Shown here: one piece after another, positions 1 through 64,000 of the stretch
Numbering within the stretch: position 1 is the first letter of the stretch
How the letters are laid out: each line of letters opens with the position of its first letter
From: Desulfobacterales bacterium
GTDB taxonomy: Bacteria > Desulfobacterota > Desulfobulbia > Desulfobulbales > BM004
Direction: 5' to 3'
NCBI GenBank assembly: GCA_021647905.1
Contig: JAKITW010000003.1
Coordinates: forward strand, 3,503-67,502
Length of the DNA: 64,000 nt
Position numbers and translations under genes: made by a program
Notes under the pieces: generated by a model
Told to the model about the DNA's origin: nothing
The model's database searches: none
The model's input: only the letters and a program-made list of their open reading frames with translations

Positions 1-509
1 CCTGTGGACTTGAAAAAGAGTTCGCTGGCCCGTTCAAAGGGCAGGTCGGCCAGAAACTCCAGCGCCAGTTTTTGGAGGTCATCCTGTTTTTTGCGGGGAG
101 ACAGACCAATCGTCGCGTCAGCCGGGAAGAAACCGTGCTTGCAAGGAGCACAGTAGAAATAAGGGCGAGCAATGGTCGACGCCCCGAGCAATGTCTCGAT
201 CGTCCTGGGAGCCTGTGTACTCCTGTTGACCTTTTTCCGGCAACATGGGCATTCCGCCTGCTGCTGCGACAACACATCACCGTGTTTTGCCTGGACAAGC
301 CCTTCCATGGCTGCTTTCAATAACGCCGGCTGCGCCTTGGATATGGCCTGGGTGATATCCATCAGGGTCATCTTCTTTTCCGAAAGGATGTCTTCGGCAA
401 GGGCATCGACAAAGGTGTCAACGGCAGCTTTCATCATGTCTCGGTAGCTCTCGATCAGGTGCTGTTGTAACTGGGCGTCCAGTATGCTGATATCGACGGC
501 GGCGCTCAT
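1..509 (-). CDS. ISNCY/ISKra4-like transposase, N-terminal part; the gene runs off the window start
   Basis: Open minus-strand frame from ATG 509..507 to base 1 with no stops; absent from the ORF track because it has no stop in the window. Translation MSAAVDISILDAQ...CPCCRKKVNRSTQAPRTIETLLGASTIARPYFYCAPCKHGFFPADATIGLSPRKK...LPFERASELF matches my recollection of the Zn-ribbon N-terminus of ISKra4-type transposases. Its ATG overlaps the DUF4338 stop (ATGA). Confidence 0.5.
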   Translation of the reverse strand, partial: MSAAVDISILDAQLQQHLIESYRDMMKAAVDTFVDALAEDILSEKKMTLMDITQAISKAQPALLKAAMEGLVQAKHGDVLSQQQAECPCCRKKVNRSTQAPRTIETLLGASTIARPYFYCAPCKHGFFPADATIGLSPRKKQDDLQKLALEFLADLPFERASELFFKST

Positions 510-1408
510 GCCACGCCTCCTTCGTGAACATACCGGAGGCGCTCGCGAAAATCACGAACAAGCGGCAAGACAAGGATGTCTTTCTTCCGGCCGTGCTCAT
601 GAAACCGGTTGTCTTTCTTGGCATACCCGGCAGTCTCGCCTACAACGGTCCAATTAGCCGCCTTATAGCAGGTTCCGGCAAATCTAGCCTGGTCGACAAA
701 TGTTTCCAGCAGATAAGGCGGATACCCATAGAATTTCCGCCAGTCATTGCCAATGGTTCTGGCCGACAGGCCAAGCAGATGCGACGCAAGATTCTTGACC
801 TTGACCCAGGGAAGAATCAAAAAACGGTTGTTATTGACCACATGGCGGATGTTTCCACTCCTGGCAGCAGGATTCCAGCCTATGAAACGGTCTCGGGCAG
901 CAATCCTGAATACACTGGAACTCCACGATAAACAGGCAATAGGCCGACCGCCCATCCAGGCGATATATTTCAGGTGTGATCCGACAATAATCCGAAAACC
1001 CTCATAATGGTATCGATGGACCAGGTAATTCCATAACCCCTCATGTTCGGTCCGTCGGACCATTGTCAGCCCGATAGGCGAAATATCCCCAAAAGCAGCC
1101 TCCAGCGGGGTGTCGTTCACCTCAGGAGGAGCGGACGGAGGGACGTAATAGCGGCGTCGCGGGTGATTGGCAAGGCCTGTCTTTGGCGGTGGCAGCGAAA
1201 TGAGGCCCTTGCTTTCCAGCTTCCTCAACAAAATTCTGCACACCTGCCCTTTGAGTTGACCGTTTTCCTGGCGCCAGTCCCACTGCCGGCAAAGTTCCTT
1301 GGAAATGGCCACGCGACCCTGGGCCCAACGCCCTGTGATGACCGACTCGATTTGATGAAGTTCCGCCGATCCGATACGTTTGCCACGTATAATGAGTTCT
1401 GTATCCAT
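506..1408 (-). CDS. DUF4338 domain protein, IS-associated accessory ORF
   Basis: Body motifs (WNYLVHRYHYEGF, NNNRFLILPWVKVKNLAS, YLLETFVD, GTCYKAANW) resemble the DUF4338 family. Start moved to ATG 1408, which follows AAGGAGG by 7 nt. Translationally coupled to the downstream transposase ORF. Confidence 0.7.
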   Translation of the reverse strand: MDTELIIRGKRIGSAELHQIESVITGRWAQGRVAISKELCRQWDWRQENGQLKGQVCRILLRKLESKGLISLPPPKTGLANHPRRRYYVPPSAPPEVNDTPLEAAFGDISPIGLTMVRRTEHEGLWNYLVHRYHYEGFRIIVGSHLKYIAWMGGRPIACLSWSSSVFRIAARDRFIGWNPAARSGNIRHVVNNNRFLILPWVKVKNLASHLLGLSARTIGNDWRKFYGYPPYLLETFVDQARFAGTCYKAANWTVVGETAGYAKKDNRFHEHGRKKDILVLPLVRDFRERLRYVHEGGVA

Positions 1409-1508
1409 GGTCTTGCCTCCTTGCTGAAAACAAGGTAACAAGACCTGGTAAGGAACGCAAGTTGATTTTCAAGAAACGCGTAATGCTCCCACAATTAGCT
1501 CAACATTG

Positions 1509-1807
1509 GCCATTTTATACGGTGCGCCACTTCGTTCTGCACCGTATAAAATGGCAAGTTAGCATGGCGATGGTGCCCCGCTGCGCGCGGCACCATCGAC
1601 CCGAGTTGAGCGGTAGACCCGCTCCCACGTCTTGCTGGCGGCTGGCATTGGCTCCGCTGATACTACATTCCAGCCACTCGGGTTTAATCATGGCTTGTGC
1701 GCTGATTCGCGGCCGCCATCAAAAGTCGTCGGAGCGGACACTGGCCACTGTCTGATCAGAAACAAAATTCTGATCAGACAGCACCCAGCGCCGCTCAACT
1801 CGGGTCG
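1509..1807. repeat. Cluster of perfect inverted repeats in non-coding DNA upstream of the DUF4338 gene
   Basis: Four stems: 17-bp 1509-1525/1539-1555 (gccattttatacggtgc); 9-bp 1569-1577/1589-1597; 14-bp 1748-1761/1768-1781 (ctgtctgatcagaa); and a long-range 17-bp IR 1597-1613/1791-1807 (cgacccgagttgagcgg). Confidence 0.6.
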
Positions 1808-1825
1808 TTGGCCGAGGAAATCGAT

Positions 1826-1854
1826 TTGACATGAGCTGTAATGTGGACTATTAT
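1826..1854 (+). promoter_or_regulatory. Sigma70-like promoter for mazEF
   Basis: TTGACA (1826-1831), a 17-nt spacer, then TATTAT (1849-1854), about 30 nt upstream of the mazE ATG. Confidence 0.5.
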
Positions 1855-1886
1855 AGCTATTAGAATCCATATCGTAGAGGTGTACT

Positions 1887-2120
1887 ATGAGAACCGTCCA
1901 GATGACCCTTGATGATGATCTTGTCAAAGCGGTTGACCGTGTTTCGAAGCAACTTCACACAAATCGTTCTGCTTTCACACGGAATGCCCTTCGTGAGGCG
2001 CTTGCTCGATATAGCCTTGAGCAACTAGAACGGAAACACCGCCAAGGGTATGAACGGCACCCAGTATCTACCGATGAGTTCTCTGTTTGGGAAAAGGAAC
2101 AGGCTTGGGGTGACGAATGA
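1887..2120 (+). CDS. mazE: Ribbon-helix-helix (CopG/MazE-like) antitoxin
   Basis: 77 aa. The N-terminus MRTVQMTLDDDLVKAVDRVSK...NRSAFTRNALREAL is a typical RHH pattern. A 4-nt ATGA overlap joins it to the toxin gene. Confidence 0.8.
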   Translation: MRTVQMTLDDDLVKAVDRVSKQLHTNRSAFTRNALREALARYSLEQLERKHRQGYERHPVSTDEFSVWEKEQAWGDE

Positions 2121-2428
2121 AACACGGTGAAATCCGTTGGTACAAATTCGCCAAGCCGGATAAAAAGAGGCCTGTTCTTATCCTAACACGAGATTCTGTA
2201 TTGGAATATCTTGGTGAAGTAACTGTTGTCCCCATTACAAGTACGGTTCGCGACATACCATCCGAGGTTTTTCTCTCAAAAGCCGACGGCATACCCAGGG
2301 ATTGCGCTGTAAACTGTGACCACCTGCAAACTGTCTCGAAGGGAAAAATCGGCTCCCTGATTATAACCTTGCCCCCGGCAAAAATGGCTGATGTCAGCCG
2401 TGCAATTCGATTTGCCCTCGATATCTGA
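2117..2428 (+). CDS. mazF: MazF/PemK-family endoribonuclease toxin
   Basis: 103 aa. GEIRWYKFAKPDKKRPVLILTRD...VVPITS...NCDHLQTVSK matches the PemK/MazF fold signature. Confidence 0.85.
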   Translation: MKHGEIRWYKFAKPDKKRPVLILTRDSVLEYLGEVTVVPITSTVRDIPSEVFLSKADGIPRDCAVNCDHLQTVSKGKIGSLIITLPPAKMADVSRAIRFALDI

Positions 2429-2431
2429 AAC

Positions 2432-2765
2432 AGGAATGGCCAATCGGGTAGCCGGAGGTCTTTCTCCCCCGGCCCTCACACCACCTAGCAAGCGGGTCCG
2501 CACTAGGCGGTTCCCATGAGCTACCGCGCCGTAGCGGGGTAATGGACGTTTACCCACAGTTCTTTGACAGACAACAGACCTTGATCCTTCAGTCCGCCTC
2601 AGGCGGATCATCCCCGACTGGGTGGCCAGTGTCTTGGCGAGTCGATATGGTCCTTTACGGCTCAGGCCGATGGATATGGCCAGCCGCAGGTTTGTACCGA
2701 GTTTGACAAGTTCGCGGACCTTGGTACGGCAATGATTTCTGCACGGATTTTTCTGACCTCAACCT
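2432..2765 (-). mobile_element. 5'-truncated group II intron remnant: frameshifted maturase C-terminus plus a domain V/VI-like 3' tail
   Basis: The minus strand reads ...RTKVRELVKLGTNLRLAISIGLSRKGPYRLAKTLATQSGM and, after a frameshift, LKDQGLLSVKELWVNVHYPATAR*. This is the canonical C-terminal pattern of bacterial intron-encoded RT/maturases. Downstream is a hairpin with a bulge (gagggccggggg-agaaaga-cctccggctaccc) resembling domain V. The fragment ends a few nt from the mazF stop codon. Confidence 0.65.
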
Positions 2766-2905
2766 CGGGCTCAAAAGCTACAAGGGGCCGCCCCTTCCGC
2801 TTCGCCCCCATCGTCATCGGTCCAGGGCTTCGCTTGGGTGAGACCGACGCCGACGGTGACGAAGCTACAGGGGCTTAACATCCCATTTTTGGTGCTATAC
2901 TTGGG

Positions 2906-3222
2906 TTGGGAAATCCGGATAGACCCTCTTTTTTCAGTGACGGCGAACTGGTGCCGGCTGAGCATCTGCGCCGGGTCGAGGTGCTGGGCTATGCGGCAGT
3001 GGCGATCACCGACCATGCCGATGCCTCGAACATGGACTTTATCATCCCCCGGATCATCCGGGCGGCCGAGACCCTGAACCCCTTCTCAAGGACCCGGCTG
3101 ATTTTCTGACCGCCGAAATGGCCGAAACCGTGGCCCTGGGCGCGGGCCTGGATAAGGGTCAATATGAAAGAATCCGCAGGGACATGGCCGCGCTGGTGGC
3201 CCGGGTGACAGAGAAAAAGTAG
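2906..3222 (+). pseudogene. PHP-domain phosphoesterase remnant (internally deleted and frameshifted)
   Basis: [34 protein letters not shown] resembles a PHP N-terminus but lacks the DLHxH motif. The frame breaks at 3109 and resumes as [38 protein letters not shown]. Confidence 0.45.
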
Positions 3223-3232
3223 AGCGGAACTT

Positions 3233-4363
3233 TCAGCCCCACGGGGGTGCGGCAAAATAGCGTAATGGATCAACGACCCGGATCCCGTTCTTGTCGTAGG
3301 GTCTGTTAAGCCTGGCCACAATCTGGGTGGTTTTTTCAGGCTTTAAACGTCTGGCGTAATAAGCAAGATGCCTTGCAGGGACATCATCACTGTATTTCAC
3401 CTCCACCAGTTCCTCCACCACCCCTTCCCTGATGATGACAAAATCCACCTCTCTCCCCTCCTTGTCTCGGATATAGCGCAGTTCATAGCGGAATCCATCC
3501 CGGTCTTCCCGAAAATGGAGGCGTTTGAGCAGCGAGGTTGCCACCAGGTTTTCAAAACAGGCCCCCGCATCTCCCAGGACATCACCGTTGTCAAAGAAAT
3601 AAACCTTGGGCGGCTTCAGCACAGCCCGCGGCAAGGATTTGGTGTAAGGTCGGACCGCAAAAACAAGATACATCCGTTCCAGGACCTCCAGCCATGCCTT
3701 GACTGTTTTTGGCGATACCTGGATGTCGCCAGCCAGGTTGGATAAAACGACCATGCTCCCGACCCGGGATCGGAGAAGGTCGAGAAACAGGCTGAGGCTC
3801 TGGATATTGCGGACCGATTCGAGATCACGGACATCCTCCCTGATTACCCGGTCAAGCCGTTCACGCCGCCAGCGGCGTGCCTCGCGTTCATTGTTGTCCA
3901 GGAACGGTTCAGGGAAACCGCCCACGGTCATCAGCCGGGTAAAAGCATCCGCTGGAGCAATGCCGACCGGAATCTCGTCAAGGGTAAAGGGATGCAACCG
4001 CCAGTAATGATATCTGCCGAGCAGGGAATCTCCGCCCCGGCGGTACACATCAAGCCTGGCCGACCCTGTCACCAGAAAAGAATGTTCATTGCCGGTCACA
4101 TCGTACAGCCCCTTTAACCAGTTTTTCCAGCGGGGAAACTTGTGCAGTTCGTCAAGGACGAGCAGCCTGTCCTCATTGGTCCATTTTCGGGCAAGTATAT
4201 CCTGCCGGTCATCATCAAAGTCCCAGTTCAGATAGCGACCGCCTCTGTTCTCCCGGGCCAGGATGTTTTTCGCCATTGTTGTTTTGCCGACCTGGCGTGG
4301 GCCGCCGACAAAAACCATCTTTCTGGCGAGGTCGTTGAGGACATATGGAGCAATGTATCGCAT
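3233..4363 (-). CDS. AAA+ ATPase with C-terminal DUF4143 (AAA_14 type)
   Basis: Walker A GGPRQVGKTT, Walker B LLVLDELH, and a C-terminal FENLV...EVDFVI pattern. Confidence 0.8.
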   Translation of the reverse strand: MRYIAPYVLNDLARKMVFVGGPRQVGKTTMAKNILARENRGGRYLNWDFDDDRQDILARKWTNEDRLLVLDELHKFPRWKNWLKGLYDVTGNEHSFLVTGSARLDVYRRGGDSLLGRYHYWRLHPFTLDEIPVGIAPADAFTRLMTVGGFPEPFLDNNEREARRWRRERLDRVIREDVRDLESVRNIQSLSLFLDLLRSRVGSMVVLSNLAGDIQVSPKTVKAWLEVLERMYLVFAVRPYTKSLPRAVLKPPKVYFFDNGDVLGDAGACFENLVATSLLKRLHFREDRDGFRYELRYIRDKEGREVDFVIIREGVVEELVEVKYSDDVPARHLAYYARRLKPEKTTQIVARLNRPYDKNGIRVVDPLRYFAAPPWG

Positions 4364-4476
4364 ATGTCTATTTTAGACTCTACTCCAAAAGAGTCAAGGC
4401 TGTTTTGGAGTAGAGGGTAAAATAGACTGACCAGCGACAATTATAATTCCCCCCTGACGACAATTATTTTCCCCGG

Positions 4477-4660
4477 TTGATTTGGAATCCGATTATTCAT
4501 GTTCCTCAAAGGAGGACACGAATTGTCCTGACCTATTCCAACTGGGAGACCGGTACGACTTGTTTTTCCGAGAGTTTTGAAAGCTTGAGCGAGGGGCTGC
4601 AGCACGCCTTATGGAAACTTGGCGGCGTTCCGGAGATGCACCAGACATTTGTTCTTGTAA
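4477..4660 (+). pseudogene. IS21-family transposase (IstA) internal fragment
   Basis: LTYSNWETGTTCFSESFESLSEGLQHALWKLGGVPEMHQT matches the conserved IstA stretch. There is no catalytic domain on either side. Confidence 0.55.
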
Positions 4661-4669
4661 CCTATGGTT

Positions 4670-5857
4670 TCATAACCAAATTTTTTTATCTGAAGGCGGA
4701 GATTCCTCTGCTGCAAACGGTTGGGCAGGGATCAGATCTCGCAGGAACTGCTCGCAGGGGAGACAGAGGATATTTTTTATTACAAGTCGTTCATTACCGC
4801 GGTAGAGAAGGACAGACCTGGCCTCCGGGTAGTCTTCCTGGAAGGCGGTTAGCCCTCTGAGCATTTTGTTGTTGACCCTGGCTGAATTCTTGACCTCAAT
4901 GGCCCAGAAGGTGTCCTGACCATAGAGTATAAAATCAACCTCAAGCCTTGATTTTGTGCGCCAGTAATAGAGGTTACAAGTTTTGTTGCTATATGCTATC
5001 CAGGCTCTTAAGTGCTGGGCAACGAGGCTTTCAAGTGCGGCTCCGTCAATTTCATGGGGGCTGTCCAAGGGGCCTGTTGGCCGCAAGGACCGAAAAACTC
5101 CGCTATCAAAATAATATAATTTAGGATGGGAAGCCAGATGCCGCTTAGCCCGCCTGGAAAAAATCGGCACCCGGAACGACAGTAGCAGGTCTTCAAGGAC
5201 AGCAAGATAGTTATCCACGGTTTTTCGTTTGACCTGGCATTCCCTTGCCACCTCAGAGACATTCAAAGTCGATCCGTGGGAAAAACTGACCGCTTCTAAA
5301 AAGCGACTGAAGGCCCCAATATTGCGCACAGCTCCTTCCATCTGCACTTCTTCTTTCAAGTAGAGAGCGACATACGAATCAAGAGTTTCCCGCGGACTCG
5401 CAGAGTGGGTGATCAGGGGGACCAGGCCGATCTGCAGGCTGTCTGTCAGAGAGAAAGATTTGCCTATCTCGGCAGCCATGAAAGGATGCATTGTTTTAAT
5501 AATGGCACGGCCGGCCAAAAGATCGACCCCGGTCCTTTTCAATTTCCGCGCACTGGAGCCGGTAAGAATGAATTGGCGGCCAGATCCCTCTTCGATAAGC
5601 TGATGAACTACATCAAGAAGTTCGGGGATTTTCTGGACTTCATCAATGATTATGGTCTTACTCTTTGCACCGCGCACCACCTCGCGTAATCGTTCCGGAC
5701 TTGCCGAATATACTCGAAACACCTCCGGCGATAGAAGGTCTATCATCTCAGAGCTTTTGTAATGCTGTTTAAGCCAGGTTGATTTTCCTGTTCCTCTCGG
5801 CCCGAAAAGAAAATAACTTTGCTGGGGTGCCTGGAAAAAACGACTCACTGTTTCCAT
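4670..5857 (-). CDS. AAA+ ATPase with DUF4143-like C-terminus
   Basis: Walker A GPRGTGKST, Walker B IIIDEVQK, C-terminal ESLVAQHL...YYWRTKSRLEVDFILY. By eye the region is more AT-rich than the core genes. Confidence 0.8.
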   Translation of the reverse strand: METVSRFFQAPQQSYFLFGPRGTGKSTWLKQHYKSSEMIDLLSPEVFRVYSASPERLREVVRGAKSKTIIIDEVQKIPELLDVVHQLIEEGSGRQFILTGSSARKLKRTGVDLLAGRAIIKTMHPFMAAEIGKSFSLTDSLQIGLVPLITHSASPRETLDSYVALYLKEEVQMEGAVRNIGAFSRFLEAVSFSHGSTLNVSEVARECQVKRKTVDNYLAVLEDLLLSFRVPIFSRRAKRHLASHPKLYYFDSGVFRSLRPTGPLDSPHEIDGAALESLVAQHLRAWIAYSNKTCNLYYWRTKSRLEVDFILYGQDTFWAIEVKNSARVNNKMLRGLTAFQEDYPEARSVLLYRGNERLVIKNILCLPCEQFLRDLIPAQPFAAEESPPSDKKIWL

Positions 5858-6029
5858 TTTTGCTTCCTTTTTTGCATTTCAAGTACAAAATATCACTAGA
5901 GTGAGGTACGTGCAAGGCAATTATTTCTGCAGAGATACTCTGCAATAAAAATCACCATCAAAGAGGTCGTTTGAAAATTTGCCGCAGGATATCCAGCAGA
6001 AGGCACGGGGCAGCAATCGGACCCGTCAG

Positions 6030-6165
6030 GAAACCGTGATGGGACCCGGTGGCGCTGGATTGACTTGGCCCGCTATATGAAAAAATCCGCACGGATATGG
6101 CCGCGCTGATTGCCCGGGTAACGGGATCCCCCCCTCACCAATGCAAGAAAACAAAAAAGGGGTGA
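6030..6165 (+). repeat. Degenerate second copy of the PHP-gene 3' end
   Basis: tatgaaaaaatccgcacggatatggccgcgctgattgcccgggtaac (about 6075-6122) parallels tatgaaagaatccgcagggacatggccgcgctggtggcccgggtgac (about 3161-3208). Weaker similarity extends upstream (ggacccg...gaaaccgtg...ctggat). Confidence 0.6.
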
Positions 6166-6222
6166 TGACAATGCATGTGCTTTGTCGTCGCCCCTTTTAA
6201 TACAAACTCCCTGAAAGATTTT

Positions 6223-6612
6223 TCAGCGGCACCGGCACCAGGGATTGCCGGCAGTCAACTCATTGCCCTTTTCGTCATAGACGTCGCAGCGGGCCCGCAG
6301 CCCCTTCTTGCCCGCCTGACGGGTGGATATGGTGACCCATCCGTTTGCCGGGGTTTTTTTATTGCACCGCAGGTTGCAGTTTATTCCCGGAACCTGGAAG
6401 GAGATAAAGGTGTTGCCGGCGCACCCTGCCTTGTCGCCCGGACAGGCGCCCTGGTCACCGGCCTTGATCTTGGCCTTGTAACAGTCCGAACAGTCACCGC
6501 CTTGAACCGCAATGGTGTTGCCGGTGTCGTTGTAGACCGTAAATGCACCGGCCGGACTGCCCGCTAAAAACATGAAAGATACCATTGCAACGAAAAACCA
6601 GCTGATCTTCAT
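6223..6612 (-). CDS. Small secreted cysteine-rich protein of unknown function
   Basis: Strong RBS (AAAGGAGGG), signal peptide MKISWFFVAMVSFMFLAGSPAGA, and 12 Cys in roughly 105 mature residues. Confidence 0.65.
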   Translation of the reverse strand: MKISWFFVAMVSFMFLAGSPAGAFTVYNDTGNTIAVQGGDCSDCYKAKIKAGDQGACPGDKAGCAGNTFISFQVPGINCNLRCNKKTPANGWVTISTRQAGKKGLRARCDVYDEKGNELTAGNPWCRCR

Positions 6613-6645
6613 AACATCTCCCTCCTTTCACGATTGCAGGTTTCT

Positions 6646-6745
6646 TGACCAGCAGGGCTGGACCATATGGCCGGCCGCAACAAAAAAATCAAAAACATCA
6701 CTCCGGCATGGCAGGGACCGCGCTTGCTGGCCGACCCCCATATAA
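6646..6745 (+). repeat. Intergenic repeat, copy R1 (partner at 57120-57217)
   Basis: About 100 nt and roughly 80% identical by eye to 57120-57217, in the same orientation. It has an indel, so it is not protein-coding conservation. The shared core is cactccggcatggca(g/a)ggaccgcgc. Confidence 0.7.
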
Positions 6746-6883
6746 AACAACAAGCCGGCAAGAAATAAAAACAATTTATCAGGATATGTTGATCCGGAGG
6801 GGGCGAAGGCGAATATTTTTACCACCACCGGCCTGAAAAAAGAGCGGAAAAGGGGCTGCGCTTTTTTTTACCGGCCGGCAGGA

Positions 6884-7966
6884 TCAGGGATGATCAGCAG
6901 CCGGGTTGGCCAGCAGCCAGAAACGGATCGCGGTCCGGCCGCTCTCCCTTTCCCGTCCGCTGATCGCCACCCGGTTAAGCCGCCGTTTAAGAGAGACCTT
7001 GTTTTCGATCCGGGCGACCCCGTCGGTGATAACGGCCTGGTGCCAGCCCAGTTCGCTCACATAGATACCCACGGTTCCCGGCCGGTAGCGTTCGGGAAAC
7101 AGGAGTCTGGCGCTGAAGGCGTCAGGGGCCGGATCAACAAGCGGCACCATGTCGGGCACAGGATCGGTAATGGGCAGATCGACCCGCTCCAGGACCATCC
7201 GGAAATGATCCATGGTGGACCAGTCCTTCCCCAGGATCGGCTCCCTGGGGATGGTCATCGGCCCGGTCTGTTCGCTGACCGAGCCGGGGTCCTGGGTGAA
7301 AACCGCGTCATAGCCGGCCTCCCTGGCGATATTGATGACGGTCCGATTGTACTCGCCGTACGGCACGGCAAGGAACCGGGGCCGGTAGCCGAGTTCGCGG
7401 CTCAATATCCGGTGACTTTTAGTGAGATCGTCCCTGATCCAGTTCCGGTAGGCGGCCTCATCCATCCCTGCCGGCGGCAGGGCCATGCGATGATGTCCAT
7501 AGCCGTGGTCCTGGAAATCCACCCCGGCGGCCTGCATTTCCCGCACCTGGTCCCAGGTCAGGTAATCCCAGTGGCGGTCATCGGTGGCCTTGGTATAGAT
7601 GAAGACCGTAAAGGGATAACCGTACTGTTTCAGGATCGGCCAGGCCCACTGGTAGACACTCTTGTAGCCGTCGTCAATGGTGATCACCACCCCCTTTTCC
7701 GGCAGCGGTTGTTTAAGCTTCAGGGCCTTGACCAGGTCGGCCAGGGGAATGACCTGGAAGTTGTTTTCCCTGAGCCAGGCCATCTGCTCGGCGAACCGTT
7801 CAACCGTCACATTGGTGGTGGGATAGCGCTGATCGCCGAAACGGTGGTAGATGAGCACGGTCACATTGCCGGCAAAAACCGCGGCCGCCGGACCGGCAAC
7901 GAAAAAAAGGGCGAGCAGGAAAAGTGTTGCCACTCGGCCCGGCCACCCCTTGAAAGAAATCATCAT
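6884..7966 (-). CDS. Polysaccharide deacetylase (NodB-homology, PgaB-like), exported
   Basis: Signal/TM segment, then VLIYHRF, ITIDDGY, DHGYGHH and a YG..N pattern typical of CE4 deacetylases. Confidence 0.8.
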   Translation of the reverse strand: MMISFKGWPGRVATLFLLALFFVAGPAAAVFAGNVTVLIYHRFGDQRYPTTNVTVERFAEQMAWLRENNFQVIPLADLVKALKLKQPLPEKGVVITIDDGYKSVYQWAWPILKQYGYPFTVFIYTKATDDRHWDYLTWDQVREMQAAGVDFQDHGYGHHRMALPPAGMDEAAYRNWIRDDLTKSHRILSRELGYRPRFLAVPYGEYNRTVINIAREAGYDAVFTQDPGSVSEQTGPMTIPREPILGKDWSTMDHFRMVLERVDLPITDPVPDMVPLVDPAPDAFSARLLFPERYRPGTVGIYVSELGWHQAVITDGVARIENKVSLKRRLNRVAISGRERESGRTAIRFWLLANPAADHP

Positions 7967-7975
7967 CTGTCCCTG

Positions 7976-9037
7976 CTACGTTTCCGAACTGGGCGCCGGC
8001 CCCGGGCCAAGGGCCTGCTGCCGGCTGCCCGGCAGCAGGGAGAGTCGATCATACCGCTTGAGATCATTACCCCGGATCATCTCCTGGACGTCCAGCACAT
8101 AGGCCTCCCGCCGTTCCGAGTATAAGCGCAGTCCCTCGGCCAGGGCCAGGGGATCGCTGGTCTGCCGCCGGATCTCACGGAGGGGCTCATAGGCGGCCAA
8201 GCGGTTGATGGTGAGGAGATAGCCCCGCACCGAGTCAAGGATCGAATCATAGGCCTTGACCTTGTGGGTCTTGCCCTCTTCCCGCTGGGACGGGACAATC
8301 CCCCTCCCCCCCCAGGTCCAGATGCCGAACAGGTTGTTGCCCTGGCGGACAAAACGGGAACGGCCCCAGGATGATTCAATCGCCCCCTGGGCCAGAACAA
8401 GGCTTATCGGCAACACATCCACCCGCCTGAGCAGCAGATTGGCCCTGGCGGTGCGATACTTTCGGACGAGACCATAAACAAAATCTCTTTCCTCACTGGA
8501 AAGGAAAGAGTCCCAGGAGCCGGGCCGGCCCTCCCACCCTTGGCGGGTAAAGACCAGTTCATCCGGGGCATATCCGGTTTTGGCAATAATCGCCAGCAAC
8601 CATGATCGTTCCAGCCGCACCTCGTTCAGGGCGATCATCGCCACCGGCAGCAGGGTGTGGAGAAATATCTTTTTAGTGACCCGTACGTCCTGGAAGGTAT
8701 GGAGATTTGCCGGATAGCTGGTAAACTCCACCGCCGGCACCCGGGTCTCCGGGGTGATCTGCCACAGGTTGAGCTGTTTGAGCTGCCCGATTCTGGCGGT
8801 CACCGTGTTGGTCTCCGCCGAGGCGAGCACAACCGGCTGTCCCGGGGCAAGATCCTGGGGAGGGGCGATGGCGATATGGCTTAAGAAAAATGTCAGATAA
8901 ACAAGGAATGTCATAAGTAAAAAAAGAGCTGAAAAAATAAAACGACGGTCCATCCTCCGGTTGCCGAACATCATTATCCGGCTGGGGACGGAATCGTTCC
9001 GGTTCATTGTCTGCGGAGTCTGCGACATGATAGTCAT
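7976..9037 (-). CDS. Bax/FlgJ-like glucosaminidase-domain protein, membrane-anchored
   Basis: LAQGAIESSWGRSRFVRQGNNLFGIW...KVKAYDSILDSVRGYLLTIN matches the mannosyl-glycoprotein endo-beta-N-acetylglucosaminidase (Bax) pattern. The N-terminus has a TM helix. The exact start is uncertain. Confidence 0.7.
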   Translation of the reverse strand: MTIMSQTPQTMNRNDSVPSRIMMFGNRRMDRRFIFSALFLLMTFLVYLTFFLSHIAIAPPQDLAPGQPVVLASAETNTVTARIGQLKQLNLWQITPETRVPAVEFTSYPANLHTFQDVRVTKKIFLHTLLPVAMIALNEVRLERSWLLAIIAKTGYAPDELVFTRQGWEGRPGSWDSFLSSEERDFVYGLVRKYRTARANLLLRRVDVLPISLVLAQGAIESSWGRSRFVRQGNNLFGIWTWGGRGIVPSQREEGKTHKVKAYDSILDSVRGYLLTINRLAAYEPLREIRRQTSDPLALAEGLRLYSERREAYVLDVQEMIRGNDLKRYDRLSLLPGSRQQALGPGPAPSSET

Positions 9038-9196
9038 GGCCCGGCCCGGTCAAACCGAGCAGGCGCGAGCCCCACCCTGGATTATTGTCAGCCGAAATAA
9101 ATTCGGAAGGGGGTTTATTTATAGGAAATCGAAAGAAAATGCAAGGAAAGATCGTCTCAAGATGAAAGAACCGGCTGTTTTATCGGACAAAACAGC

Positions 9197-11299
9197 TTAT
9201 TCTTTTTTTTCGGGCTTAAACAAGGTGAGTTGCCCTGGTCTCTGCCTGCCGGATTTCTTCGGCTCCGGGGAGGGGGAGGACGTAGCGGCGGCACCCTTGG
9301 CCGCGGGCGGTGTTGCCTGGGAATCAGCCGGCCGGGCCGGAGCCGGACTCTTTGGCTCGTCTGATACCTGGACCGCCAGCTCGGCGATTCTCCGTACCGG
9401 TCGATTGGCCACCCGCCTGCCGATGGCCCCTACCCCCTTGATGAGAAAGTCGTCCATCCGGATCCGCATCGAATTGGATTTGGCCCGGGCCAGGGGTGTG
9501 AAATCCACCCGGAAACGGATCCCCTTGCCGGTCCTGAGCAGCAGAATCGCCGACTTTTTATGTTCCGCAAACAGGCGGTACTCCTTGCCGACAATGAACT
9601 TCGGGGTGTGGAACCGTTTCACATAAACCAGCTGCTGGCGGCCGTCCCGGTAGACCAGGTTGAAGATCTCCCCGGGATCAACAGGCATCTTGCCGGCCCA
9701 GAACAGGTCATGGCCGACAAAGACCTTGTCCGTCACGTTAATCACCTTATAGAGGCCGTCCTTGTAAACAAGCAGGATCCGGTCATACTCGGAGCAGGCG
9801 ATTGCCACGTCGCCGTCGGTCTTGACCTGGTGGCCCAAAAGCCCGGTCTCCCGGTGGTAGCCCACGGTGAGATTGGACAGGGCCACCTTGCGCGCCTCCA
9901 CCTCCTTGAAGGCCCTGAGTTCGGTGCGCCGCGGGTAAGAGGGGCCGTATTTCTCGAGCAGCCCCTCCAGATAGCTGATCGTATAGGAGACCATGTCCTT
10001 GAGATGATTTTTAATCCGCCGGATGGATTTGTTGATCTCCTTGATCTCTTTATGCTGTTTCTTCAGGTCAAAAAGGGAGATCCGCTTGATCCGGATCTCC
10101 AGCAGGTGATCGATGTCCTCCCGGCTGACCGGACGTCCCAGTTCTCCGGCAAAGGGTTCCAAACCCTGGGTCACGGTGTCGATGATCGCCTTCTGCGAGG
10201 TGCATTCCTCGATCCGCTTGTAGATCCGCTGCTCGATGAAGATCCGTTCCAGGGTGCGCAGGTGCAGTTTTTCCTTGAGCCGACCCAGGTCGATCCGCAA
10301 CTCCTTTTCCAGGTCGTTGACCAGTTTGCCGGTGTTGTAGGAGACCACCTCCTCCACTGTCAGGTTATATGGGGTGTTGTCCCGGATCAGCATCAGGTTG
10401 GGCGAGATGGAGATCTCGCAGTCGGAAAAGGCGTACAGGGCCTTGATCGTGTCCCGGGCATACACCCCGCGGGCCAGCTTGATCTCGATCTCCACCTCCT
10501 CGGCGGTGTAGTCGTTGATGGAGACGATCTTGATCTTGCCGGCCCGGGCCGCCTTTTCAACGCTGTTGATCAGGGATTCAGTGGTGGTGCCGTAAGGGAT
10601 CTCCTTGATATGGATGGTCTTGTCATTGACCTCAACGATCCTGGCCCGGCACTTGAGCCGGCCGTTGCCGTGGTTGTAGCCGGACACGTCCAGCAGCCCG
10701 CCCTGGATAAAATCCGGATAAAGCTCAAAGGGCTCGTCTCTCAATATTTTGATCTGCGCCTCCAGCAATTCACGGAAATTGTGGGGCATGATCTTGGTGG
10801 CCATGCCCACCGCGATCCCCTCGGTGCCGTGGAGGAGCAGAAAGGGCAGCTTGGCCGGCAGGGTCACCGGTTCCTGGAGCCGGCCGTCATAGGAGGGCAC
10901 GAATTCGGTGAGGTCCTTGTTGAACAGGGTCTCGCGGGCCAGCGGCGAGAGCCGACATTCGATGTAGCGGGGGGCCGAGGCCTGGTCCCCGGTATGGATG
11001 TTGCCGAAGTTCCCCTGCCGCTCGATGAGATAGCCCTTGTTGGCCAGGTTGACCAGGGCCCCGAAGATGGAGCTGTCGCCGTGGGGGTGGAGTTTCATCG
11101 AGTCGCCCACCACGTTGGCCACCTTCTGGAAGCGGCCGTCGTCCATGTTGAACAGGGTCTGGAGGATGCGGCGCTGGACCGGTTTCAACCCGTCGTTGAT
11201 ATCCGGAATGGCCCGTTCCTTGATCACATAGGAGGCGTACTCCATGAAGTTGCGATCAAAGAGCTGGTGCAGCTTGCCGACTTGCCCGGAGGTCTCCAT
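9197..11299 (-). CDS. parC: Type IIA topoisomerase subunit A (topoisomerase IV ParC-like)
   Basis: YASYVIKERAIPDINDGLKPVQRRIL, HPHGD and the catalytic RYIE context. A Pro/Lys-rich C-terminal tail is present. Confidence 0.85.
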   Translation of the reverse strand: METSGQVGKLHQLFDRNFMEYASYVIKERAIPDINDGLKPVQRRILQTLFNMDDGRFQKVANVVGDSMKLHPHGDSSIFGALVNLANKGYLIERQGNFGNIHTGDQASAPRYIECRLSPLARETLFNKDLTEFVPSYDGRLQEPVTLPAKLPFLLLHGTEGIAVGMATKIMPHNFRELLEAQIKILRDEPFELYPDFIQGGLLDVSGYNHGNGRLKCRARIVEVNDKTIHIKEIPYGTTTESLINSVEKAARAGKIKIVSINDYTAEEVEIEIKLARGVYARDTIKALYAFSDCEISISPNLMLIRDNTPYNLTVEEVVSYNTGKLVNDLEKELRIDLGRLKEKLHLRTLERIFIEQRIYKRIEECTSQKAIIDTVTQGLEPFAGELGRPVSREDIDHLLEIRIKRISLFDLKKQHKEIKEINKSIRRIKNHLKDMVSYTISYLEGLLEKYGPSYPRRTELRAFKEVEARKVALSNLTVGYHRETGLLGHQVKTDGDVAIACSEYDRILLVYKDGLYKVINVTDKVFVGHDLFWAGKMPVDPGEIFNLVYRDGRQQLVYVKRFHTPKFIVGKEYRLFAEHKKSAILLLRTGKGIRFRVDFTPLARAKSNSMRIRMDDFLIKGVGAIGRRVANRPVRRIAELAVQVSDEPKSPAPARPADSQATPPAAKGAAATSSPSPEPKKSGRQRPGQLTLFKPEKKE

Positions 11300-11303
11300 G
11301 GCC

Positions 11304-13136
11304 TTATACCAGGTGCTCCATGATGTACTCGCGCCGATCCGGCGTATTCTTGCCCATATAGAAGCTCAGGACCTTGGGCACCTCGCTTAACCGGTCAATG
11401 GTCACCTGGCGAATCTTCATGTCCTTGTCGATGAACTGTTTGAACTCCCTGGGCGAAATCTCGCCCAGGCCCTTGAAGCGGGTCATCTCCACGTTGAGCC
11501 GGGCCTTGCCCCGGCCGGCCAGCTTCCTGCTCGCCTGGTCGCGCTCCCTGTCCGAGTAACAGTAGATGGTTTCCTTCTTGTTCCGAACCCGGAAAAGGGG
11601 CGTCTCCAGGATGAACACATGGCCCATCTTGACCAGCGGTTCATAGTAGTGGAGAAAAAAGGTCAGCAGCAGGTTGCGGATATGGAGGCCGTCCACGTCG
11701 GCGTCCGTTGCCAGGATGATCTTGTCGTAACGAAGGTTGCCCACCGACTCCTCGATATTAAGGGCGCACATCAGGTTGTACATCTCTTCATTCTTGTACA
11801 TCAGGGCCAGGTTCTGGCCGAACACGTTCAATGGTTTGCCCTTGAGCGAAAACACCGCCTGGGTCATCGGGTCCCGGGAACTGACAATGGAGCCGGCCGC
11901 GGACTGTCCCTCGGTGATGAACAGCATGTTCTCCCGGCCCGGGGGAGAGGGTTTTCCCCGGGAGGGATGGTACTTGCAGTCCTTGAGCTGGGCGATCTTG
12001 ATCGCCACCTTCTTGGCCTTTACCCGGGCCTCCTTGCGCACCTGCTGCAATTCCTTGCGCACCTTCTCGTTGTGCTGGATCTTTTCCAGCAGCCGCTCGG
12101 CGGTGTCGCTGTTCTTGTAGAGATGGGCCGCCACCGCGTCCTTGACCACGTTGACGATCCAGGCCCGGATCTCGGTGTTGCCCAGCTTGTTCTTGGTCTG
12201 GGACTCGAACACCGGGTCCTTGATCTTCACTGCAAAGGCGCCGACAATACCTTCCCGCACATCATTGCCGATAAATTTTTTATTGGAGTTGCAGTACTCG
12301 TTCACCCCCTTGAGCACCCCCTCCCGGAACGCCGACAGGTGGGTCCCGCCCCCGCTGGTATAGGTGCCGTTGACAAAGGAAAAATAACTGTCCCCGTAGT
12401 TGTCGGTGTGGCAGAAGGCAAACTCCAGGGTGGCGTCCTTAAAGTAGATGGCCGGATAGAGATGGCTGCCGTTCACCTCCCGTTCGAGCAGGTCCTTGAG
12501 CCCGTTGGCGGAAAAGAAACGTTCCTCGTCAAGATAGAGATTGAGGCCGGCATTGAGATAGGCGTAGCGCCAGAGCCGCTGCCGGACATATTCCAGGTCA
12601 AAAACATAGTCGTCGAACAGCTCTTTTTCAGGCCTGAACTCGATCAGGGTGCCGTTTTTCTCCCTGGTCCTGCCTTGTTTCTCCTCCTGCAGCACCCCCT
12701 GGTAAAAATGGGCAGCGGCATATCGGCCGTCCCGGAAGGAGGTCACCTTGAAGGTCTCGGCCAGGGCGTTGACCGCCTTGGTGCCCACCCCGTTCAGCCC
12801 CACGGAAAACTGGAACACATCGGTATTGTACTTGGCCCCGGTATTGATCACTGAAACGCACTCCACCAGCTTGCCCAGGGGAATACCCCGGCCAAAGTCC
12901 CGCACCCGCACCGTTCCCTCCTGGCTGATGAAGACGTCGATCCGCTTGCCGGCCCCCATGATGAACTCATCCACTGCATTGTCGATGATCTCCTTTAACA
13001 GGATATAAATCCCGTCATCAGGATGGGTGCCCCGGCCGAGACGACCGATGTACATACCCGGCCGCAGCCGGATATGTTCCAGGGAACTCAAGGTCTTAAT
13101 CTTACTTTCGTCGTAGTTGTGCGCAGGTAGGCTCAT
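11304..13136 (-). CDS. parE: Type IIA topoisomerase subunit B (ParE-like)
   Basis: GHKL ATPase motifs (EIIDNAVDE, GLNGVG) and Toprim motifs (LFITEGQSA, ILATDADVDG). Lies 4 nt upstream of parC. Confidence 0.9.
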   Translation of the reverse strand: MSLPAHNYDESKIKTLSSLEHIRLRPGMYIGRLGRGTHPDDGIYILLKEIIDNAVDEFIMGAGKRIDVFISQEGTVRVRDFGRGIPLGKLVECVSVINTGAKYNTDVFQFSVGLNGVGTKAVNALAETFKVTSFRDGRYAAAHFYQGVLQEEKQGRTREKNGTLIEFRPEKELFDDYVFDLEYVRQRLWRYAYLNAGLNLYLDEERFFSANGLKDLLEREVNGSHLYPAIYFKDATLEFAFCHTDNYGDSYFSFVNGTYTSGGGTHLSAFREGVLKGVNEYCNSNKKFIGNDVREGIVGAFAVKIKDPVFESQTKNKLGNTEIRAWIVNVVKDAVAAHLYKNSDTAERLLEKIQHNEKVRKELQQVRKEARVKAKKVAIKIAQLKDCKYHPSRGKPSPPGRENMLFITEGQSAAGSIVSSRDPMTQAVFSLKGKPLNVFGQNLALMYKNEEMYNLMCALNIEESVGNLRYDKIILATDADVDGLHIRNLLLTFFLHYYEPLVKMGHVFILETPLFRVRNKKETIYCYSDRERDQASRKLAGRGKARLNVEMTRFKGLGEISPREFKQFIDKDMKIRQVTIDRLSEVPKVLSFYMGKNTPDRREYIMEHLV

Positions 13137-13420
13137 ATGCTGAGTTCATGGGATAGAATTCGTCAGAAAGATCGTATTGTCGTGTCCGATTACGGTCACT
13201 GCCATCCCAGCGGACAATGACCAAGATACGGGGACATGGCATACTATATATGGACGAAGCATAAAACTTATACACAATATGTAGTGGCCGGGCAACTAAA
13301 AAATCAGAACGGAAAATCGTCTCTCCCCTGCCGAGGGGGTTGAACCGTACGGGAATTCTCCGTGGCCGATGCGGAAACAGTTGCTTTTTTCTGGTATAGT
13401 CTTCCGTGAAAAGTCTGGTT

Positions 13421-13503
13421 TAACCGCGGAGAACGCCGAGGTCACAGAGCTAATTATTTAAAATAATAAAAGTTTCTCTGCGGCCTCTGCGTACTCAGCG
13501 GTA
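13421..13503. repeat. Palindromic GCAGAGG-type element (family partner at 54372-54441)
   Basis: The arm ccgcggagaacgccgaggtcacagag and the arm ctctgcggcctctgcgtactcagcgg are imperfect reverse complements around an AT-rich loop (taattatttaaaataataaaag). Confidence 0.6.
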
Positions 13504-13522
13504 AATATTTTAGTTTTTACGA

Positions 13523-14386
13523 ATGCATCACCCTTCACGGTTTAAAAATATCATGTCCACAAGCAGAGCGCTTCCCACCTCCATGGCCCTGAGCATTGCC
13601 GGTTCCGACCCCTCGGGCGGGGCCGGGATCCAGGCCGATCTGAAGACTTTTTGCATGGTCGGGGTATACGGCGGCGCGGTGATCACCTGTCTCACCGCCC
13701 AGAACACCAGGGGAGTCGCCTCATATCGCCCGGTGGACCCGGAATTGGTGGGCCAACAGATCAAGCTGGTGCTGCAGGACCTGCCGGTCAGCCATATCAA
13801 GATCGGCATGGTCGGCACCGGAGAGATTGCCATCCATATCGGCGCGGCCCTGGAAAACTTCAGCGGTGAAATTGTCTGTGATCCGGTGCTGGCCGCCACC
13901 TCCGGCCTGAGCCTGCTCAAGGAATCGGCCCGGGCGGCCTACCGTGACCAAATCCTTGCCCGGGCCACGGTGTTGATCCCCAACCTTGAAGAGTTATCCC
14001 TGCTGGCGGAACGATCCTGCGCAAACCCGGCCGGGGAGATCGCCGCCGGCAGGATACTTTTCGACCGTTTCCCGCGGCTGCGCTCTATTGTTATCAAGGG
14101 AGGCCATCGGCCGGACGACGATCCGATAATCGACCGGCTGCTGGTCCGCCGGCCCGGCGGCGCGGTGGAAATCACGGCCAGAAGCCATCCCCGGGTCCGT
14201 TCCAGAAACACCCACGGCACCGGCTGCACCATGGCCGCGGCCTTTACCGCCCATCACCTGCTCGAAAACGACGACTCCATTGCCTTTGATAAGAGCGTGC
14301 ATTTCATGGACCATCTCCTGACCGTCAGCGAACCGTCCCGTCTGGGACACGGCATCGGCCCCCTGCTCCACCATCTGGCCAGGTGA
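13523..14386 (+). CDS. thiD: Hydroxymethylpyrimidine/phosphomethylpyrimidine kinase
   Basis: [25 protein letters not shown] and GTGCT motifs. The true start may be 13553 or 13583, since no clear RBS is visible. Confidence 0.85.
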
Positions 14387-14445
14387 GCGACTGCAAGGAG
14401 ACTCCGAAACGGGTTCGGTGCCGGTGAGAGCTTGCCGGCGTTCAG

Positions 14446-14649
14446 CTATTCCATCATCCGGATGTTGCCGCAATCCGGACAGATCCAGGTCGGGCCGTTG
14501 CTGATGCCCCACTTGTTTTCCTTGAAACAGGTGTCGCAGATCTGGAAGCCGCAGGGACAACTCCAGCAGAAGGGTTGTTTTTTCTGACAGCAAGAGCACT
14601 GAAACTCCTTGCGGCGACGCCTTGTTTTTTTTCCTTCCTGCCCGCCCAT
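14446..14649 (-). CDS. Small Cys-rich zinc-ribbon-like protein
   Basis: 67 aa with a basic N-terminus and 10 Cys (CSCC...CWSCPC...CDTC...CPDC). Begins 3 nt after the cutA stop. Confidence 0.5.
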   Translation of the reverse strand: MGGQEGKKTRRRRKEFQCSCCQKKQPFCWSCPCGFQICDTCFKENKWGISNGPTWICPDCGNIRMME

Positions 14650-14652
14650 ATG

Positions 14653-14982
14653 CTACGATGTCTCCTTGACAATCTCTTGATCCAGCCATTGCAGGTAACT
14701 GGCAGACCCGGCCGTTATCTCCACAGCCACTATTTCCGGGACCTCGTAGGGATGGATCGCACCAATGGCCTCGCGGACCGCCTCGAAAGATCCCTGCCTG
14801 GTCTTGGCAATGCATAAAAACTCTTCCGCCTCCTGCACCGCGCCCTGCCAGCGGTAGATACTGGTCATCGGGCCGATGATCTGCACACAGGCGGCCAGCT
14901 TTTGTTCCACCAGCCGCCCGGCGATCCGGGTGCCGTCCTCTTTACTCTCCACCGTGGTCATCACCTGTATGTATCCGGTCAT
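14653..14982 (-). CDS. cutA: Divalent-cation tolerance protein CutA
   Basis: 109 aa. LAACVQIIGPMTSIYRWQGAVQEAEE...HPYEVPEI is the classic CutA1 pattern. Confidence 0.85.
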   Translation of the reverse strand: MTGYIQVMTTVESKEDGTRIAGRLVEQKLAACVQIIGPMTSIYRWQGAVQEAEEFLCIAKTRQGSFEAVREAIGAIHPYEVPEIVAVEITAGSASYLQWLDQEIVKETS

Positions 14983-15006
14983 TGTCCTTCTCCATTATTT
15001 ATACGG

Positions 15007-17154
15007 TTACAACAATCGTCCATGGTAGTTGAAGGTAGATGCTGGCTTCCCTCCCCTTCCCCCTTGCAGTTCCCTGGCCAGGTTATTGAAAAAATTACGG
15101 TCGCGTTTGAGATAGGAGAGATCAACCACTCCATAGTCGAGTCCCATGGCCCCTAGCTCGGGCAACTGGGCCAGCAGGGAAAAAGGGCGGTCCGGCAGGG
15201 CCAGGGTCGCGCCCCAGCGCTGGACAAGTTCGTACGCCTCGCCCCTGGGGCTGACGAACCGGGCCTGGTAGCGGAAATGTTCCGCCCGCAGCCGGGCGGT
15301 GAACAGCGGAATCCGGCCGAACACGGTCATCCCCGGGGCCACTGCCGGCTTGCCGCCCTGGTGGCGGCAGATATCAGCAAGCGTTTTCTTGTCGACCTCA
15401 ACCGCGATCTGGGCCCGCTGAAAACCGTTTTTTCCAAGCGCGGCCAGGGCAGCCGAGTTGAGCACGTTAAGGGTATAATCCCCGATCAGCCGCACATCCT
15501 TGATGTGGTTGAGCAAAAGCGTCTGACTGATATGACCGACCTGCCAGGATGTAAAACCGGCCCGGCCCATGAAGTCAATCGCCCGGCCGTAGAAGTCAAG
15601 GTCCTGCTCCAGGATGACCGGCGGCAGGGCCCAGATCAGCCGACGGCGCAGAGAGGCCAGTTTCCGGCCCATCTTTTCGGCCTGAGCAAAGGTCTCACGG
15701 CCCAAGGTGACCAGCACCTGTTCCGGCTTAAAGGGCAGCCGTTGGTTCAATCCCTGCATGGTATCAAGTTTGAGCCACAAAGGAAGAGTACCCTTCGAAC
15801 GCCGCGGTTGCCGGGAGGATGGCGCCGGGCCCAGGGATGCAAGCACCGCTGCCACCTGTTTTCGATCCAGGAGCCGGGCTGTTTTCTTTTTAAACGGCCC
15901 GGGATCGATCAACCGCTGCCTTCTTTCCAGGGCTCTGCCCTGCCTGGTATCCACCAGATAGACCGGATCGCCGCTCTTCACCGGCTGTGGACAGTCAATG
16001 GTGATACGCTCGCCGGCGGTCGCGGTTTTAATTCCCGACCCGTTGGCCGCCTGGATCTTTTTCAGGGTAAACGAGAACCGCTCGCCGCTCTTTTCCCGGT
16101 GGACCCGCAGCCGGTCGCCCGCCTGGATGACCGCCCGGGTCATAAGCTGAGGCCGGCCCTGGCGCAGCCTTTCCACCTTGCCGAGAAAAACGCCGATATT
16201 TCCGGAATGATGCGGGGAAATAATATCGCGGGACTGGGGATTTTTAAAATAACCGGTGCAGGCGCGGCGGCCCATGGACAGGTCGAGCAGTTCCCGGGCC
16301 CGGGCCAGCGCCGCTCCCCGGTCACCGGGCCCGGCATCAAGCATGGTGCGGTAGGCCTTGACCACCGAACCGACATGGTGGGCGTTTCGCAACCTGCCCT
16401 CGATCTTGAGCGAGGTGACCCCGGCCCTGGCAAGCTCCGGCAGCAGCTCAACGGCTGCGAGATCATTCATCGAAAAGAAATAACCGCCCGGCTGGTTGCC
16501 CTTTTTCCGGCCCCGGTTCTCCCAGGTATATCGTCTGCGGCAGGGCTGGACGCAGAACCCGCGCAGGCCGCTCCTGCCGCCCAGTGAACTGCTGAAAAGG
16601 CAGAGTCCGGAATAAGCGAAACAGAGCGCCCCATGGACGAACACCTCCAGTTCAACCGGTGTTTGCCGGTGGATCGCCGCGATTTCCTTGATACATAGTT
16701 CCCGGGCCAGCACCACCCGTTTAAACCCCAGGTCGCTGCATTTTTTGACCCCCAGCGAGTTATGGGCCAGAAACAGGGTGCTGGCGTGGAGGCGCAGCCC
16801 CGGGAAATGGTTCCTGGCCAGGGAATAGACGCCCAGGTCCTGAACAATTACCGCATCCGCCTTCAGGCTGGACAGACGGGCCAGGGTCTCGACCGCGAGG
16901 GGGATCTCCTCCTCCTTGACCAGGCTGTTCATCGCCACGTACAGCTTCACCCGGCGGGAGCGGGCAAAATCAACAAGCGCGGCCAGTTCGGCCCAGGTGA
17001 AATCGCGGCTCAGGGCCCGGGCGTTCAGGGCCGGCGCGCCGATGTAAACCGCATCGGCGCCGGACTCCACCGCAACCTCAAAAACGGCCAGGGTGCCGGC
17101 CGGGGCCAGCAGTTCCATCTTTTTCCCGGGTTGTTGTTCCATGTCCTGCGTCAT
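15007..17154 (-). CDS. U32-family peptidase (long form)
   Basis: MELLAPAG...GADAVYIG...KLYVAMN...GVTSLKIEGR motifs. Start trimmed to ATG 17154, which overlaps the rhomboid stop (ATGA). Confidence 0.8.
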   Translation of the reverse strand: MTQDMEQQPGKKMELLAPAGTLAVFEVAVESGADAVYIGAPALNARALSRDFTWAELAALVDFARSRRVKLYVAMNSLVKEEEIPLAVETLARLSSLKADAVIVQDLGVYSLARNHFPGLRLHASTLFLAHNSLGVKKCSDLGFKRVVLARELCIKEIAAIHRQTPVELEVFVHGALCFAYSGLCLFSSSLGGRSGLRGFCVQPCRRRYTWENRGRKKGNQPGGYFFSMNDLAAVELLPELARAGVTSLKIEGRLRNAHHVGSVVKAYRTMLDAGPGDRGAALARARELLDLSMGRRACTGYFKNPQSRDIISPHHSGNIGVFLGKVERLRQGRPQLMTRAVIQAGDRLRVHREKSGERFSFTLKKIQAANGSGIKTATAGERITIDCPQPVKSGDPVYLVDTRQGRALERRQRLIDPGPFKKKTARLLDRKQVAAVLASLGPAPSSRQPRRSKGTLPLWLKLDTMQGLNQRLPFKPEQVLVTLGRETFAQAEKMGRKLASLRRRLIWALPPVILEQDLDFYGRAIDFMGRAGFTSWQVGHISQTLLLNHIKDVRLIGDYTLNVLNSAALAALGKNGFQRAQIAVEVDKKTLADICRHQGGKPAVAPGMTVFGRIPLFTARLRAEHFRYQARFVSPRGEAYELVQRWGATLALPDRPFSLLAQLPELGAMGLDYGVVDLSYLKRDRNFFNNLARELQGGRGGKPASTFNYHGRLL

Positions 17155-17861
17155 GATCGCCGCTGCCCGAGCCGGCGGATACCGGCCGCTCTCCGTTGCG
17201 CAACGCGGCACCGTTGTTTGTCCCTGAAGAAAAAGACCAGGATCACCCCGGCGGCAAATCCGCAGATATGGGCCCACCAGGCGATACCGCCCTGGAGTTG
17301 ACCTTTGGCGGCCACCAGGCTTGCCGATCCCTGGAGAAACTGGATCAGGAACCAGAAGCCCAGGAACAGGAAAGCCGGCAGTTCAATGGCATAGAAGATG
17401 ATAAAGATCGGGATCAGGGTCAGCACCCGGGCATGGGGATAGGTAAGGAAATAGGCGCCCAATACCCCGGAGATCGCCCCGCTGGCCCCGATCAGCGGCA
17501 CCGGCGACTGCGGCCCGGCCAGGCCCTGGCCGAGCACCGAACAGATACCGCAGAGCAGAAAAAAGATCAGATAGCGGGCGTGTCCCATGCAATCCTCGAC
17601 ATTATCGCCGAAGATCCAGAGCATCCACATGTTGCCGATGAGATGGAAGAACCCGCCATGGAGAAACAGCGAGGAGAATATCGGGGTTATCTCGCCCGTG
17701 GCAAAGAACCGGCTCGGCACAAAGCCGTACTGCAGGAGAAAGGGGTCAAGACGGGGGCCGAGCATGGTCTCATAGACAAAGACCGCGCTGTTCACCAGGA
17801 TCAGGCTGATATTGACCCACGGGATGGTCTGGGTGGGGATGTCGTCTTTTAAGGGGAACAT
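17151..17861 (-). CDS. Rhomboid-family intramembrane serine protease
   Basis: Multi-TM protein with HGGFFHLIGNMWMLW and the catalytic GASGAISGVLG motif. Confidence 0.85.
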   Translation of the reverse strand: MFPLKDDIPTQTIPWVNISLILVNSAVFVYETMLGPRLDPFLLQYGFVPSRFFATGEITPIFSSLFLHGGFFHLIGNMWMLWIFGDNVEDCMGHARYLIFFLLCGICSVLGQGLAGPQSPVPLIGASGAISGVLGAYFLTYPHARVLTLIPIFIIFYAIELPAFLFLGFWFLIQFLQGSASLVAAKGQLQGGIAWWAHICGFAAGVILVFFFRDKQRCRVAQRRAAGIRRLGQRRS

Positions 17862-17898
17862 GGCTGCGCGCCGCGAGGCCCGGGAAGAATGGAGGCGG

Positions 17899-19356
17899 CT
17901 ACCCTTCCGGAATCATGGGAAGAAGCGAATAGGCCCTGGTGGACGGCAACGGCAGGATGACGTAGAAGTTGTTGCCCTGGGCAGTCTCCTCATAGCCGAC
18001 CGTGCCGCCATGCATTTCAATGACATGCTTGACAAAGGCCAGGCCATGTCCGGTGCCCGGCCGGCCTTCACTGTTCCGGCCGCGGCCGCCTTCGAAAAAA
18101 AGCCGCTTCACGTCGTCCCGGCTTAAATGGGGGCCGGTGGTGAACACATTGAACTTGATCCCGTCCTGGCCCGGCCCGAAATAGTCGGGAAGCACCTCCT
18201 GGCCGTAGGCCACGGCCTTGCGCGGCCGGCCATGGTGGTCGATAATCGTTTCAGTATACTTGGCGGCATTGGAAAAGAAGTTGGCATAGACCTGGGCCAG
18301 GAGCCCCTTGTCCACCAGGATCGGAAACTCTTCCGCAACCATGTCCGTGGGCCGGTCAATGGTGACCCCGGCGTTTTCCAGCCGTTTCCGGTACTGCTCC
18401 AGCTGCGGTTCAATAATCTCTTTTTCCACCAGGCACCGTTTGGGCTGGAGCACCAGGTGGCCCTTCTGGAAATGCTCGCGCCGGAACAGGCTCTCCAGGA
18501 ACAGGCTGACATTGTCATGATGTTTGCGGATCTCCTGGTAGTTGTCGGTCAACTCCTTGCGCAGACCGGCAACGGTGTCGATGACCCGTTCGTATTCCGC
18601 CGGGGTTGCATCCCTGCCGCCGGCCAGTTTCCGGATCAATGCCTCAAGGTCGGCTATTTCCACGATCCTCTTCTGCAACTGGTTGAAGAGGTAGCGGAAA
18701 TACATATTAGGGATGATGACGTTATGCTCGATATCCAGCACCAGGCTGTTGATAAACTTGAGGTGGCGGATATTCTGTTGGGCGATATAGCGGTTGTAAA
18801 GCCGGTAGCCGAGCCGGTTGGCATACTTGACCAGAAAAAAACGGTCGCTTTCAGACAGGCCCTGCTGGGGAAAAACCGCGAAAAGCCCGATCAGCCGGGA
18901 AAGCGGCGGCCCTGAATCGTCGCCCTGTTCATCCAGATCAACGGGTTCGGTGGGCAGGGCCCGCCGAAAGATGGGCACCACGTAGAACTCACCGTGGACA
19001 TAGGGCCTGGTGCTGGGATGAATTCCAGTGGGCACCGGGCGGGTGTCGGTAACCAGCCCCTCCAGGCTGCTGCAGGCCAGCCTGAGATTCTTCCCCTCCT
19101 CGTCAAGCAGATATAGGTTGCTCTGCAACCGCATCACCTCCAGGGGCACGGCCACGCAGATTCGATACAGGTCGGGCAGGGAAACGAATTCCTGGGCCAG
19201 GTCAAAGAAACATTTCAGCAGGTTGTCCTGGTCCCGGGAAAAATTGTAACGCCGGTAGCTTTCGGTCTTTTGGCGAACCCGCTTGAGGATATGTCTCAGG
19301 TCATTATTTTCCTGTTCAGCGACCATCGCAATTCCCCTTTGCCACCCTTGCGGCAA
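17899..19356 (-). CDS. Sensor histidine kinase (HATPase_c C-terminus)
   Basis: N-box FFSNAAKYT and G-boxes GTGHGLAFVKHVIEMHGG. The start may be the internal MVAEQ at 19326. Confidence 0.7.
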   Translation of the reverse strand: MPQGWQRGIAMVAEQENNDLRHILKRVRQKTESYRRYNFSRDQDNLLKCFFDLAQEFVSLPDLYRICVAVPLEVMRLQSNLYLLDEEGKNLRLACSSLEGLVTDTRPVPTGIHPSTRPYVHGEFYVVPIFRRALPTEPVDLDEQGDDSGPPLSRLIGLFAVFPQQGLSESDRFFLVKYANRLGYRLYNRYIAQQNIRHLKFINSLVLDIEHNVIIPNMYFRYLFNQLQKRIVEIADLEALIRKLAGGRDATPAEYERVIDTVAGLRKELTDNYQEIRKHHDNVSLFLESLFRREHFQKGHLVLQPKRCLVEKEIIEPQLEQYRKRLENAGVTIDRPTDMVAEEFPILVDKGLLAQVYANFFSNAAKYTETIIDHHGRPRKAVAYGQEVLPDYFGPGQDGIKFNVFTTGPHLSRDDVKRLFFEGGRGRNSEGRPGTGHGLAFVKHVIEMHGGTVGYEETAQGNNFYVILPLPSTRAYSLLPMIPEG

Positions 19357-19553
19357 GCAACCGGATTTTTTACCGGTCCATTGATCCCGCGCTTGTCAGG
19401 CACCAACCAGTGTCTGTCCAGAAATGAGCAATTTCGTTCAAGATCAAGGATCGCGAAAAAAACAACCGGAGTCATATAAATGATATTACGAGGATTATTT
19501 TTTGAGTATGACGCCGAGATTGGGCGAAAGGGCCCTTTCTGGACGGGCACCAA

Positions 19554-20099
19554 CTAGGCAACAGACTCGAGTACAACCTCATCCCCGGCCAGGGACTCGT
19601 CCAGCAGAACATGGACATGCTCGTTGGCGCCCACCTCGACCTCCATCCCGGTATAGTCGGGCTGGATGGGCAGCTCGCGGCGGCCGCCGCGATCGATCAG
19701 CACCGCCAGCTGGATCATGCTCGGCCGGCCGTAATCAATGACCGCGTCCAGGGCCGCCCGGATGGTGCGGCCGGTAAAGAGGACGTCGTCCACCAGAACA
19801 ATGGTCTTTTCCTCAACCCCAAAGGGAATATCAGTGGTCTTGACAATCGGGTTCGGGGTGATCCGGCTCCAGTCGTCGCGGTAGAGCGTGATGTCCAGGG
19901 TGCCCAGGGGCAGCTCGATCTGTTCCCGCGACTGGATGGTCTCCTGGATCCGTTTTGCCAGGAAGACGCCGCCGGTGTGGATGCCGATGATCGCCAGGCT
20001 GTCCAACTCACGGTTTGCCTCGACGATCTGCAGCGCGATCCGGGACAGGGAACGTTCGATATCCCGGGCCGACATGATTGTTTTTCTGTTTCCTGACAT
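19554..20099 (-). CDS. pyrR: Bifunctional pyr operon regulator/uracil phosphoribosyltransferase
   Basis: IVLVDDVLFTGRTIRAALDA PRPP-binding motif. Start set at ATG 20099 behind a GGGGAG RBS. Confidence 0.85.
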   Translation of the reverse strand: MSGNRKTIMSARDIERSLSRIALQIVEANRELDSLAIIGIHTGGVFLAKRIQETIQSREQIELPLGTLDITLYRDDWSRITPNPIVKTTDIPFGVEEKTIVLVDDVLFTGRTIRAALDAVIDYGRPSMIQLAVLIDRGGRRELPIQPDYTGMEVEVGANEHVHVLLDESLAGDEVVLESVA

Positions 20100-20159
20100 G
20101 ATTGTGTCTCCCCTCTTCAAAAAAACCGCTGGTAACGACAGGTTAACCCCCGGAGTCAA

Positions 20160-20732
20160 TTATTTCCAGAAATAATCGAATCCCCTGGCATCCACCAGGT
20201 TGATCGCCTCGGGATAGGCCTCGCATTCAGCGGCAAAGACCTTGGCGGCGATATCATCCGGGCGGTCACCATCTTCCAGGGGCACGCATTTCTGCACAAT
20301 GATCGGCCCCTGGTCGTAGACCTCGTCGGCGAGATGGACAGTGCAGCCGCTTACCTTGACCCCCCTGGCCTTGACGGCCCGATGGACCCGCATCCCGTAA
20401 AAACCGGCCCCGCAAAAGGAGGGGATCAGGGATGGATGGATATTGAGTACCTGTTGGCGCAGATGCGCGGGCGGTTCATAGAGTTTCAGATACCCGGCCA
20501 GGCAGATGCAGTCGATTTCATGGTTGGCGAGCAGAGCGTTGGTCGTGGCATTATCCCGGCCATGGAAGGCGGGGTAGCCGTAATCCATGGCCTTGGTCAG
20601 TCCCAGGGCATCGGCCCTGTTGGAGATCACCACCTGGATCTCGGCATTGAGAACACCCGCCTTGATCCGCTCATGGAAATTATCCAGGGTCCGGCCGCTG
20701 CCGGAGAGCAGTACTGCCAGCTTCAACATCAC
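20160..20732 (-). CDS. purN: Phosphoribosylglycinamide formyltransferase
   Basis: LAVLLSGSGRTL, NIHPSLIP and GCTVH motifs. Confidence 0.85.
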   Translation of the reverse strand: MMLKLAVLLSGSGRTLDNFHERIKAGVLNAEIQVVISNRADALGLTKAMDYGYPAFHGRDNATTNALLANHEIDCICLAGYLKLYEPPAHLRQQVLNIHPSLIPSFCGAGFYGMRVHRAVKARGVKVSGCTVHLADEVYDQGPIIVQKCVPLEDGDRPDDIAAKVFAAECEAYPEAINLVDARGFDYFWK

Positions 20733-21350
20733 TTATTCTCCTGTAAGGGGGGTGACGGCCGGATCGATCTTGCCCAGCCAGGCGGCAATGGCGGTGTCGT
20801 AGCGGCTGGTAAGCTCGAACACCTTGACCGCCAGGCGGAAACGGGTCTCCACGGTGGTATTGCCGCTCTCCCTGAGTTCGGCCAGCACCTGGGGATAATC
20901 AGCCGGATCGACGATCACCGTGACGTCCTGATAATTCTTGGCCGCGGCCCGGAGCATGGTGGGGCCGCCGATATCGATGTTCTCAATGGCATGGCCCACG
21001 GTGCAGGCCGGATCGGCGGTGGCCTTGTCAAAGGCATAGAGGTTGACCGCGACCAGGTCGATGGGCTGCAGGCCATGCTCGGCCATCTGCCGCTGGTGGG
21101 CCGGATTGGCGCGCTGGGCCAGAATACCGCCGTGCACCTTGGGATGCAGGGTCTTGACCCGGCCGTCCAGCATCTCCGGGAAACCGGTGAACTCGGCCAC
21201 GTCCTTGACCCTTATCCCGTGGTCCCGCATCCTCTTGGCCGTGCCGCCGGTGGACAGAATTTCGATCCCCATGTCCTGCAACTCCCTGGCAAAATCCTCG
21301 ATCCCGCTCTTGTCGGTCAAACTGATCAGGGCTCTCTCCATCTTTTGCAT
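20733..21350 (-). CDS. purH: Stand-alone IMP cyclohydrolase (MGS-like N-terminal half of PurH)
   Basis: [11 protein letters not shown]...STGGTAK...[16 protein letters not shown]...[15 protein letters not shown]. About 205 aa with no AICAR transformylase domain. Start at ATG 21350 after AAGGAG. Confidence 0.8.
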
Positions 21351-21377
21351 CGATATTTCTCCTTTTTTATAAATCAA

Positions 21378-21406
21378 GGTGTCAGGTGTCGGGTTACAGG
21401 TGTCAG
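21378..21406. repeat. Tandem heptamer array GTGTCAG/GTGTCGG/GTTACAG/GTGTCAG
   Basis: Same heptamer family (GTNTCRG) as the arms at 30122-30151 and 30239-30268. A partial inverted partner ctgacacc lies at 21445-21452. Confidence 0.6.
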
Positions 21407-21559
21407 AAAAAACCAAAATCGCCGTTCAGAGTCAGGAGGTTAACCTGACACCTCTTGTGTCGTTTATATGAAAGTCGCACCGGACGAAGCTCACTGTCCG
21501 GGGAGATTTTCATTGTTGGTTGTGGCTGCGGCCCAAAAGTCATGGTCCAGCCATGCTGG

Positions 21560-21964
21560 TTATTCGTCCTTTCTTGTAAAACTTCGAATTTTGCGGCGGT
21601 CCCGTTTGCCGGGCCGGTGTTCCGGGGCATGGAGCATGGCCGCCGGCCCGAGGATCCGGCGCATCTGCCGGGCCTTTTCCCGGGCCAGAACTGATTCCCC
21701 GGTCTCCTCGTACAGGGTGCGGGCGATCCTGGCCGGGCCCCTTTTTTCAGACAGCTCCAGGACCAGGACCACGAACTCGACATCGCCCCGCCGGATTGTG
21801 AGTTCATCACCGGTGCGCACGCCCCGGGAGGGCTTGCTCCGCTCACCGTTGATACGGACCAGACCGCCGCTGACCGCCCGGGTGGCCAGGGAACGGCTCT
21901 TGTAGAAACGGGCCGCCCACAACCAGCGGTCCAACCGGGTTTTTTCCGTGGTTTCCTCGGTCAT
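21560..21964 (-). CDS. hslR: Ribosome-associated heat shock protein Hsp15 (S4 domain)
   Basis: RLDRWLWAARFYKSRSLA...VRINGERSKPS is an S4 RNA-binding pattern. Confidence 0.8.
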   Translation of the reverse strand: MTEETTEKTRLDRWLWAARFYKSRSLATRAVSGGLVRINGERSKPSRGVRTGDELTIRRGDVEFVVLVLELSEKRGPARIARTLYEETGESVLAREKARQMRRILGPAAMLHAPEHRPGKRDRRKIRSFTRKDE

Positions 21965-22106
21965 CTTCCGGATGGGGTTGTTTCATATTCCTTTCAAAAA
22001 CACCTTAAGTCTACTCAAACGGGCCGGCGGCTACCACCTGAAAAATCGGGTTTCAGGGCAGGCCTCCGGGAACTGTTCCTGCTAACCGTCTGCTGAAAAA
22101 AGGACA

Positions 22107-25007
22107 CTACCAGAAAACGTTGCCGAGTGTTTTCTTTATTTTCAGGCTGCCGTTTTCAATGGCCACCATTTCATTAACAGCAAAGGACTCCTCATGGGTC
22201 AGATCCTGATCAAGGATATAGCCGGTCACCTTGGCGGTGTAACTGATGCTGACCTCGGTGGTGTGGTGGAGCGGACCGTTTTCCAGATTGCTGATCCGAT
22301 ATTCGATCCGGTCAAATGCATCAAAGGAGTTGGCAAGGGATTCTTCCAGGTCGGTGAGATCGCTGCCGTCCGCCGATGACCAGTCATCGGCAAGCAGCCG
22401 CAGCACCCCGGTCAGGTTACGGTTGCTGTATTCCCGGGCAAATTCCCCGTACAGCGCCTCAATCATTTCCCTGGTTATATATTGGGCCTTTTCGGTTTGA
22501 CCGGCTGGTTGCGGGCCAGACGTTTCCCGGGGTCGGTTCGGGCTCAGACCGAACATTGTCGGCCACTGGCCCTGGATTTCGTCCATCTGCTTTTTGAATT
22601 TTGCAAACTCTTCATACAGGTTCGGCCGATAGTTTTTCAACGGACCCATCCCGGGGTGAAAATCCGCATATTTTCTGGAAAAGGGCAGAAGATAGGCAAC
22701 CGCCTTGTTTTTCACTTCAGGGAAGAGCACCGGAATCGGGTTGTAGTTGTCAACCGGCAACACCCTTAACCCGGTGTATTGGTCCAGGAACTTTTCACCC
22801 TTCTGAAAGGCGCTGATGAATTTTGCAACCTCGCCTTTATTAAGAGCGACAAGTTTTTTATACCAGTCCTGCCTGGCGATTTTAACCATTCTGTCGACCA
22901 TCACCGGTTGCAACAGGCCGCCGCCCTGCCAGGCATCGATCAGTTCCCGCAGGGATTTCATGGTAAAGGAAATATTTATGTTTCGCTGGTCAAGTGTGTA
23001 TTCAAAAGAGTTTTTCAGCTGATATATATGCCAGTACCTGTCGAGTTCAGGCAGGAGCAGCCTGGCTTCCTCGCTGGCCTTATCGTAAATTCGGTTGTTA
23101 AGGAACCTGAGGTTTATCTCGTCGTTAAAAGCGGCAAATTTACGGGCATGATGCTGAATGTCGGATTCAAGCCGGGTCAGGGAAGTCCGGTACTGGTCAA
23201 GCAGAAGCTGGTTTTCTGTCAGGGCTCTCTGGAGTCGCGCCATTGAGTCCATCACCGCTGTCACCTCGTTACTGCCGGCGCCGGCCAGGTTCATGGTCTC
23301 ATTGATCAATTCCTCCGCAGTGTTAAGAATAACATCAACATCCCGGGAAGCCCGTTGAATATTCCGTTCCCATTGCGATTTTTTTTCCGCGGCATATTGA
23401 ACGACCCGGTCCAGTTCGTTTTCAACCTCGCTGATTGCGGCGGCGGCATTGTTCAGGGCCCCGCCGTTGTTTGCTTGAATCCCTGCCTCATAATTCAGAT
23501 AGACATAGCCGAACAAGGCCATGGAGTAATTATCAATGATGCGCTGGTCCGGGTTTTCCGGGATGGCCAGATCGTTCTGGCCGGCATAAAAATTTTCCTG
23601 GGGATTGAGATCATTAAAATCAGGGAGTGCATCCTTTTTGATTTCCAGAGCGGTATTCCGGAGTTGATCCTGGAATTTTTTTAATTTCGCGATTGCCTGA
23701 TTCCTTCGCCCGGCAGCGCTTTCATAGGCCGGCAATACTTCTTCATGCCAGCTCTTGTACAAGGCCTGCTGTTTGCGGAAAACGGATTTTATGGCATCAT
23801 TATAGAATATTACAACGGTATCAAGGCAGACCGGGTCATACACATACCCCTTGTAGGGTATCCGCGGAGGTTCCGGGGGCACGGCCAGGAATGGCCGGGC
23901 CAGGGTGGTATAGTAGCTCCAGTCGATGGTGCCGTTATAAATACCGATATTGGCTTCACGGAAATTTGCCAGTTGAGCAATATTTGTTTTTTGATAATTC
24001 TCCAGCTTATCGAGTAATCGCCGGTAGAGCAGACCCTGAAGGCGTCTGGTTTGTTGCGCCGGGTCGATATTGACACATCCGGGCCGCACCGTGGGCAGTT
24101 GCCCCGGTTGCCGCGTTCCCGTATCATTCTGTTGGGGTTCAGCAGGCCCGTCATGTTTTCCCTGGACTGCCGGCGCCTTTTTATTCGGCCGGCCGGGAGC
24201 GGCGCCGGATAAGGAGGTCCGCAGGGATTGCGTTACGCTCAGTTTGTCGGCAGCGGATTTTTTCAACAGTTGTTGATATTGACGGGTGGCAAAATAATAG
24301 TATGACCGTTTTTTGTCCCGGGCCCGGGCCTGGAGTTTTTTGACCTGGTCATGATACTTGCGGTATTTGAGGGCCAGGTCCAAGGTCTTGGCCCACATTT
24401 CATCCTTTAACCGGTCCACCCATTTTTTTCTGTCGAGCCAGGGTTTGGTGGCAGTGATCGCCTTCTGGTTTTCGGGAAATTCAAACCACTCGTTAAATTG
24501 ACGCGCCAGTTGGCCGATGTTGGCGAAATTCCCGTTTCCCTGGCGCCATTGATTTACCCGGGGCAAGAGGAAGTTTTTTATAAAGTATTGGCGGCTCTGG
24601 TCCTCGGCCCAGCGTTGAACCTCGGTATAAGAACCCTTGGCAAAATCCCAGGCCCAGGTGATGGCGCCGGCGCCGCTGCCCAGCACCGCCTTGAGCAGCA
24701 TTCCGGCGACCTGTTCACCGGCCAGGTTTCTGGCCTTGTCCGCCTCACCGTTTGCACAGTGATCAATAATCTGGAGATAGGTTGTGACATCCGCCTCGCC
24801 CAAGGCCCCGCTGGAAACCTTGTTCAACTCGGCATCAAGATGTTCTTTCAGCCTTTTTTCAAGTTCCTTCCTGATCTCCTGGTTGGTAATGGTCGCGGGA
24901 ATATACTGGCTGATTCCACTGGGAGCAAGGGAGATCGCCCCGGCCGAACCGGCGGCTGCCAGGGTCGTCAGGAGTATGAATGGAAGAAGAATATTCCTTA
25001 CGCGCAT
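22107..25007 (-). CDS. Large exported protein (966 aa), apparently helix-rich, unknown function, with a C-terminal module resembling an NTF2-like fold by eye
   Basis: Start placed at ATG 25007, giving the signal peptide MRVRNILLPFILLTTLAAAGSAGA. Long charged stretches suggest helical regions, which I have not predicted formally. I recognise no family. By eye it is more AT-rich than its neighbours. Confidence 0.6.
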   Translation of the reverse strand: MRVRNILLPFILLTTLAAAGSAGAISLAPSGISQYIPATITNQEIRKELEKRLKEHLDAELNKVSSGALGEADVTTYLQIIDHCANGEADKARNLAGEQVAGMLLKAVLGSGAGAITWAWDFAKGSYTEVQRWAEDQSRQYFIKNFLLPRVNQWRQGNGNFANIGQLARQFNEWFEFPENQKAITATKPWLDRKKWVDRLKDEMWAKTLDLALKYRKYHDQVKKLQARARDKKRSYYYFATRQYQQLLKKSAADKLSVTQSLRTSLSGAAPGRPNKKAPAVQGKHDGPAEPQQNDTGTRQPGQLPTVRPGCVNIDPAQQTRRLQGLLYRRLLDKLENYQKTNIAQLANFREANIGIYNGTIDWSYYTTLARPFLAVPPEPPRIPYKGYVYDPVCLDTVVIFYNDAIKSVFRKQQALYKSWHEEVLPAYESAAGRRNQAIAKLKKFQDQLRNTALEIKKDALPDFNDLNPQENFYAGQNDLAIPENPDQRIIDNYSMALFGYVYLNYEAGIQANNGGALNNAAAAISEVENELDRVVQYAAEKKSQWERNIQRASRDVDVILNTAEELINETMNLAGAGSNEVTAVMDSMARLQRALTENQLLLDQYRTSLTRLESDIQHHARKFAAFNDEINLRFLNNRIYDKASEEARLLLPELDRYWHIYQLKNSFEYTLDQRNINISFTMKSLRELIDAWQGGGLLQPVMVDRMVKIARQDWYKKLVALNKGEVAKFISAFQKGEKFLDQYTGLRVLPVDNYNPIPVLFPEVKNKAVAYLLPFSRKYADFHPGMGPLKNYRPNLYEEFAKFKKQMDEIQGQWPTMFGLSPNRPRETSGPQPAGQTEKAQYITREMIEALYGEFAREYSNRNLTGVLRLLADDWSSADGSDLTDLEESLANSFDAFDRIEYRISNLENGPLHHTTEVSISYTAKVTGYILDQDLTHEESFAVNEMVAIENGSLKIKKTLGNVFW

Positions 25008-25142
25008 GTTTTTCCCCGCGCTGTCAGCTTTTTTTATATCAAAGCCGCCACGAACGTACTGCCCAGCCATGCCGGGGTGACGCCCTTCATTGTTTGGATT
25101 ATGGCCAGCGGATATGGTCCGGCCATGCTCCATGCTGGTCAA

Positions 25143-25586
25143 TCAAAAAAACCGGTCCCCTTTTACCTGCAGGATCCGGAAGCTGTCGCCTGCCGGCTTG
25201 AGCAGGATCTCGCTCTGGCCTGAACGCTTATGAGGGTTGCCCCGGCGATCCAGGTAGGACATCTGCCAGCGGACACTGGCATTGAGCAGGCCGTCGCTTT
25301 CAAGCACCTTGTTGACCATGAACCGGATGTCCACCAGATTTTCATTGCGCCAGCGGTTCTCCAGCCGCTGCCGCAGTTCCTCATACCCCTCGTAATAGCC
25401 AGGGGAAAAGAAATCGCGGACCTTGTCCCAGGTCTCCAGCTTAAGCCCCTGTTCCAGGCCCTGGAGCTGGTTTTCAACCGCGGATTTGCGGTTGTCGCTG
25501 GCCCAGGGCGTACCGGCACAGGCAGCCAGGCTGAAAACAAAAAGGAGCAAGGCGGGCAAGACAAAAAAATTGTGGTTTAACTTCAC
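25143..25586 (-). CDS. Small lipoprotein, possibly NTF2-like
   Basis: GTG 25586 follows GGGAGGG. The lipobox is LFVFSLAAC. The body WDKVRDFFSPGYYEGYEELRQRLENRW...VRWQMSYLD resembles the module seen in the two neighbouring proteins. Confidence 0.55.
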   Translation of the reverse strand: MKLNHNFFVLPALLLFVFSLAACAGTPWASDNRKSAVENQLQGLEQGLKLETWDKVRDFFSPGYYEGYEELRQRLENRWRNENLVDIRFMVNKVLESDGLLNASVRWQMSYLDRRGNPHKRSGQSEILLKPAGDSFRILQVKGDRFF

Positions 25587-25674
25587 GGCAGACCCTCCCG
25601 AAGTGATCAACAGGTGAAGAAAAAGGCCGGACCCCATCAACGGGGCCCGGCCGGCACGATGAACCGGACAGCAA

Positions 25675-26937
25675 TTACGGCCCGGAAACCGGATATTTAT
25701 AATTAATAACACAGGTCAAGGGTGCGTTTAACTGATCAACCTCAACTATCGCATAGGTGCCGTTGCCAAGCTTGACGGCAAAGGTGCTGCCGGTGGTGGC
25801 CGGGGCCGGGTTGAACTGATCGTACGGCCCGGCCGGGGCCTGGGTGGCGGTGTCAAAGGAGTTGTTCGCCATGGCGACCCAGGAGGCGTTGTTGTTCATG
25901 AAAAAAATGTTGGTTTCAAAAATAATATCACCGTCCCAGGCGCCGAGGGCGCCGGTGGCCAGAAAAATGCCCTGGCCATTATCCAGGGTGGCGGTTTCCG
26001 CGGAGCCGCCGCCGCTCTCCGTGTCGTCGCCCTGTTCGGCCAGGCCGCAGTCACCGTCATTGTTGCAGCCCAGGACCTCGCTGCCGATTGATTCTTCGGT
26101 AACATTGGTAGCCACGTCGCCCGGATTGGAAACCCCGAAGATCAGGGGGGCGGCCATCTCGGAGAGCAGAAAACCGCTGCCCCGGGCAAAGGTCATGGAA
26201 GAGGCGGCGCTGTCCTTGAGCAGTTGACCGCTTTTTGCCACCTGAACCTGGCGGTTGAAGGTGAAGTACAGTTCATAGTTACCGTCAAAGGGGACGATCC
26301 TGGTGATGTTCGGCTCGATCCTGATATTATCGAAGAACAGAAAATCATCGGAAACGGCGTCTTCCAGGGCCGCGAGATCGCCTTCAAAATCCGGGTGGAC
26401 CAACCGCATGAAGCCAGCCTGGTCTTCCGCCATGTAGAGGCGCAGCAGTTCGTTGAACACGGTCTTGACATTATCGGTATTAGGCATGTCGCCCACCAGA
26501 AAGGTGAAACTGTGGTCTTCCAGGTCACTGGCTTTGCCGGCAGTGGATAAGGCCTTGATCCGGAAATCATATTCCCGCTCAAGCTCCGGCTTGAACTCCA
26601 GGGTGAACATGCCCCGGTCGCCCAGGACCGCCTTTTGCCAGGTCTCGCCGCCGTCAAGGCTTATTTCAACCTTGCCGATGACCCCTTGGCCCAGTTCGGC
26701 CTGGCCGCGGATGATGAGTTCGCCGCTGACCAGGTCTTCCCTGGCCAGGGTGATCCGCTCGTCAACGTTTTCAACACTGACGGAGTTGAATCTGATGCTG
26801 GTGAATTCCGGGGTGTTGTCCTGCCTGCCGAAATCCCACCATTTGGCCTCGCCAGGGGTGGCGGTCAGCAGCATGACGCCCATGTAAAAGGCGGCAAGGA
26901 GCAGGATAAAACCTTTTTTATCTATTCTGTTATCCAT
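25675..26937 (-). CDS. Exported 420-aa protein of unknown function
   Basis: N-terminal signal/anchor sequence. A central stretch VKTVFNELLRLYMAEDQAGFMRLVHPDFEGDLAALEDAVSDDF...YELYFTF recalls the lipoprotein module. The C-terminal third is Gly/Asn/Asp-rich. Confidence 0.6.
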   Translation of the reverse strand: MDNRIDKKGFILLLAAFYMGVMLLTATPGEAKWWDFGRQDNTPEFTSIRFNSVSVENVDERITLAREDLVSGELIIRGQAELGQGVIGKVEISLDGGETWQKAVLGDRGMFTLEFKPELEREYDFRIKALSTAGKASDLEDHSFTFLVGDMPNTDNVKTVFNELLRLYMAEDQAGFMRLVHPDFEGDLAALEDAVSDDFLFFDNIRIEPNITRIVPFDGNYELYFTFNRQVQVAKSGQLLKDSAASSMTFARGSGFLLSEMAAPLIFGVSNPGDVATNVTEESIGSEVLGCNNDGDCGLAEQGDDTESGGGSAETATLDNGQGIFLATGALGAWDGDIIFETNIFFMNNNASWVAMANNSFDTATQAPAGPYDQFNPAPATTGSTFAVKLGNGTYAIVEVDQLNAPLTCVINYKYPVSGP

Positions 26938-26943
26938 GATTGA

Positions 26944-28572
26944 TTACCCCTCCCTTTTCTCAAAGCTGTACCGGAACATGATTTTAACAATATCTTCCCG
27001 GTATTCTTTTGTTTTGTCGTCAAAGTCAAAATTATTTCTGGTCCCTTCCATCCGGATACTGCCCTTTTTGAGCCAGTCGGGCCGCAGTTCACAGTAGACG
27101 CTCAACTTGGTGCGGGTCGAATCATTGCCAAGGGTCGACAGGTCATTGACCACCCGCTCCGCATTCAGGCCGAAGCGCAGGAATTTCTCATAGGTGCCGC
27201 CCAGGTTGAACCTGAGGGTGGTTGTGTAGTCACTGCCGTTGGTGGTCAGATTGTCCCTTTCCTGCAGCCCGGCGACGAACCGGGGCCGCAACTCAAGCCG
27301 GCCGTCCTTGAAGCGATGCCGGGACGAAAGGCTAAGGTTGTAAAAATAGTTGCTGGAGGAAGCGCCGCCGGCAGTGGTGTCGTTATCAATGATTTTTTCG
27401 ATGTCCGCATTGACCCGCAGGACCTTGGCCAGCCGGTCGGAGACAGCGAGCTTGATCCGGTCCGAGGTTGATTCACGGCTGTTGTCATCGGTGTCGGTCC
27501 ACTTGCGGCGGGTTGACAGCGAGATCTTCAGGCTGCGCCGGTTAAAGGCCCGTTTGCGTTTGACGCCGACCTCGCCGGTAACGTTGGTGGTGGTGGTCAG
27601 GGCAAGGTTGTCCGCCAGGTTGTTCCTGGAATGATCGAACATCCCGAACACGCTCCAGCGATTGTTGAGCTTGGCGTCCGCCTTGGTATAGATCCGCTGC
27701 CGGTCCGGGGTGGCGCCGCCGCCCAGGGTGGTGAAGTCGGTGCTCACCCTCTCAAACCTGCCCCGCAGCTTGACCACGCCGAGCCGGGTTTTAAGCCCCA
27801 GCCGGTGGGCGGTGCCGGTGGTTTCGGTCCTGGCGCCGCCGCTGGTGGTCATGGTGGTATTGCTGTAGGCATGTTCGCCGCTCAGCCTTAAACGGTCCCG
27901 CCGGTATTCCCAGTCCAGGGCGGGCACTGTATTGATGTAGGCATTCTCGGTGGTCCGGTTCGGGTCGCCATCGTCATCCCTCACATAACCGAGATTCAGG
28001 CCGACCCGGTAGTTGTCCCGGGCATGCTGGAAACGGATACCGCCGCCGAACCGGTCCATGGGCTCGCCGGTCGGCGTCTTGTAGAGGTATTCCCACTGGC
28101 TGTCAAAGATGCCATAGCCGACCCGGATATAGTTTTCCTTGTCCCTGAGATTGAGCTGGGCGCCCAGACCCTTGACGGATTTATTCATGGAGTATTGGGA
28201 CAGGTTGATAAAATGATCGCCGAGATTGAGCTGGACCTTGTCCTTGACGAGCTTGAGGCTCAGTTTCTCAATGGAGGCGTTTTCCGGATCGAACTGGTCG
28301 TTGTCGGTCAACCGGAAATTAAAATTCAGAATAGAATCCCAGCCGTTGTCAAAACTGTTCCTTGCCCTGATGTCCGTCTCGTGCAGGTAATGGCCGCCCT
28401 CCACATAAAAACTGGCAGCCTTGCCCGGACCGGAGATGCTGTAGCTGATCAACTCGGTGCGGTTATTGATTTTTATCTGATTTGACGCGGCCAGGGTCGG
28501 ATCCGGGCCGGCCGCCAGCAGAAAAATCGAACCAAGAACCCCCCCCCAGGAGATCTTCTTGCAGTCCATCAT
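26944..28572 (-). CDS. Outer-membrane beta-barrel protein
   Basis: Signal peptide ending TLAAS, alternating amphipathic strands throughout, and an aromatic-rich C-terminal strand (VKIMFRYSF). Confidence 0.65.
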   Translation of the reverse strand: MMDCKKISWGGVLGSIFLLAAGPDPTLAASNQIKINNRTELISYSISGPGKAASFYVEGGHYLHETDIRARNSFDNGWDSILNFNFRLTDNDQFDPENASIEKLSLKLVKDKVQLNLGDHFINLSQYSMNKSVKGLGAQLNLRDKENYIRVGYGIFDSQWEYLYKTPTGEPMDRFGGGIRFQHARDNYRVGLNLGYVRDDDGDPNRTTENAYINTVPALDWEYRRDRLRLSGEHAYSNTTMTTSGGARTETTGTAHRLGLKTRLGVVKLRGRFERVSTDFTTLGGGATPDRQRIYTKADAKLNNRWSVFGMFDHSRNNLADNLALTTTTNVTGEVGVKRKRAFNRRSLKISLSTRRKWTDTDDNSRESTSDRIKLAVSDRLAKVLRVNADIEKIIDNDTTAGGASSSNYFYNLSLSSRHRFKDGRLELRPRFVAGLQERDNLTTNGSDYTTTLRFNLGGTYEKFLRFGLNAERVVNDLSTLGNDSTRTKLSVYCELRPDWLKKGSIRMEGTRNNFDFDDKTKEYREDIVKIMFRYSFEKREG

Positions 28573-28974
28573 AATGCTTTCTCCTTAATTAGATTGAAAT
28601 TTCCGATAACAAGTCTCTCCATCAACAATAAATATGACCCGATTATTTTTTCACAAGCCCTGATCTTGAACAAAACTGGTCAGTTCTGGACAGACACTAC
28701 CTCTTCGGGGCACCCCCGTCAATGCCAAACGTCCGCTTTTCGGCCCAGCAGACGCAACCGCTGCCTTGTAAGACCGGGCCCTTTTCGTTGGTCGATCAGA
28801 CCCGTTACGGTTCGTTCCGCAAAGCTCTTGAAGGGCGGGATTTATCTCAACAAAGAGGCAAAATACTTTTTGATGCGGCACCCGGGCGATCTTTTGCTTG
28901 TGCTTGTTCTCCAGGGCTTGCTATGGTTTATTAGCGGGCCGCACCGGTCTGCAAACACATGGTCTCAAGGGGGT

Positions 28975-30117
28975 ATGGGCATGGGAACGAACAACCTGAT
29001 CTTTCTGGAAGTCATCGAATGGTTTGATGATTCGGGCAAGGAAATCACCCACCGCATTCCGGAACAGGGCTCCGGCGAGATCAAATACGGGGCCCAGCTC
29101 ACTGTCCGTGACAGCCAGGCCGCGGTGTTTTTCTATCAGGGCAAGGCCTGCGAGGCGTTCGGGCCCGGTCGCCACACCTTGAAAACCGCCAACATCCCGA
29201 TCCTGACCAAGATCGTTGCCCTGCCCTGGGCCATGACCAGCCCCTTGCGGGCCGAGGTCTATTTTGCCAACATGAAGGTGTTCCCCAACCTGAAATGGGG
29301 AACCCGCGACCCGGTGGCTTTCAAGGATTCCGAACTCGGCCTGATCCGGCTCCGGGCCCATGGCATGTTCAATATCCAGGTGGTGCAGCCGATCCTGTTT
29401 ATCAACACCCTGGTGGGCACCATGGGCCGGTTTACCACCCGGGAAATCGAGGAGTATCTCAAGCGGGTGATTGTCTCCCGGTTCAACGACCATCTCGGCG
29501 AACATCTTGACAGCCTTCTCAACCTGCCGGGCAGGTACGACGAGCTGGCCGACGGCTTACAAAAAAGACTGGCAGAGGACTTCAGCCATTTCGGCATCAA
29601 GCTCCACGAATTGTATATCACCTCCATCACCCCGCCGGCCGACGTACAAAAAGCCATTGACGACAAGAGCCGGCTCGGGGTTTTCGATGACCTCGACCGG
29701 TTGATGAAACTGAAAGCGGCCGCAGCCATGGAAAAGGCGGCCGAGTCCAGCGGCGAGGCCGGTTCCGGCCTGGGAATGGGGTTGGGGTTCATGATGCCCT
29801 CGATGTTTGCCCAATCCATGCAGCCGGCCGCTGATTCAAACAAGCCGGAGCCACCGGCTGCCGCTGAAAACAACTGCCCGGACTGCCGCCACGCCATGCC
29901 GGTGGATTCGCGCTTCTGCCCCTACTGCGGCCACCAGCAGGTGGTCTTTCAGCAATGTGCCCACTGCGGCAAGAATCTGGCCGCCAACGCCAGATTCTGT
30001 TCCAGATGCGGCCGGCCCGCCGATGCCAGGCCGGCCCCGCTCTTCTGCCCCGAATGCGGGGCCGAAAACCTGCCCGGCGCGGTATTCTGCAACCAGTGCG
30101 GCGAATCGATGAAGTAA
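28975..30117 (+). CDS. SPFH/Band-7 domain protein with C-terminal zinc ribbons (YdjI/COG4260-like)
   Basis: Start at ATG 28975 after AAGGGGG. LIFLEVIEWFDDSG...AVFFYQGK...EVYFANMKVFPNLKWGT matches the so-called virion core protein-like SPFH family. The tail has CPDC..CPYC, CAHC..CSRC and CPEC..CNQC. Confidence 0.75.
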   Translation: MGMGTNNLIFLEVIEWFDDSGKEITHRIPEQGSGEIKYGAQLTVRDSQAAVFFYQGKACEAFGPGRHTLKTANIPILTKIVALPWAMTSPLRAEVYFANMKVFPNLKWGTRDPVAFKDSELGLIRLRAHGMFNIQVVQPILFINTLVGTMGRFTTREIEEYLKRVIVSRFNDHLGEHLDSLLNLPGRYDELADGLQKRLAEDFSHFGIKLHELYITSITPPADVQKAIDDKSRLGVFDDLDRLMKLKAAAAMEKAAESSGEAGSGLGMGLGFMMPSMFAQSMQPAADSNKPEPPAAAENNCPDCRHAMPVDSRFCPYCGHQQVVFQQCAHCGKNLAANARFCSRCGRPADARPAPLFCPECGAENLPGAVFCNQCGESMK

Positions 30118-30121
30118 GAAA

Positions 30122-30268
30122 GAGGTTACAGGTGTCAGGTTTCGGGTGTCAGTATCAAGAGATTTTTTTGTTACGAGGAGGTTTCATTAATAACGAATAT
30201 AACACGGCCCAAGCCCGTTCCCGATGACCAGGCAAACCCTGATACCTGAAACCCGATACCTGTAACCT
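30122..30268. repeat. 30-nt inverted heptamer arrays flanking an 87-bp spacer (MITE-like or intercistronic stem)
   Basis: aggttacaggtgtcaggtttcgggtgtcag (30122-30151) pairs with the reverse complement of ctgatacctgaaacccgatacctgtaacct (30239-30268), with about 26 of 30 positions matching. It fills the entire gap between the SPFH stop and the next ATG. Confidence 0.7.
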
Positions 30269-30273
30269 GAATA

Positions 30274-31497
30274 ATGCCCTATCGCCTTGAACAGGAATGC
30301 CCGCAGTGCAGCGCTCCTCTGGAGATAGAGGATACCGACCGGCTGATTTCCTGCTCCTTCTGCGGGGTGTCCAGTTACCTGGCCAATCCGGAAAAATGCC
30401 GGCTGGTGCTGCCGGCCAGGGATGCCGGCAAAACAAACCTCCATGTCCCCTATCTGCATTTCAAGGGGGCGGTGTATGGTTGCGATCAGCAGTCGGTCAA
30501 GTTCCGGCTGGCCGACACCACCAGGCTGGCGATATCACTGCCCCTTGTGCCGTCATCGCTGGGGGTCCGGCCCCAGGCCATGAAGATGCGCTATTACAGC
30601 CCGGCCCAGGGCAGCGTGCTCATAAAAAACACCCTGACCTGGAAAAAGGTGCTGGCCACCATGGTTCCTCCGCCAATACCCAGAAAAAAATGTTTGCACC
30701 AGGTTGCCATCGGCGAGGCGCTCAATGTCATCTACCTGCCCTTGACATTAAAAGACACCACCCTCTACGACGCGATACTGGACCGGCCCCTGGGCACAGT
30801 GGCCAGGGGATGGGACGCAATTGGCCCCCAGGTGCAAAGCAGGGCCGGCTGGCAGCCCAGGTTTCTGGCCAGCCTCTGCCCCCACTGCGGCTGGAACCTG
30901 CACGGCGCCCGGGACAGCGTGGTCCTCTTCTGCGATCACTGCAATTCGGCCTGGACCGCCGGCAACAACCGGCTGACCCGGGTCCCTTTTGTTGTTCAGG
31001 CCAGCAATAAAAACTCCCTCTACCTGCCCTTCTGGCAGATCCTGGCCACAGCGCCCGGGCCGGTTGCGATCGACTCCTTTGCCGACTTTATCCGGATTAC
31101 CAACCAGCCGCTGGTGGTCCGGCCGGGCTGGAAGAAACAGCCGATGCGTTTTTATGCGCCCGCCTTCAAGATCCGGCCCAAGAGTTTTTTGAGACTGGCC
31201 ACCCGGGCAACCGTTTCCCAGACCAGATTCACCTTAACCGGGGCGGATATGGCGGATATCGATCTGCACCCGGTCACCCTGCCCGGAAGCGAGGCGATCC
31301 AGGCCTTGAAGATCATCCTGGCCAACTCGGCCCTGACCAGGAAAAACATCTTTCCATTTCTGCCCGAAATCCGCTTTTCGGTCCAGCAGGCGCAACTGGC
31401 GCTGCTGCCCTTCAGCGCATCCAGCCATGAGTTCATCCAGGAACAGTCCGGCATCACCGTAAACCGGAACAGCTTGCGATTCGGCCGTGGTCTTTGA
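30274..31497 (+). CDS. Double zinc-ribbon protein of unknown function
   Basis: Two modules each open with CPxC...CxxC (CPQCSAPL..CSFCG at the N-terminus and CPHCGWNL..CDHCNS mid-protein). I recognise no other domain. Confidence 0.6.
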   Translation: MPYRLEQECPQCSAPLEIEDTDRLISCSFCGVSSYLANPEKCRLVLPARDAGKTNLHVPYLHFKGAVYGCDQQSVKFRLADTTRLAISLPLVPSSLGVRPQAMKMRYYSPAQGSVLIKNTLTWKKVLATMVPPPIPRKKCLHQVAIGEALNVIYLPLTLKDTTLYDAILDRPLGTVARGWDAIGPQVQSRAGWQPRFLASLCPHCGWNLHGARDSVVLFCDHCNSAWTAGNNRLTRVPFVVQASNKNSLYLPFWQILATAPGPVAIDSFADFIRITNQPLVVRPGWKKQPMRFYAPAFKIRPKSFLRLATRATVSQTRFTLTGADMADIDLHPVTLPGSEAIQALKIILANSALTRKNIFPFLPEIRFSVQQAQLALLPFSASSHEFIQEQSGITVNRNSLRFGRGL

Positions 31498-31643
31498 TAA
31501 TGTCCAGAGGTCCGAAACGGACGAAGATGAGGTGCTGGTGAACTTGTACGAACAGGGAAGCGAACCTGGTGAGACTCCGAAAAGACCATTCCCGGATGGG
31601 CACCAAACAACAAAATGCGGGCTCCACGGGTGAAGGTTGCGGA

Positions 31644-32438
31644 ATGAACCATTCTATTCACCGGGCCCTGTATTACCTGCGCGTACTTGGTTTCCGTGGT
31701 CTGCTTTCCGCCGTCAGATCAAAGCTGTTGAACAGGCCGGCCCTGCTGAAATCAACCAGGCCCGGGATCAGGTTTCCTTTCTATATCAGGATGCTGGCCT
31801 CGGACGTCTCGGTATACGACCAGATATTCATTCTCCGGGAGTATGATTTCGAGACCCGGAAGGAACCGGCCGTGATAATCGATGCCGGCGCAAACAGCGG
31901 GCTTACCTCGATCTGGTTTGCCAACCGGTTCCCGGATTCAAGGATCATTGCCATTGAGCCGGAAAAAAACAACTTTGCAATACTTAAGAAAAATATTGCC
32001 CCATATAACAACATCACTCCTGTGCATGGGGCATTATGGGACGAAAACAAGGAAATCACCCTGGTTGATCCCGGCCTGGGCACAATGGGATATATGACCC
32101 GAAACAATGCAGCCACTGCGGAAAAAATTCCTGGCAAGTCACTTTACCGGGTCAAGGGGATGACCATTGACCGGATCATGGCTGAACAGGGGATCGAATT
32201 CATAGATATCCTCAAAATAGACATCGAGGGAGCGGAAAAAGAGGTCTTCCAGGACCCGGCACCCTGGATTGACAAGGTGGGCGCCTTGATCATCGAAACC
32301 CACGAACGGATGAAACCGGGTTGTAATCATAATGTACTCAATGCTACAAAAGATTTTAACGATAAGTGGTCGCAAGGAAACAGTGTATATCTGAGCCGAA
32401 CCAATGGATGCCTGAAAAGGGGCATCACCCGGCCATGA
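31644..32438 (+). CDS. FkbM-family SAM-dependent methyltransferase
   Basis: VIIDAGANSGLTS, IIAIEPEKNNF and DILKIDIEGAEKEV motifs. Start chosen at ATG 31644. Confidence 0.75.
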   Translation: MNHSIHRALYYLRVLGFRGLLSAVRSKLLNRPALLKSTRPGIRFPFYIRMLASDVSVYDQIFILREYDFETRKEPAVIIDAGANSGLTSIWFANRFPDSRIIAIEPEKNNFAILKKNIAPYNNITPVHGALWDENKEITLVDPGLGTMGYMTRNNAATAEKIPGKSLYRVKGMTIDRIMAEQGIEFIDILKIDIEGAEKEVFQDPAPWIDKVGALIIETHERMKPGCNHNVLNATKDFNDKWSQGNSVYLSRTNGCLKRGITRP

Positions 32439-32560
32439 GCGGATTTTTCTTGTTTTTCCGCCCGCCGTCCTGATCAGTGCCCCTGGCGCGGGTGGCGGAC
32501 AGCAGGGGAGCCCCCCCGGCGGCAGGACCAGGTCCCGCCCTCCCCTGTTCGATAGCCGGA

Positions 32561-32630
32561 ACTGCTGATGAACGCTTACCGGCCGGTGGTTTCCGTAAAT
32601 CTGTAGCCCCTGGTGAACGGTTACGAAAGA
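32561..32630 (+). promoter_or_regulatory. Conserved roughly 70-nt upstream motif, copy A (upstream of tkt)
   Basis: actgctgatgaacgcttaccggccggtgg...cccctggtgaacggttacgaaaga aligns with 52074-52141. Each copy contains two CTGNTGAACNNTTAC boxes. Confidence 0.45.
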
Positions 32631-32799
32631 TCAGCCTTTGTCGAAAAAAGCCGGATCATTACTTGAAGCAAGAACCAAAATAGGGCATTATCTGCTGGAC
32701 ATTGAAATAGCTGAAGGTTCAAGGTTGGAAACGGCAACAACTTTGAAGCGGGAACTCGCCTGGCCTTCTCTTTATCACTTATCTGCAAAGGGGTTAAAA

Positions 32800-34806
<2,007 letters not shown>

Positions 34807-34812
34807 GGCGAA

Positions 34813-35724
34813 CTATTCCGCTGTTTTCCTGCCAGGCCGGAAATGGCAGCCGATACACCTGGCAATCGGACCGATCCGGCCCTGGTCGGCCATTTTCCGG
34901 TGACAGCCCTTGCACAAGGAGTGGCCGGCCAGCTTCAGGCTGTTGAGACTCTTGTTGCCCATCTCGGAGTTATGGCAGCTCACACAGGCAAGTATCCTCA
35001 TCTCCGGTTCATAGGGGAGCTGTTTCCCGTTCTCATCCATGCCGTGATGACATTCTTTGCATTCAAGAAACTGCTGGTGCTTCTGGTGGGGAAACAGGGT
35101 CGGCTGCCGGGCGGATAGATTCTGGATAACGATCATCTCCAGCCCGTGGCCGCTGTCCGTGCGCTCAACCACGATCTGTTCCCGGCGGAAATCCGCCTTA
35201 ACGACCCAGGTCTCCCGGGCCGCGACGGTAATCGCTTTCTCAAGCACCTGGTCGCCAAGGACAAATCTGACCGTATGTTCACCGGGGCCAAGGTTGTGGA
35301 CCTGTTTGTCACCCCTGCCGATCTCCTTGCCGTCAAGTGAAATCCGGGCATGCAGGGGCAAGGAACGAAGCACCAGGTCACCGCTGTCACCGCGGCTGAT
35401 CAGCAGCAGCACCTTGCGGTTGATATCCTCCACCGTTGTTGATTCATCAAAGTCAAGGACCACCTCCAGGGTACGGCCGTTCTTGATCGCCACGTTTCCG
35501 GTCAGAATTTTGCCGCGGTTTTTCGCCTTGAAGTTATACTCCCCGCCTTCGAGGTCCTCGATATAGAGACCGGCTGCCCCCAGCTTGCCCTGGAGCTGAC
35601 CACTGAGCCAGACCTGGGTACCCGGCGGCCCGACAACCTGCAGGTCGCCGCCGGCCGCAGCCGGCCCGGCAACCATTGCGGTCATGATCATCCAGAGCCA
35701 GAAGAAAGAATGGTATTTTTTCAC
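34813..35724 (-). CDS. Exported protein with PEGA-like beta-sandwich region(s) fused to a tetraheme cytochrome c3-type domain
   Basis: Signal peptide, then repeated motifs of PEGA style (VWLSGQ.., ISLDGKEIG). The C-terminus carries four CxxCH sites (CKECH, CVSCH, CKGCH, CIGCH). Confidence 0.7.
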   Translation of the reverse strand: MKKYHSFFWLWMIMTAMVAGPAAAGGDLQVVGPPGTQVWLSGQLQGKLGAAGLYIEDLEGGEYNFKAKNRGKILTGNVAIKNGRTLEVVLDFDESTTVEDINRKVLLLISRGDSGDLVLRSLPLHARISLDGKEIGRGDKQVHNLGPGEHTVRFVLGDQVLEKAITVAARETWVVKADFRREQIVVERTDSGHGLEMIVIQNLSARQPTLFPHQKHQQFLECKECHHGMDENGKQLPYEPEMRILACVSCHNSEMGNKSLNSLKLAGHSLCKGCHRKMADQGRIGPIARCIGCHFRPGRKTAE

Positions 35725-35821
35725 GATGCCCCTCCCTGCGGAGACGATAAATTAGCGAGATGGTTATTCTATTATATGCCGGAGATGGTTAGGATGCAAT
35801 CGACTTGATTTTTTTATTCAC

Positions 35822-35858
35822 AAAAAAAAACCCGGAACTCAAAGAGAACCGGGTTTTT
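35822..35858 (-). terminator. Rho-independent terminator ending the Wood-Ljungdahl operon (bidirectional shape)
   Basis: Stem aacccgg (35829-35835) / ccgggtt (35849-35855), flanked by A9 on one side and T5 on the other. On the minus strand the T9 run follows the stem, 23 nt after the mvhD stop. Confidence 0.7.
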
Positions 35859-35880
35859 AAAGATGGATTACGTGCGTGCC

Positions 35881-36612
35881 TCAGGATTTCTTTTTCTTGG
35901 CAGCGGCCTTTTTCCTGGCGGCGGCCTTCTTCTTGGCAGCCGGCTTTTTCTCTGTTTCTTTTTCCTGCCGGGCCGGCTTTTCGGCCTTTTTTTCCTGCCC
36001 CGCCGGGACCGGAGCAAAGGCCTTGGACAGAGACTTGGCCAGTTTTTCAGCAATCACCTCGCTGATATGCTCCCGGGTGAAATCTCCTTCCTTGCGCAAC
36101 CCCTTGGTGGCATTGGCAAAGACCATCCGCACCTTACGGTCGCTGACCACTGCCAGGGCCTTTTCCAGCCGGGCCGTCAATTCGGCCGGCTCGATCCCCT
36201 CGGACTCACCCAGCGGTCCCAGTTCCCTGGCAAGTTGCGTGAAATCGGTGATCAGCTTGACAAAGCGCGGCGCCTCGGCGGCCGAGGCCCACTGGAGCGA
36301 GAACCGTTCCGGGTTGATCCCGACTTCATTGAGCGCCATTCCCACCAGCGCATCCATTCCCATTGCATCGTAATTACCAACCTGGTAATGGCATTCACCA
36401 GGTTGTCAGCCACCGGCAAAGATGCCGGCCGCCCCGGCCAGGAACCCGCGCATCACAAAGGTGGGATCGATGCGGCCGGTGCACATCACCCGGATGGTCC
36501 GCAGGTTGGGAGGGTACTGGTAGCGGGATACCCCGGCCGCATCAGCGGCGGCGTAACAACACCAGTTACACAAGAAACCCAGAATCTTGGGATTATATTG
36601 TTCCTGACTCAT
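35881..36612 (-). CDS. mvhD: MvhD-like (methyl-viologen-reducing hydrogenase delta subunit family) selenoprotein with Lys/Ala-rich tail
   Basis: Track ORFs 36406-36750 and 35881-36363 are in the same frame, separated only by TGA 36408..36406. The read-through gives ...GAAGIFAGG-U-QPGECHYQVGNYDA..., aligning with the conserved GCHPGDCHY motif. Start at ATG 36612. Confidence 0.8.
36378..36405 (-). promoter_or_regulatory. SECIS-like hairpin immediately 3' of the mvhD UGA
   Basis: CAACCUGGU...ACCAGGUUG is a perfect 9-bp stem (36397-36405 / 36378-36386) starting right after UGA. An inner AAU/AUU extension is possible, leaving a bulged G. Confidence 0.65.
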
Positions 36613-36617
36613 AATAG

Positions 36618-39600
36618 TTATTCCTCGGTTGCCTCTTCTTTGATCCCGCCGAACGCCTCGATCTGCGAGACGATCTGCTCGTTGGTGAACCCGCCCATGG
36701 AGATGGCAAAGGTCGGACAATGGGAAGCGCAGATGCCGCACGCCTTGCATGAGGCAACAATGGTTTCCGCCTTTTTCTTCTTATCCTGCTTGACCATCCG
36801 GATGGCCTGGTAGGGACAGAGGGAGGCGCACAGGCTGCAGCCGATGCAGGTCTCCTTATCCACGTTGGAGACGATCGGATCCACTGAGACATACCCCCTG
36901 ACCATGGGGATGGCGGCCTTGGCCGCCGCGGCCTGGGCCTGGACGATGATCTCGTCAACCGGCTTGGGCGAATGGGCCAGGCCGGAGACATAGACGCCGG
37001 CAACCGGCAGTTCCACCGGCCGCAGCTTGACGTGCGCCTCCAGGTAGAACCGGTTCTGATTCACCGGCACCTTGAGCAGCTTGCTCAAATAGTCGGTGGA
37101 CTCGGGTACGATCCCGGTGGACAGCACCAGCATCTTCGGCTTCAGGTTCACCTCGTCCCGGAGAATCGGGTCAAAAAAGGAGACCTCGATCCTGTTGCCC
37201 TTCTGGGTAATGGCCGGTTTCCGGTCCAGGGTATAGGGTATGAAGAGAACCCCCTGCTCCCGGGCCTGCTGGTAGATATCCTCGTTATACCCGTAGGTCC
37301 GGATATCACGAAAGAGAACCACTACCTGAGACTTCGGGTTGATCTCCTTGATCTTGAGCGCATTTTTTACAGCGCTGCTACAGCAGATCTTGCTGCAGTA
37401 GCCCAGGCCGTCGCCCCGGGAGCCGGCGCACTGAACCATGACCACCGAATCCGGGGCCCGGTTCCTGCTCTTGCCGGCAAGGCTCTTTTCCAGTTCCTGC
37501 TGGGTGAGCACTGTTTTGGCGGAAAAATCAATGGGATTGTTGAGCACGGTTGCCGGCCGATGTTCCCTGCCGCCGGTGGCGATCAGGATCACCCCGTGAT
37601 CAATGGTATCCTCGACCGGGCCCTTTTTCTTCTCGCTCTTGATCACCGAGGAGAAGTTGCCGACAAACCCGCTGGTCTGCAGGAGTTCCGCCGAGGTGAA
37701 CAGATCGATTTTCTTGTTTTTCCTGACCTGACCGGCCAGCTTCTTGACATGGTCGAGATGCTGGAAAAAGCCGCCCAGCGAAGATTTTTTCTCTACCAGG
37801 AAACAATGAAAACCCTGGTCAGCCAGGTTGAGGGCCGCGGTCATCCCGGCCACCCCGCCGCCGACCACCAGCGCCCTGGAGGTCACCGGCACGGTCTGTT
37901 CGGGCAAGGGCTGGATCAACCGGGCCTTGGCAACCGCCATCCGCACCAGATCCTTGGACTTGTCAGTGGCCGCCTCGGGCTCGTTGGCATGGACCCAGGA
38001 ACATTGATCGCGGATATTTACCATTTCAAACAGCGAGCGGTTGAGCCCGGCATCCTTCAGGGTCTCCTGAAAGAGCGGCTCATGGGTCCGCGGCGAACAG
38101 GCGGCGATAACCACCCGGTTCAGCCGATGCTCCTTTATCTTCTCCTTGAGCACCTCCTGGGCGTCCTGGGAGCAGCTGTAAAGGCTTTCAGTGTAGTAGA
38201 CCACGTTTTCCATGTCCCCGGCATAGTTGCTTACCCCGGGCACATCGACAACGCTGCCGATATTGATCCCGCAATGGCAGACAAAGACCCCGATCCGCAC
38301 CTCTTCATCCAGGGGCTTTTCAGCGGGATAGCTCTTATGGATGATCCCCTTGCCCCGTTCCTTCTTTAAGAGCGAGGAAACCGCCCCGGCAACCCCGCTG
38401 GACTGGGTGACGCTCTCCGGAATATCCTTGGGGCCCTGGAAGGCGCCGGCAACAAAGACCCCCTTCCTGGAGGTGTCCAGCGGGCTGAAGGTATCAGTGG
38501 CGCAGAAATCGTATCCATTCAACTCAATCCCGCTGATCGCGGCCAGCTTGCCGGCATCGGCCGGCGAATCAAGGCCCACCGAAAGGACCACCATGTCATA
38601 GGGATCAAAGCGGTGACTGCCGTCCATGGTGGCATAGGTCAGCTGCAGGTGATCGCCCCATGGCATCACATCGGCGACCCGGGCCCGGACAAACTTGATC
38701 CCCTTGTCCTCGGCCCGCTGCTGGGCCGCGTCAAAGTCCTTGCCCTGGGTGCGGATATCCATGTAGTAGATGGTGATCTCCGCCTCGGGGTCATGCTCCT
38801 TGGCAACCATTGCCTCCTTGATCGCATACATGCAGCAGACCGAGGAGCAGTAGCCGTTGTCGCAGCCCAGATCCCGGGAGCCCACGCACTGGATAAAGGC
38901 GATCTTATGGGGATGGCGCTGGTCGGAAAGACAGCGGACCTCGCCTTGGAACGGGCCGGAGGGGTTGAGCAGCCGCTCGAACTCCAGGCTGGTGACCACG
39001 TCCGGATGTTTGCCGTAGCCATACTTGGCCAGGGCCTGGTCCGGAACCCGGCCGAAACCGGGCGAGAGCACCACCGCGCCGACCTCCAGGGCCCGTTCCT
39101 CGGGTTTCTGACTGAAATCAATGGCCTTGCTCTGGCAGACCGGCACACAGATCTGGCAGGTCTCATGCTGGAGATAGAGACAGCTGCGCGGATCAATGAA
39201 ATAGGTGGCTGGCACCGCCTGGGGATAGTCGATATGGATCGGCCGGGTAATGGCCAGTCCCTCGTTGTACTCGTCGACCTGGTGCCGGGGACAGTAGGTG
39301 GTGCACAGGCCGCAGGCCGTACAGTCGTCCGCATTGATGTAACGGGGATTGATCCGGACGTTGGCGGTGAATTTACCGGGCCTTCCATCCAGTGAAAGAA
39401 ACTCGGCGTTTGTAAGAATCTCGATATTTGGAGACCGACCGGCCTCGACCAACTTGGGCGCCAGGATTCAGAGCGAACAGTCGTTGGTCGGGAAGGTCTT
39501 GTCCAGTTGAGCCATCACCCCGCCAATGGCAGCGGATTTTTCCACCAGATAGACATAGTATCCCAGGTCGGTCAGATCAAGAGCCGCCTGGAGACCGGCG

Positions 39601-39656
39601 ATACCGCCGCCGACCACCATCACGGATCCGGCTCTGCTCTTCTTTACTTCAGCCAT
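36618..39656 (-). CDS. hdrA: Heterodisulfide reductase subunit A-like flavoprotein (1012 aa) selenoprotein
   Basis: Track ORFs 39468-39656 and 36618-39452 are in the same frame. TGA 39470..39468 gives [30 protein letters not shown], matching the conserved DCSMCILxPK motif. Two GxGxxG FAD folds and several 4Fe-4S CxxCxxCxxxCP motifs are present. Confidence 0.8.
39431..39446 (-). promoter_or_regulatory. Candidate SECIS apical hairpin for the hdrA UGA
   Basis: GAGGCC-GGUC-GGUCUC, a 6-bp stem with a GGUC loop as in E. coli fdhF SECIS. The stem starts 21 nt after the UGA and the loop 27 nt after it. Confidence 0.45.
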
Positions 39657-39769
39657 AATGTAACTCCAGGTTCAAAGTTAACAACCGCGCAACATGTCGA
39701 AATCAACAAGATTTCTTATCCCGGTGGCCCGGGACCTGTTCCCTTTCCCTGCCGGAGCAAGACACGGTC

Positions 39770-41125
39770 TTAAGAGGCCGGCTTCCACTCCTTGAGGTAT
39801 GCGGGCAGATGTCCGGCCTCGCGCGGGCCGATGGTAATGGTCCACTCGGGCAGTTCCTCCTCGATCTCGCCCTTGATGGTGGCCAGATACCCGGGGATGA
39901 TCAGGTCGCGATGCTTGACCTTGTCCTCAATGCCGCTCTTCTTGAGGAACTGGGCGATGAGGTCGGCGCCGAACTTGCCGGCGGCCCAGGCGGTGAGCAC
40001 CGACAGCCCCTCGGTATCCTTGATCAGCAGCCAGGAAGGCACCTTGCTGCCCTCGATCTCGCCGGAGACGATGAAGTAGGTGAGCGAGAAGTTGCAGGTG
40101 ACCAGCACCGGCGAGTTCTCGTCCGGACCGTTGATCGGATAGATATCCTCTTTCACCACCATCGGCCGCTGCGGATCAGTGAACAGGTTGAGCCGTTCCA
40201 GGAAGAGCGGAAAGAGGGTGTCGCCCTGGAGATCGGACAGGATAATCATCCCGGCGTACTTGGCGATCAGCACCGAGGAGATCATCGCCTCCATCAGCGG
40301 GTCGTCGGTCATCTCGCCGGGAAAGACGATGGTCGGAAAGCCGAGCGGCTTGAATTTTTTGGTAACCGCGGCGCGGCGGGCCACAATGTTGTCCTCGAAT
40401 GCGGCATGCATGGTCCGGGCCCCGGTATCAATGACCAGGTCCTTGAGACCGGCCTTGATCAAGCTCTCGGACAGGGTCACCGCGTCGTCAAGGTCAACGC
40501 CCTTGACCGCCAGCGGGCAGCCGGCCTCCCTGGCCATCCCGGCCATGGCATCGGCATTACCGGCAGTGGCCCCGTACAGGAGCGGCTTGCGGTCGCCGCA
40601 GAGCCTGGCCCCCTCGGCCAGGGTCTCGGGGTTGTCGCTCATCAGCACCAGGGTGGCGTCGGCCGCGGTGTCCAGGACCTTCTTGACCAATCCGCTAAAG
40701 GCGGCTCCATCACCGTCAGCATCCTTGACCGCGATGATATCGGCCTTCATCAATACCCCGACCCGCTCATAGCGCAGGCTGTTAAAGCGCTCGATCCGGC
40801 CGTCCACATCCTGGCCGGCCATCCCGGTGGTGACCAGCACCCCGATGCCGGTGGGATTTTCGAACCGCCGGTCATGCCGGTACATGCAGGTCTCGCCGCC
40901 GGCGGTGAAAGCGGCATCCCCTGCCCCGAGCTTGATGGTGCGGATCGGCGGCGCCGAGGCCTCGCCAATGGTCTCCTTGGCCTCATCGCTCACATACGGA
41001 CATACGCCGATTTCCATCTGCCCGGCCGCCACCTTCATTCCAAAGGCCAGACAGGTCGGTATCCCGCATTCCCCGCAGTTGGTCTTGGGGAGCATTTTCA
41101 GGATTTGAATACCAGTTAAAGCCAT
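39770..41125 (-). CDS. acsC: Corrinoid iron-sulfur protein large subunit (AcsC/CdhE)
   Basis: N-terminal 4Fe-4S motif KTNCGECGIPTCLAF with a second CPY, followed by TIM-barrel and corrinoid-binding regions. Confidence 0.85.
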   Translation of the reverse strand: MALTGIQILKMLPKTNCGECGIPTCLAFGMKVAAGQMEIGVCPYVSDEAKETIGEASAPPIRTIKLGAGDAAFTAGGETCMYRHDRRFENPTGIGVLVTTGMAGQDVDGRIERFNSLRYERVGVLMKADIIAVKDADGDGAAFSGLVKKVLDTAADATLVLMSDNPETLAEGARLCGDRKPLLYGATAGNADAMAGMAREAGCPLAVKGVDLDDAVTLSESLIKAGLKDLVIDTGARTMHAAFEDNIVARRAAVTKKFKPLGFPTIVFPGEMTDDPLMEAMISSVLIAKYAGMIILSDLQGDTLFPLFLERLNLFTDPQRPMVVKEDIYPINGPDENSPVLVTCNFSLTYFIVSGEIEGSKVPSWLLIKDTEGLSVLTAWAAGKFGADLIAQFLKKSGIEDKVKHRDLIIPGYLATIKGEIEEELPEWTITIGPREAGHLPAYLKEWKPAS

Positions 41126-41182
41126 TACCGTTCCTCCACGTTTATCTATACATTCAAAGCATGCAGAATATCGTTGTGATCC

Positions 41183-43393
41183 TTACACCGCCGCTTCCAT
41201 CTCCAGGGCCGGGTGCCCCTTTTCCTTCAGGAACTTGAGGATCTCCTCCTCGGTCTCACCCTGCTCTTCAGTGGCGATCATTTCATACAGTTCAGGCATC
41301 CCCTCTTCCTTGCACCGCGCGATGAGCTTGTCCTTGATCTCTTCCTTGAGCATCTTGGGCAGCCAGACCAGCCGTTTGAGCCCGCCCTCGGCCTTGAGGA
41401 ACTTGCGGCTGGTGAGGAAATGCTTGCTGACCCCCATGAAACCGGGGGTCTGGGCCCCGCCGCCGGCCATGCCGGCCAGGGTGGTGAACTTCATCCCGCT
41501 GGGGGTCATGCCCCGGTAATCGCGGTTAACGATCATCACCCCGTTGCACTGGGGCAGCATCGCGGCAATGGCCTCGAAACAGCCGCAGGCGGTCATCGGG
41601 TTGGTCATCAGTGAATAGCAGGCCACCTCGGGCACCGCGCCGCGGGAGGCCTGGTTGACAAAATCATTGATCCCCTTGAAGTTGCCCAGGTTGTTGTCAA
41701 GGCACTCGCCCTTTTCAATGGGCTGGTTGGGGCCGGTGGGGTTGATCTGATAGGAGGCCTTGCCGTCCAGCCAGTTGTAGGCCCCGCACATGCCCACCCG
41801 CTCCGGGGTGATCACGCAGACATGGCTGGGGGCGAAAGACTGGCACAGGGTACAGGAGTAGAAAATCTCCTCGGTCTCGTCGGTCATGGTGCCCAGCCGT
41901 TCGTCGCGCTCGGCATATACCGTGCGGGCCACTTCCTGGACCTTTTCCACCTGGTCGGGCTCGGTATAGATCTTGACCTGGATCTTGTCGAGGATCGCGC
42001 CGAACTCCTGGTGGAGCTTGCCGTGCAGCACCTTGCCGATGTGGGCAAGCGAAAAACCCTTCTCCACCGCGGCCTTGCCGATCCGGAGCCACATGATGTT
42101 CCGCTGGCCCATGTGCATGATGCCCTGGATGTAGTTGATCAGGTGATGGAACTGCCGCTCGAGGATGGGCTCGAAGTCGGACTGCATCTCCCGGCCGGCC
42201 ACCTCGACCAGGATGGCCAACGGCAGGTTGTGGCCCTGTTCGATATCCTTGATGTCCGGACCCTCGACAATGACCAGGCCGTCCTCGACATCGCCCATGT
42301 CCTTGGAGACGAGCACCTCGACCGCCGGGGTCCGGCCGCCGCCGCACTCCATGAACAGATCGTCCTTGCGCACCCGCTCGCCCTCAAAGGCCGGACCGAA
42401 AGACATGGGGATGTCGATCTTGGTGATCGAGACCTTGAGACCGCGCACCTCAATGGCCTTCTGGACGAACTCCTCGTGGGGTACGTTGCTGACCACGTGC
42501 TCGTAAGTACAGATACCAGTGGGCAGCACCTCGGGGATGTCGTAATCAGAGATGGTGGGAAAGCCCCAGTTGATGGCGCCGGCGGCATTGGCGTACCACT
42601 CGTCGGAAACCGGTCCGAAGGCCATCACAAAGGCAAAGGTCCGGTCCTTGTTGTAGATCAGGTTGCCCCGGTAGTCGCCGGGCTTGATCCCGCCGAAGGC
42701 CATGGCCACCCGGCAGGCGAAACCAATGGCAAAGACCGCCGAGGTGTAGCTCCGGCCAAAGGGCACCAGCCGGGTGTTCCAGCCGACCTGGACCTTGTTG
42801 TCGACGAGCTGCTCGGGCATGCTCTTCCCAGAGGCGTGATCATGGTCATGCATGAAGATATAGAGGTTCTTCTCCTGCAGTTCCAGGGCGATCTTGCTGG
42901 CGATCTCCTTGTCGGGCGGCGCACCCATGATCGCGGCAAACCCGGGGGCCGTGCCGTCAACAAACTCCACCCCCCGCTTACGGAAGATGATATCGTCGGC
43001 CGCGCCCAGCCAGATATTGTCCGCAGTGGGATCCTCGGTCTTGGTGTAGAAATCAGGCTCGTTCAAATAGCGGACCGCCTCATACATCTCTTCGGCAAAA
43101 AAGGTGGCCATGCCCGCATCCAGGGCCGAGGCCAGGTAGGGCAGCCAGATCTCATCGCTGACCATCTCCGGCAGAAGCTTGCGGCATTCCTGGAAGATAT
43201 CCTTCATATCCCCCAGCTTTTCCACCTTGGCGCCCAGCATTGAATAAATGACCGGCAGGAAATAGGCGGTGTTGGGGAAGGCGACCTCTTGTTCAGGACC
43301 GTGTTTCTTCAGCGCTTCTTCATACTTTTCCTCGGCCATGTCCACAATCTTGTGGGCACCTCGAATAGCGGCTGAACAGATAATTTTTGACAT
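41183..43393 (-). CDS. acsB: Acetyl-CoA synthase catalytic subunit (AcsB/CdhC)
   Basis: 736 aa, bacterial-type. A-cluster motifs include CTLCQSFAPSHVC and ACGCFE. Confidence 0.9.
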   Translation of the reverse strand: MSKIICSAAIRGAHKIVDMAEEKYEEALKKHGPEQEVAFPNTAYFLPVIYSMLGAKVEKLGDMKDIFQECRKLLPEMVSDEIWLPYLASALDAGMATFFAEEMYEAVRYLNEPDFYTKTEDPTADNIWLGAADDIIFRKRGVEFVDGTAPGFAAIMGAPPDKEIASKIALELQEKNLYIFMHDHDHASGKSMPEQLVDNKVQVGWNTRLVPFGRSYTSAVFAIGFACRVAMAFGGIKPGDYRGNLIYNKDRTFAFVMAFGPVSDEWYANAAGAINWGFPTISDYDIPEVLPTGICTYEHVVSNVPHEEFVQKAIEVRGLKVSITKIDIPMSFGPAFEGERVRKDDLFMECGGGRTPAVEVLVSKDMGDVEDGLVIVEGPDIKDIEQGHNLPLAILVEVAGREMQSDFEPILERQFHHLINYIQGIMHMGQRNIMWLRIGKAAVEKGFSLAHIGKVLHGKLHQEFGAILDKIQVKIYTEPDQVEKVQEVARTVYAERDERLGTMTDETEEIFYSCTLCQSFAPSHVCVITPERVGMCGAYNWLDGKASYQINPTGPNQPIEKGECLDNNLGNFKGINDFVNQASRGAVPEVACYSLMTNPMTACGCFEAIAAMLPQCNGVMIVNRDYRGMTPSGMKFTTLAGMAGGGAQTPGFMGVSKHFLTSRKFLKAEGGLKRLVWLPKMLKEEIKDKLIARCKEEGMPELYEMIATEEQGETEEEILKFLKEKGHPALEMEAAV

Positions 43394-43456
43394 CGGAGAC
43401 TCCTTAGCAGAGAAATATTTTTACAGGATCAACTGGGTTGTTCATGGTCACGGCAT

Positions 43457-46132
43457 TCAGCCGATCAGGCCGTTGACCAGCGACTTGGTCAGGGCGATGG
43501 CCCTGGGATGCCGCATGATCAATACCTCGCCGCCGGACAGCAGCATACAGGAAGCGGTAATCGCCTCCATCAGCACGCCGCGCTGCTCCTGATCACCCAG
43601 GAGCGGGTCCGAGGGCAGCCGGCATTCCTTGGCCTTCCAGACCTCGCGGCCCAGGTTACAGATGATCGGCACCTGCAGTTTCTCGTCCTGCTGGGTCAGG
43701 GCGGCCAACCGGATCCGCTCCATAACCGAATAGGTGTACTCAATGCCGTAGCCCAGGGCCCCGACAGAGGGGTCGATGAGTACCGAATCAAGCGACACCC
43801 CGAGATTCTCCAGCAGGATGTTGAGCTGCTTGGCCAGGTTGACGTCAATGGGAGAGGCGGCGACCATGGGATACTGGAAGGCCATGGCCGTGGCGCCGAT
43901 GGAGCGGTAATTGGCATCGGAGAGCGGCGCCAGGCAGACCTTCTTGCTGCCGATCATTGCGGTGACCTCCCGCAGGGTCTCGGTATCCTTGTCAGCGTTG
44001 CCGCAGCCCCAGAGGATGATCGGCACATCGATGTTATTGATCACCTCGGCCGCGGTCTTGGCCGCATCGGCCGATGACCGGTTCAGGCCGTTGGGGTCGG
44101 TGGAGACCAGGGAGAGACAGATCGCCTCGGCCTGGTACTCCTTGACACATTTCCGGGCCCAGTCCACCGGGCTGTCAAGCACGTCGGCAAAATGGCGGGT
44201 CAGGGTCCCGGGCCATTCTTCCGGCTTGATATCAGGAACATCCATGGCAATGAGCGGCTTGTTCGGCATCTCGCCTTCAAAGAGCTGAAAGGGCATGGAG
44301 TCGGCCCCGCCGACCTGAACGGTGTTGTCGTCGCTGCCCAGGGTGACCTGGCGGATGGAGCCGCTGTATCGGGTCCGGTAGGTGTCAACCGGAACCTTGG
44401 TCGATCGATCGGCCAGGGGTGTCGGCTCACCGGCCAGCGCGGCAACCCCGAAATCAGCGGCAGCGGCCGGGGCGGCGGCGGGCTTGGCCTCGGCAGTCTT
44501 TTCAGCCTCCTCAACGGCCTTGGCCGCAGCCTCTTTTTTCGCCTCTGCCGCGGCTTTTGCTTCCGCCGCCTTCCTAGCCTCCTCAGCGGCCTTGGCCTGT
44601 TCGGCAGCCTTGGCCGCGGCGGCCTTTTTGGCCTCTTCGGCAGCCTTGGCTTGTGCGGCGGCTTTTACTTCAGCAGCCTTCTTGGCTTCCTCGGCAGCCT
44701 TGGTCCTGGCTTCATCTGCCGCGCTATCCACGGCCGGTGCCGCCGGTGCTGCTGGTGCTGCCGGAGTTACCGGTGCTGCCGGTGCTGCCGGGGCTGCCGG
44801 GGCTGCCGGAGTTACCGGGGCTGCCGGCTCTTTCCGCAAGATGGCTTCGGCCCCGGCAAAATTGGTCAGGGCCTCGAATTGATCATCGCTTAATCCAAGG
44901 GATCTCTTCAGTAATTCAAGACCACGCTGAACAGACTCCAACGCCATCCGGCGTTCTCTTTCATTCATCTCATCTTCTCCTGCTTCCGCAATTTCCATCA
45001 ATTCCTGATCAACCGGGGCCGCGGTCCGCGCCTGCGGCCTGCCCGCTTCCTCCCTGGCCGCGGCAATTATCTTTTCAGCCTCTGCCCTGGCCGCGGCAAG
45101 AACATCATCGGCCGCCTTCTTGTCGACCGGGGCCCTGCTGACCTCGATTGCCGCCGGGGCCGCAACCAGGGCCGCGGCCGGCTCATCATCAAATACCGGC
45201 CTGGGGCCGAGACTGGCCCGGCTGACGATCTCGGGCACCGCGCTTTCCCACTCAATGGCCATGATATGGACCCCGGCCACCCCCTTGATCTCACGAACCT
45301 GGTTGATAACATCAACACAGATGTTGATGCCCTCGTCCTCCTTGTCCGCGGCTCCCCGCATCCGCTCGATCACCTCGCCGGTGACATCCATGCCGGGCAC
45401 GAATTTTTTCATATACCGGGCCATGCCCAGGGAACGGGGCGGGGTGACCCCGGCCAGGATGGAGACCTTTTCATCAATGCCCAGGTCGCGGACCATTTCC
45501 ATGAACCTGGCGAACTTCTCCACGTTATAGATGATCTGGGTCTGGACGAAATCAGCGCCATTAGCCGCCTTTTTCCCCAGCCGCGGGGCCCGGTAGGCAA
45601 AGGGCTCGGCAAAGGGGTTGGCCGCGCAGCCCAGAAAGAGCCGCGGCTTTTCACCCTTGATCTCCTCGCCGCACTGGAACCGGCCCTCGTCGCGCAGCGA
45701 CCTCATCATGCCGAGCATCTGGATGGAGTCCATGTCAAAGACCCCCTTGGCTCCCGGATGGTTGCCGAACTTCTGATGATCACCGGTCAGGCAGAGCAGG
45801 TTCTTCAACCCCAGGGCCGCGGCGCCCAGGATATCGCTCTGCATCCCGATCCGGTTCCGGTCGCGACAGGTCATCTGGATGACCGGCTCCACCCCCTCGG
45901 ACTGGACGATCAGGCCGGCGGCAATACTGGACATCCGGACAATGGCGGTCTGGCAGTCGGTGATATTAACCGCGTCCACATGGCCCTTCAACAACCGGGC
46001 CTTGTTGCGCACCACCTCGGGGTCGCTGTTCTTGGGCGGCCCCAGCTCACCGGTTACCGCAAAATCTCCCGCAGTTAAGATACGCTCTAATCGACTCGCC
46101 GATTTCATCGGTAATCTATCCTTGTCTTCCAT
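43457..46132 (-). CDS. Fusion of methylene-tetrahydrofolate reductase (MetF, acetogen type) and the corrinoid Fe-S protein small subunit (AcsD/CdhD)
   Basis: Residues about 1-310 are MetF-like (VTGELGPP..., NITDCQTA, QTQIIYN). Residues about 320-560 form an Ala/Pro/Lys/Glu low-complexity linker. Residues about 570-891 are AcsD-like (VTLGSD..VQVGG...PIILWGCG...GIEYTYSVMERIR). The frame is uninterrupted. Confidence 0.75.
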   Translation of the reverse strand: MEDKDRLPMKSASRLERILTAGDFAVTGELGPPKNSDPEVVRNKARLLKGHVDAVNITDCQTAIVRMSSIAAGLIVQSEGVEPVIQMTCRDRNRIGMQSDILGAAALGLKNLLCLTGDHQKFGNHPGAKGVFDMDSIQMLGMMRSLRDEGRFQCGEEIKGEKPRLFLGCAANPFAEPFAYRAPRLGKKAANGADFVQTQIIYNVEKFARFMEMVRDLGIDEKVSILAGVTPPRSLGMARYMKKFVPGMDVTGEVIERMRGAADKEDEGINICVDVINQVREIKGVAGVHIMAIEWESAVPEIVSRASLGPRPVFDDEPAAALVAAPAAIEVSRAPVDKKAADDVLAAARAEAEKIIAAAREEAGRPQARTAAPVDQELMEIAEAGEDEMNERERRMALESVQRGLELLKRSLGLSDDQFEALTNFAGAEAILRKEPAAPVTPAAPAAPAAPAAPVTPAAPAAPAAPAVDSAADEARTKAAEEAKKAAEVKAAAQAKAAEEAKKAAAAKAAEQAKAAEEARKAAEAKAAAEAKKEAAAKAVEEAEKTAEAKPAAAPAAAADFGVAALAGEPTPLADRSTKVPVDTYRTRYSGSIRQVTLGSDDNTVQVGGADSMPFQLFEGEMPNKPLIAMDVPDIKPEEWPGTLTRHFADVLDSPVDWARKCVKEYQAEAICLSLVSTDPNGLNRSSADAAKTAAEVINNIDVPIILWGCGNADKDTETLREVTAMIGSKKVCLAPLSDANYRSIGATAMAFQYPMVAASPIDVNLAKQLNILLENLGVSLDSVLIDPSVGALGYGIEYTYSVMERIRLAALTQQDEKLQVPIICNLGREVWKAKECRLPSDPLLGDQEQRGVLMEAITASCMLLSGGEVLIMRHPRAIALTKSLVNGLIG
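44462..44832 (-). repeat. In-frame low-complexity tandem repeats encoding the MetF-AcsD linker
   Basis: Encodes (PAA)n-type runs PAAPVTPAAPAAPAAPAAPVTPAAPAAPAAPA and (KAAEEA)-type runs KAAEEAKKAAEVKAAAQAKAAEEAKKAAAAKAAEQAKAAEEARKAAEAKAAAEAKKEAAAKA. Confidence 0.8.
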
Positions 46133-46186
46133 GCTTCATTTTCTTCCATGTTTCAGGTTGGGGTGCTCTTGCTGGTCCCGGAAAGA

Positions 46187-48190
46187 TCATGGTTGCGACG
46201 ACTGGGCCGGACCGGTGCAACCGGCGTCGCCAAGACCGGTGGAGCCGAGATCCCTCCGCATGGCCATGTCGAACAGGACCCGCTCGGTCTTCTTGTTGAT
46301 GCCCAGCGCATCCCGTTTCGCCTCGATCTTGGCGATCATGGTCCTGGCGATCTCCACCGGGTCCTCGACCACGTTCCAGTGAGCCCCGTAAACGCCCATC
46401 AGGTCTTCAAGCAGATACTTGTTAAAGACCTTGGCCCCGGAGGTGGGCAGGCTCTGAAAAATTACCTGGGCCCCGCTGGCGACAAAGTACTGGCCGATGG
46501 CCACCGCCTTTTCACTCATCCACAGGGGCGCGGTGCCGATGGCGGGCAGGTCGGAGATGTCATCGCCCAGGCCGCCCTCGCGGACCATCTCGGTGGCTGC
46601 GATCAGGATCCGGCTGTTGTCCACGCAGGAACCCATGTGCAGCACCGGCGGCATGCCCACGGTTTCGCAGATCTCGGCCAGGCCCTTGCCGCAGAACTCC
46701 GCTGCCTCGGGCCGGAGCAGCCCGGCCTTGCCCAGGGAGGTTGCCGCGCAACCAGTGGCCAGCACCAGGACATTGTTTTTGATCAACTCCCGGGCAATGA
46801 CCTCGTGGGAATCATCGGCCAGCTTGAAGTTGTCGCAGCCGACGATTATGCCGACGCCGCGGATCCGGCCGTTGATGATGTTGTCGTTCAAGGGCCGGTA
46901 GCTGGCCCGGAACCGGCCGCCCAGGATGTAGTTAATGGTCTCATGGCTGAAACCGACCACCACGTCTGTCTTTTCTTTTTCCGGAATATAAAATGCGTCC
47001 CGTTTCTTGTAATTGGCAATGGCGTGTCTGAGGATCCGCTTGGCTGATTCGAGCGGCTCATGTTCCTCGAACTGGATGTGAATCCCGCCCGGCATCTTGG
47101 CCCGGTAGTTGGTGGTGATGATGTCGGTATGGAAGTTTCCAGCCACCTCGGCCACCGACTGCATGACACACTGGACATCGACCACCATGGCCTCGATGGC
47201 GCCGGTGGCCAGGACCATTTCCTGCTGGACGAACCCGGCCGCCACCGGGATGCCGCGCCGCATCAGGATCTCGTTGCCGGTGCAGCAGACCCCGGCCAGG
47301 TTGATCCCCTTGGCGCCGGCCTTCTTGGCCAGGCCGAGGATCTCCTGGTCAGAGGCGGCAATACAGAGGGCCTCGGCCAGCAACGGCTCATGGCCGTGTA
47401 CGGTAATATTGACCTGGTCCGGTTTAAGCACGCCCATATCGACTATCGCCCGGATCGGCACCGGGGTGCCGAACATGATGTCAGTGAGTTCAGTGGAAAG
47501 CATCGAGGCCCCCCAGCCGTCGGCCAGGGAACAGCGGGAGGCCTGGAGCAGGATGTTCTCATAGTCCTGATCCACGCCCATGTGGGTGCGGTGCATGGTC
47601 TCCACCACCTCACGGTCGATACCGCGGGGCTCAACACCAAGTTTCTTCCAGATGGCCTGGCGCTTGGCCGGGGCCCGCTTCAACATGGACAGCGGCGTGT
47701 TTTCCTGGTTGCCGAATTCAGCCAGGGCCTTTTGCCCCAGTTCCAGGGCAATATCCTTGACCTCCCGGTCCTCGGTCTTGATATCAAAGGTCTTGGCCAG
47801 CCTGATCAGCTTGTCCACGTCCTTGATCCGGTGCGGCCCTTCCCCGTTGGCGGTATCAATGAAACCCCGGACCATTTCCCGGGCATGATCGGTATGGGCC
47901 GCGGTGCCGGCGGCCACGATCCGGGCGAAATTCCGGGCCGCCACGGTATCAGCGGTGGCGCCGCAGACCCCGATCATCGATTCAACGCCGTCGATGATCT
48001 GGCAGGGTCCCATATTGCAGTGCCGGCAACAGGTGCCGCCGGCGCCGAACAGGCAGGTAGCCATGCCCCGGGCCTTGATCCGGTCATAGGCGGTCTTGAC
48101 GTTTTTGGCCACATCCTGGGACAACACCGCCTTGGTGGAAACACAGGTGATGTCTGTACAGCCTTCGCACTCACTTCTCTTGATTGCCAT
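46187..48190 (-). CDS. cooS: Anaerobic carbon-monoxide dehydrogenase catalytic subunit
   Basis: CCRHCNMGPC and CGATADT motifs with later cluster-C ligand motifs. Start at ATG 48190 after GAGGTG. Confidence 0.9.
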   Translation of the reverse strand: MAIKRSECEGCTDITCVSTKAVLSQDVAKNVKTAYDRIKARGMATCLFGAGGTCCRHCNMGPCQIIDGVESMIGVCGATADTVAARNFARIVAAGTAAHTDHAREMVRGFIDTANGEGPHRIKDVDKLIRLAKTFDIKTEDREVKDIALELGQKALAEFGNQENTPLSMLKRAPAKRQAIWKKLGVEPRGIDREVVETMHRTHMGVDQDYENILLQASRCSLADGWGASMLSTELTDIMFGTPVPIRAIVDMGVLKPDQVNITVHGHEPLLAEALCIAASDQEILGLAKKAGAKGINLAGVCCTGNEILMRRGIPVAAGFVQQEMVLATGAIEAMVVDVQCVMQSVAEVAGNFHTDIITTNYRAKMPGGIHIQFEEHEPLESAKRILRHAIANYKKRDAFYIPEKEKTDVVVGFSHETINYILGGRFRASYRPLNDNIINGRIRGVGIIVGCDNFKLADDSHEVIARELIKNNVLVLATGCAATSLGKAGLLRPEAAEFCGKGLAEICETVGMPPVLHMGSCVDNSRILIAATEMVREGGLGDDISDLPAIGTAPLWMSEKAVAIGQYFVASGAQVIFQSLPTSGAKVFNKYLLEDLMGVYGAHWNVVEDPVEIARTMIAKIEAKRDALGINKKTERVLFDMAMRRDLGSTGLGDAGCTGPAQSSQP

Positions 48191-48284
48191 TATTTCACCT
48201 CGTTCAAACAAGAATCAAATGCCGACACCCGGTTGTCGTCCTGTTACCGGACAGGTTCGGCATGGTCCGGCCCTGCCGGCCGGG

Positions 48285-49172
48285 TTAAACAAGTCCAGCG
48301 GCCTGCCTGGCGGCCTGGACCGTGTTTTTCATCAGCATGGTAATGGTCATCGGCCCGACACCGCCGGGAACCGGGGTGATGGCCGCGGCCTTTTCCTTGA
48401 CCCCCTCAAAATCCACGTCACCGGCCAGGATGGCCTTGCCGGACTCGCTCTTGCCGATCCGGTTGACCCCCACATCGATGATCACCACCCCCTCCTTGAC
48501 CATGTCGGCGGTAACCATCTTGGCAACCCCCACCGCGGCGATGATGATATCGGCCCGCCGGGTGTGGGCGGCCATATCCCTGGTCCGGGTGTGACAGAGG
48601 GTGATGGTGGCGTTGCCGGATTCACGCTTCTGGAGCATCAGGTTGGCAATCGGCTTGCCCACGATGTTGCTCCGGCCGAGGATCACCACCTCGGCGCCGC
48701 TGGTCTCAACGCCGCTCCGCTTGAGCAGTTCGAGGATGCCGTGGGGGGTGCAGGGCAGGAAGCATTGTTCGCCCAGGACCATCTTGCCGACATTGACCGG
48801 ATGGAAGCCGTCCACATCCTTGTCCGGGTCAATGGCAAAGAGCACCTTGGCCTCGTTGATATGCTTGGGCAGCGGCAACTGGACCAGGATGCCGTTGATC
48901 TTGCCGTCCTTGTTGTACTTGTCGACAACGGCGAGCAGGTCCTCCTCGCTGGTATCAGCCGGCAGGGTGATCTGCTCGGAATGAATCCCCAGGGCATGGG
49001 CGGTCTTGTTCTTGGCGGAAACATAGGACTGGGAGGCCGGATCCTCGCCGACCAGGATGGTTACCAGCCCGGGGGTGATATTATGTTTTTCAATAAGTTC
49101 GGCAACCTCGACTTTCAATTCCTCGCGAATGGCCCTGGCCGTCTCGGTGCCGCTGATGATCTTGGCGGTCAT
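48285..49172 (-). CDS. folD: Bifunctional methylene-THF dehydrogenase/methenyl-THF cyclohydrolase
   Basis: ILVGEDPASQSYV, GILVQLPLP, GRSNIVGKP and TPVPGGVGPMT motifs. Confidence 0.9.
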   Translation of the reverse strand: MTAKIISGTETARAIREELKVEVAELIEKHNITPGLVTILVGEDPASQSYVSAKNKTAHALGIHSEQITLPADTSEEDLLAVVDKYNKDGKINGILVQLPLPKHINEAKVLFAIDPDKDVDGFHPVNVGKMVLGEQCFLPCTPHGILELLKRSGVETSGAEVVILGRSNIVGKPIANLMLQKRESGNATITLCHTRTRDMAAHTRRADIIIAAVGVAKMVTADMVKEGVVIIDVGVNRIGKSESGKAILAGDVDFEGVKEKAAAITPVPGGVGPMTITMLMKNTVQAARQAAGLV

Positions 49173-49854
49173 GTGCAGTTTCCTCCGGATAAATTCGTAA
49201 CTATGATTAAATACACCTATTAAGCAGACATGGTCTCCGGGACCGGCAAATGAATATCAGTTCACCTGCAACGGCAGAGACATGCGACAATTCCAGGAAC
49301 GGAACCTTTAAAATTAACCAGTTTTTCACCTTTTTTCAAGAAAGGATTTTGAAAATCCGCCAAAGTTTTGCAGGATGGGGCGAGAGTGGTGACTTGTGGT
49401 TTCGGAAAGGAGGGTCCAAGGGCGATTTCGAATGAATTCACCACAAAGTACGGGCTCCCCTTTTTTTCCGAAGACGAGAAAAAGAAATCTATAGTCGCCT
49501 GGTAATATTATAAACCATACTAAAAACGGCATTGTCGGAAAACCAAGCGACAACACCGTATCCCTCTCAAACCTGAATGCATCCTTCAACGCCCCGGGCA
49601 CAACGACCAGGGCATGGAACCCTAATGAACGTATTCGAATTGGCAAAATTCCTCAACTGAAAAATAGCTGAATGTCACCTGGGAACCAATGATGACTTTA
49701 TCAACGGTTGTATCTCCGCCATGTCTGTGCTATACAGACAATCCGGTAAAAAAACGGCTGAAAGGCAAAAAAACTCCCGGGCAAACAGCTAGATTCGATG
49801 GATTTGTAAAAACCGGTTTTTGTCAGCGTTCACCATGGTTTCAAGGAGAAGATA

Positions 49855-50076
49855 ATGCGGGAAAGGGTACAAGCTGCAATCGATAAAGTCCGGCCCGCCC
49901 TGCAGCGGGACGGCGGCGACGTTATTCTGATGGAGATCACGGATGACGGGGTGGTCAAGGTGCAGCTCACCGGCGCCTGCAAGGGCTGTCCCATGTCCCA
50001 GATGACCCTGAAACAGGGTATTGAACAGTTTGTCAGAAGCGAAGTGCCGGAGATCAAAGCCGTGGAATCGATCTGA
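49855..50076 (+). CDS. NifU C-terminal-domain (Nfu-like) Fe-S assembly protein
   Basis: 73 aa. IDKVRPALQRDGGDV...GACKGCPMSQMTLK pattern. Confidence 0.8.
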   Translation: MRERVQAAIDKVRPALQRDGGDVILMEITDDGVVKVQLTGACKGCPMSQMTLKQGIEQFVRSEVPEIKAVESI

Positions 50077-50146
50077 CCCCGGAAGCTGTTCCCTTCCCCC
50101 ACCCGGGTACCTTGAGCCCCCTCCGGAAACGGGTGTTTCCGAAAGG

Positions 50147-50617
50147 TCATTTATGATATTTCTCACCGGCCTTAATGGTATGGGCGCGGTACAGCTGCTC
50201 CACCAGGAGCAGCCTGGCCATTTCATGGGTAAAGGTCATTGCCGACAGGGAAAGGACCAGGTCCGCCGCCTTGACAGCCGATGGCGCCAGCCCCAGGGCG
50301 CCGCCGATGAGAAAGGAGGCTGTCTTGATCCCCCTCCCCTCCCAACCGGTCAACCGGCCGGCCAGTTCCTCAGAGGAAAGCGGCCGGCCGCCGGGGTCCA
50401 GGGCCACGACCAGGCTGTTTTTTGAAACCGCGGCCAGCAGCACTTTGGTCTCGGCCTCGATCAAACGTGAATCAGGGTCGTTTTTCCTGACCCTGGGTTC
50501 TCGAATGGTCTTGATCTCCAGCCGGGTGTAGTGGCGGAGCCGCCTGGTAAAATCGTCTATTCCCGCGGCCAGGTACGGGGTCCTGGTCTTGCCGAGAAAG
50601 AGTAATTCCAGTTTCAT
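50147..50617 (-). CDS. rlmH: 23S rRNA (pseudouridine1915-N3)-methyltransferase
   Basis: 156 aa SPOUT protein. FLIGGALG and LSLSAMTFTHEMARLLLVEQLYRA motifs. Confidence 0.85.
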   Translation of the reverse strand: MKLELLFLGKTRTPYLAAGIDDFTRRLRHYTRLEIKTIREPRVRKNDPDSRLIEAETKVLLAAVSKNSLVVALDPGGRPLSSEELAGRLTGWEGRGIKTASFLIGGALGLAPSAVKAADLVLSLSAMTFTHEMARLLLVEQLYRAHTIKAGEKYHK

Positions 50618-50636
50618 CCCGGTCCACGCTGTTTTT

Positions 50637-50735
50637 GTCGGTCTCGTAAAAACATTCGAGACGGACGTGGGTCTTGTTGTAACTTGCTGATTCCGTTCAG
50701 TGGCATTTGAAACATTTCGGGTTGTTACGAGTTTG
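50637..50735 (+). mobile_element. 99-bp MITE, diverged copy A
   Basis: gtcggtctcgtaaaaacattcgagacggacgtgg...tttcgggttgttacgagtttg is about 80% identical by eye to the reverse complement of copies B and C. Its flanks are not a clean TSD. Confidence 0.7.
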
Positions 50736-51131
50736 TCATTTTTCGGAAGAACCGTCCAGGGTGGCGGCGAATTTCGCCCGGAACTCCGGGTAACTCATGG
50801 ACCGGTTGATTCCCGGGCAGGATTCCCGGATCGCGCTCAGGTTGGCCTCGTCCTTCAGAAGACTGGGGTGGAGCGGCCATTCCCGGCAGCGCCACGGCCT
50901 GCCCGGATGCACGGTACAGCCCTGGTCATAGAATATGCAGTGGCCGTCCCTGATCTTCATCTGGACGATGTTGCCGCTTATCCGCCAGAATTTTTCCGCC
51001 ACCTCTTTCTCGCTCATGCCCAGATGGGCGCACATCCGCCCGCGGTCCGCCTCGTCCAGCGACACCGTGGTCTGGCCATGGCAGCAATAGCCGCATTGTT
51101 GGCACTCGAATATTTTTTCGTCCATGTTCAC
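50736..51131 (-). CDS. YkgJ-family cysteine-cluster protein (CxxCxxCC; UPF0153)
   Basis: FECQQCGYCCHG near the N-terminus and CIFYD..GCTVHPGRPWRCREWP later. Confidence 0.7.
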   Translation of the reverse strand: MNMDEKIFECQQCGYCCHGQTTVSLDEADRGRMCAHLGMSEKEVAEKFWRISGNIVQMKIRDGHCIFYDQGCTVHPGRPWRCREWPLHPSLLKDEANLSAIRESCPGINRSMSYPEFRAKFAATLDGSSEK

Positions 51132-51193
51132 TCGGTGCCCTCTGCGTCCTCGGCGGTGAAATCAGACTTTTTTACGAGTCCGTCAAAAAATGA

Positions 51194-51292
51194 TGAACTC
51201 GTAACAACCCGAAAGGCTTCAAATGCCACCCAATAAAATCAACAAGTTACAAGACGAATCACGTCCGTCGAGCGGGTTGTTGCGAGACCGAC
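51194..51292 (-). mobile_element. 99-bp MITE, copy B
   Basis: Identical to copies C and D. Flanked by the direct repeat aaaaaatga (51185-51193 and 51293-51301). The terminal inverted repeat core is CTCG(Y)AACAACCCG. Confidence 0.85.
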
Positions 51293-51319
51293 AAAAAATG
51301 AAGAGAAACGTGAGATTGC

Positions 51320-51874
51320 TCATGCCGAACCCACTACATCACCGAACAGGGTGATGTCGATTCCATATTGTTGCGCGGCCCGTTTCCATTTCATCTCATC
51401 CGGGGTCTTGAAAAGAATCTCGTTTTCAGCCGGCAGCACCAGCCAGCCGTCCACAATGAGTTCGCTTTCCAGCTGGCCCGGGGCCCAGCCCGAATAGCCC
51501 AGGGTCAGCACATAGTCATCCGGCCCCTGGCCGAGCACTATATCCCTGAGAATCCGAGGCTCGGAGGAGAGACAGACCGTGCTGGTCACCTCCAGCCGGC
51601 TGGGCGCCTGGTAATCCGAAGAATAGAGGATAAAGACCGAGTTCAGCCCCACCGGACCGCCCATATAGACCGAGGGCAGGACCAGCCCTTCCGGGGCCTC
51701 GATATTGGCTGCCTGGAGGATCTCGGCAAAGCTTACGTCCGGTATGGGCTCGTTGACCACCAGGCCCATGGCCCCGCCCTCGGTATGGGCGCAGATATAC
51801 ACCACCCGCTGCTGGAAACGCGGGTCCGGCATCCGGGGCGTGGAGATGAGAAAATATCCCTGTAGACTTTCCAT
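51320..51874 (-). CDS. yqgE: YqgE/AlgH-family protein
   Basis: LQGYFLISTPRMPDPRF...GAMGLVVN...GGPV...GYSGWAPGQLE pattern. Start at the internal ATG 51874. Confidence 0.8.
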   Translation of the reverse strand: MESLQGYFLISTPRMPDPRFQQRVVYICAHTEGGAMGLVVNEPIPDVSFAEILQAANIEAPEGLVLPSVYMGGPVGLNSVFILYSSDYQAPSRLEVTSTVCLSSEPRILRDIVLGQGPDDYVLTLGYSGWAPGQLESELIVDGWLVLPAENEILFKTPDEMKWKRAAQQYGIDITLFGDVVGSA

Positions 51875-52073
51875 GATCGGCAACTCTTGTTTTGCGGGAC
51901 GCAAGGCCCGTTGATTCTTATCGGTTCCGAAAGACTAGCATTGGAGACAATCCCCGGTCAAGATCGAAACAGTGGCGTGACCACTGAACAGTCGGAATCC
52001 GTGCTGCGATCTTGCATCTGGACGCAGGAAAGGTATATTCTGCGTATGCAGTTATATATTCCGAATCTGCAGC

Positions 52074-52141
52074 ACTGCTGAACGGTTACCGGCCGAGGGG
52101 ATCTGCTCCTTTTGTGTCCCCTGGTGAACACTTACAAAATA
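52074..52141 (+). promoter_or_regulatory. Conserved roughly 70-nt upstream motif, copy B (immediately upstream of glgB)
   Basis: actgctgaacggttaccggccgagggg...cccctggtgaacacttacaaaata aligns with 32561-32630. Confidence 0.45.
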
Positions 52142-52152
52142 CCGAGGTCAAG

Positions 52153-54363
52153 ATGGCCGCAATCTCAATCGAAACAGAACTGGAACGGCTCCTGCGGGCC
52201 GACCAGCATGATCCCTTCCAGGTGCTGGGATTTCATTTTGTCGAACAACCGGCCGGGGCCGCGATTATCCGCGCCTTTCAACCCCAGGCCCAGTCCCTGC
52301 GCCTGCTGGCCTTTGACAAAAGCCTGGAGATGGAAAAAACCCGGCCCGAGGGATTGTTTGAAATCACGATCCCGGACTGTAGCGAGCCCTTTGCCTACCG
52401 GTTGGCGGCCGGTTATCACAACGGCGAAGTCCATGAGTTTGTCGACCCCTACCGGTTCCTGCCCCAGCTGGGCGAGATCGACCGCTATCTCTTTAACAGC
52501 GGCACCCATTATGAACTCTACAACCGGATGGGGGCCCACCTGGCCCTGGTGGATGATGTCAGCGGCGTCCTTTTCCGGGTATGGGCTCCCTCGGCCCGCC
52601 GGGTAAGCGTGATCGGCAACTTCAACGGCTGGGACGGCCGGATCCATCAGATGCGGATTCTGGGTTCATCCGGGATCTGGGAGTTGTTCATCCCCGGGCT
52701 GGCTGAAAACGAAATCTATAAATTCGAGATCCTGACCCGGGACGGTCGGCTGCTGGAAAAATCCGATCCCTTTCAATTCTTCGGCGAACTCCGGCCCCGG
52801 ACCGCCTCCATGGTATTTGACCTCAGTGCCTATCAATGGCAGGACCGGCAATGGATGCAGGCCCGGGCCGGGGTCCTGCCCTATGACCGCCCTTTTTCCA
52901 CCTACGAGGTCCATCTCGGCTCCTGGCAGCGCGACCCGGCCGACCCGGACCGGTTCCTCACCTATAAAGAGATAGCGGCCCGGTTGATCCCCTATGTCAA
53001 GGAGATGGGGTTCACCCATGTCGAGTTGATGCCGGTGATGGAGCACCCGCTGGACGAGTCATGGGGCTATCAGGTGACCGGGTATTACAGCGTAACCAGC
53101 CGCTACGGCCGGCCGGACGAATTCATGTACCTGGTCGACCAGTGCCACTGCAACGGGATCGGGGTCATCCTCGACTGGGTGCCGGCCCATTTTCCAACCG
53201 ATTCGCACAGCATCGCCCGGTTCGACGGCACTGCGCTCTACGAACACGAGGACCCGCGCCAGGGGTCCCACCCGGAATGGGGCACCCTGATCTTTAACTA
53301 CGGCCGCAAGGAGACCAGCAATTTTCTCATTGCCAATGCCCTGTTCTGGTTCGACAAGTTTCATATCGACGGGCTCAGGGTGGATGCGGTGGCCTCAATG
53401 CTCTATCTCGACTACTCCCGCAAGGAAGGTGAATGGCTGCCCAACCGTTACGGGGGCCGGGAGAATATCGAGGCGATCGAGTTCCTCAAACACCTGAACA
53501 GCGTGGTCTACCAGCGGTTCCCCAACGTGCTGATGATCGCCGAGGAGTCGACCAGTTTCTTCGGGGTTTCAAAATCGACCGACCAGGGCGGCCTGGGTTT
53601 CGGTTTTAAATGGAACATGGGCTGGATGAACGATACCCTGAGCTATTTCAGCAAGGATCCGCTGTACCGCAAATACCACCACAATGCGCTGACCTTTTCC
53701 CTTTACTACGCCTTTTCCGAAAACTTTATCCTGCCGCTCTCCCATGACGAGGTGGTGCACGGCAAACGCTCGCTGCTCGACCGGATGCCGGGCGATATCT
53801 GGCAGCAGTTCGCCAACCTGCGCCTGCTCTACCTGTATCTCTGGACCCACCCCGGCAAAAAACTGCTCTTCATGGGCAACGAGTTCGGACAGTGGTCGGA
53901 ATGGTACTGCAAGACCAGCCTGGACTGGCACCTGATCGAGCAGGAGCCCCTGCACGGCCAGGTCAAGGAGTTTGTCAAGGAACTGAACCGGTTCTACCGG
54001 GACAACCCGGCCCTGTGGGAGGTTGATTTCTCTGATCAGGGGTTCCGCTGGATGGACTTCCAGGATGCGGACAACTCGGTCATCGTCTTTGTCCGGTTTG
54101 CCAGGGACCAGCGGGACCACCTGGTCTGCGCGCTCAACTTCACCCCCCAGACCCTGGATGATTACAAGATCGGAGTACCTGCCAACCGGCACTACCAGGT
54201 GGTATTCAACTCCGATGCCTCTTTTTTCGGCGGCAGCAATAACGGCGCCCACGGCCACAAGGCCCCGGTCCCGGAACCATGGGGCGAGGCGCCCTTTCAT
54301 CTGACCGCCACTGTACCGCCCCTGGGCGGCATTATCCTGAAACCGATGAACACGGATAAATGA
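52153..54363 (+). CDS. glgB: 1,4-alpha-glucan branching enzyme
   Basis: GH13 motifs DWVPAHF, GLRVDAVASM, IAEEST and LPLSHDEV. Start at ATG 52153 after GAGG. Confidence 0.9.
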   Translation: MAAISIETELERLLRADQHDPFQVLGFHFVEQPAGAAIIRAFQPQAQSLRLLAFDKSLEMEKTRPEGLFEITIPDCSEPFAYRLAAGYHNGEVHEFVDPYRFLPQLGEIDRYLFNSGTHYELYNRMGAHLALVDDVSGVLFRVWAPSARRVSVIGNFNGWDGRIHQMRILGSSGIWELFIPGLAENEIYKFEILTRDGRLLEKSDPFQFFGELRPRTASMVFDLSAYQWQDRQWMQARAGVLPYDRPFSTYEVHLGSWQRDPADPDRFLTYKEIAARLIPYVKEMGFTHVELMPVMEHPLDESWGYQVTGYYSVTSRYGRPDEFMYLVDQCHCNGIGVILDWVPAHFPTDSHSIARFDGTALYEHEDPRQGSHPEWGTLIFNYGRKETSNFLIANALFWFDKFHIDGLRVDAVASMLYLDYSRKEGEWLPNRYGGRENIEAIEFLKHLNSVVYQRFPNVLMIAEESTSFFGVSKSTDQGGLGFGFKWNMGWMNDTLSYFSKDPLYRKYHHNALTFSLYYAFSENFILPLSHDEVVHGKRSLLDRMPGDIWQQFANLRLLYLYLWTHPGKKLLFMGNEFGQWSEWYCKTSLDWHLIEQEPLHGQVKEFVKELNRFYRDNPALWEVDFSDQGFRWMDFQDADNSVIVFVRFARDQRDHLVCALNFTPQTLDDYKIGVPANRHYQVVFNSDASFFGGSNNGAHGHKAPVPEPWGEAPFHLTATVPPLGGIILKPMNTDK

Positions 54364-54371
54364 AGAAAAAT

Positions 54372-54441
54372 CCACCGCAGAGGGCGCAGAGGACGCAAGG
54401 TTAACCAAATAAAATGATACCCTCTCTGCGTCCTCTGCGGT
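54372..54441. repeat. Palindromic GCAGAGG-type element, possible glgB terminator/REP
   Basis: Perfect 13-bp stem cgcagaggacgca (54385-54397) / tgcgtcctctgcg (54427-54439), extendable by 2-3 bp, with an AT-rich 29-nt loop. The arms are built from CGCAGAGG units. Confidence 0.65.
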
Positions 54442-54486
54442 AAAATCTTACAGGGTCGTTCCCCGGACCCGTTGAGGAGGAAAAAA

Positions 54487-54696
54487 ATGACCCCGACCAG
54501 CGATCTGCAACCAAGCGGTGAAAGAATCCGTCAGGCCCTCTGCTGGGTCAGCGATATCCTGGCGGCCTATCCGGAAAAAAAGCGGCGGGCAGTGCTCAAG
54601 GAGGCGGAGATCCGCTTTGATCTCACCCCGCGCGAATGCGAGTTCCTGAACAAGGAGTTTCCCGGCGCACCAGGTGAGATCGAAGCGGACAGATAA
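54487..54696 (+). CDS. Small hypothetical protein (69 aa)
   Basis: ATG 54487 is preceded by GAGGAGG. No family recognised. Confidence 0.45.
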   Translation: MTPTSDLQPSGERIRQALCWVSDILAAYPEKKRRAVLKEAEIRFDLTPRECEFLNKEFPGAPGEIEADR

Positions 54697-54698
54697 CT

Positions 54699-55613
54699 CT
54701 ACTTCTCTTCCGCCCTCTTTCGCTTCAAGGCATAGTTGGCCGCATTGAGGCCGGCGATACAGCCCTCGCCCACCGCCTTGGCCATCTGGTAGGGATGACC
54801 GGTAATATCGCCGGCCGCGTAGATTCCCGGAATATTGGTCTTCTGTTTCTTATCCGTGTTGATATGGGTAAAGGTCTCCATGTCGAGCTGGACCCCGAGG
54901 ATGGTGGCCAGTTCAAGGGCGCCCTTGGCCCCCAGTTCGATAAACACCCCTTGCACCGCAATATTCCGTCCATCCTCGAGCAGGACCCCGGTCACCGCGT
55001 TCTCGCCGACAATTTCCTTGACCCAGTTGCCTTCCAGCACCGTTACCGGCCCGTCCACGAGCTTGTCCCGCAGTTTGCCGGACACTGACAGTTCCCTGGC
55101 TATCAAAAAAACCTCGGAGGCGTAGCCGGTCATGGTCAGGGCGCCGTCCACCGCCGCGCTCTCATTGCCGATAACCGCCACCGGCACGTTGCGGTAGAAA
55201 TTGGCGTCGCAGTCCACGCAGTAACTGACCCCGCGGCCGGCCAGTTCTTTTTCACCCGCCACTTTCAGCTTTTTCCGGGAGGTGCCGGTGGTAAAGATAA
55301 TCGTCCGGGCCGTGATCTTGCGGCCCGACTCCACCGCGATCGCGAACTTTTCATCCACCGCCTCGATATGCAGGACATCCTCGGGCCAGACCTGGGCCCC
55401 GAACCCCTTGACCTGCTCCAGGCCGATTTCCAGCAACTCCTTGCCCTCCCTGACCCCTTCAAGGCAGAGATAGTTCTCCACATGGGCCCGGTAGAGGCTG
55501 CTCTTTTCCAGCCGGCCGAGGACCAGGACCGCGGCCCTTTTCCGGACCGCATGGAGCGCGGCCTGGAGGCCGGCCGGGCCGGCGCCGATTATCACAACAT
55601 CATAGATGTCCAT
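54699..55613 (-). CDS. Thioredoxin-reductase-like FAD/NAD(P) oxidoreductase
   Basis: VVIIGAGPAGL, a CVDC redox pair in place of CATC, and a GDITG motif near the C-terminus. Confidence 0.75.
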   Translation of the reverse strand: MDIYDVVIIGAGPAGLQAALHAVRKRAAVLVLGRLEKSSLYRAHVENYLCLEGVREGKELLEIGLEQVKGFGAQVWPEDVLHIEAVDEKFAIAVESGRKITARTIIFTTGTSRKKLKVAGEKELAGRGVSYCVDCDANFYRNVPVAVIGNESAAVDGALTMTGYASEVFLIARELSVSGKLRDKLVDGPVTVLEGNWVKEIVGENAVTGVLLEDGRNIAVQGVFIELGAKGALELATILGVQLDMETFTHINTDKKQKTNIPGIYAAGDITGHPYQMAKAVGEGCIAGLNAANYALKRKRAEEK

Positions 55614-55638
55614 TATGCTTGCTCCTTTAGCTTGATTT

Positions 55639-55675
55639 GCCGGTCTCGCAATAACCCGCGAGACGGACGTGTGTC
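55639..55675 (+). mobile_element. MITE 5'-end fragment, copy E
   Basis: gccggtctcgcaataacccgcgagacggacgtgtgtc matches the first roughly 37 nt of the MITE. The rest is absent. Confidence 0.5.
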
Positions 55676-55868
55676 ATACGGAAAACAAAAAACTGGTTTA
55701 CCGAAATGCCAGAGGGTACTTTAATGACTGTCGGGCCATGAATCAAGGTCGACAGGACCCATAAGATCGACTATAGTAGCGGCCTTTTGGATTTTCAGTC
55801 TTATTATCAAAAATATCCGGGCACTGCGAACCATCCGGAGTTTTTTTATTACTCACGACACGCCTATC

Positions 55869-57122
55869 ATGGATACCTTTGCCCCAGAGCAACGAATCGT
55901 GATCACCGGCATCGGCCTGGCAGCGCCCAATGCCGACAACCTTCCCGAATACCGCGAGAAACTGCTGGCCGGCAAAAGCGAGATCCAGGAGATCGAGCTT
56001 CGCTTCATGGGCCCGGCACCGGCCGGGATCTGTTCCTTTGACGAGACCAGGTACCGCAAGAAAAAGGAAAACAAGCGCGGCACCCGGGCCGGCTGTCTCG
56101 GGGTCTACTGCGCCAACGAGGCCATAAACGACGCAGGGATCGATTTTTCCGAATATGACCGGAGCCGGACCGGGGTCTATATCGGCCTTACCGAACACGG
56201 CACCGTGGAGACGGAAAACGAGATCTATAATATCAGCCAGTTCGACTATAACACCGATTACTGGACCCATCACCATAACCCGCGCACAGTCCTGAACAAC
56301 CCGGCCGGCGAGATCACCATGAACCTGGGGATCACCGGGCCCCATTATTCGGTGGGCGGGGCCTGTGCCGCCGGCAATGCGGCCCTGATCCAGGGGGTGC
56401 AGATGCTCCGCCTGGGCGAGGTGGACATGGCCCTGTCCGGCGGGATCTCCGAATGCACCGGCTCCTTTGGAATCTTTGCCAGCTTCAAGGCCCAGGGCGC
56501 CCTGGCCATGCACCAGGACCCGACCAGGGCCAGCCGGCCCTTTGATCTGCAACGAAACGGGATCGTGGTCTCCGAGGGGGCCTGCGTCTATACCCTGGAA
56601 CGGCTCGACCGGGCCCTGGCCCGGGGCGTTGAGAGAATATACGGTGAGATCGTCGGTTACGGGATGAACTCCGATGCCCGCGACTTTGTCCTGCCCTACG
56701 GGCCGCGCCAGGCCCAGTGCATGGAACTGGCGCTGAAGCGGGCCGGGCTTCGGCCCGGGGAGATCGATATCATCAACACCCATGCCACCGGCACCAAGCA
56801 GGGGGATATTGAGGAGTGCTCGGCAATAAGAACGGTATTCGGCAACAGCGCCAGGACCCATGTAAATAACACCAAAAGCATCATCGGCCATGCCATGGGC
56901 GCGGCCGGGGTTCTCGAACTGGCCGGCAACCTGCCCTCTTTCATTGACAACCAGGTACACCCGACCATCAATGTGGATGAACTCGACCCGGACTGCGACC
57001 TTACCAATCTGGTGATCAACCGGCCCAAAAAACTGGACCGGATCGAGACCATCCTTAACAACTCATTCGGCATGGTGGGGATCAACTCGGTGGTCATCGT
57101 CAGGAAGTACACCCGGGACTGA
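55869..57122 (+). CDS. Beta-ketoacyl-ACP synthase (KAS I/II type)
   Basis: Active-site Cys in VGGACAAGN and the His-His pair in NTHATGT and GHAMGAAG. Confidence 0.8.
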   Translation: MDTFAPEQRIVITGIGLAAPNADNLPEYREKLLAGKSEIQEIELRFMGPAPAGICSFDETRYRKKKENKRGTRAGCLGVYCANEAINDAGIDFSEYDRSRTGVYIGLTEHGTVETENEIYNISQFDYNTDYWTHHHNPRTVLNNPAGEITMNLGITGPHYSVGGACAAGNAALIQGVQMLRLGEVDMALSGGISECTGSFGIFASFKAQGALAMHQDPTRASRPFDLQRNGIVVSEGACVYTLERLDRALARGVERIYGEIVGYGMNSDARDFVLPYGPRQAQCMELALKRAGLRPGEIDIINTHATGTKQGDIEECSAIRTVFGNSARTHVNNTKSIIGHAMGAAGVLELAGNLPSFIDNQVHPTINVDELDPDCDLTNLVINRPKKLDRIETILNNSFGMVGINSVVIVRKYTRD

Positions 57123-57217
57123 CCAGCAGGGCCGGACCATGACCGGCCGGCCATAACAAAATAATCGAAAACGTCACTCCGGCATGGCAAGGACCGCGCC
57201 TGGCGGCGACCTTCACA
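57120..57217 (+). repeat. Intergenic repeat, copy R2 (partner of 6646-6745)
   Basis: Starts at the KAS stop codon. Shares the GGCCGG...CCGGCC hairpin and the cactccggcatggcaaggaccgcgc core with R1. Confidence 0.7.
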
Positions 57218-57270
57218 TAAATCTTGCCTCAAACCGGACCCCTTCCGAATCGAATACCAGGTTGGACAGC

Positions 57271-58389
57271 ATGCGCAACACCCCTCCCCCATCCACCAAG
57301 ACCAGGAAATGGCTCCTCTACGCCATCCTGACCCTGTTCATCGCCATTTTCGCGGCCCGGCTTTTTGAGCGGCCCCGGCACGACATTGATGCGGAACCGC
57401 GGCCAGTGGTGGCCCGGGGCGATCTGGCCGCTGATGAGAGGAACACCATTGACATCTTCAAGTCAGCCTCCCCCTCGGTGGTCTATATCACCACCACCGA
57501 ACTGCGACGCGGCCTTTTCAGTCTGAACGTCTATGAGATTCCCCAGGGCACGGGGTCTGGTTTTGTCTGGGACAAGGAAGGAAGAATCGTCACCAACTTT
57601 CACGTGATCGGCGAGGCCAGCCGGGTGGAGGTGACCCTGGCCGATCAATCCACCTGGGAGGGCAAACTGGTCGGCGCGGCGCCGGACAAGGATATCGCCG
57701 TCCTGCAGATCACAGCGCCGAAAGACAAGCTCCACCCCATTTCCATCGGCGATTCCAGAAATCTGCAGGTCGGCCAGAAGGTCTTTGCCATCGGCAACCC
57801 CTTTGGCCTGGACCACACGATCACCGCGGGAATCGTCAGTGCCCTGGGCCGCGAGATCAAGGCGGTTACCGGCAGAACGATCCAGGATGTGATCCAGACC
57901 GATGCGGCGATCAACCCGGGCAATTCAGGCGGACCGCTGCTTGACAGCGCCGGCCGGTTGATCGGGGTCAATACCGCTATCTTCAGCCCGTCCGGGGCCA
58001 ATTCAGGGATCGGTTTTGCCGTGCCGGTGGAAGGGGTGAACCGGGTGGCAACGGAACTTATCCGCCATGGCCGCCTGATCCGGCCCGGCATGGGGATCCA
58101 GGTAGCCAACCAACGTATCGTCCGCCGGTTGAAAATCAAGGGGGTGCTGATCGTCAGGGTGCAGAAGAACGGCGCCGCGGACCGGGCCGGACTGATCGGC
58201 ACCCGGGAAGTGCGCGGCAATATTGTTCTCGGCGATATCATCCAGTCGATCAACGGTCAGCGGGTGCTTAATTACGACGACCTGCGCAACGAACTGGACC
58301 AATACAAGATCAACGACACGGTCACCGCGGGCATCCTCCGGGGCAGCAAGAGGATGTCCGTGGAGGTTACACTGGAAGCCATCGAATAG
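57271..58389 (+). CDS. HtrA/DegP-family serine protease with one PDZ domain
   Basis: N-terminal TM anchor, catalytic triad contexts TNFHVI, DIAVLQI and GNSGGPL, and a C-terminal PDZ. Start at ATG 57271. Confidence 0.85.
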   Translation: MRNTPPPSTKTRKWLLYAILTLFIAIFAARLFERPRHDIDAEPRPVVARGDLAADERNTIDIFKSASPSVVYITTTELRRGLFSLNVYEIPQGTGSGFVWDKEGRIVTNFHVIGEASRVEVTLADQSTWEGKLVGAAPDKDIAVLQITAPKDKLHPISIGDSRNLQVGQKVFAIGNPFGLDHTITAGIVSALGREIKAVTGRTIQDVIQTDAAINPGNSGGPLLDSAGRLIGVNTAIFSPSGANSGIGFAVPVEGVNRVATELIRHGRLIRPGMGIQVANQRIVRRLKIKGVLIVRVQKNGAADRAGLIGTREVRGNIVLGDIIQSINGQRVLNYDDLRNELDQYKINDTVTAGILRGSKRMSVEVTLEAIE

Positions 58390-58399
58390 AACGCTCTCC

Positions 58400-58898
58400 T
58401 GCCGGTGTTGAGCCGACGGGGCAGGAAACAGCCGGACACCAGTCGCCGGGCTGCTCAACCGCAATATTTTTCAAATCAAATTGAGTAAGAAAATAGGAGG
58501 CATGGGTTGCCAGAACCACCTGCGTTCTTCTGGAGGCCCCCTCTCAAATAGACCTGCCAGAATTGGCAAGGTGCGCGGATGAACTCCCTGATCAGGTTCA
58601 TCAATACAGATCAAGGTCGGAGGAGTCGGCATTACGCATAAGGTCGCCCAGGCAATAAACCGAAGTGTGCCGTCGGATAAATCGGCCAAGCTCAAATCCG
58701 TATCAATATTGTTCTCCCGCCAGAAGGCAATGACTTCACCGGGACCGCAATCAAAAGACTCCTCCTTTCCTTATATCCTGCTTCCTTCCCATGCGGTATT
58801 TGATGTCGTAGTTGACATTAATGTCCAGTTCGCTTTGCCCTCCCTGGACTTCGGCAACAAGGCGCCTGAGTTCTTCACGGATCATGCCGCGATTCCCT
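58400..58898 (-). pseudogene. Frameshifted AAA_21/ABC-type ATPase remnant
   Basis: Three frames carry successive pieces: MIREELRRLVAEV...; then LSLADLSDGTLRFIAWATLCVMPTPPTLICIDEPDQGVHPRTLPILAGLFE; then RRTQVVLATHASYFLTQFDLKNIAV. No Walker A region remains. Confidence 0.6.
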
Positions 58899-59007
58899 CA
58901 TGGTTTGACTCCCCGGCCTGAAGCCGTGTTTGGCCGATTACTGTGTAAGGTTTCCTTGCTTCCCCGGAATCATGCGGTTCCCTATCACGGCTGTTTTCAA
59001 TACTTGA

Positions 59008-59106
59008 TGAACTCGTAACAACCCGAAAGGCTTCAAATGCCACCCAATAAAATCAACAAGTTACAAGACGAATCACGTCCGTCGAGCGGGTTGTTGCGAG
59101 ACCGAC
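59008..59106 (-). mobile_element. 99-bp MITE, copy C
   Basis: Identical to copies B and D. Flanked by the direct repeat aatacttga (58999-59007 and 59107-59115). Confidence 0.85.
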
Positions 59107-59191
59107 AATACTTGAGAAAAGCATAATTTCATGGACGTCCCTCTCGTAACTCTCGTCCCTCTTGTAACTCTCGCGAGCGCCATTGGAGATA

Positions 59192-60337
59192 TCAGTGAGG
59201 CGCTTTGCTGCCGGCGATACCATTAAGCCATTTGGCAAACACAGGATCGACCACCTTCCAGGTTCCGCTCTCTTTCGCCTGTTCAATGAAATCTTCTTTT
59301 TTGAGCCTATCGCGGGCAAATTGCACAGAACTCGTGGGCAGACCGCACTTGCTGATGAATTCACCGGACAGCATTTCCTTGGTCGATGATTGGGCAAGGG
59401 TGCGAAGGACCCGCACTTGCGGAATGGTCAACTGGGATAGGACCGCTTCAAAGGCGTACCGCTCCGCATCGATCACCTGTTCCAGCGCCCGCTTCACATC
59501 TTCTTGTAAGAATTCGTCCTTTTCGAGGTCATAGACTTCTCTGGCCAGTCGTTGTACGTAATAGGGATGCTGCTCAACCTTCAAGGAGATTTCCGCGCAG
59601 AGTTCATCAGGACAGTCTTTTCCCTCCTTAGCGAAAAGCTCGGACAGGAAGGCAACAAGATCCTCGTGGGGAAGAGGAGGGAGTTCCATATTGATTGCTG
59701 ATTGAAAAAAAGGCCTCTTCCGCTCGGAAAACATGGCCCTGAGAATACCCCTCCGGCTGCCGAGAAAAAAGAACGAGGCCTTTAGCCCCTGGATCTTGCC
59801 GCGCATGATCCCCTCGATTTGTGCAGATTCCTTAAGCCTGGTGATTTCCTGAAATTCATCCAGCACAAAGTTTACCCGATAGCCTGACTTCGCGGTAAAC
59901 TCGGCCAGTTCGCCCAGGATACGTTCAAGTAGCTCCATCGGTTTTTCCGTCGAAGCGGGCTCTACGCCGACGGAGACGCCATCTTCCGTAGGTCTGAATA
60001 CCGGGCGGAACGAACTGAAATATTTAAGAAGCCTTTTTCCCTTCGCCAGCAACGACTCCCGGGCATGGATGGCCCCCAGTATGCTTCGGGCCATTCGGGA
60101 GGCGGCATCCAGGACCGAGTCTACACCGAAGAACTGGCAGTAAATAGTCACATACCCTTGTCTTGCGAGCATCGCCTGGATCCGGAGGGCCAGTGACGTT
60201 TTCCCATAGCGGCGGGGAGAAAGAAGCACGATATTCGTGCCGCTTTCAGCACAGGAAAGCAACCGGCGTATTTCCTCCTGCCTGTCGCAAAAGGGGCTGT
60301 CCGGCGGAAGGGTCTCAATGAGAAAAGGATTGGGCAT
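59192..60337 (-). CDS. Arch_ATPase-type (PF01637-like) AAA+ ATPase with a putative C-terminal wHTH
   Basis: FCDRQEEIRRL...IVLLSPRRYGKTSL (Walker A) and FVLDEFQEI (Walker B). Confidence 0.75.
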   Translation of the reverse strand: MPNPFLIETLPPDSPFCDRQEEIRRLLSCAESGTNIVLLSPRRYGKTSLALRIQAMLARQGYVTIYCQFFGVDSVLDAASRMARSILGAIHARESLLAKGKRLLKYFSSFRPVFRPTEDGVSVGVEPASTEKPMELLERILGELAEFTAKSGYRVNFVLDEFQEITRLKESAQIEGIMRGKIQGLKASFFFLGSRRGILRAMFSERKRPFFQSAINMELPPLPHEDLVAFLSELFAKEGKDCPDELCAEISLKVEQHPYYVQRLAREVYDLEKDEFLQEDVKRALEQVIDAERYAFEAVLSQLTIPQVRVLRTLAQSSTKEMLSGEFISKCGLPTSSVQFARDRLKKEDFIEQAKESGTWKVVDPVFAKWLNGIAGSKAPH

Positions 60338-60724
60338 TGCAATCTCCTCGTTACAAGCATCCCGTTACACGATTCTTGTAATGCATTGCCAGGCAGTGGT
60401 CAAGGATAAAAATAGAGAATAGGTGAAGGTTATGCGTGCAACAGGCGTCGCTGAAGGAGCGTCTGCATGTCACGACGTCCATCGGCAATCAGGGGGAGAC
60501 ATAGACGTTGTTCTCTACTACTCTACCCCGTCCCCGCTCTGAGGACATCTGCGGTTATATTGTATATGCTATGCCCCCTGCTGAGAAACAAAACAGTAGA
60601 GTTTGTCATCAGTAGTCAATAGCGTTTTCCCCGAAGCAGGTCAAAAATAAATCCGACCCCTTTTCGTTCCGCTCCAACTCTCTAAACCACGACAATTCAA
60701 CGAATTCAACAACGGACTCCTCAC

Positions 60725-61303
60725 TCACACCGGTTTATACGTTGAGACTTTTTTGCCAAGGGACATAGCTTGCTTCAAGAGTTGGGCCACTTTTCCTCCA
60801 GGGTGTGCGTAAGGGACAAACAGCTCCTCGGCCAATGCGGCAACAAAGGTATTTCGTTCAACTCCCAATGTAAGCGTCGGACGCCGGTGTTTATTTGGAA
60901 AAGGTGAGACCACCAGCAATCTTCCCTCAGCCAATGATTTTCTCCAAACCTTAGGTATGCGCATATGCTCTATGCCACGGGCCGGACAGATTACCAAGGG
61001 CTGTGTGCCTCTTAACAGAAAGTCCAGACACTCCTTTTCCATAGGTGAATGAAAACCGCCGATAACCACTGTCCCATTATCCCGCCACGATCTGGCCAGG
61101 TCGTAAGTTTTCAAGATAATGTCACCCGGGCATCTGGTTGAGCAGAAAAAGCCTAATAACTTATGCTGGAGAATATCAATATTACCGATAGCCCAAATTT
61201 TATGAGGAGGAGGAAGCAGGTTACTGTCCTGCAATTTCGAAGGATATACAGGATTATTGAAAGCTATAGTGTTTACCTGAACCGTCATTGACTCTGTCAC
61301 CAT
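60725..61303 (-). CDS. Short DprA/Smf-like (SLOG/Rossmann) protein
   Basis: KLLGFFCSTRCPGDIILKTYDLARSWRDNGTVVIGGFHSPMEKECLDFLLRGTQPLVICPARGI resembles the DprA core (GxxSGxAxGID replaced by GGFHSPMEKE). It lacks the SAM and DML1 flanking domains. Confidence 0.55.
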   Translation of the reverse strand: MVTESMTVQVNTIAFNNPVYPSKLQDSNLLPPPHKIWAIGNIDILQHKLLGFFCSTRCPGDIILKTYDLARSWRDNGTVVIGGFHSPMEKECLDFLLRGTQPLVICPARGIEHMRIPKVWRKSLAEGRLLVVSPFPNKHRRPTLTLGVERNTFVAALAEELFVPYAHPGGKVAQLLKQAMSLGKKVSTYKPV

Positions 61304-61342
61304 TTTATTCTATCCCAAGGCCTTAAGGATAGATTTCTAATG

Positions 61343-61386
61343 TAGATGCTATATCCAGAATTTATCCAGAAAATTCTTGGTAAATT
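61343..61386. promoter_or_regulatory. Operator-like 13-bp perfect inverted repeat upstream of the DprA-like gene
   Basis: atatccagaattt (61343-61355) / aaattctggatat (61374-61386), 40-80 nt upstream of ATG 61303. Confidence 0.45.
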
Positions 61387-61550
61387 CTGGATATAAAAAT
61401 TGCTCGGGGTAGGTGGGATCTGCGATGTCAATGACTATCACTTGGCTGTTTTATTCTTACTTTGCCAATGAAACTCTTCCAATAACACCGTTTCTGTAAA
61501 TAGAATTCTATTAGCGGACAATTGCTAATAGAATCGCTAATAGATTCCCC

Positions 61551-63343
61551 TTAAGACAAGGCATAACGCGCCCATCGGAGTTTCCCCTCTCGTCTCAGTA
61601 CCCCAGCATGAGTCATTCTTTTCAGCAGATATGAGGCCCTGGTCATATCTACTCCCAGCAACTCTCTGCATTCAGCATTGTTAATGGAACCATGCTCCCG
61701 GACATGGGCAATAATTCTTTCTTCGCCGCTTTGCGGCGGCTGTTGCTCGACCGGTAGTTTATGAGGTACGTTCAGGGTGTAGCTGGTACCCCGACCTACG
61801 CCTTGTTGTTCTACTAAGCCGGCCTGGGCCAGACCCCGCAGTTCCTGGCCGGCAACGATAGTATCGACCCTGTTCAGCCGCCTGTAGTCGCTGTTGGTGA
61901 TTTTCCCGTGATGCCTCAGATAGATGAGGGTGAGGCGTTGCCGGTCGTTCAGAGCATGGTCGGCAAATTGATTAAGCCAGGAAATGGCTTCCGGTGACAT
62001 CAATGTGTGGTTATGAAAAGTTATCCTGAAAGAAGAACGCCAGTCGTCAAAACGGGGAGGTTCCAGATTGGCGGTTCGAAGCGCATGGAGCATGGCCTTG
62101 ATACCGCTGCCGCGATTCTCCACAATATGCATATCTTCCATCATCCGCATAAGCCGGGCATTTCGCGTGGAGTGTTCTTCGTCAATATTGTCGGTCTCGC
62201 AACAACCCGCTCGACGGACGTGATTCGTCTTGTAACTTGTTGATTTTATTGGGTGGCATTTGAAGCCTTTCGGGTTGTTACGAGTTCATCAATATTATCA
62301 ACCGTTACATTTCCAAAAAGACCTCCAGGGCTTGAAACTTCCAGACGGTTTGCGAACATGCGAATCTGGATGTAACTGCCCCGGACATGCGAGCTGTAAT
62401 CACGGTGCGCCACCGCATTGGCAATGGCTTCCCGCAAGGCTTCCTGTGGATACTCCGGGATATCGCGGCGGAACATACCCTCAATAAGAGAGGCCTTACG
62501 CATCGATCCCATCACATAACTTTCAGCAGCGGCAACCATCTCGGGCACAGGGCCTTCAAACGTCCGGTTATCCACGAACCGGGCGCCCTGCGGAGTCCGC
62601 TCGTCATCGGTTGTGCCGTAGTATTGAATAAAGGTAATTGTGAGTTGGGGGAGAAATTCCTGGGGGTATTTTCCGAACATGAGAAGCCCTGCCAATGTTG
62701 GCCGGAATGTCTCCCCATCCCGACCAATTACACGCAGGCGGGCAAGGACTTCTTCTTTCCGCCCTTGTAAGAAGGTGGCTCTTGGCCTGGTACGGCGCAG
62801 ATTATCGAGATATTGATTCAGGAGCGAGTCATCGAGATCTTCGATATGAGCATTTTTGATTATGTCTTCATCGTGGGTCGGCTGTCCCCGACTGCTCATA
62901 TAACCGAAGACTTCGTAGTCGGTCATCCGGCGGTTGGTGTTCCCGACACGGATGTACGAGCCTTTCTGCAAGCCCGCACTTTTATAGAAGCACGGTTTCC
63001 GATCAACGGGAATCTCCTCGATGGTTACCGCCACTATTGTCTGGTCATCAATCTCATCGATTATAAATTCAGGCCGCAATGCCGGCTCCATTTCATGGGC
63101 TGCCAAAAGGGTTAACTCTTCCTGCAACCGATGGGCATCACCCACACCGACTATGGAAAAGTCGCTGGTTTCGTCCAAGCCGAACAGGATCACACCGCCA
63201 CCTGTCCGGTTGGCAAAAGCAGAAAGCGGCTCAAACAATCGCCTGGGCGTCCCGCCCCGAGCCGCCTTGACCTCAAGGTTGTCGAGTTCAGTCTGCTGCC
63301 TCTGCACAGAGGCTATGAGTTGGTGTAATTCTTCCCGTGTCAT
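61551..63343 (-). pseudogene. AlbA_2 (Schlafen-like) plus HATPase_c_4 plus wHTH protein, interrupted by a MITE
   Basis: The N-part (63343..62289) ends ...GNVTVDNID and then reads into the MITE. The C-part resumes EEHSTRNARLMRMMEDMHIVENRGSGI (62189..61551). Removing the 99-bp MITE and one 8-bp TSD copy leaves 1686 nt, a 561-aa intact frame. Confidence 0.85.
62190..62288 (+). mobile_element. 99-bp MITE, copy D (inside the AlbA_2 gene)
   Basis: Its reverse complement is identical to copies B and C. Flanked by the direct repeat tcaatatt (62182-62189 and 62289-62296). Confidence 0.9.
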
Positions 63344-63381
63344 GACTGTAAATAAAAAACCTCGGCCTCCTATAGCAGCCA

Positions 63382-63430
63382 AATCAACAAATCAGCCTCG
63401 GCTTGGGTAAGCATCAAAAAATCCTCATTT
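63382..63430. repeat. 49-bp direct repeat, copy 1
   Basis: aatcaacaaatcagcctcggcttgggtaagcatcaaa...cctcattt parallels 63942-63990. On the minus strand it encodes MLTQAEADLLI followed by an early stop. Confidence 0.75.
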
Positions 63431-63659
63431 AATTAATGCCGATGCGGTATTTGTTGTCGCAGTTGATGATGGGGTTCAGTTCTTCGTCCGTGAAGTTGTC
63501 AAGCCGTGCTTGGATACGGTCGATTCGGTCGATAAATTGTCTACCCGGTTTCACCAGCGCCCCTACCGCTACCGTACTACGATATTTTGTGTTTGGATCA
63601 CCTTTCCAAACCCAAAACGTTCAGAAAATCCCCATAAAATATCTTCTTATTACAATATA

Positions 63660-63974
63660 TTACATGCTTATTATGATCTTTTCGCCCAAATGTTTTGGGG
63701 ATTCGCAGGGCAAAATCCCCAAAACTCCGATATCCTGTCCTATGATTCCCCGCCGTCCGGTCCAGGGAACCACAGCGCCCCCCGTTTTTACTCTGCCATC
63801 CGGATGATGGATTTCTTTGTTATTATGGTCGTACACCAAACGATATTTTGCAGGGTAAAGGGTTAACCGGCCGCTGTCCCGCAACTCACGCAGGATCTGG
63901 CCCGGAAGTTCAACAGGCTCGCCCTTCGGGTCTGTCAGCACAATCAACAAATCAGCCTCGGTTTGGGTAAGCAT
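63660..63974 (-). CDS. Hypothetical protein (about 104 aa), possibly wHTH-like; C-terminus doubtful
   Basis: MLTQTEADLLIVLTDPKGEPVELPGQILRELRDSGRLTLYPAKYRLVY.... The last roughly 25 codons run through a perfect 12-bp hairpin, and a further open fragment (..GRQFIDRIDRIQARLDNFTDEELNPIINCDNKYRIGIN*) lies downstream in another frame. Confidence 0.4.
   Translation of the reverse strand: MLTQTEADLLIVLTDPKGEPVELPGQILRELRDSGRLTLYPAKYRLVYDHNNKEIHHPDGRVKTGGAVVPWTGRRGIIGQDIGVLGILPCESPKHLGEKIIISM
63692..63725. repeat. Perfect 12-bp hairpin
   Basis: gttttggggatt (63692-63703) / aatccccaaaac (63714-63725) with a 10-nt loop. Confidence 0.7.
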
Positions 63975-63990
63975 CAAACAGCCCTCATTT
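63942..63990. repeat. 49-bp direct repeat, copy 2
   Basis: aatcaacaaatcagcctcggtttgggtaagcatcaaa...cctcattt. It contains the start and first 11 codons of the 63660-63974 ORF. Confidence 0.75.
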
Positions 63991-64000
63991 CAGTTTATGC

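Follow-up and report, generated by a model that had tools for sequence, protein, structure and literature searches.

A 26-stranded outer-membrane barrel, its constant exported partner and accessory proteins sharing an NTF2-like module: a possible outer-membrane complex of an undescribed kind

To our knowledge, very large outer-membrane barrels are rare, and each one that is understood (LptD, MtrB and the ushers) has defined a major envelope process. MtrB forms a 26-stranded sheath around MtrA, with MtrC docked on the outside, and LptD is likewise 26-stranded (PMC7198977). The locus described here lies at positions 22107-28572 of the window, the whole 64,000-nucleotide stretch of a Desulfobacterales bacterium contig that was analyzed. 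The ORF list gave four co-directional genes on the minus strand, designated OMP, P420, LIPO and BIG:

26944..28572, minus strand: OMP, 542 aa, with a signal peptide and a beta-barrel model
25675..26937, minus strand: P420, 420 aa, exported partner of the barrel
25615..25652, minus strand: intrinsic-terminator-like hairpin between P420 and LIPO
25143..25586, minus strand: LIPO, a 147-aa lipoprotein with the lipobox LAAC
22107..25007, minus strand: BIG, 966 aa from MRVRN, with a signal peptide

The four co-directional envelope genes claimed in an earlier note on this DNA were all found on the minus strand, and by inspection the N-termini of all four products look like Sec-type signal peptides. 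The NCBI gene call for BIG (P0001) is 966 aa as well, and LIPO starts at a GTG codon preceded by the ribosome-binding site GGGAGGG. The stop codon of OMP is separated from P420 by 6 nt, and in locus L005 the two genes overlap by 4 nt. The same note had described a four-gene operon; the genes are co-directional, but a conserved terminator hairpin divides them into two tiers rather than a single unit. This strong hairpin consists of a 12-bp stem, in which 10 pairs are G-C, closed by a 4-nt loop and followed by a TTTTTCTTCA tail, and an equivalent occupies the same position in an orthologous locus (L001 9447-9476). As read from its sequence, the hairpin probably sets a lower expression for LIPO and BIG. 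A search for a sigma-54 promoter 5' of the barrel gene gave no match around 28573-28980, and matches across the window were at chance level.

The AlphaFold model of OMP (pLDDT 89.6) has 26 beta-strands, which bears out the outer-membrane barrel predicted earlier. The barrel starts at residue 28, directly past the signal peptide, and has neither a plug nor a periplasmic domain. All loops have 18 residues or fewer and the two longest have 18 and 14, so the barrel is unable to plug itself. Lumen-facing positions, 68 of 177 of which are charged, were more conserved than lipid-facing ones (0.65 vs. 0.52) and several putative outer loops were among the most conserved segments of the protein, a pattern that fits a fixed protein partner. 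The best match among solved structures was MtrB (6r2q_B; Foldseek E 1e-12), and the likeness to MtrB is one of fold only. As a counterpoint to an Mtr-like reading, this match is modest (TMq 0.57, 11% identity), and ushers, porins and Deinococcus SlpA also matched the model. Homologues of OMP formed 36 clusters; OMP had no match in Pfam or NCBIfam at E<=1, and its family profile had no match among all PDB sequences at E<=10.

The AlphaFold model of P420 (pLDDT 90.0), a protein with homologues in 64 clusters, comprises Ig-like, NTF2-like and C-terminal beta domains:

26491..26808, minus strand: P420 residues 44-149, Ig-like (E-set) domain
26149..26481, minus strand: P420 residues 153-263, NTF2/SnoaL-like module, copy 1
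25678..26079, minus strand: P420 residues 287-420, all-beta C-terminal domain, weakly HmuY-like

The Ig-like domain, which holds the Asp-box SLDGGETW, resembles the dimerisation domain of sulfite oxidases. Pfam Mo-co_dimer matched it at E 6.8e-5 and was found in 30 of 62 family members, SorT was recovered by PDB profile search (E 2.7e-5), and the resemblance was also found by Foldseek (E 3e-6). In the PDB profile search, the C-terminal domain matched 6eu8 and 8b6a (E 1.9e-4 for the whole sequence and 5e-3 to 9e-3 per stretch) and 3h8t (0.038). The alignment with 6eu8 and 8b6a covers the very C-terminus of both chains, about 90 residues of P420, and brings these onto the C-terminal strands of HmuY-like proteins in a marginal match; Pfam HmuY was not matched by the P420 family. 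HmuY binds haem through a pair of histidines, whereas residues 287-420 of P420 contain no histidine, no His or Met is invariant across the P420 family, and there is no HmuR-type TonB-dependent receptor.

The earlier note had also claimed that the three exported proteins other than the barrel share a module reminiscent of NTF2/SnoaL-like folds, and both parts of this claim were upheld. The segments it quoted are present and aligned with one another in hhalign: LIPO with the P420 module at 97.0% probability (E 1.1e-10, 109 columns) and the P420 module with the C-terminus of BIG at 96.8% probability (E 2.5e-10, 102 columns). A direct comparison of LIPO and BIG was weak (21.5% probability, E 1e-3), yet the alignment ran from end to end; judged by these profiles, the homology of the LIPO and BIG modules is transitive only, through P420. 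An HMM built solely from LIPO homologues matched 19 of 19 P420 homologues, always at residues ~150-260; E ranged from 7e-9 to 5e-6 for 16 of the 19, and the weakest match had 0.56. A P420 HMM found BIG homologues through their C-termini (E 4e-6 to 6e-2). Plain BLASTP detected the P420-BIG pair only (E 4e-4) and linked LIPO to neither protein. The similarity among the three modules is remote but well beyond chance.

Residues 153-263 of P420, the modeled copy, form three helices followed by four long strands, and Foldseek matched them to the NTF2-fold structures 3rob and 3hx8 (TM 0.72-0.73, rmsd 2.2-3.4) and to the NTF2 domains of Pgp2, Bd1075, and RsgI9. Pfam models of the same clan matched weakly but independently in the three families: SnoaL_3 in 8 of 62 P420 family members (5.5e-5), SnoaL_2 in 4 of 14 LIPO homologues (1e-3), and DUF4440 in 3 of 17 BIG modules (6e-6), with SnoaL_3 also matched in BIG homologues. 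The P420, LIPO and BIG proteins of the window themselves had no NTF2-clan match in Pfam, at the gathering threshold or below it, and a search for further module-bearing ORFs in the window and the homologous loci found none. The P420 module thus has the fold common to the NTF2-like superfamily (SnoaL, DUF4440, ketosteroid-isomerase-like proteins and the CaMKII hub), in a context that is undescribed: a C-terminal tag on giant exported proteins that recurs in a lipoprotein and in a barrel partner. NTF2-like domains are known for oligomerisation and targeting. They can also serve as enzymes or ligand binders, which is a counterpoint to a docking role.

LIPO is a predicted lipoprotein, as the earlier note had it, with the lipobox L-A-A-C after a hydrophobic signal sequence; the Cys is kept in 13 of 14 homologues. 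The mature part consists entirely of one NTF2-like module (copy 2). The residue at +2 is Ala, which in E. coli usually directs a lipoprotein to the inner leaflet of the outer membrane. Neither LIPO nor BIG gave anything meaningful against the sequences of solved structures, and a match of LIPO to 7unh was discarded because it falls in the signal-peptide/helix region of a designed protein. Three parts can be told apart in BIG:

24258..24890, minus strand: BIG residues ~40-250, N-terminal domain
24078..24215, minus strand: BIG residues ~265-310, Pro/Gly/Gln-rich linker
22110..22475, minus strand: BIG residues 845-966, C-terminal NTF2-like module, copy 3

The C-terminal module, which follows a Pro/Gly-rich linker, is the sole part of BIG conserved across taxa, and the remainder is lineage-specific. 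A word-indexed search found only two full-length homologues; an exhaustive search found 377 relatives, mostly via the C-terminal module, and 131 of 131 relatives carried the module at their very C-terminus. The N-terminal domain is also N-terminal in other proteins of 1200-1480 aa that lack the NTF2-like module, some of which carry CBM96 or DUF4214. Length differences between BIG orthologues sit in the Pro/Gly/Gln-rich linker, and BIG diverges faster than the neighboring genes (59% identity vs. 80-86%). These data show fast evolution and domain mosaicism. Loci have one to three BIG paralogues, and one protein has three tandem modules, an arrangement that fits avidity docking. The invariant polar residues of the BIG module are D, E, N, H, and Y; they could form a pocket, a further counterpoint to docking. 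The largely helical character that the earlier note saw in BIG is putative and agrees with weak matches of BIG to coiled-coil proteins. In other taxa an exported helical protein of ~200 aa is encoded 5' of BIG; the idea that this protein is fused into the N-terminal domain of the BIG of the window was rejected (hhalign probability 0.1%).

Conservation of the cluster in other genomes was evident from a neighborhood survey of about 27 loci in several phyla. The barrel and P420 genes were adjacent in 20 of 20 distinct genome loci and in 7 of 7 metagenome loci in which the barrel gene was recovered, and a search seeded with the BIG module led again to barrel and partner in every locus with enough flanking sequence. 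Giant proteins and LIPO are frequent accessories, LIPO being missing from several loci, and the Desulfatibacillaceae loci have the barrel-P420 pair without BIG or LIPO. The conserved unit is the barrel and P420, and LIPO and BIG are accessory. The neighboring genes are heterogeneous, with no conserved inner-membrane transporter or ATPase among them. In the Desulfatibacillaceae the pair adjoins lptF, lptG, waaA, and lpxK, an LPS-gene setting seen in this one lineage only. The hosts belong to the Desulfobacterota, Beta-, Gamma- and Zetaproteobacteria and Omnitrophota, and many of their lineages live by lithotrophy on iron or sulfur (Gallionellaceae, Zetaproteobacteria, and Thiobacillus). The stalk-formation cluster (sfz/sfb), which encodes BcsB-like, GT2, GH10, and CotH proteins (PMC8250860), was considered because many hosts are iron oxidizers that form stalks or are related to such organisms; it was rejected, all four of these domains being absent. 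A search for anti-phage defence or a phage origin found nothing.

Pfam and NCBIfam have no model for any of the four families, and searches of these databases and of PDB sequences turned up no characterized system that fits, in line with the earlier note, which had recognized none of this composition. MtrCAB is similar in its 26-stranded barrel with short periplasmic turns, in a barrel gene that adjoins the gene of an exported partner, in the additional genes for a lipoprotein and for another large exported protein, and in a cluster without an inner-membrane component. However, OMP has no detectable sequence similarity to MtrB or MtrB_PioB (Pfam, NCBIfam, and PDB profile searches), its partner is an Ig-like/NTF2-like/beta-domain protein rather than a cytochrome, and the accessory proteins are linked by the NTF2-like module. 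The haem motifs CxxCH and CxxxCH are absent from the four proteins and from 19 P420, 18 BIG, and 14 LIPO homologues, which rules out a porin-cytochrome conduit in the families examined. LptD-LptE resembles the present set in having 26 strands, in needing a separate filling protein and in including a small outer-membrane lipoprotein. In contrast to LptD, OMP lacks an N-terminal beta-jellyroll, and no OstA, LptD or LptE family match was obtained; unlike LptE, LIPO is NTF2-like and is missing from several loci, and the invariant partner, P420, is not a lipoprotein.

We tentatively propose that OMP, P420, LIPO, and BIG may form a self-contained outer-membrane complex of an undescribed kind, built from a partner-filled barrel and NTF2-like docking modules. 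P420 would sit in the lumen of the barrel or cap it, much like MtrA in MtrB or LptE in LptD, because a 26-stranded barrel left empty would breach the membrane. The NTF2-like modules would dock homotypically and tie LIPO and the large, variable proteins to the barrel-P420 core, and the complex would thereby anchor or display large, variable and probably helical proteins at the outer membrane. P420 keeps its NTF2-like domain where LIPO and BIG are absent, so the domain has a role beyond docking these two. The hairpin 3' of the partner gene would hold the accessory proteins below the core in abundance. With no conserved inner-membrane or ATPase component, assembly would need Sec, Lol, and BAM only. 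The placement of the partner in the barrel, the docking of one NTF2-like module to another and exposure at the surface are points that we infer.

The same components could instead make up a dedicated outer-membrane secretion system in which barrel and partner are the translocon and the C-terminal module is a sorting signal, a reading that we regard as unlikely. It would explain the position of the module at the end of highly variable cargo, the presence of several cargo paralogues per locus, always beside the barrel and partner genes, and the wide lumen, and it agrees with the lack of a conserved inner-membrane component and with the extracellular-type domains (CBM96, DUF4214) of module-less proteins that have the BIG N-terminal domain. 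Slam/type XI and two-partner secretion offer the nearest comparison in placing a barrel beside exported substrates without an inner-membrane energizer and in recognizing a conserved terminal domain on the substrates. However, those barrels have 14-16 strands vs. the 26 of OMP, no DUF560, TPR, POTRA or TPS domain or other translocon signature was found here by Pfam, and the conserved domain is NTF2-like and present in the partner too. A module that is internal in P420 and makes up the whole of LIPO is more readily seen as a docking domain than as a signal, three tandem copies in one protein would be unusual for a secretion signal, and this reading supposes that BIG leaves the periplasm. It is similarly doubtful that the cluster is an unrecognized export and display system in which the barrel, with its three-domain partner threaded through it, would recognize the C-terminal NTF2-like domain and carry giant, quickly diversifying proteins and a matching lipoprotein out to the cell surface; such a system would use no inner-membrane energy source, would constitute a new secretion type and would span at least three phyla, and possibly the Elusimicrobia as well.

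It seems improbable that the barrel is a channel for the uptake or release of a small hydrophobic or metal-containing compound, with the NTF2-like pockets and the HmuY-like domain as ligand carriers that pass the compound to or from the barrel. NTF2-like folds commonly house hydrophobic ligands, and the matches to SnoaL and DUF4440, the invariant polar residues of the BIG module, the resemblance of the P420 C-terminal domain to haemophore-type HmuY proteins and the many iron and sulfur lithotrophs among the hosts all accord with such a channel. Against it are the missing histidines and Pfam HmuY match in P420 and the absence both of TonB-dependent features and of a conserved inner-membrane transporter, and it would leave variable proteins of 1000 aa unexplained and require a lumen far wider than small molecules need. 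A tether or spacer of the envelope, in which the barrel would anchor a long helical BIG into the periplasm and the modules would bind peptidoglycan, linking the outer membrane to the cell wall in the manner of SlpA or OmpM in other bacteria, is likewise improbable: no SLH, OmpA-like, LysM or other known wall-binding domain was found, and in a basic structural tether it would be odd to see a distribution as patchy and accessory, and an evolution as fast, as those of BIG. Nevertheless, the module matched NTF2 domains of periplasmic cell-shape proteins (Pgp2 and Bd1075), the barrel matched Deinococcus SlpA, BIG has its coiled-coil-type matches, and Ala at +2 of LIPO agrees with an inner-leaflet location. 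Four unrelated envelope genes that lie side by side by chance and have coincidentally similar segments would account for the failure of BLASTP to link LIPO to P420 or BIG and for the terminator that divides the genes into two pairs. This last reading is refuted for practical purposes by the recurrence of the gene set across phyla, by hhalign probabilities of 97% and by a cargo-module search that recovers barrel and partner.

OMP represents a further family of 26-stranded barrels, whose constant partner combines domains in an unprecedented way, and a simple rule emerges: hundreds of giant proteins that are otherwise unrelated are linked to a barrel by an NTF2-like module at the C-terminus. Should P420 lie within the barrel and the modules dock, as in the complex that we favor, the cluster would be a haem-free equivalent of Mtr that serves to display proteins; a sorting role for the module would instead mark a new secretion route or type. 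Either way, it offers a handle on many hypothetical proteins of environmentally important bacteria that cycle iron, sulfur, and sulfate.

The base composition of BIG differs from that of its neighbors (GC 0.521 and GC3 0.617, vs. GC 0.57 and GC3 0.73-0.77 for OMP, P420, and LIPO). The greater AT-richness noticed earlier is therefore real, but it does not demonstrate the horizontal acquisition that it had seemed to hint at: the syntenic BIG orthologue in L001 has the same lowered GC, so the offset does not indicate recent transfer of BIG alone, and this candidate explanation was rejected. Chemotaxis genes (MCP/CheR/CheD/CheB) lie 3' of the cluster, but only in a few Betaproteobacteria that are related to one another.

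The envelope cluster consists of four co-directional minus-strand genes, and the ORF listing placed them exactly where the earlier note had put them:

26944-28572, minus strand: OMP, a predicted outer-membrane barrel of 542 aa
25675-26937, minus strand: P420, an exported partner of 420 aa, starting 6 nt past the OMP stop
25143-25586, minus strand: LIPO, a predicted lipoprotein of 147 aa (lipobox LAAC), with a GTG start 7 nt past a GGGAGGG ribosome-binding site
22107-25007, minus strand: BIG, an exported protein of 966 aa from MRVRN

The public MAG annotation contains the same four lengths (L3J03_00900 to L3J03_00915). By inspection, all four N-termini run from basic to hydrophobic to small residues and are putative signal peptides. 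Pfam and NCBIfam assigned no family to OMP, P420, LIPO or BIG; the sole match past a curated threshold was the Ig-like Mo-co_dimer in P420 (E 6.8e-5, 23.4 bits vs. a 22.7-bit cut-off). PADLOC and PHROGs gave zero matches for the cluster proteins. The view that no characterised system has this composition therefore held, as the named systems do not fit either. Slam and two-partner secretion do not fit the cluster by Pfam content, nor does the sfz stalk cluster when its published composition is compared with the Pfam content here.

Homologue clusters numbered 36 for OMP and 64 for P420, and a scan of species-representative genomes yielded 20 loci in Gallionellaceae, Hydrogenophilales, Rhodocyclales, Thiobacillus, Rhodoferax, Mariprofundus ferrooxydans PV-1, another Zetaproteobacterium, Desulfatibacillaceae and Omnitrophota. 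One distant P420 homologue carries an Elusimicrobia annotation. P420 was directly 3' of OMP in all loci with downstream sequence, and in most loci the pair is followed by genes for a small exported helical protein (~200 aa), then one to three BIG-type proteins (~900-1300 aa), then LIPO; the window lineage has no such helical gene, and its LIPO comes ahead of BIG. Because P420 always follows OMP and the Desulfatibacillaceae have the OMP-P420 pair alone, the invariant core is OMP plus P420, with BIG and LIPO as frequent accessories. With only the BIG module as seed, a metagenome scan gave 13 loci, and OMP and P420 were present in every one with enough flank. The cluster is thus conserved in other genomes, by the 20 genome loci and by the recovery of the core from the module. 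Flanking genes were otherwise heterogeneous, with no recurrent partner of inner-membrane or ATPase type.

A fifth recurrent gene product is an exported helical protein of ~200-240 aa that is poorly conserved and encoded immediately 5' of the BIG genes, often with a 4-nt overlap. It forms two subfamilies and is absent in the window lineage. Examples of its gene are:

12894-13547 in L009, small helical gene
16231-16932 in L003, small helical gene
7960-8643 and 12516-13250 in L015, small helical genes
12892-13491 in L021 (M. ferrooxydans PV-1), small helical gene

The BIG-type gene that comes after OMP, P420 and the small helical gene in PV-1 (L021 13528-16656) is split among six or more short ORFs on the plus strand, spanned by a 952-aa antisense ORF, and LIPO is absent after it; this could be a pseudogene or reflect sequencing errors of an old draft assembly. 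In the Desulfatibacillaceae (L005 13204-16771, L006 9723-14149), the pair without BIG and LIPO is directly 5' of lptF, lptG, a Kdo-transferase-like gene and lpxK, genes of lipopolysaccharide transport and synthesis. Some Betaproteobacteria have chemotaxis genes after the cluster, encoding an MCP with a CZB zinc-binding domain or CheR-CheD-CheB:

17768-19219 in L008, chemotaxis genes
19181-20629 in L009, chemotaxis genes
17719-19167 in L010, chemotaxis genes
16054-18769 in L014, chemotaxis genes

Since these genes are absent in other lineages, they may represent mere local synteny. The hosts of L007-L026 are mainly lithotrophs of iron- and sulfur-rich settings (Gallionellaceae, Zetaproteobacteria, Thiobacillus, Hydrogenophilales and Rhodoferax), which reflects either biology or sampling bias.

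The three exported proteins were suspected to contain one common module, and this was borne out by family HMMs and hhalign, with family alignments built from the related loci; the segments originally picked out by eye are those that hhalign mutually aligned. The module (~110-120 aa) comprises P420 residues 153-263, mature LIPO and BIG residues 845-966. BLASTP related P420 residues 157-251 to BIG residues 849-943 (E 4e-4) and linked LIPO to neither protein. An HMM made from LIPO only matched 19 of 19 P420 homologues at residues ~150-260, with E-values of 7e-9 to 5e-6 for 16 of the 19, 2e-4 to 5e-3 for the window protein and two others, and 0.56 for L026. The P420 HMM in turn matched BIG homologues at their C-termini (4e-6 to 6e-2), with identical profile positions throughout. 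By hhalign, LIPO matched the P420 module with 97.0% probability (E 1.1e-10, 109 columns) and the P420 module matched the BIG C-terminus with 96.8% probability (E 2.5e-10, 102 columns); the direct match of LIPO to BIG was weak (21.5% probability, E 1e-3), though aligned end to end. The module was absent from all other ORFs of the window and related loci. NTF2-clan Pfam matches arose independently in members of all three families: SnoaL_3 in 8 of 62 P420 members, SnoaL_2 in 4 of 14 LIPO members, and DUF4440, SnoaL_3 and CaMKII_AD among BIG modules. Together with the P420 model and Foldseek, these matches proved the guess of an NTF2/SnoaL-like fold correct, and the module is a member of the NTF2-like superfamily by fold and weak sequence evidence. 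A 1735-aa protein from the metagenome loci (L030 957-6164) ends in three tandem modules (residues 1330-1443, 1471-1584 and 1612-1729) and adjoins LIPO and a 1230-aa protein with the module.

BIG had only two close relatives in a collection of 5.8 billion proteins, one of them in the identical four-gene arrangement of a related genome (L001). Across taxa, BIG proteins were alignable only over the final ~120 residues. When 1.84 billion cluster representatives were searched exhaustively with HMMER, 377 relatives emerged, 254 at E<=1e-10. The module was present in 131 of the best 149 of these 377, never more than 12 residues from the C-terminus (median length 1063 aa); the other 18 had only the N-terminal domain (BIG residues ~40-250) in common, some with CBM96 or DUF4214 domains. 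Identity to L001 was 86% for transketolase, 80% for OMP, 84% for P420 and 83% for LIPO, and 59% for BIG overall (middle region 59%, module 75%). The low GC of BIG, read in the earlier note as a hint of horizontal acquisition, is real (GC3 0.617 vs. 0.73-0.77 in the neighbouring genes); an equal offset in the L001 orthologue speaks against a recent transfer of BIG by itself. The low GC fits a weakly constrained, mosaic, fast-evolving gene. A Methyltransf_21-type gene at 31569-32438 (plus strand) has equally low values (GC 0.505, GC3 0.597), so low GC is not unique to BIG hereabouts.

The P420 model (62 sequences, pLDDT 90.0) has four parts, the first a signal helix. Residues 44-149 form an Ig-like sandwich similar to the dimerisation domain of sulfite oxidases (Foldseek E 3e-6; profile E 2.7e-5), and Mo-co_dimer was matched in 30 of 62 family members. 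Residues 153-263 form the NTF2-type unit, modelled as three helices and four long strands; Foldseek matched it to 3rob and 3hx8 (TM 0.72-0.73) and to NTF2 domains of Pgp2, Bd1075 and RsgI9. Residues 287-418 are modelled as an all-beta domain, and the last ~90 residues of P420 align with the C-terminal strands of HmuY-like 6eu8 and 8b6a (E 1.9e-4).

The proposed beta-barrel nature of OMP agrees with an AlphaFold model of 26 beta-strands (35-sequence alignment, pLDDT 89.6), in which the barrel starts directly past the signal peptide with no extra domain. The top Foldseek match among solved structures was MtrB of the Mtr complex (6r2q_B, E 1e-12, TMq 0.57), followed by the 24-strand ushers FimD and PapC and Deinococcus SlpA. 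MtrB wraps MtrA in a sheath of 26 strands; the other barrel of that size is LptD (PMC7198977). The modelled likeness to MtrB is one of fold only; no PDB sequence matched the OMP family profile at E<=10. No loop in the model exceeds 18 residues, so the predicted barrel would be unable to close itself. With facing assigned approximately, by simple hydrophobicity phase and a standard topology rule, conservation at strand positions was 0.65 for lumen-facing vs. 0.52 for lipid-facing residues, and 68 of 177 lumen-facing positions were charged. Several putative outer loops, e.g., STDFTTLGGGATPD, rank with the best-conserved stretches of OMP.

The gene set conserved across multiple phyla combines a barrel that is plug-less in its 26-strand model with a three-domain partner that is invariant; the partner, the lipoprotein and the C-termini of the giant variable proteins have one NTF2-like module in common. 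Chance neighbours without a system are effectively excluded. MtrCAB and LptDE are closest in architecture, but sequence, the missing haem motifs or beta-jellyroll, and the kind of partner rule out membership in either. We rate the cluster as a candidate variant of the outer-membrane complexes built of a barrel and an inserted partner. Because a 26-strand barrel must be occluded, and by the analogy of MtrA in MtrB and of LptE in LptD, P420 may fill or cap it, and the modules may serve to dock LIPO and BIG onto the OMP-P420 core. With the partner in or on the barrel and the modules as docks, the complex would serve as an outer-membrane anchor or display platform for large variable proteins, a reading we favour tentatively, at somewhat under even chances.

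A true secretion system, with the C-terminal module as its signal, is unlikely, with a real chance nonetheless of being a new secretion route. It is improbable that the barrel is a ligand channel served by NTF2- and HmuY-type carriers. The P420-HmuY relationship is marginal, histidine is absent from the HmuY-like domain, and a motif search found no haem-binding motifs in any family of the cluster; haem binding is not supported. A tether from outer membrane to wall is quite improbable.

Returning to the anchoring or display complex, a strong, textbook intrinsic-terminator hairpin (12-bp stem, T-tract) occupies the P420-LIPO gap at 25615-25652 (minus strand), and its counterpart in L001 (9447-9476) keeps the position with a different loop sequence. 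The positional conservation of this predicted terminator suggests that LIPO and BIG are probably expressed at a lower level, through read-through, and the hairpin is probably an attenuator that sets the core-to-accessory ratio.

Other genes near the cluster include a 303-aa ORF at 34813-35724 (minus strand), ~6 kb away and just past the transketolase gene, which has four CxxCH motifs and probably encodes a tetrahaem c-type cytochrome. A Band_7/zinc-ribbon protein and a 407-aa protein are encoded by a conserved pair adjoining the cluster at 28594-31497 (plus strand). The counterpart pair in L002 (3411-5775) is inverted and on the opposite side of BIG, which indicates local rearrangement.

Follow-up and report, generated by a model that had tools for sequence, protein, structure and literature searches.

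The 64-kb window, i.e. the whole stretch of DNA that was analysed, contains on its minus strand an operon of CO2 fixation with the gene order folD-acsA-[metF~acsD]-acsB-acsC-hdrA-mvhD. The first gene, folD (48285..49172; Pfam THF_DHG_CYH and its C-terminal domain), is followed by acsA/cooS, encoding CODH (46187..48211; Pfam Prismane, E 1.5e-157), which ends 54 nt upstream of a gene (43457..46132) that joins metF to acsD in a single frame. Acetyl-CoA synthase is encoded by acsB (41183..43393; CODH_A_N, CdhC and ACS_CODH_B_C), 63 nt downstream of the fusion gene, and the large subunit of the corrinoid Fe-S protein (CFeSP) by acsC (39770..41125; Pfam FeS and CdhD). The operon closes with an hdrA-like flavoprotein gene (36618..39656; Pfam Pyr_redox_2 and Fer4) and an mvhD-like gene (35881..36612), each interrupted by an in-frame TGA. 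On read-through translation the TGA of the hdrA-like gene (39468-39470) falls at a conserved Cys position, and the gene is split in the same way in loci L001-L014 and L083 of related genomes; its product is probably a selenoprotein. The mvhD-like gene has its TGA at 36406-36408, within GG*QPGECHY, and its product, which carries a Lys/Ala-rich C-terminal tail, also appears to be a selenoprotein; the L083 equivalent gives FlpD Pfam matches on both halves.

The metF~acsD frame runs from ATG to stop over 891 codons without internal stop or frameshift, as the original prediction of a single uninterrupted ORF had it, and encodes two Pfam domains found together in at least 120 homologues. Translation may in fact begin at Met9 (ATG at 46108), since it is from this residue on that the alignment shows invariant columns. 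The plus-strand ORFs that overlap the repeats of the gene were set aside as by-products of GC-rich repeats. No record was returned by exact-sequence look-up for either the window protein or its Desulfurivibrio alkaliphilus counterpart.

The two domains proposed for the ends of the protein, MetF at the N-terminus and AcsD at the C-terminus, are both detected by HMM search. The MetF (MTHFR) TIM barrel spans residues 14-306 (45215..46093, minus strand), where Pfam PF02219 matches with E 6e-37 and 127.9 bits versus a cut-off of 24, over model positions 1-286 of 287. The AlphaFold model of this domain superposes on Thermus thermophilus MTHFR with TM 0.77-0.79 in Foldseek, the range being 0.70-0.79, at probability 1.0, when both the T. 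thermophilus and the Escherichia coli enzymes are considered. The catalytic residues of MTHFR are a Glu (E. coli Glu28/Thermus Glu18) and an Asp (Asp120/Asp109; PMC3156243); in the alignment with the T. thermophilus enzyme, Glu29 of the fusion protein falls on Glu18 and its TGD118 motif on RGD109. Glu29, Asp118 and a TQ motif are invariant among 61 aligned homologues, as are the flavin-site motifs of the domain. NF006396 is the top NCBIfam match (E 3e-65), and unfused MetF orthologues, 57-73% identical, have their genes immediately after hdrA(L)-mvhD-metV at 62 loci, distributed over many phyla, which bears out the assignment to the acetogen-type MetF. In the best explanation of the gene, the domain would be a catalytically competent, acetogen-type methylene-THF reductase and a putative flavin enzyme.

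The AcsD domain, i.e. the CFeSP small subunit (CdhD), is likewise a TIM barrel and occupies residues 582-890 (43463..44389, minus strand). Pfam CdhD is found at residues 595-834 (E 1e-42; 146.7 bits versus a cut-off of 24.8), and NCBIfam NF003376, the AcsD/CdhD subfamily, at 582-890 (371 bits versus 280; model positions 3-312 of 313). The score with the WLP_AcsD model NF040759, 300.5 bits, lies below the cut-off of 430, and by these matches the domain is a member of the broader delta-subunit family rather than of the narrowly trained NF040759 model. Phmmer pairs it with 4DJD_D, 2H9A_B and 4C1N_B at E about 1e-80, and its AlphaFold model matches 4DJD_D (TM 0.82), 2H9A_B (0.87), 2YCL_B and 9FZY_E in Foldseek, all within TM 0.82-0.87.

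Between the two barrels lies a spacer of about 275 aa, longer than the 240 aa originally estimated, in which Ala makes up 34.5% of the residues, Glu 12.6%, Pro 8.3% and Lys 7.9%. It does contain the PAAPAAP and KAAEEAKKAA tracts originally noted, but it is more than a low-complexity tether, about 90 aa of it being conserved, non-repetitive helical sequence with invariant residues. The first conserved element is a helix at residues 338-363 (45044..45121, minus strand; AlphaFold pLDDT about 75), picked out by the conservation profile, the core of which, AAARAEAEKIIAAAR, is 80% identical across homologues. The second is a helical module of about 60 aa at residues 376-435 (44828..45007, minus strand), containing EMNERERRMALESVQRGLELLKRSLGLSDDQFEALTNFAGAEAIL, with column identities of 56-71% and G385, M389, N390, E391, E393, R394, A397, L398, G404, L405, L408, Q418, A421, F425 and L432 invariant; within it helices are predicted at 386-411 and 416-426 with modest pLDDT (65-75). 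No Pfam family matches the module. The isolated spacer gives sub-threshold Pfam matches only (ATP-synt_B at 18.7 bits versus a cut-off of 28, and HrpE/FliH); the resemblance to ATP-synthase b/FliH stalk helices, the sole one found in Pfam for helix 338-363, was treated as compositional. Neither a peripheral-subunit-binding (E3_binding) nor a lipoyl domain is present in the spacer in Pfam searches at E<=5.

The remainder is built from repeats, and the 9-nt and 18-nt tandem arrays predicted in this part of the gene were confirmed by Tandem Repeats Finder. A 9-nt array of 10.6 copies (44733-44827) encodes the PAAPAAP sequence of the Pro/Ala tract at residues 436-470 (44723..44827, minus strand; PAAPVTPAAPAAPAAP), for which AlphaFold predicts no secondary structure (pLDDT below 50). 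Arrays of 18 and 54 nt (44568-44708), the latter in 2.6 copies, encode the KAAEEAKKAA sequence of the Ala/Glu/Lys-rich tract at residues 471-551 (44480..44722, minus strand), predicted to form one long helix at 475-518. All homologues have a P/A tract of differing sequence and an Ala/Glu/Lys tract of the same composition and similar length, and the repeat-built part keeps the order P/A, AEK, P/A while its sequence turns over. As anticipated, the length of the whole linker varies among relatives (216-286 aa), but that of the repeat-built part is bounded, with a median of 143 aa, a standard deviation of 7 and a range of 101-161 in proteins that are 70-80% identical; so tight a distribution at this divergence speaks for length being under selection and against repeats that grow and shrink freely.

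The same domain order is also found in relatives. At least 120 database clusters (at 90% identity) of 830-918 aa carry both the MTHFR and the AcsD/CdhD domains, including that of the cultured Desulfurivibrio alkaliphilus, which has a finished 3.10-Mb chromosome; the closest homologue of the window protein is about 79% identical. The order folD-acsA-fusion-acsB-acsC-…-hdrA-mvhD recurs at 16 Desulfobulbales genome loci and at L083, i.e. at 17 loci. Hundreds of database entries in relatives hold the fusion gene, under the NCBI names 'subunit delta' or 'methylenetetrahydrofolate reductase', and in genome papers, too, it figures by one of these names. Full-text searches of the literature returned no description of the MetF~AcsD fusion. 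Since the fusion is not rare, its novelty is lower, an outcome foreseen in the original prediction; it combines known parts in a new way. Where pathway surveys treat metF and acsD as two genes, such a gene will be missed or counted twice.

Fused forms with other spacers are found in Dissulfuribacterales (1011 aa) and Thermodesulfatator (815 aa), and a relative of the former, P0121 (1038 aa), has TPR repeats in its spacer together with a recognizable core of the helical module. At the Desulfobacterales locus L019, metF and acsD are adjacent yet separate, and this locus provides the closest unfused relative for both domains. In neighbour-joining bootstraps, where truncated and frameshifted fusions were counted as fused, 94.5% of replicates recover the fused AcsD domains as one clade, whereas for the fused MetF domains a single clade is seen in the point tree only, with 21% bootstrap support. 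The trees fit one origin of the fusion, well supported by that of AcsD only and weakly by that of MetF. Most likely, a single event gave rise to the fusion, when neighbouring metF and acsD genes were joined in a common ancestor of Desulfobulbia, Dissulfuribacteria and Thermodesulfobacteria.

The genes of two partners of these proteins are missing from the cluster. No gene for the methyltransferase AcsE lies between the MetF and AcsD domains, as originally noted, nor is there one in the operon or the 64-kb window, or within 10 kb at 17 related loci. D. alkaliphilus has an acsE orthologue at 2.31 Mb, about 7.5 kb from a RACo gene and 71% identical to the clustered acsE of L017; in the fused lineages L017 and T. 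dismutans acsE directly follows acsC. MetV is the usual electron-entry partner of the acetogen-type MetF, and its gene stands directly upstream of metF in loci L017-L080. Six-frame translation of the window yielded no MetV-like ORF (DUF5981) at E<=0.01, metV is lacking from all 17 Desulfobulbales loci (L001-L016 and L083), and metV is reported absent in a Desulfobulbus genome paper (PMC7117923). A search for MetV homologues gave 8000 matches above the threshold, the best 120 of which, down to 61% identity, carry no Desulfobulbales names. The MetF of the fusion may work without MetV. That the spacer is itself a MetV remnant is unlikely, the order in L017 being metV-metF~acsD and the module being present also in P0121.

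The gene could be a neutral, 'Rosetta-stone' fusion produced by loss of a stop codon, in which the proteins act as separate ones and the spacer is tolerated slippage filler: metF and acsD do lie side by side in the unfused L019, tandem DNA repeats encode the spacer, its low-complexity sequence differs between homologues, and AcsD is joined to various partners in other lineages. However, the fusion has been kept in Desulfobulbales, Dissulfuribacterales and Thermodesulfatator, some 90 aa of the spacer contain invariant residues, and the repeat-built part is constant in order, composition and length despite the turnover of its sequence; these features indicate purifying selection on the spacer, and we regard the neutral reading as unlikely, albeit not negligible. 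A mis-assembly or an annotation error, in which repeats brought two genes together or masked a stop or a frameshift in the repeat tract, might be suggested by the repetitive DNA of the spacer, but is hardly conceivable given that an unbroken ORF with both domains recurs in at least 120 clusters assembled independently, the finished D. alkaliphilus chromosome included, and at 17 genome loci; the frameshifts seen at three MAG loci are in the MetF domain and not in the repeats.

The absence of acsE from the neighbourhood raises another alternative, namely that the MTHFR-like domain is not a reductase, but a methyl-THF-binding substitute for AcsE that passes the methyl group directly to the CFeSP corrinoid, MTHFR being a TIM barrel that binds CH3-THF. 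This reading is disfavoured, and very improbable, in view of the invariant catalytic Glu, Asp and flavin-site motifs, of the identity to unfused MetF proteins whose genes accompany metV, mvhD and hdrA, of the acsE that follows acsC in L017 and T. dismutans although metF and acsD are fused there, and of the conserved acsE near a RACo gene of D. alkaliphilus.

The reading that we prefer, and hold to be reasonably probable, is that of a bifunctional MetF-AcsD protein of single origin, the selected spacer of which would tether MetF, probably with HdrA-MvhD, on CFeSP/CODH-ACS. AcsD would pair with AcsC as usual to form CFeSP, and the spacer, with its succession of conserved helix, conserved helical module, Pro/Ala rod and Ala/Glu/Lys helix, would hold MetF at a distance from CFeSP of no more than some tens of nanometres, in a fixed 1:1 stoichiometry. 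Because MetF orthologues are encoded with HdrA/MvhD-type electron carriers, and in Moorella also function with them, and the putative selenoprotein genes hdrA and mvhD close the operon, the tether may also hold a low-potential electron module (HdrA/MvhD) beside CODH/ACS, so that both branches of the Wood-Ljungdahl pathway, methyl and carbonyl, would be linked in one assembly. To pass the methyl group of CH3-THF on to cobalt, AcsE would still be required, in trans and from a different locus. A tether of 20-30 nm alone cannot channel freely diffusing CH3-THF. The helical module, set between flexible segments, would probably, by analogy with the peripheral-subunit-binding domain of E2 proteins, be a docking element for another subunit.

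The design of the spacer recurs on AcsD in other fusions. Of 41 representative AcsD proteins, 21 have a long P/A/E/K tether in which a single amphipathic helix is embedded, AcsB~AcsD and AcsD~AcsA fusions among them. A broader and more tentative idea, to which we give a rather low probability, is that AcsD is the general tethering hub of a physical Wood-Ljungdahl super-assembly; its long Pro/Ala and Ala/Glu/Lys spacers, with short conserved 'sticker' helices, would join it covalently to MetF here and, in other lineages, to AcsB or AcsA, unless they form free tails.

Depictions of the Wood-Ljungdahl pathway usually show soluble enzymes between which free methyl-THF and ferredoxin are exchanged. 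The covalent link of MetF to the corrinoid protein, conserved in sulfur-disproportionating and sulfide-oxidizing Desulfobulbales with one cultured species among them, would be direct evidence from genomes for a physical organization of the methyl and carbonyl branches. If AcsD is such a hub, Desulfobulbales would have a MetV-independent MetF-HdrA(Sec)-MvhD(Sec) electron module directly on CODH/ACS-CFeSP. Reducing power, methyl synthesis and acetyl-CoA assembly would share one particle, much as, in principle, in E2-cored dehydrogenase complexes and in the linker-protein scaffolds of carboxysomes.

Among known systems, the MetFV-HdrABC-MvhD complex of Moorella thermoacetica represents the type III MTHFR of acetogens. 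The window operon shares with this complex (mentioned in PMC10553843) the MetF family and the hdrA-like and mvhD-like genes, but it differs in the covalent joining of MetF to AcsD, in the lack of metV, here and at the related Desulfobulbales loci, in that no hdrB or hdrC was seen, and in the apparent selenoprotein nature of HdrA and MvhD. The small subunit of the AcsC/AcsD CFeSP (4DJD and 2H9A/2YCL; 9FZY for CODH/ACS-CFeSP) is matched along its entire length by the C-terminal 310 aa, with 40-42% identity, and acsC, acsB and acsA adjoin the fusion gene as in the known CFeSP setting; however, the solved AcsD proteins are of 307-323 aa without an N-terminal extension, whereas 580 aa precede the domain here, and acsE is not clustered with the genes of CFeSP. 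A maker of CH3-THF is likewise fused to a methyl user in the YitJ-type homocysteine S-methyltransferase/MTHFR (NF006396) and in P0181 (MetV-MetF-MetH, 1681 aa), where methyl use is cobalamin-dependent, but the partner in the present case is a structural subunit of CFeSP rather than a methyltransferase, and a long structured spacer takes the place of closely apposed domains. A long P/A/E/K-rich tether on the AcsD barrel, with a single amphipathic helix embedded in it, is shared with AcsB~AcsD (P0221, 1209 aa), with AcsD~AcsA (P0143, 1122 aa) and with AcsD proteins that have P/A/E/K-rich tails of 95-451 aa; these differ in the partner and, in several, in the side of AcsD that bears the tether, and in sequence their embedded helices are not clearly homologous to the module described here. 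The E2 component of 2-oxo-acid dehydrogenases has Ala/Pro-rich swinging-arm linkers and a peripheral-subunit-binding domain. Although the fusion spacer has no homology to E2, and no lipoyl domain or carried cofactor, it resembles E2 by analogy alone in that a small helical element is set between extended stretches of Ala and Pro, within what would be a multi-enzyme assembly.

At 43457-46132 on the reverse strand, a single uninterrupted ORF encodes an 891-aa protein in which Pfam recognizes a complete MTHFR domain (residues 14-306, E 6e-37) and a CdhD domain (595-834, E 1e-42). The AcsD/CdhD match reaches 582-890 with the NCBIfam model NF003376 (371 bits, cut-off 280), and the top NCBIfam model for the N-terminal part is NF006396, a YitJ-type MTHFR. 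Searched against proteins of solved structure, the last 310 aa resemble the small subunits of the corrinoid Fe-S protein (CFeSP) 4DJD_D, 2H9A_B and 4C1N_B (E about 1e-80); in the AlphaFold model (mean pLDDT 70), the AcsD part superposes on solved CFeSP small subunits with TM scores of 0.82-0.87, and the MetF part on T. thermophilus and E. coli MTHFR with TM scores of 0.70-0.79. The intact ORF, the domain searches of its product and the fold matches confirm the original prediction that MetF and AcsD are joined in one ORF. The start codon is ambiguous: since both the homologues and the invariant alignment columns start from Met9 (MKS…), the 8-residue N-terminal extension is missing from about half of the homologues, and a plausible ribosome-binding site is found at either ATG (46132 and 46108), the protein may start at 46108 instead of 46132.

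Stand-alone proteins with 57-73% identity to residues 9-312 are found in several phyla (Chloroflexota, Actinomycetota, Planctomycetota (anammox), Acidobacteriota, Spirochaetota and many Desulfobacterota). At 62 of the genome loci compared (within L017-L080), the gene immediately upstream of metF is metV, and before it there is usually mvhD together with a gene for a 950-1650-aa HdrA-like protein; this set (HdrA-mvhD-metV-metF) is the module that encodes, in acetogens, the Hdr/MvhD-linked methylene-THF reductase. This acetogen enzyme is also mentioned in PMC10553843. By alignment, Glu29 and the T-G-D118 motif of the fusion correspond to Glu18 and R-G-D109 of T. thermophilus MTHFR, where Glu18 and Asp109 are the catalytic residues (Glu28 and Asp120 in E. 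coli; PMC3156243); as Glu29 and Asp118 are, moreover, invariant in 61 fusion homologues, the N-terminal domain has the features of an orthodox MetF, and its assignment to the acetogen type is upheld by these residues and by the metV-linked relatives.

The gene lies within a closely spaced reverse-strand operon, between folD (48285-49172) and acsA/cooS (46187-48211) on one side and acsB (41183-43393), acsC (39770-41125), an hdrA-like gene (36618-39656) and an mvhD-like gene (35881-36612) on the other, all on the same strand. The last two are split in ORF lists because of an in-frame TGA at a conserved Cys position (39468-39470 in the hdrA-like gene; 36406-36408, within GG*QPGECHY, in the mvhD-like gene), and their products are probably selenoproteins; the same type of TGA split is present in L001-L014 and L083. 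The last part of the mvhD-like gene (35881-36020) encodes a C-terminal tail that is rich in Lys and Ala and strongly basic (…KKPAAKKKAAARKKAAAKKKKS), a second low-complexity appendage within this operon. A GltD-like/molybdopterin formate dehydrogenase gene, broken by an in-frame stop that is probably Sec, is found downstream of acsC in L001 (16403-20650) and L017 (17790-21926), and many other Desulfobulbales loci have a gap of ~4.4 kb at the equivalent position, which suggests its presence there too; the window and L083 are without it, so that hdrA directly follows acsC. Unrelated to the fusion, an ORF at 506-1441 (reverse strand) of the window has a DruA domain (Druantia anti-phage defence; E 1e-34).

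A search of 5.8 billion proteins gave 673 matches at E<=1e-10, of which the best 120 clusters are all of 830-918 aa, each with PF02219 and PF03599, and come from Desulfobulbaceae and Desulfurivibrionaceae; among them is P0092 (893 aa), encoded on the finished chromosome of a cultured species, Desulfurivibrio alkaliphilus. In a comparison with one genome per species, the order folD-acsA-fusion-acsB-acsC-…-hdrA was found at 16 Desulfobulbales loci (L001-L016), and L083, an independent locus whose Pfam calls were precomputed, matches the window in gene order throughout, including the selenocysteine-split hdrA and mvhD. The same domain order thus recurs in at least 120 clusters and 17 Desulfobulbales loci. 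The presence of the same fusion and gene order in independent genomes rules out repeat-driven mis-assembly as a general explanation; we regard the chance of an artefact as negligible, and the identity and authenticity of the fusion as near certain. The gene is frameshifted in three MAG loci (L002 1-2634, L008 7604-10157 and L011 2438-5069), within the MetF domain and outside the repeats, probably through assembly errors or as pseudogenes. NCBI labels these proteins either 'acetyl-CoA decarbonylase/synthase complex subunit delta' or 'methylenetetrahydrofolate reductase'. No statement of a MetF-AcsD fusion was found in open-access papers and preprints, nor is it stated in a 2026 study of how the Wood-Ljungdahl pathway evolved in Desulfobacterota or in genome papers of the fused lineages, and an earlier description elsewhere is possible. 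Each of the parts is familiar, and the architecture can already be seen, indeed widely, in databases.

That no acsE would separate the MetF and AcsD parts proved correct, and reaches further: neither acsE (Pterin_bind) nor metV (DUF5981) is found in the operon or, in a six-frame search with the clustered L017 acsE and metV as queries, in the whole 64-kb window. metV is also absent from the 17 Desulfobulbales loci (L001-L016, L083), and in a Desulfobulbus epibiont it has been reported absent, with two metF copies present (PMC7117923). In L017 acsE is next after acsC, a layout that fits the gene numbering of T. dismutans, whose genome paper lists TDIS_1006 for MTHFR and TDIS_1009 for the methyltransferase, with no mention of a fusion. 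In the Desulfobulbales loci examined, acsE is outside the acs cluster; in D. alkaliphilus an orthologue that shares 71% identity with the L017 protein is at 2.31 Mb, ~7.5 kb from the gene of the corrinoid reductive activase RACo (L081, CP001940.1, 2,300,903-2,317,793), which suggests a second, separate corrinoid-handling locus. A DUF3786/FeS protein is also encoded nearby. Further orthologues occur in D. dismutans and Desulfobulbaceae MAGs. With acsE missing from the operon, the MTHFR domain might be thought to substitute for AcsE, but the existence of these orthologues makes such a replacement very improbable; since acsE is found elsewhere in Desulfobulbales genomes, AcsE presumably acts in trans.

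The inter-domain stretch measures about 275 aa (Ala 34.5%, Glu 12.6%, Pro 8.3%, Lys 7.9%), longer than the ~240 aa proposed originally, the repeats and composition being as described: Tandem Repeats Finder detects a 9-nt array of 10.6 copies (44733-44827), encoding the PAAPAAP tract, and 18/54-nt arrays (44568-44708), encoding the KAAEEAKKAA tract. The spacer is not, however, of uniform low complexity. Across 121 sequences, a helix core (346-360, AAARAEAEKIIAAAR) shows 80% identity and a module of roughly 60 aa (376-435) 56-71% identity, with G385, M389, N390, E391, E393, R394, A397, L398, G404, L405, L408, Q418, A421, F425 and L432 invariant; the module core (…LGLSD[DE]xFEAL…AE.IL) is discernible also in the Dissulfuribacterales-type protein P0121. 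AlphaFold predicts helices at 338-363, 386-411 and 416-426, a structureless Pro/Ala tract (434-476) and a single long helix for the Ala/Glu/Lys tract (475-518). In the repeat-built part the order is constant (P/A tract, (AEEAKKAAEAKA)n-like tract, P/A tract, conserved lead-in to AcsD). Linker length does vary among homologues, as anticipated (216 to 286 aa in total), but within narrow limits: the repeat-built part has a median of 143 aa (sd 7.2, range 101-161, n=77 sequences) though the sequences themselves differ, which points to selection on the physical length of the spacer. By standard geometry, Pro/Ala rod and helix could together span roughly 15-25 nm.

More divergent fusions are encoded at L017, from a Dissulfuribacterales MAG (1011 aa), and at L018, from a Thermodesulfatator MAG (815 aa; representative P0122, 845 aa). 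TPR repeats occur within the spacer of P0121 (1038 aa), a 50%-identity representative related to the L017 protein. The closest unfused relative of both domains is L019, a Desulfobacterales MAG in which metF (330 aa) and acsD (323 aa) are separate, side by side. By neighbour-joining, fused AcsD domains are monophyletic in 94.5% of 200 bootstraps; fused MetF domains are monophyletic in the point estimate, yet in only 21% of bootstraps. The most economical reading is that two adjacent genes fused once, in the common ancestor of these lineages.

Of 41 cluster representatives (50% identity) whose AcsD domain is complete, 21 are extended by 60 aa or more; an AcsB~AcsD fusion (P0221, 1209 aa), an AcsD~AcsA fusion (P0143, 1122 aa) and AcsD tails of 95-451 aa, with Ala/Pro/Glu/Lys up to 71%, were found, and several inspected linkers and tails have one amphipathic helix between Pro/Ala-rich segments. 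MetF~AcsD is one case of a recurrent 'tethered AcsD' design. Besides P0221 and P0143, tethered relatives are P0129, P0139, P0207 and P0239.

What the analysis shows is a conserved polypeptide that combines a MetF with intact catalytic residues, a complete AcsD and a selected spacer, in a co-transcription context with CODH/ACS and HdrA/MvhD and with acsE elsewhere. As the small subunit does in solved CFeSPs, AcsD would pair with AcsC; the spacer would set a 1:1 ratio of MetF to CFeSP, keep their separation within tens of nanometres and bring the HdrA-MvhD electron module, through the usual partners of MetF, beside CODH/ACS; the conserved helical module would probably dock on another subunit. 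A neutral fusion is unlikely, and we hold a tethered MetF~AcsD with a docking spacer to be reasonably probable as an overall reading; on tethering and docking as its function, we are about evenly divided.

Two other architectures may be compared. In E2 proteins, the peripheral-subunit-binding domain between Ala/Pro linkers resembles the spacer module in architecture, with no homology. P0181 (1681 aa) unites MetV and MetF in one protein with an entire cobalamin-dependent methionine synthase (S-methyl_trans, Pterin_bind, B12-binding and activation domains), so that there, too, an MTHFR is fused to a cobalamin-dependent methyl acceptor.

Follow-up and report, generated by a model that had tools for sequence, protein, structure and literature searches.

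The non-autonomous DNA transposons (MITEs) described from prokaryotes, among them Correia, RUP, ERIC, Chunjie, QMITE, and Nezha, are smaller than 500 bp, contain no complete ORF, and carry inverted repeats of about 4–30 bp (PMC10969869). Their G+C content is below that of the host, they fold into a stable end-to-end hairpin, their full-length and truncated copies occur together and in clusters, and their insertions are mostly intergenic with the occasional disruption of a gene (PMC10969869). These features are shared by a 99-bp element in the stretch of DNA analyzed here, a 64-kb contig segment hereafter called the window. Compared by description, the element also resembles Chunjie of Geobacter uraniireducens, which is 178–235 bp long and present in dozens of copies (PMC10969869). 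Both are recently active MITEs of a Deltaproteobacteria-type anaerobe with direct repeats and conserved inverted repeats; partial copies are numerous, and an insertion in an operon is apparently tolerated, represented here by copies A and B among the algH-like, ykgJ, and rlmH genes. We are highly confident that the 99-mer belongs to a previously undescribed MITE family, most likely moved by a transposase encoded elsewhere.

The first-pass annotation had reported three identical copies, a fourth that was about 80% identical, and a fragment, all of which were recovered (Table 1). Copies B, C, and D were alike at 99 of 99 bases, and the identity of copy A was confirmed both by direct count and by BLAST (80.4% over 97 nt). 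The fragment consists of the right end only, its left part having been deleted; BLAST aligned 31 nt at 90%, and about 37 nt could be matched by eye. It lies around 25 nt upstream of the trxB-like start codon. Copy A begins exactly after the stop codon of ykgJ and precedes the rlmH start, copy B lies between ykgJ (CxxCxxCC) and an algH-like gene, and copy C is found downstream of degP, within an island specific to the window. With respect to the neighboring genes, both orientations occur among the copies. The right-end-like sequence next to copy B matched the right end of copy A at 13 of 14 positions, a score equaled by 1 of 500 shuffles, and it might conceivably be a sixth relic. A sensitive BLAST of the whole window yielded no further copies of the 99-mer. 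The known total is therefore eight copies or relics (five in the window and three in the contigs L001 and L002), so that the statistics of the family are thin.

Table 1. Positions of the element copies and associated features (window coordinates)
Feature	Position	Strand	Remarks
MITE copy A, old	50637-50735	-	78/99 identical (79%), no indels
Copy A duplication, decayed			AAAAATGA / AAAAACAG
Copy A decayed duplication	50629-50636 / 50736-50743		CTGTTTTT / TCATTTTT; 5/8 retained
Empty site of A			AAAAATAG in L004; GAAAATAG in L007
Candidate sixth relic TTTTTACGAGTCCGTC, right-end-like	51169-51184	+	directly abuts target of B
MITE copy B (master sequence, 99 bp)	51194-51292	+	100% identical to C and D
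Copy B inverted-repeat cores	51198-51211 and 51273-51286
Copy B duplication AAAAAATGA	51185-51193 / 51293-51301		exact 9-bp direct repeat
MITE right-end fragment, ~37 nt	55639-55675	-	upstream of trxB-like gene
MITE copy C	59008-59106	+	100% identical to B and D
Copy C inverted-repeat cores	59012-59025 and 59087-59100
Copy C duplication AATACTTGA	58999-59007 / 59107-59115
MITE copy D	62190-62288	-	within a gene; 100% identical to B and C
Copy D duplication TCAATATT	62182-62189 / 62289-62296		reads AATATTGA in element orientation
AlbA_2 / HATPase_c_4 / winged-helix regulator gene	61551-63342	-	divided by D; resulting ORFs 62246-63382 and 61551-62150

The comparison of empty and filled sites that the first-pass annotation had proposed was possible at two of the insertions. 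Two syntenic relatives with about 90% DNA identity have a clean empty site at A and no element at B. In L004, L007, and L008, the site of A consists of a single AAAAATAG or GAAAATAG, and at B the element is likewise absent, with BLAST breakpoints at window positions 51130 and 51317. Around the candidate relic, roughly 78 bp of window-specific filler is missing from the relatives. Their alignments stop near position 58400, and the island holding copy C is not present in them. At the locus of the fragment, the same conserved flanks enclose unrelated fillers of 23 nt (L007) and 68 nt (L004).

Copy D has inactivated a defence-island regulator gene. When D and one 8-bp repeat were cut out (107 bp), a continuous frame of 577 codons was obtained, encoding a 561-aa AlbA_2/HATPase_c_4/wHTH protein. 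The two split ORFs matched the HATPase_c_4 profile at positions 1–42 and 46–89 with about 35 bits each, and the rejoined protein gave one full match (1–89, 90.3 bits).

Outside the window, three copies were found in two hydrothermal-vent MAG contigs, L001 and L002, which are short, binned to other phyla, and derived from one vent sample (PMC9769843). Copy 1 of L002 is 100% identical and flanked by AAGCCATGA/AAGCCATGG, and copy 2 is identical at 97 of 99 bases (98%) and flanked by AATCCTGA on both sides. The copy in L001 is cut by the contig end, with AATCCTTGA on its visible side. Copy 2 of L002 splits a DUF1016 gene, and excision of the element plus 8 bp restores the DUF1016 N-terminus. The flanking repeats thus hold at both L002 copies. 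L001 and L002 have the element alone in common with the window, and the flanks are unrelated at every copy; the 99-mer is a stand-alone unit rather than a part of a larger repeat. Both of the refuting conditions that the first-pass annotation had set were thus checked, and both results favored its interpretation.

The ends of the element had been described as terminal inverted repeats, of which the repeat itself stood and the strictly terminal position did not. The core CTCGYAACAACCCG (≤2 mismatches) occurs 8 times in the window versus 0.74 expected, and 0 of 100 shuffles reached 8. The two 14-bp repeats, CTCGTAACAACCCG and CGGGTTGTTGCGAG, differ by one mismatch and begin 4 nt from the left tip (TGAAC...) and 6 nt from the right tip (GTCGG...), and these outermost 4–6 nt do not match each other. 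The element has a G+C content of 48% versus 57% for the window, and its insertion targets are A/T-rich. Each of the six frames is either closed or extends beyond the end of the element, and the 99 bp contain no complete ORF or transposase, in line with the earlier claim of no coding capacity. The sole ATG, at nt 30, begins a frame of 23 codons that reaches no stop within the element. At the left end, an AAAGG-N6-ATG motif is followed by MPPNKINKLQ..., a putative N-terminal remnant.

As the first-pass annotation had stated, the window appears to encode no transposase, since no such domain was found in its 50 largest ORFs. An autonomous IS sharing these termini was sought in the window, L001, and L002, with a negative result. 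When genome, metagenome, and viral collections were scanned for exact patterns, no full-length element emerged; L001 and L002 were the only matches among genomes, the right end had no match in metagenomes, and plasmids, phages, and viral contigs had none. For the left end, the large collections gave one doubtful 32-nt match without a right end (L003), upstream of a lysA-like gene. Searches of the literature for sequence strings returned unrelated primers only. The partner was not found, and we therefore infer, rather than observe, the recent mobilization by a transposase encoded elsewhere.

The family has long been active in this lineage, in which copy A, the fragment at 55.6 kb, and perhaps the relic at 51.17 kb are old and decayed. 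With zero substitutions among them, copies B, C, and D appear to represent a recent burst. The duplications are crisp in the young copies and decayed in copy A, which fits the general waning of MITE duplications with age (PMC10969869). A transposase from elsewhere in the genome would most likely bind the 14-bp subterminal repeats and cut at the element tips. The element would then be integrated into a staggered cut at AA-N3-4-TGA targets, and gap repair would create the 8–9-bp duplication. We infer a DDE-type enzyme acting in trans, as well as the length of its stagger and a cut-and-paste or copy-and-paste mode. The effects are those of selfish insertion, comprising the gene hit by D and the two intergenic spacers of the algH-ykgJ-rlmH gene row that were lengthened by A and B.

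The direct repeats previously noted around copies B, C, and D were borne out exactly, and all five complete young copies have a distinct 8–9-bp repeat, which in one case contains a 1-nt mismatch. Since the duplicated bases differ between the copies (AAAAAA, AATACT, AATAT, AAGCCA, and AATCC), the repeat stems from the target rather than from a crossover core shared with the element. Its length is variable, at 8 or 9 bp. With TGA as both the last three bases of the left duplication and the first three of the element, the boundary is ambiguous, and an element of 99 bp with an 8–9-bp duplication or one of 102 bp with a 5–6-bp duplication gives the identical footprint of 107/108 bp. The insertion sites read AA-N3-4-TGA in 7 of 7 cases, in a single orientation relative to the element, with a chance expectation of about 6e-4 per site. 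There are 209 such motifs in the window, 52 of which lie beyond 50 kb, and this density fails to explain five copies in 12 kb, so that target availability was rejected as the cause of the clustering. Targeting of stop codons was also rejected, as TGA is a stop only at A and is out of frame at D and at copy 2 of L002.

This asymmetric target preference in one orientation is the sole unusual feature of the element. The target preferences of DDE transposases are usually palindromic, as in IS10, Tn5, and IS903, and the motif was therefore counted against a MITE moved by such an enzyme, together with the missing autonomous IS, the unlike tips, the variable duplication length, and the small number of known copies. 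It is possible, if rather unlikely, that the transposase reads an asymmetric target in one orientation with a duplication flexing over 8–9 (or 5–6) bp, and that the enzyme belongs to an uncharacterized family. Different target bases would then be read at either end of the transpososome. We know of no such target choice among IS families with duplications of this size. If this reading is true, the identical copies in contigs assigned to three phyla would point to a very recent inter-phylum spread in the vent community.

The same seven sites, at the same chance per site, would also be expected if the miniature element were moved by an orientation-specific, sequence-directed recombinase (IS110/IS1111-like, Tn7-like, or otherwise target-reading), for which AA...TGA would be the attachment site, with TGA inside the element and a duplication of 5–6 bp. 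The subterminal inverted repeats with tips unlike each other are in favor of this explanation, as is the smaller number of substitutions that the 102-bp model with a 5–6-bp duplication requires at A (TAG in the relatives, CAG in the window) and at copy 1 of L002 (TGG). We nevertheless consider it improbable, since the duplicated bases are different at every copy (AAAAAATGA, AATACTTGA, AATATTGA, AAGCCATGA, and AATCCTGA). Such copy-specific repeats are the mark of transposition with a staggered cut and do not characterize tyrosine, serine, or DEDD recombination. The identical crossover core at all copies that characterizes the IS110/IS1111 DEDD bridge-RNA systems and the tyrosine and serine recombinases is absent, and no IS110/IS1111-like, Tn7-like, or similar target-reading recombinase gene was found near any copy.

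The young copies fold end to end with a stable 14-bp stem (−31.3 kcal/mol, z = −4.9), and several copies lie at gene boundaries, such as copy A after a stop codon and the fragment before the trxB-like start. Both observations would suit a structured ncRNA gene or a REP/ERIC-like repeat kept for a host function and spread by recombination. In the old copy A, however, the end-to-end hairpin is gone with no compensating changes (z = −0.55), so that the hairpin is explained by the inverted repeats rather than by selection for an RNA structure. A right-end hairpin is present in copy A and the fragment but is disrupted in B, C, and D, the active copies. Moreover, there was no Rfam match at E ≤ 1 (window 49000–64000), consensus scans of the element detected neither a promoter nor a terminator motif, the target duplication is individual to each copy, and copies occur in both orientations relative to neighboring genes. 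Two copies lie inside coding sequences and destroy them, and close relatives do without the element at the same loci, all of which makes a host function very improbable.

An assembly or binning artefact, such as chimeric joins at a repeat, has a negligible probability: the window does come from a MAG (the YkgJ protein encoded there is identical to MCF6289572.1, whose annotation reads "Desulfobacterales bacterium"), one outside copy ends at a contig edge, and the outside contigs are short, binned to other phyla, and from one vent sample (PMC9769843), but the sequence is continuous around every complete copy, with matching duplications to its left and right, excision restores the reading frames exactly, and synteny with independent assemblies is continuous through the A and B sites, so that mis-binning may account for the phylum labels of L001 and L002 and could not create the element. 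Several other classes were also rejected. A composite transposon, with A and B inverted around ykgJ, does not fit: B is bordered by a perfect duplication of its own, no direct repeat is formed by the outer flanks, and MITE-free relatives carry ykgJ at the same syntenic place. The ends do not fit the RYYYAAC/GTTRRRY of an integron attC site (by eye), and target duplications are present. These duplications also speak against an IS200/IS605-derived PATE, which has no inverted termini, no duplication, subterminal hairpins, and insertion 3′ of a short fixed motif. A promoter or terminator cargo found no support in the consensus scans.

In practice, the 99-mer matters chiefly for annotation. The ORFs 61551–62150 and 62246–63382 constitute a single gene killed by insertion, and the unusually long algH-ykgJ and ykgJ-rlmH spacers represent transposon scars. 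The element could be used as a strain-level marker for the Desulfobacterales lineage and its vent community. Its scientific value is modest: one orphan family, found in an uncultured lineage of the sulfate-reducer type, is added to the MITEs. The seven sites with one motif in one orientation form a small, clean data set on target choice, which could lead to an unusual transposase.

Apart from its target preference, this is a real and ordinary miniature element of a new orphan MITE family. It differs from the described prokaryotic MITEs in its subterminal repeats, its asymmetric AA-N3-4-TGA target in one orientation, and the absence of sequence matches in Rfam, plasmids, phages, viral contigs, and literature strings. 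No cognate IS was found that would place it among either the type I or the type II MITEs. Duplications of 8–9 bp are made by IS1, IS256, IS66, ISL3, IS1595, ISAs1, the IS903 group of IS5, and IS4, and with its 8–9-bp duplication and A/T-rich targets the element matches these families more closely than those that duplicate 2–5 bp. To our knowledge, the tips of the element are unlike the canonical tips of any of them; if TGA lies within the element, the duplication is 5–6 bp and another set of IS families applies. IS186 (IS4 family) produces a duplication of variable length bounded by a G-run N C-run in a palindromic target, and thus provides a precedent for a duplication that varies by 1 nt and has ends fixed by sequence preference. 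In contrast to IS186, the target ends AA and TGA are unrelated here, and the orientation is fixed.

The 99-bp family is a genuine, recently active and previously undescribed MITE. It is mobile DNA on four independent lines of evidence, namely the restoration of interrupted genes, empty sites in relatives, copies elsewhere and the decay of a diverged copy. The region 50400-64000 was read directly, after which the five claimed occurrences were aligned and compared by script. As the first-pass annotation had stated, copies B, C and D were identical base for base and lay between exactly the direct repeats it had listed; the diverged copy A and the fragment were also found. A BLAST search of the entire 64 kb with the 99-mer as query (word size 7) returned these five occurrences, the rest being at noise level, and the inverted-repeat core CTCGYAACAACCCG occurred 8 times in the window vs. 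0.74 expected by chance. The description of the termini as inverted repeats held in part: the repeats are present, but they start inside the tips, by 4 nt on the left and 6 nt on the right, and the tips themselves are unmatched. The 16 nt adjoining B's target (51169-51184) resemble A's right end (13/14, with 1 in 500 shuffles equally good) and may be a sixth relic.

Occurrences of the MITE, their targets in the element's orientation, and other features of the window
Feature	Position	Strand	Target	Remark
Copy A	50637-50735	minus	AAAAATGA / AAAAACAG	78/99 positions match, indel-free; decayed duplication as flanks
Copy B	51194-51292	plus	AAAAAATGA	99/99 identity with C and D
Copy C	59008-59106	plus	AATACTTGA	99/99 identity with B and D
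Copy D	62190-62288	minus	AATATTGA	99/99 identity with B and C
MITE fragment	55639-55675			element's right end only
Outside contig L002, copy 1			AAGCCATG(A/G)	
Outside contig L002, copy 2			AATCCTGA	
Outside contig L001, copy			AATCCTTGA	
ATPase_2/AAA_16-type ATPase	59192-60337			in island
DprA-like protein	60725-61303			in island
AlbA_2 regulator				in island; split by the MITE
Second repeat family, two copies	6645-6745, 57122-57221			about 100 nt, unrelated to the MITE
Four large ORFs in a row	22107-28572	minus		1011, 189, 420 and 542 aa
9-bp tandem units	44724-44840			GCCGGTGCT-like, about 10 in-register copies
DruA (Druantia) homologue (E = 1e-34) and two paralogous AAA_14/DUF4143 ATPases	506-1441, 3233-4363, 4670-5857			left end of the window

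All seven targets started with AA and ended with TGA against the element's left tip, which also starts with TGA. The motif is asymmetric, and the insertions had one orientation relative to it in 7/7 cases. Since its composition-based chance is about 6e-4 per site, the target preference is real, and this asymmetric, one-orientation preference is the single feature that merits further attention. The element boundary is ambiguous because of the TGA-TGA junction. The five young copies are most simply read as a 99-bp element with an 8-9-bp duplication; with a 102-bp element and a 5-6-bp duplication, fewer substitutions are required at two sites, namely A, where both relatives have TAG and CAG now stands in the right flank in the window, and L002 copy 1, whose right flank is TGG. 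The two models leave an identical footprint. An orientation-specific recombinase that reads its target and makes a shorter true duplication, the only alternative of any real weight, is improbable, as the duplicated bases are copy-specific, and a crossover core as in integrase- or IS110-type elements was ruled out by the difference in repeated bases from copy to copy. The window contained 209 target motifs, only 52 of them beyond 50 kb, so that the confinement of all copies of the MITE to the last 13 kb is not explained by target density; local hopping, or tolerated insertions near the island, may possibly account for the clustering.

Copy D sits between the minus-strand ORFs 61551-62150 and 62246-63382 and splits a HATPase_c_4 domain (Pfam), the first half of which (profile 1-42) ends one ORF while 46-89 starts the other. 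In silico deletion of D's 99 bp and one 8-bp repeat yielded a continuous 577-codon frame, and the restored 561-aa protein had a single full-length HATPase_c_4 domain (1-89, 90.3 bits) with AlbA_2 on one side and winged-helix domains on the other. Excision of the second L002 copy with 8 bp restored the N-terminus of a DUF1016 protein. In the window, the element has inactivated one regulator of the defence island and left several scars between genes.

In the young copies, the two ends pair when the element folds (-31.3 kcal/mol, z = -4.9). In copy A this pairing is gone (z = -0.55) without a compensating change and the duplication has decayed too, which is the behaviour of a transposon relic and not of a selected RNA. 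A functional RNA is accordingly very unlikely: Rfam gave no match at E <= 1 over 49000-64000, and no sigma-70-like promoter or intrinsic-terminator motif was found in the element. An artefact is just as hard to credit.

Relatives were found via close homologues of YkgJ, the protein encoded between A and B, which is itself identical to MCF6289572.1 of a Desulfobacterales bacterium MAG. Contigs from GCA_054013415.1 (L004) and from ENA ERZ23498652 and Logan SRR8443421 (L007/L008) shared synteny with the window, at a DNA identity of about 89-95%. The comparison of empty and filled sites, which the first-pass annotation had proposed, gave a clean empty site at A, with a single AAAAATAG in L004 and a single GAAAATAG in L007; the BLAST alignment broke at window positions 50635 and 50738, exactly the element plus one repeat. 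At B's site the relatives had no element, and in L007 the algH and ykgJ genes have a 4-bp overlap. The window has 186 extra bases between these genes, 108 of which are B and its duplication. A composite transposon around ykgJ was rejected, as B has its own duplication and the relatives carry ykgJ in the same place without the element.

Besides B, about 78 bp of additional algH-ykgJ sequence (51131-51193 and 51302-51316) was absent from the relatives, and this filler may in part represent an older relic of the MITE. The ancestral ykgJ start (ATGAGCA...) was left about 180 nt upstream in the window, where a new ATG is in use and the N-terminus reads MDEK... vs. MS(T/R)DEK... In the relatives, the conserved flanks of the fragment's site are the same but enclose unrelated fillers of 23 and 68 nt. 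The spot, which precedes a trxB-like start codon by about 25 nt, is hypervariable and contains three unrelated inserts between identical flanks in three related genomes: the MITE fragment in the window, a 68-nt G+C-rich hairpin sequence in L004 (~3345-3412) and a 23-nt hairpin in L007 (~2900-2922).

Outside the window, a scan for the 19-mer AACTCGTAACAACCCGAAA in one genome per species gave matches in two contigs only, L001 and L002, whose MAGs come from a single hydrothermal chimney sample of the Southwest Indian Ridge, 'Dive96' (PMC9769843). L002 (48% G+C) covers a type I restriction locus that includes RhuM and DUF1016 genes; its first copy was 100% identical and flanked by AAGCCATGA/AAGCCATGG, and its second matched at 97/99 positions with flanks AATCCTGA/AATCCTGA. 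In L001 (41% G+C), a cytosine methylase locus, the copy is cut by the contig end and preceded by AATCCTTGA. Copies beyond the window therefore have repeats of their own, as both in L002 do, and the 99-mer is a unit in itself and not part of a larger repeat, since the two contigs have nothing in common with the window beyond the element. The contigs, of 3.9 and 6.5 kb, were binned as Planctomycetota and Verrucomicrobia, and Desulfobacterota make up 12% of the community in that vent sample (PMC9769843). Mis-binning is easy with defence-island contigs that are short and low in G+C, so that cross-phylum transfer of the MITE is possible at most. L002 also has three successive N-terminal fragments of one protein kind (4500-4620, 4862-4990 and 6139-6235; MPK(S/P)(G/S)EHKTV(H/Q)ARILKYA...IGW(S/T)FV), which alternate with the two MITE copies and the RhuM gene, a pattern that suggests repeated insertions or rearrangements at this locus.

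The first-pass annotation had also placed the transposase outside the window, and Pfam indeed identified none in its 50 largest non-overlapping ORFs; none was found in L001 or L002. Plasmid, phage and viral collections contained nothing similar to the element, and only unrelated primers matched its termini in the literature searched. In a metagenome collection, a 24-position pattern of the right end had no match, and the left-end 19-mer matched one contig, L003, where a 32-nt stretch (1284-1314) was 90% identical to the left end and the right end was absent. The match lies upstream of a gene resembling, by eye, a lysA-type decarboxylase. The match is doubtful, being either a chance hit of the 19-mer or a very old remnant carried by an unrelated organism of low G+C.

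The island itself (58404-64000, after degP) has 49.6% G+C over 60001-64000 vs. 57% overall and is absent from L004 and L007; in L004, a RhuM fragment occupies the corresponding position. Frameshifted AAA_21-like ATPase pieces with a DEPDQGVHP motif were seen by eye at about 58470-58700. Two short repeat pairs, 58788-58831 / 63439-63482 (77%) and 63376-63430 / 63936-63990 (89%), are found at small-ORF ends and resemble paralogous small genes or the 3' ends of such genes; they are possibly toxin-antitoxin-like.

The second repeat family lies upstream of plus-strand genes in the window, 6890-8125 and degP (57184-58389), and at a different locus in L004, the KAS-trxB spacer (3007-3104, minus strand). 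Its copies are 76-86% identical and share CTCCGGCATGGCAAGG in 3/3 cases, followed by ACCGCGC in the two window copies, with the GG-N10-GC spacing of a sigma-54 promoter by eye; Rfam had no match over the 57.1-kb copy. By the names of its homologues, the window belongs to Thermodesulfobacteriota of the Desulfobacterales/Desulfobulbales type; its genes include an acetyl-CoA synthase/CO dehydrogenase cluster. The tandem units lie inside an 891-aa MTHFR/CdhD fusion ORF (43457-46132) and presumably encode a low-complexity linker. Of the four minus-strand ORFs, the 420-aa one matched only Mo-co_dimer, and weakly (E = 6.8e-5); Pfam gave no match for the 1011- and 542-aa ORFs (E <= 0.01) or the 189-aa ORF (<= 0.001), nor for ORFs 6890-8125, 20334-21443 and 35863-36813. 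The paralogous ATPases at the left end have a common 48-nt repeat (88%, 3162-3209 / 6075-6122).

Mobilization of the MITE in trans is very probable, and the details of the mechanism, DDE chemistry and an 8-9-bp stagger, are proposed with less confidence. A transposase supplied in trans would bind the subterminal inverted repeats, the element would integrate at a staggered cut, and repair of this cut would produce the duplication. A trans-supplied transposase, a staggered cut and a repair duplication constitute the standard mechanism of MITEs (PMC10969869).

Follow-up and report, generated by a model that had tools for sequence, protein, structure and literature searches.

An almost certain case of gene disruption by a small mobile element was found in the 64,000-nt stretch of DNA analysed here (the window), in which a 99-bp non-autonomous MITE interrupts the reading frame of a prokaryotic Schlafen gene for a 561-aa protein with an SLFN/AlbA_2 nuclease, a GHKL-type ATPase and a putative C-terminal HTH. 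The event is of an ordinary kind: a MITE has recently entered a defence-type gene and turned it into a pseudogene, which amounts to clean transposon damage. In the NCBI entry for this MAG, labelled Desulfobacterales bacterium, the halves stand as two CDS with no pseudogene flag, the N-terminal half as MCF6289582.1 ('DNA binding domain-containing') and the C-terminal half as MCF6289581.1 ('hypothetical protein'). These two entries are one pseudogene.

Structure of the interrupted gene

The sequence-only reading had claimed that a MITE splits an AlbA_2/HATPase_c_4 gene and that its excision gives a 561-aa frame, and we could reproduce this: in-silico deletion of 62190-62296 leaves 1686 nt, that is 561 codons and a single terminal stop, with the rebuilt junction reading ...VTVDNIDEEHSTRNARLMRMMEDMHIVENRGSGI... 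and the break at residue 352|353. The 99-bp element and the 8-bp target-site duplication that it had proposed were located exactly, at 62190-62288 and as perfect copies on the two flanks (Table 1). The N-terminal ORF starts at the ATG at 63343 and its native tail ...GNVTVDNID is followed by ELVTTRKASNATQ and by a TAA at 62246, so the 14 MITE codons to a stop counted earlier are 13 sense codons and the stop itself. The in-frame lead-in to the C-terminal ORF was also found, as NIDEEHSTRNARL ahead of its start. Traced backwards, this frame meets no stop within the MITE until a TGA at the element boundary, and M363 is preceded by no ATG, GTG or TTG. The insertion lengthens the gene by 107 nt, a number not divisible by three, and as a result translation from the native start enters the element for 13 codons and stops, while the downstream 199 codons are separated from that start. 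No other lesion was seen in either half of the gene. Of the domains, SLFN_AlbA_2 (the nuclease, aa 21-141) falls in the N-terminal fragment, as does the first third of GHKL/HATPase_c_4, and the break lies inside the ATPase domain, between the invariant blocks SPGGL (338-342) and ENRGSGI (373-379).

Table 1. Coordinates of the gene fragments, target duplications, element copies and neighbouring gene in the window
Feature	Position	Strand	Remarks
N-terminal fragment as now read	62246..63343	-	365 aa = 352 native + 13 MITE-encoded residues, then TAA
C-terminal fragment	61551..62150	-	199 aa from M363; remaining GHKL domain (ENRGSGI box) and putative C-terminal HTH regions
Target-site duplication, C-terminal side of gene	62182..62189		TCAATATT on + strand
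Target-site duplication, N-terminal side of gene	62289..62296		TCAATATT on + strand
MITE copy A	62190..62288	+	99 bp, non-coding; left end GTCGGTCTCGCAACAACCCG, right end CGGGTTGTTACGAGTTCA
MITE copy B	59008..59106	-	100% identical to A; 9-bp duplication AATACTTGA at 58999-59007 and 59107-59115
MITE copy C	51194..51292	-	100% identical to A; 9-bp duplication AAAAAATGA at 51185-51193 and 51293-51301
Diverged family member D	50637..50732	+	about 80% identical to A; older; 3' boundary approximate
Solo left-end remnant of the MITE family	55639..55671	+	GCCGGTCTCGCAATAACCCGCGAGACGGACGTG
DprA-like (DNA_processg_A) gene, intact	60725..61303	-	immediately downstream of the Schlafen gene; likely true start M6

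Homologues of the rebuilt protein

The rebuilt protein was searched against 5.8 billion protein clusters, which gave 2021 matches at E <= 1e-10. The best 120 of these 2021 are all single proteins of 545-588 aa (80 of the 120 have exactly 560 aa) with 65-88% identity to the rebuilt protein, and nearly all of them cover 97-100% of it and have both Pfam domains. Alignment to intact homologues had been set beforehand as the check on the reconstruction; the rebuilt protein fits all 120 end to end and the junction is ungapped, with 0 gapped columns across residues 332-372 (41 columns around the junction) in the 121-sequence alignment, where the residues flanking the rebuilt junction are near-invariant. 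Also the HATPase_c_4 model matches from 1 to 89 of its 89 positions as one stretch across 352|353, which places the junction inside a single domain. The full-length single-protein homologues, the ungapped junction and the one HATPase_c_4 match across the break together make the two halves one gene.

Target duplication and empty sites

The duplication TCAATATT of the + strand is AATATTGA on the coding strand and both of its copies are perfect, the chance of a given perfect 8-bp flank match being 4^-8, about 1.5e-5. A 3.2-kb contig (L001) carries the best homologue (P0001, 88% identity), and a DNA_processg_A gene lies downstream of it, the same arrangement as that of the window. Its DNA aligns to the window with 85-86% identity on both sides of the site, with an interruption where the element sits. 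The sequence of L001 at this point is GTTGATAATATTGACGAAGAA (GTT GAT AAT ATT GAC GAA GAA), which has a single AATATTGA and is the predicted empty site; therefore all 8 duplicated bases were part of the target. In another relative (P0129 on contig L012) the site is also uninterrupted and reads ...VTVDNIDEEHSTRNARL.... The empty allele of the own population was searched for as an exact 33-mer across the rebuilt site, which is absent from the JGI metagenome contigs, and the closest intact protein among the 5.8 billion clusters is only 88% identical.

For the other copies, a syntenic contig (L011) with ~90% DNA identity across RlmH, CxxCxxCC, AlgH, GlgB, FabF and HtrA is without copies C and D, and the genes flanking those sites abut or overlap there. 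At the position of the solo left end (55639) L011 has unrelated sequence. It may be noted that in three further contigs (L013-L015) the ATPase gene is 96% identical to that of the window and divergence begins before the copy B site, due to which these contigs are uninformative on the empty site of copy B.

The element and its copies

The element boundaries were set by comparing the three identical copies A, B and C (100%), which lie within 11 kb in the window. A 20-nt element end has 4 matches in the window as against 0 in 100 shuffles. A subterminal inverted repeat of 14 bp pairs positions 7-20 with 82-95 (13 pairs, one mismatch), so that the outermost bases, 6 nt at the left end and 4 nt at the right, stay unpaired, and the predicted fold has -14.7 kcal/mol with z = -2.2. 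The element has no coding capacity, the frames through it being continuations of the host gene; no promoter- or terminator-like sites were found within it, and an Rfam search of the element gave no family match. Copy B is intergenic, 3' of the ATPase gene at 59192-60337, and the duplication of copy D has decayed to CTGTTTTT / TCATTTTT.

Five complete copies (A, B, C and the two found in contig L003, described below) each have their own 8-9 bp direct duplication. In element orientation these read TCAATATT, TCAAGTATT, TCATTTTTT, (C)CATGGCTT and TCAGGATT, all of the form TCA...TT, which in this small sample suggests a target preference for TCA-N3-4-TT. Being mobile, multi-copy, duplication-forming and non-coding, the element is a MITE; this label is given on structure and copy behaviour, as the searches turned up no IS that could be its autonomous partner.

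Among the bacterial MITEs known to insert in genes or operons are Correia (Neisseria), RUP (Streptococcus pneumoniae), Nezha (cyanobacteria) and Chunjie (Geobacter uraniireducens). These named elements resemble ours in being about 100 bp and non-coding with near-terminal inverted repeats and a target duplication, and also in having many near-identical copies, presence/absence polymorphism among close relatives and insertions into genes. However, the duplication of Correia and RUP is TA as opposed to the 8-9 bp found here, and our element further differs from the named MITEs in that its inverted repeat is subterminal and its targets share TCA-N3-4-TT.

Distribution of the family and search for a parent IS

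A 19-mer of the conserved right end was used as probe to scan 185,579 representative genomes, where it was found in two short contigs only (L002 and L003), both without a transposase. Of these, L003 contains one copy of 100% and one of 98% identity, each with its own duplication, and L002 ends inside one element copy. Both contigs come from vent-chimney MAGs of the Southwest Indian Ridge (PMC9769843). The search for an autonomous IS that shares the ends of the element came up empty in the window, the 185,579 representative genomes, the JGI metagenomes, the viral contigs and the plasmids; within the window, end motifs at up to 3 mismatches returned only the MITE copies and one solo end. The viral contigs gave no match to either element end or to the protein, and the plasmids (blastn) no match to the element. 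Nothing in Rfam, the plasmids or the viral contigs matched the MITE family.

Two candidates were set aside. The single match of the 19-mer among the metagenome contigs (L004) lies in a Bacteroidota-like housekeeping contig and extends over just 19-20 nt, and was treated as chance. The 450 bp between the inverted copies D and C was considered as an IS remnant, but what is encoded there is an ordinary CxxCxxCC protein, which L011 has too, with no elements beside it. Duplications of 8-9 bp fit several IS families, namely IS256, IS1, ISL3, IS1595 and ISAs1.

Mechanism and timing of the insertion

A DDE-type transposase supplied in trans would have made an 8-nt staggered cut at AATATTGA, and gap repair would have duplicated those 8 nt. 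The claim of a recent transposition, made from the letters of the window alone, agrees with the perfect duplication, the three identical window copies, the intact state of the halves outside the insertion and a dN/dS of 0.12. The last value was obtained against L001 for the whole gene, with 0.09 for the N-terminal part and 0.13 for the C-terminal part, and neither half is otherwise damaged; the gene was under selection until recently. The insertion event is thus recent, and the element family has been active in the lineage since the split from the 90%-DNA-identical relative. As the source is a metagenome-assembled contig, the insertion could be present in only a part of the population.

Alternative explanations

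The public annotation with its two CDS (MCF6289582.1 and MCF6289581.1) would agree with the two ORFs being naturally separate genes of a split Schlafen/ATPase system, with the 99-bp element merely lying between them, and the sequence-only reading had named halves that are normally separate as a finding that would overturn it. This is not so: the best 120 homologues are all single proteins, the split falls inside one Pfam domain between invariant motifs, and the last codons of the N-terminal ORF are encoded by the element. We therefore regard separate genes as already refuted by the homologue comparison and give them next to no chance. An artefact, in which the assembler joined reads through the repeated 99-bp sequence and misplaced the element inside an intact gene, might be thought of since the window is a MAG contig and repeats of this MITE family end contigs elsewhere, as where L002 stops inside a copy. 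But a mis-join would not make a perfect 8-bp target duplication that is single in the orthologue, nor does it suit flanks that are two halves of one gene with order and orientation kept, or the same insertion signature at all other copies, and an artefact is in our judgement extremely improbable.

With the split as a true insertion into one gene, there is also the question of whether it acts as a reversible or tolerated switch, where either precise excision restores the gene, in the manner of phase variation, or a ribosomal frameshift in the first 13 element codons gives the full-length protein with a 35-aa insert. The C-terminal frame that is open across the entire element from the TGA at the boundary, the undamaged state of both halves and the advantage that could lie in turning off a toxic abortive-infection nuclease are in line with such a switch. 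Yet 35 extra residues between the G1-like and G2 boxes would probably disrupt the GHKL fold, precise excision of DDE-type elements is rare, and the JGI metagenome contigs lack the empty allele of the own population, leaving a switch very improbable. About as little probability is given by us to an element of the IS200/IS605 type (palindrome-associated) or of REP-like type, moved by a tyrosine (HUH) transposase, for which a small hairpin is possible at the left end of the diverged copies (GGTCTCG...CGAGACG at 50640 and 55642). IS200/IS605-type and REP elements insert without target duplication, beside a fixed short motif, whereas the five complete copies here have their own 8-9 bp duplications and the orthologous empty site shows the 8 bp to be target; mobility of this type is excluded by these duplications. 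The account kept is insertion of a duplication-forming MITE into a single Schlafen gene.

Identity of the protein and expected effect

By its domains and motifs, the disrupted gene belongs to the prokaryotic Schlafens and has their common architecture of SLFN + GHKL-ATPase + HTH, the HTH being putative. The rebuilt protein matches SLFN_AlbA_2 (PF04326) at aa 21-141 with 54.5 bits against a cut-off of 25.3, PDB 2kyy at aa 23-140, and HATPase_c_4 (PF13749) at aa 322-407 with 90.3 bits, the latter domain being cut at residue 352 in the sequence as it stands. The Ex4ExK nuclease motif is intact (E19-LDNL-E24-V-K26) and its three residues do not vary across the 121 aligned sequences; the same holds for the GHKL boxes. 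Matches in aa 427-553 to DIP2311-like_C, HTH_27 and MarR (Pfam) and to ArsR/SmtB (NCBIfam) are all below the curated cut-offs. Also the region matched by the pAgo model of PADLOC, aa 35-411 (E 1.9e-23), is the SLFN + ATPase supradomain.

The motif definition used is Ex4(E/D)xK of PMC13056530, where a defence role is described for bacterial Schlafens. In that survey SLFN + histidine-kinase-like ATPase + HTH makes up 19.2% of 5,930 proteins and is among the commonest architectures; protection was obtained only from DUF262- and Ig-like fusions, and the tested histidine-kinase-type fusions gave none (PMC13056530). The 'HisKinase-HTH' pSlfn class of Perez Taboada et al. 2026 (PMC13056530) has the same SLFN/AlbA_2 + Ex4ExK + ATPase, then HTH regions (putative in our protein), and a defence-island-like setting, but the copy here is broken and the conserved DprA-like neighbour is not mentioned there. 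The same PF04326 + PF13749 pair forms the 'Schlatpase' supradomain of SLFN-pAgo (RzAgo; bioRxiv 10.64898/2026.05.29.728809), and a 'Schlatpase' with a C-terminal HTH, to which the gene here corresponds, is described in the same work. In SLFN-pAgo, oligomerisation is driven by ATP binding to the GHKL domain and is the step by which the active nuclease is put together (bioRxiv 10.64898/2026.05.29.728809). SLFN-pAgo has an Argonaute core while our protein has none and ends in a putative HTH, and the mechanism is carried over by analogy only. On the cut between the conserved ATPase boxes, the ATP-binding fold would fail to form, and the protein is most likely inactive despite its intact nuclease motif. 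A truncated nuclease fragment could still be made.

The DprA-like neighbour and the genomic setting

The DprA-like protein has 77% ungapped identity to its L001 counterpart. PADLOC matches it to PsyrA (1.6e-12, positions 97-249 of 398) and to ShosA (1.7e-3), the DprA-like core alone being matched, and gives no PsyrT or ShosT match for the Schlafen partner. The pairing of Schlafen and DprA-like genes was also found in 5 other contexts (6 in all), with the DprA-like gene 120-200 bp downstream, and the flanks of the pair vary (type I R-M, MmeI-like R-M, Fic, DDE transposase). The claim that the gene is of a class found in defence islands is borne out by the type I and MmeI-like R-M systems, Fic and transposase near the homologues and by PMC13056530. 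In the window itself, GC is about 0.58-0.63 and drops to 0.43-0.54 past a point near 58.4 kb; the genes of this lower-GC part are those for an AAA-type ATPase, the DprA-like protein and the Schlafen, along with small ORFs or fragments.

In the defence toxin-antitoxin pairs PsyrTA (RqlHI) and ShosTA, whose antitoxins are PsyrA and ShosA, a small DprA-like protein stands beside a potentially toxic enzyme, as it does here, where toxicity is putative. The enzymes differ, PsyrT being a RecQ-like helicase and ShosT a phosphoribosyltransferase, as against SLFN + GHKL + HTH (putative) for the partner here. A joint reading can be put forward, though we consider it doubtful, in which the Schlafen-ATPase-HTH and DprA-like proteins form an undescribed two-gene toxin-antitoxin-like defence module, with the DprA-like protein restraining the toxic enzyme as in PsyrTA and ShosTA, and the MITE has hit the toxin and spared the antitoxin, and the MITE belongs to an undescribed, locally hopping family that prefers TCA-N3-4-TT. 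If this were true, a lost toxin beside an intact antitoxin would be the expected direction of decay for such pairs.

Implications

In practice what matters most is the mis-annotation, together with the conserved pairing of Schlafen and DprA-like genes. Split entries of such pseudogenes lead to spurious families in protein databases. The pairing is the most useful lead, because the Schlafen ATPase-HTH architecture is without a demonstrated function. For the lineage, the window provides a site-resolved and dated case of a currently active MITE family in uncultured Desulfobacterales, and the presence or absence of the MITE relative to the 90%-DNA-identical relative could serve as a strain marker. 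It also offers a view of defence-gene turnover, in which a member of a newly recognised bacterial Schlafen class has apparently been inactivated by a mobile element in a decaying island of lower GC.

Schlafen/DprA-like gene pair and its surroundings

A small DprA-like (DNA_processg_A) gene was found always directly after the gene of this Schlafen-ATPase-HTH subfamily, in the window as well as on the orthologue contig L001 and the homologue contigs L005, L006, L007 and L009/L010, and across the same set the genes around the pair vary. The DprA-like protein is matched by the PADLOC PsyrA and ShosA antitoxin models, and the pairing is unmentioned in two Schlafen papers (PMC13056530; bioRxiv 10.64898/2026.05.29.728809).

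Positions of the gene pair and repeats
Feature	Location	Identity
Schlafen gene	window 61551-63343	
DprA-like gene	window 60725-61303	
55-nt direct repeat	window 63376-63430 and 63936-63990	89%
99-bp element	L003 4208-4306 and 6288-6386	100% and 98%
99-bp element, partial	L002 3861-3888	
Second repeat family, ends AGTGTCTGTCCAGAAATG...	window 19409-19525 and 28646-28698	

The proximal copy of the 55-nt repeat immediately precedes the start of the Schlafen gene; the distal copy lies 560 bp further on, where it covers the 5′ end of a 105-aa ORF (63660-63977); the proximal copy therefore looks like a truncated duplicate of the start of that ORF's gene. Two small minus-strand ORFs (58751-58885 and 63429-63554) were also seen to have a common C-terminal pattern, EL....N.D.KYR.G. 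They share a 44-nt repeat at 77% identity, the start of the former (MIREELRRLVAEVQGGQSELD) is similar to the N-terminus of the Schlafen protein (MTREELHQLIASVQRQQTELD), and they may be paralogue fragments. The minus strand at 58367-58695 has a pair of short ORFs that overlap and by eye resemble the C-terminal region of an AAA_21/ABC-type ATPase, with ...LICIDEPDQGVHP... in one frame and ...VLATHASYFL... in another. This suggests, on visual comparison, that the remnant of a frameshifted gene lies at the margin of the lower-GC island.

The AAA-type ATPase gene adjoining MITE copy B (59192-60337) has counterparts at 96% DNA identity on three short, unrelated contigs (L013-L015). Because the sequence downstream of it differs on these contigs (ParE/RHH toxin-antitoxin genes on L013), this gene is also one that moves between contexts.

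Repeat elements in relatives and on other contigs

At window 51131-51316, MITE copy C lies within ~88 bp absent from the syntenic relative L011. Its duplication is adjoined by GACGGACTCGTAAAAAAGT, which is similar to the left end of the diverged member D, and copy C looks like a nested insertion next to an older remnant. D and C, mutually inverted, flank a 131-aa CxxCxxCC gene (50736-51131; whole arrangement 50637-51292) that in L011 abuts its neighbours with neither D nor C. Of the second repeat family, L011 (about 478-647) has a ~165-bp copy with inverted ends at a site that is empty in the window (46139-46167). This family is probably a further MITE whose polymorphism runs in the opposite direction.

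The contigs L003 and L002, on which the 99-bp element recurs, are short, come from Southwest Indian Ridge vent chimneys and were assigned to Verrucomicrobia and Planctomycetota bins. Judged by their translations, the ORFs of L003 also appear to include a type I R-M specificity subunit and a RhuM-like gene. Either these are mis-binned contigs of a Desulfobacterales relative, or the element has spread across lineages.
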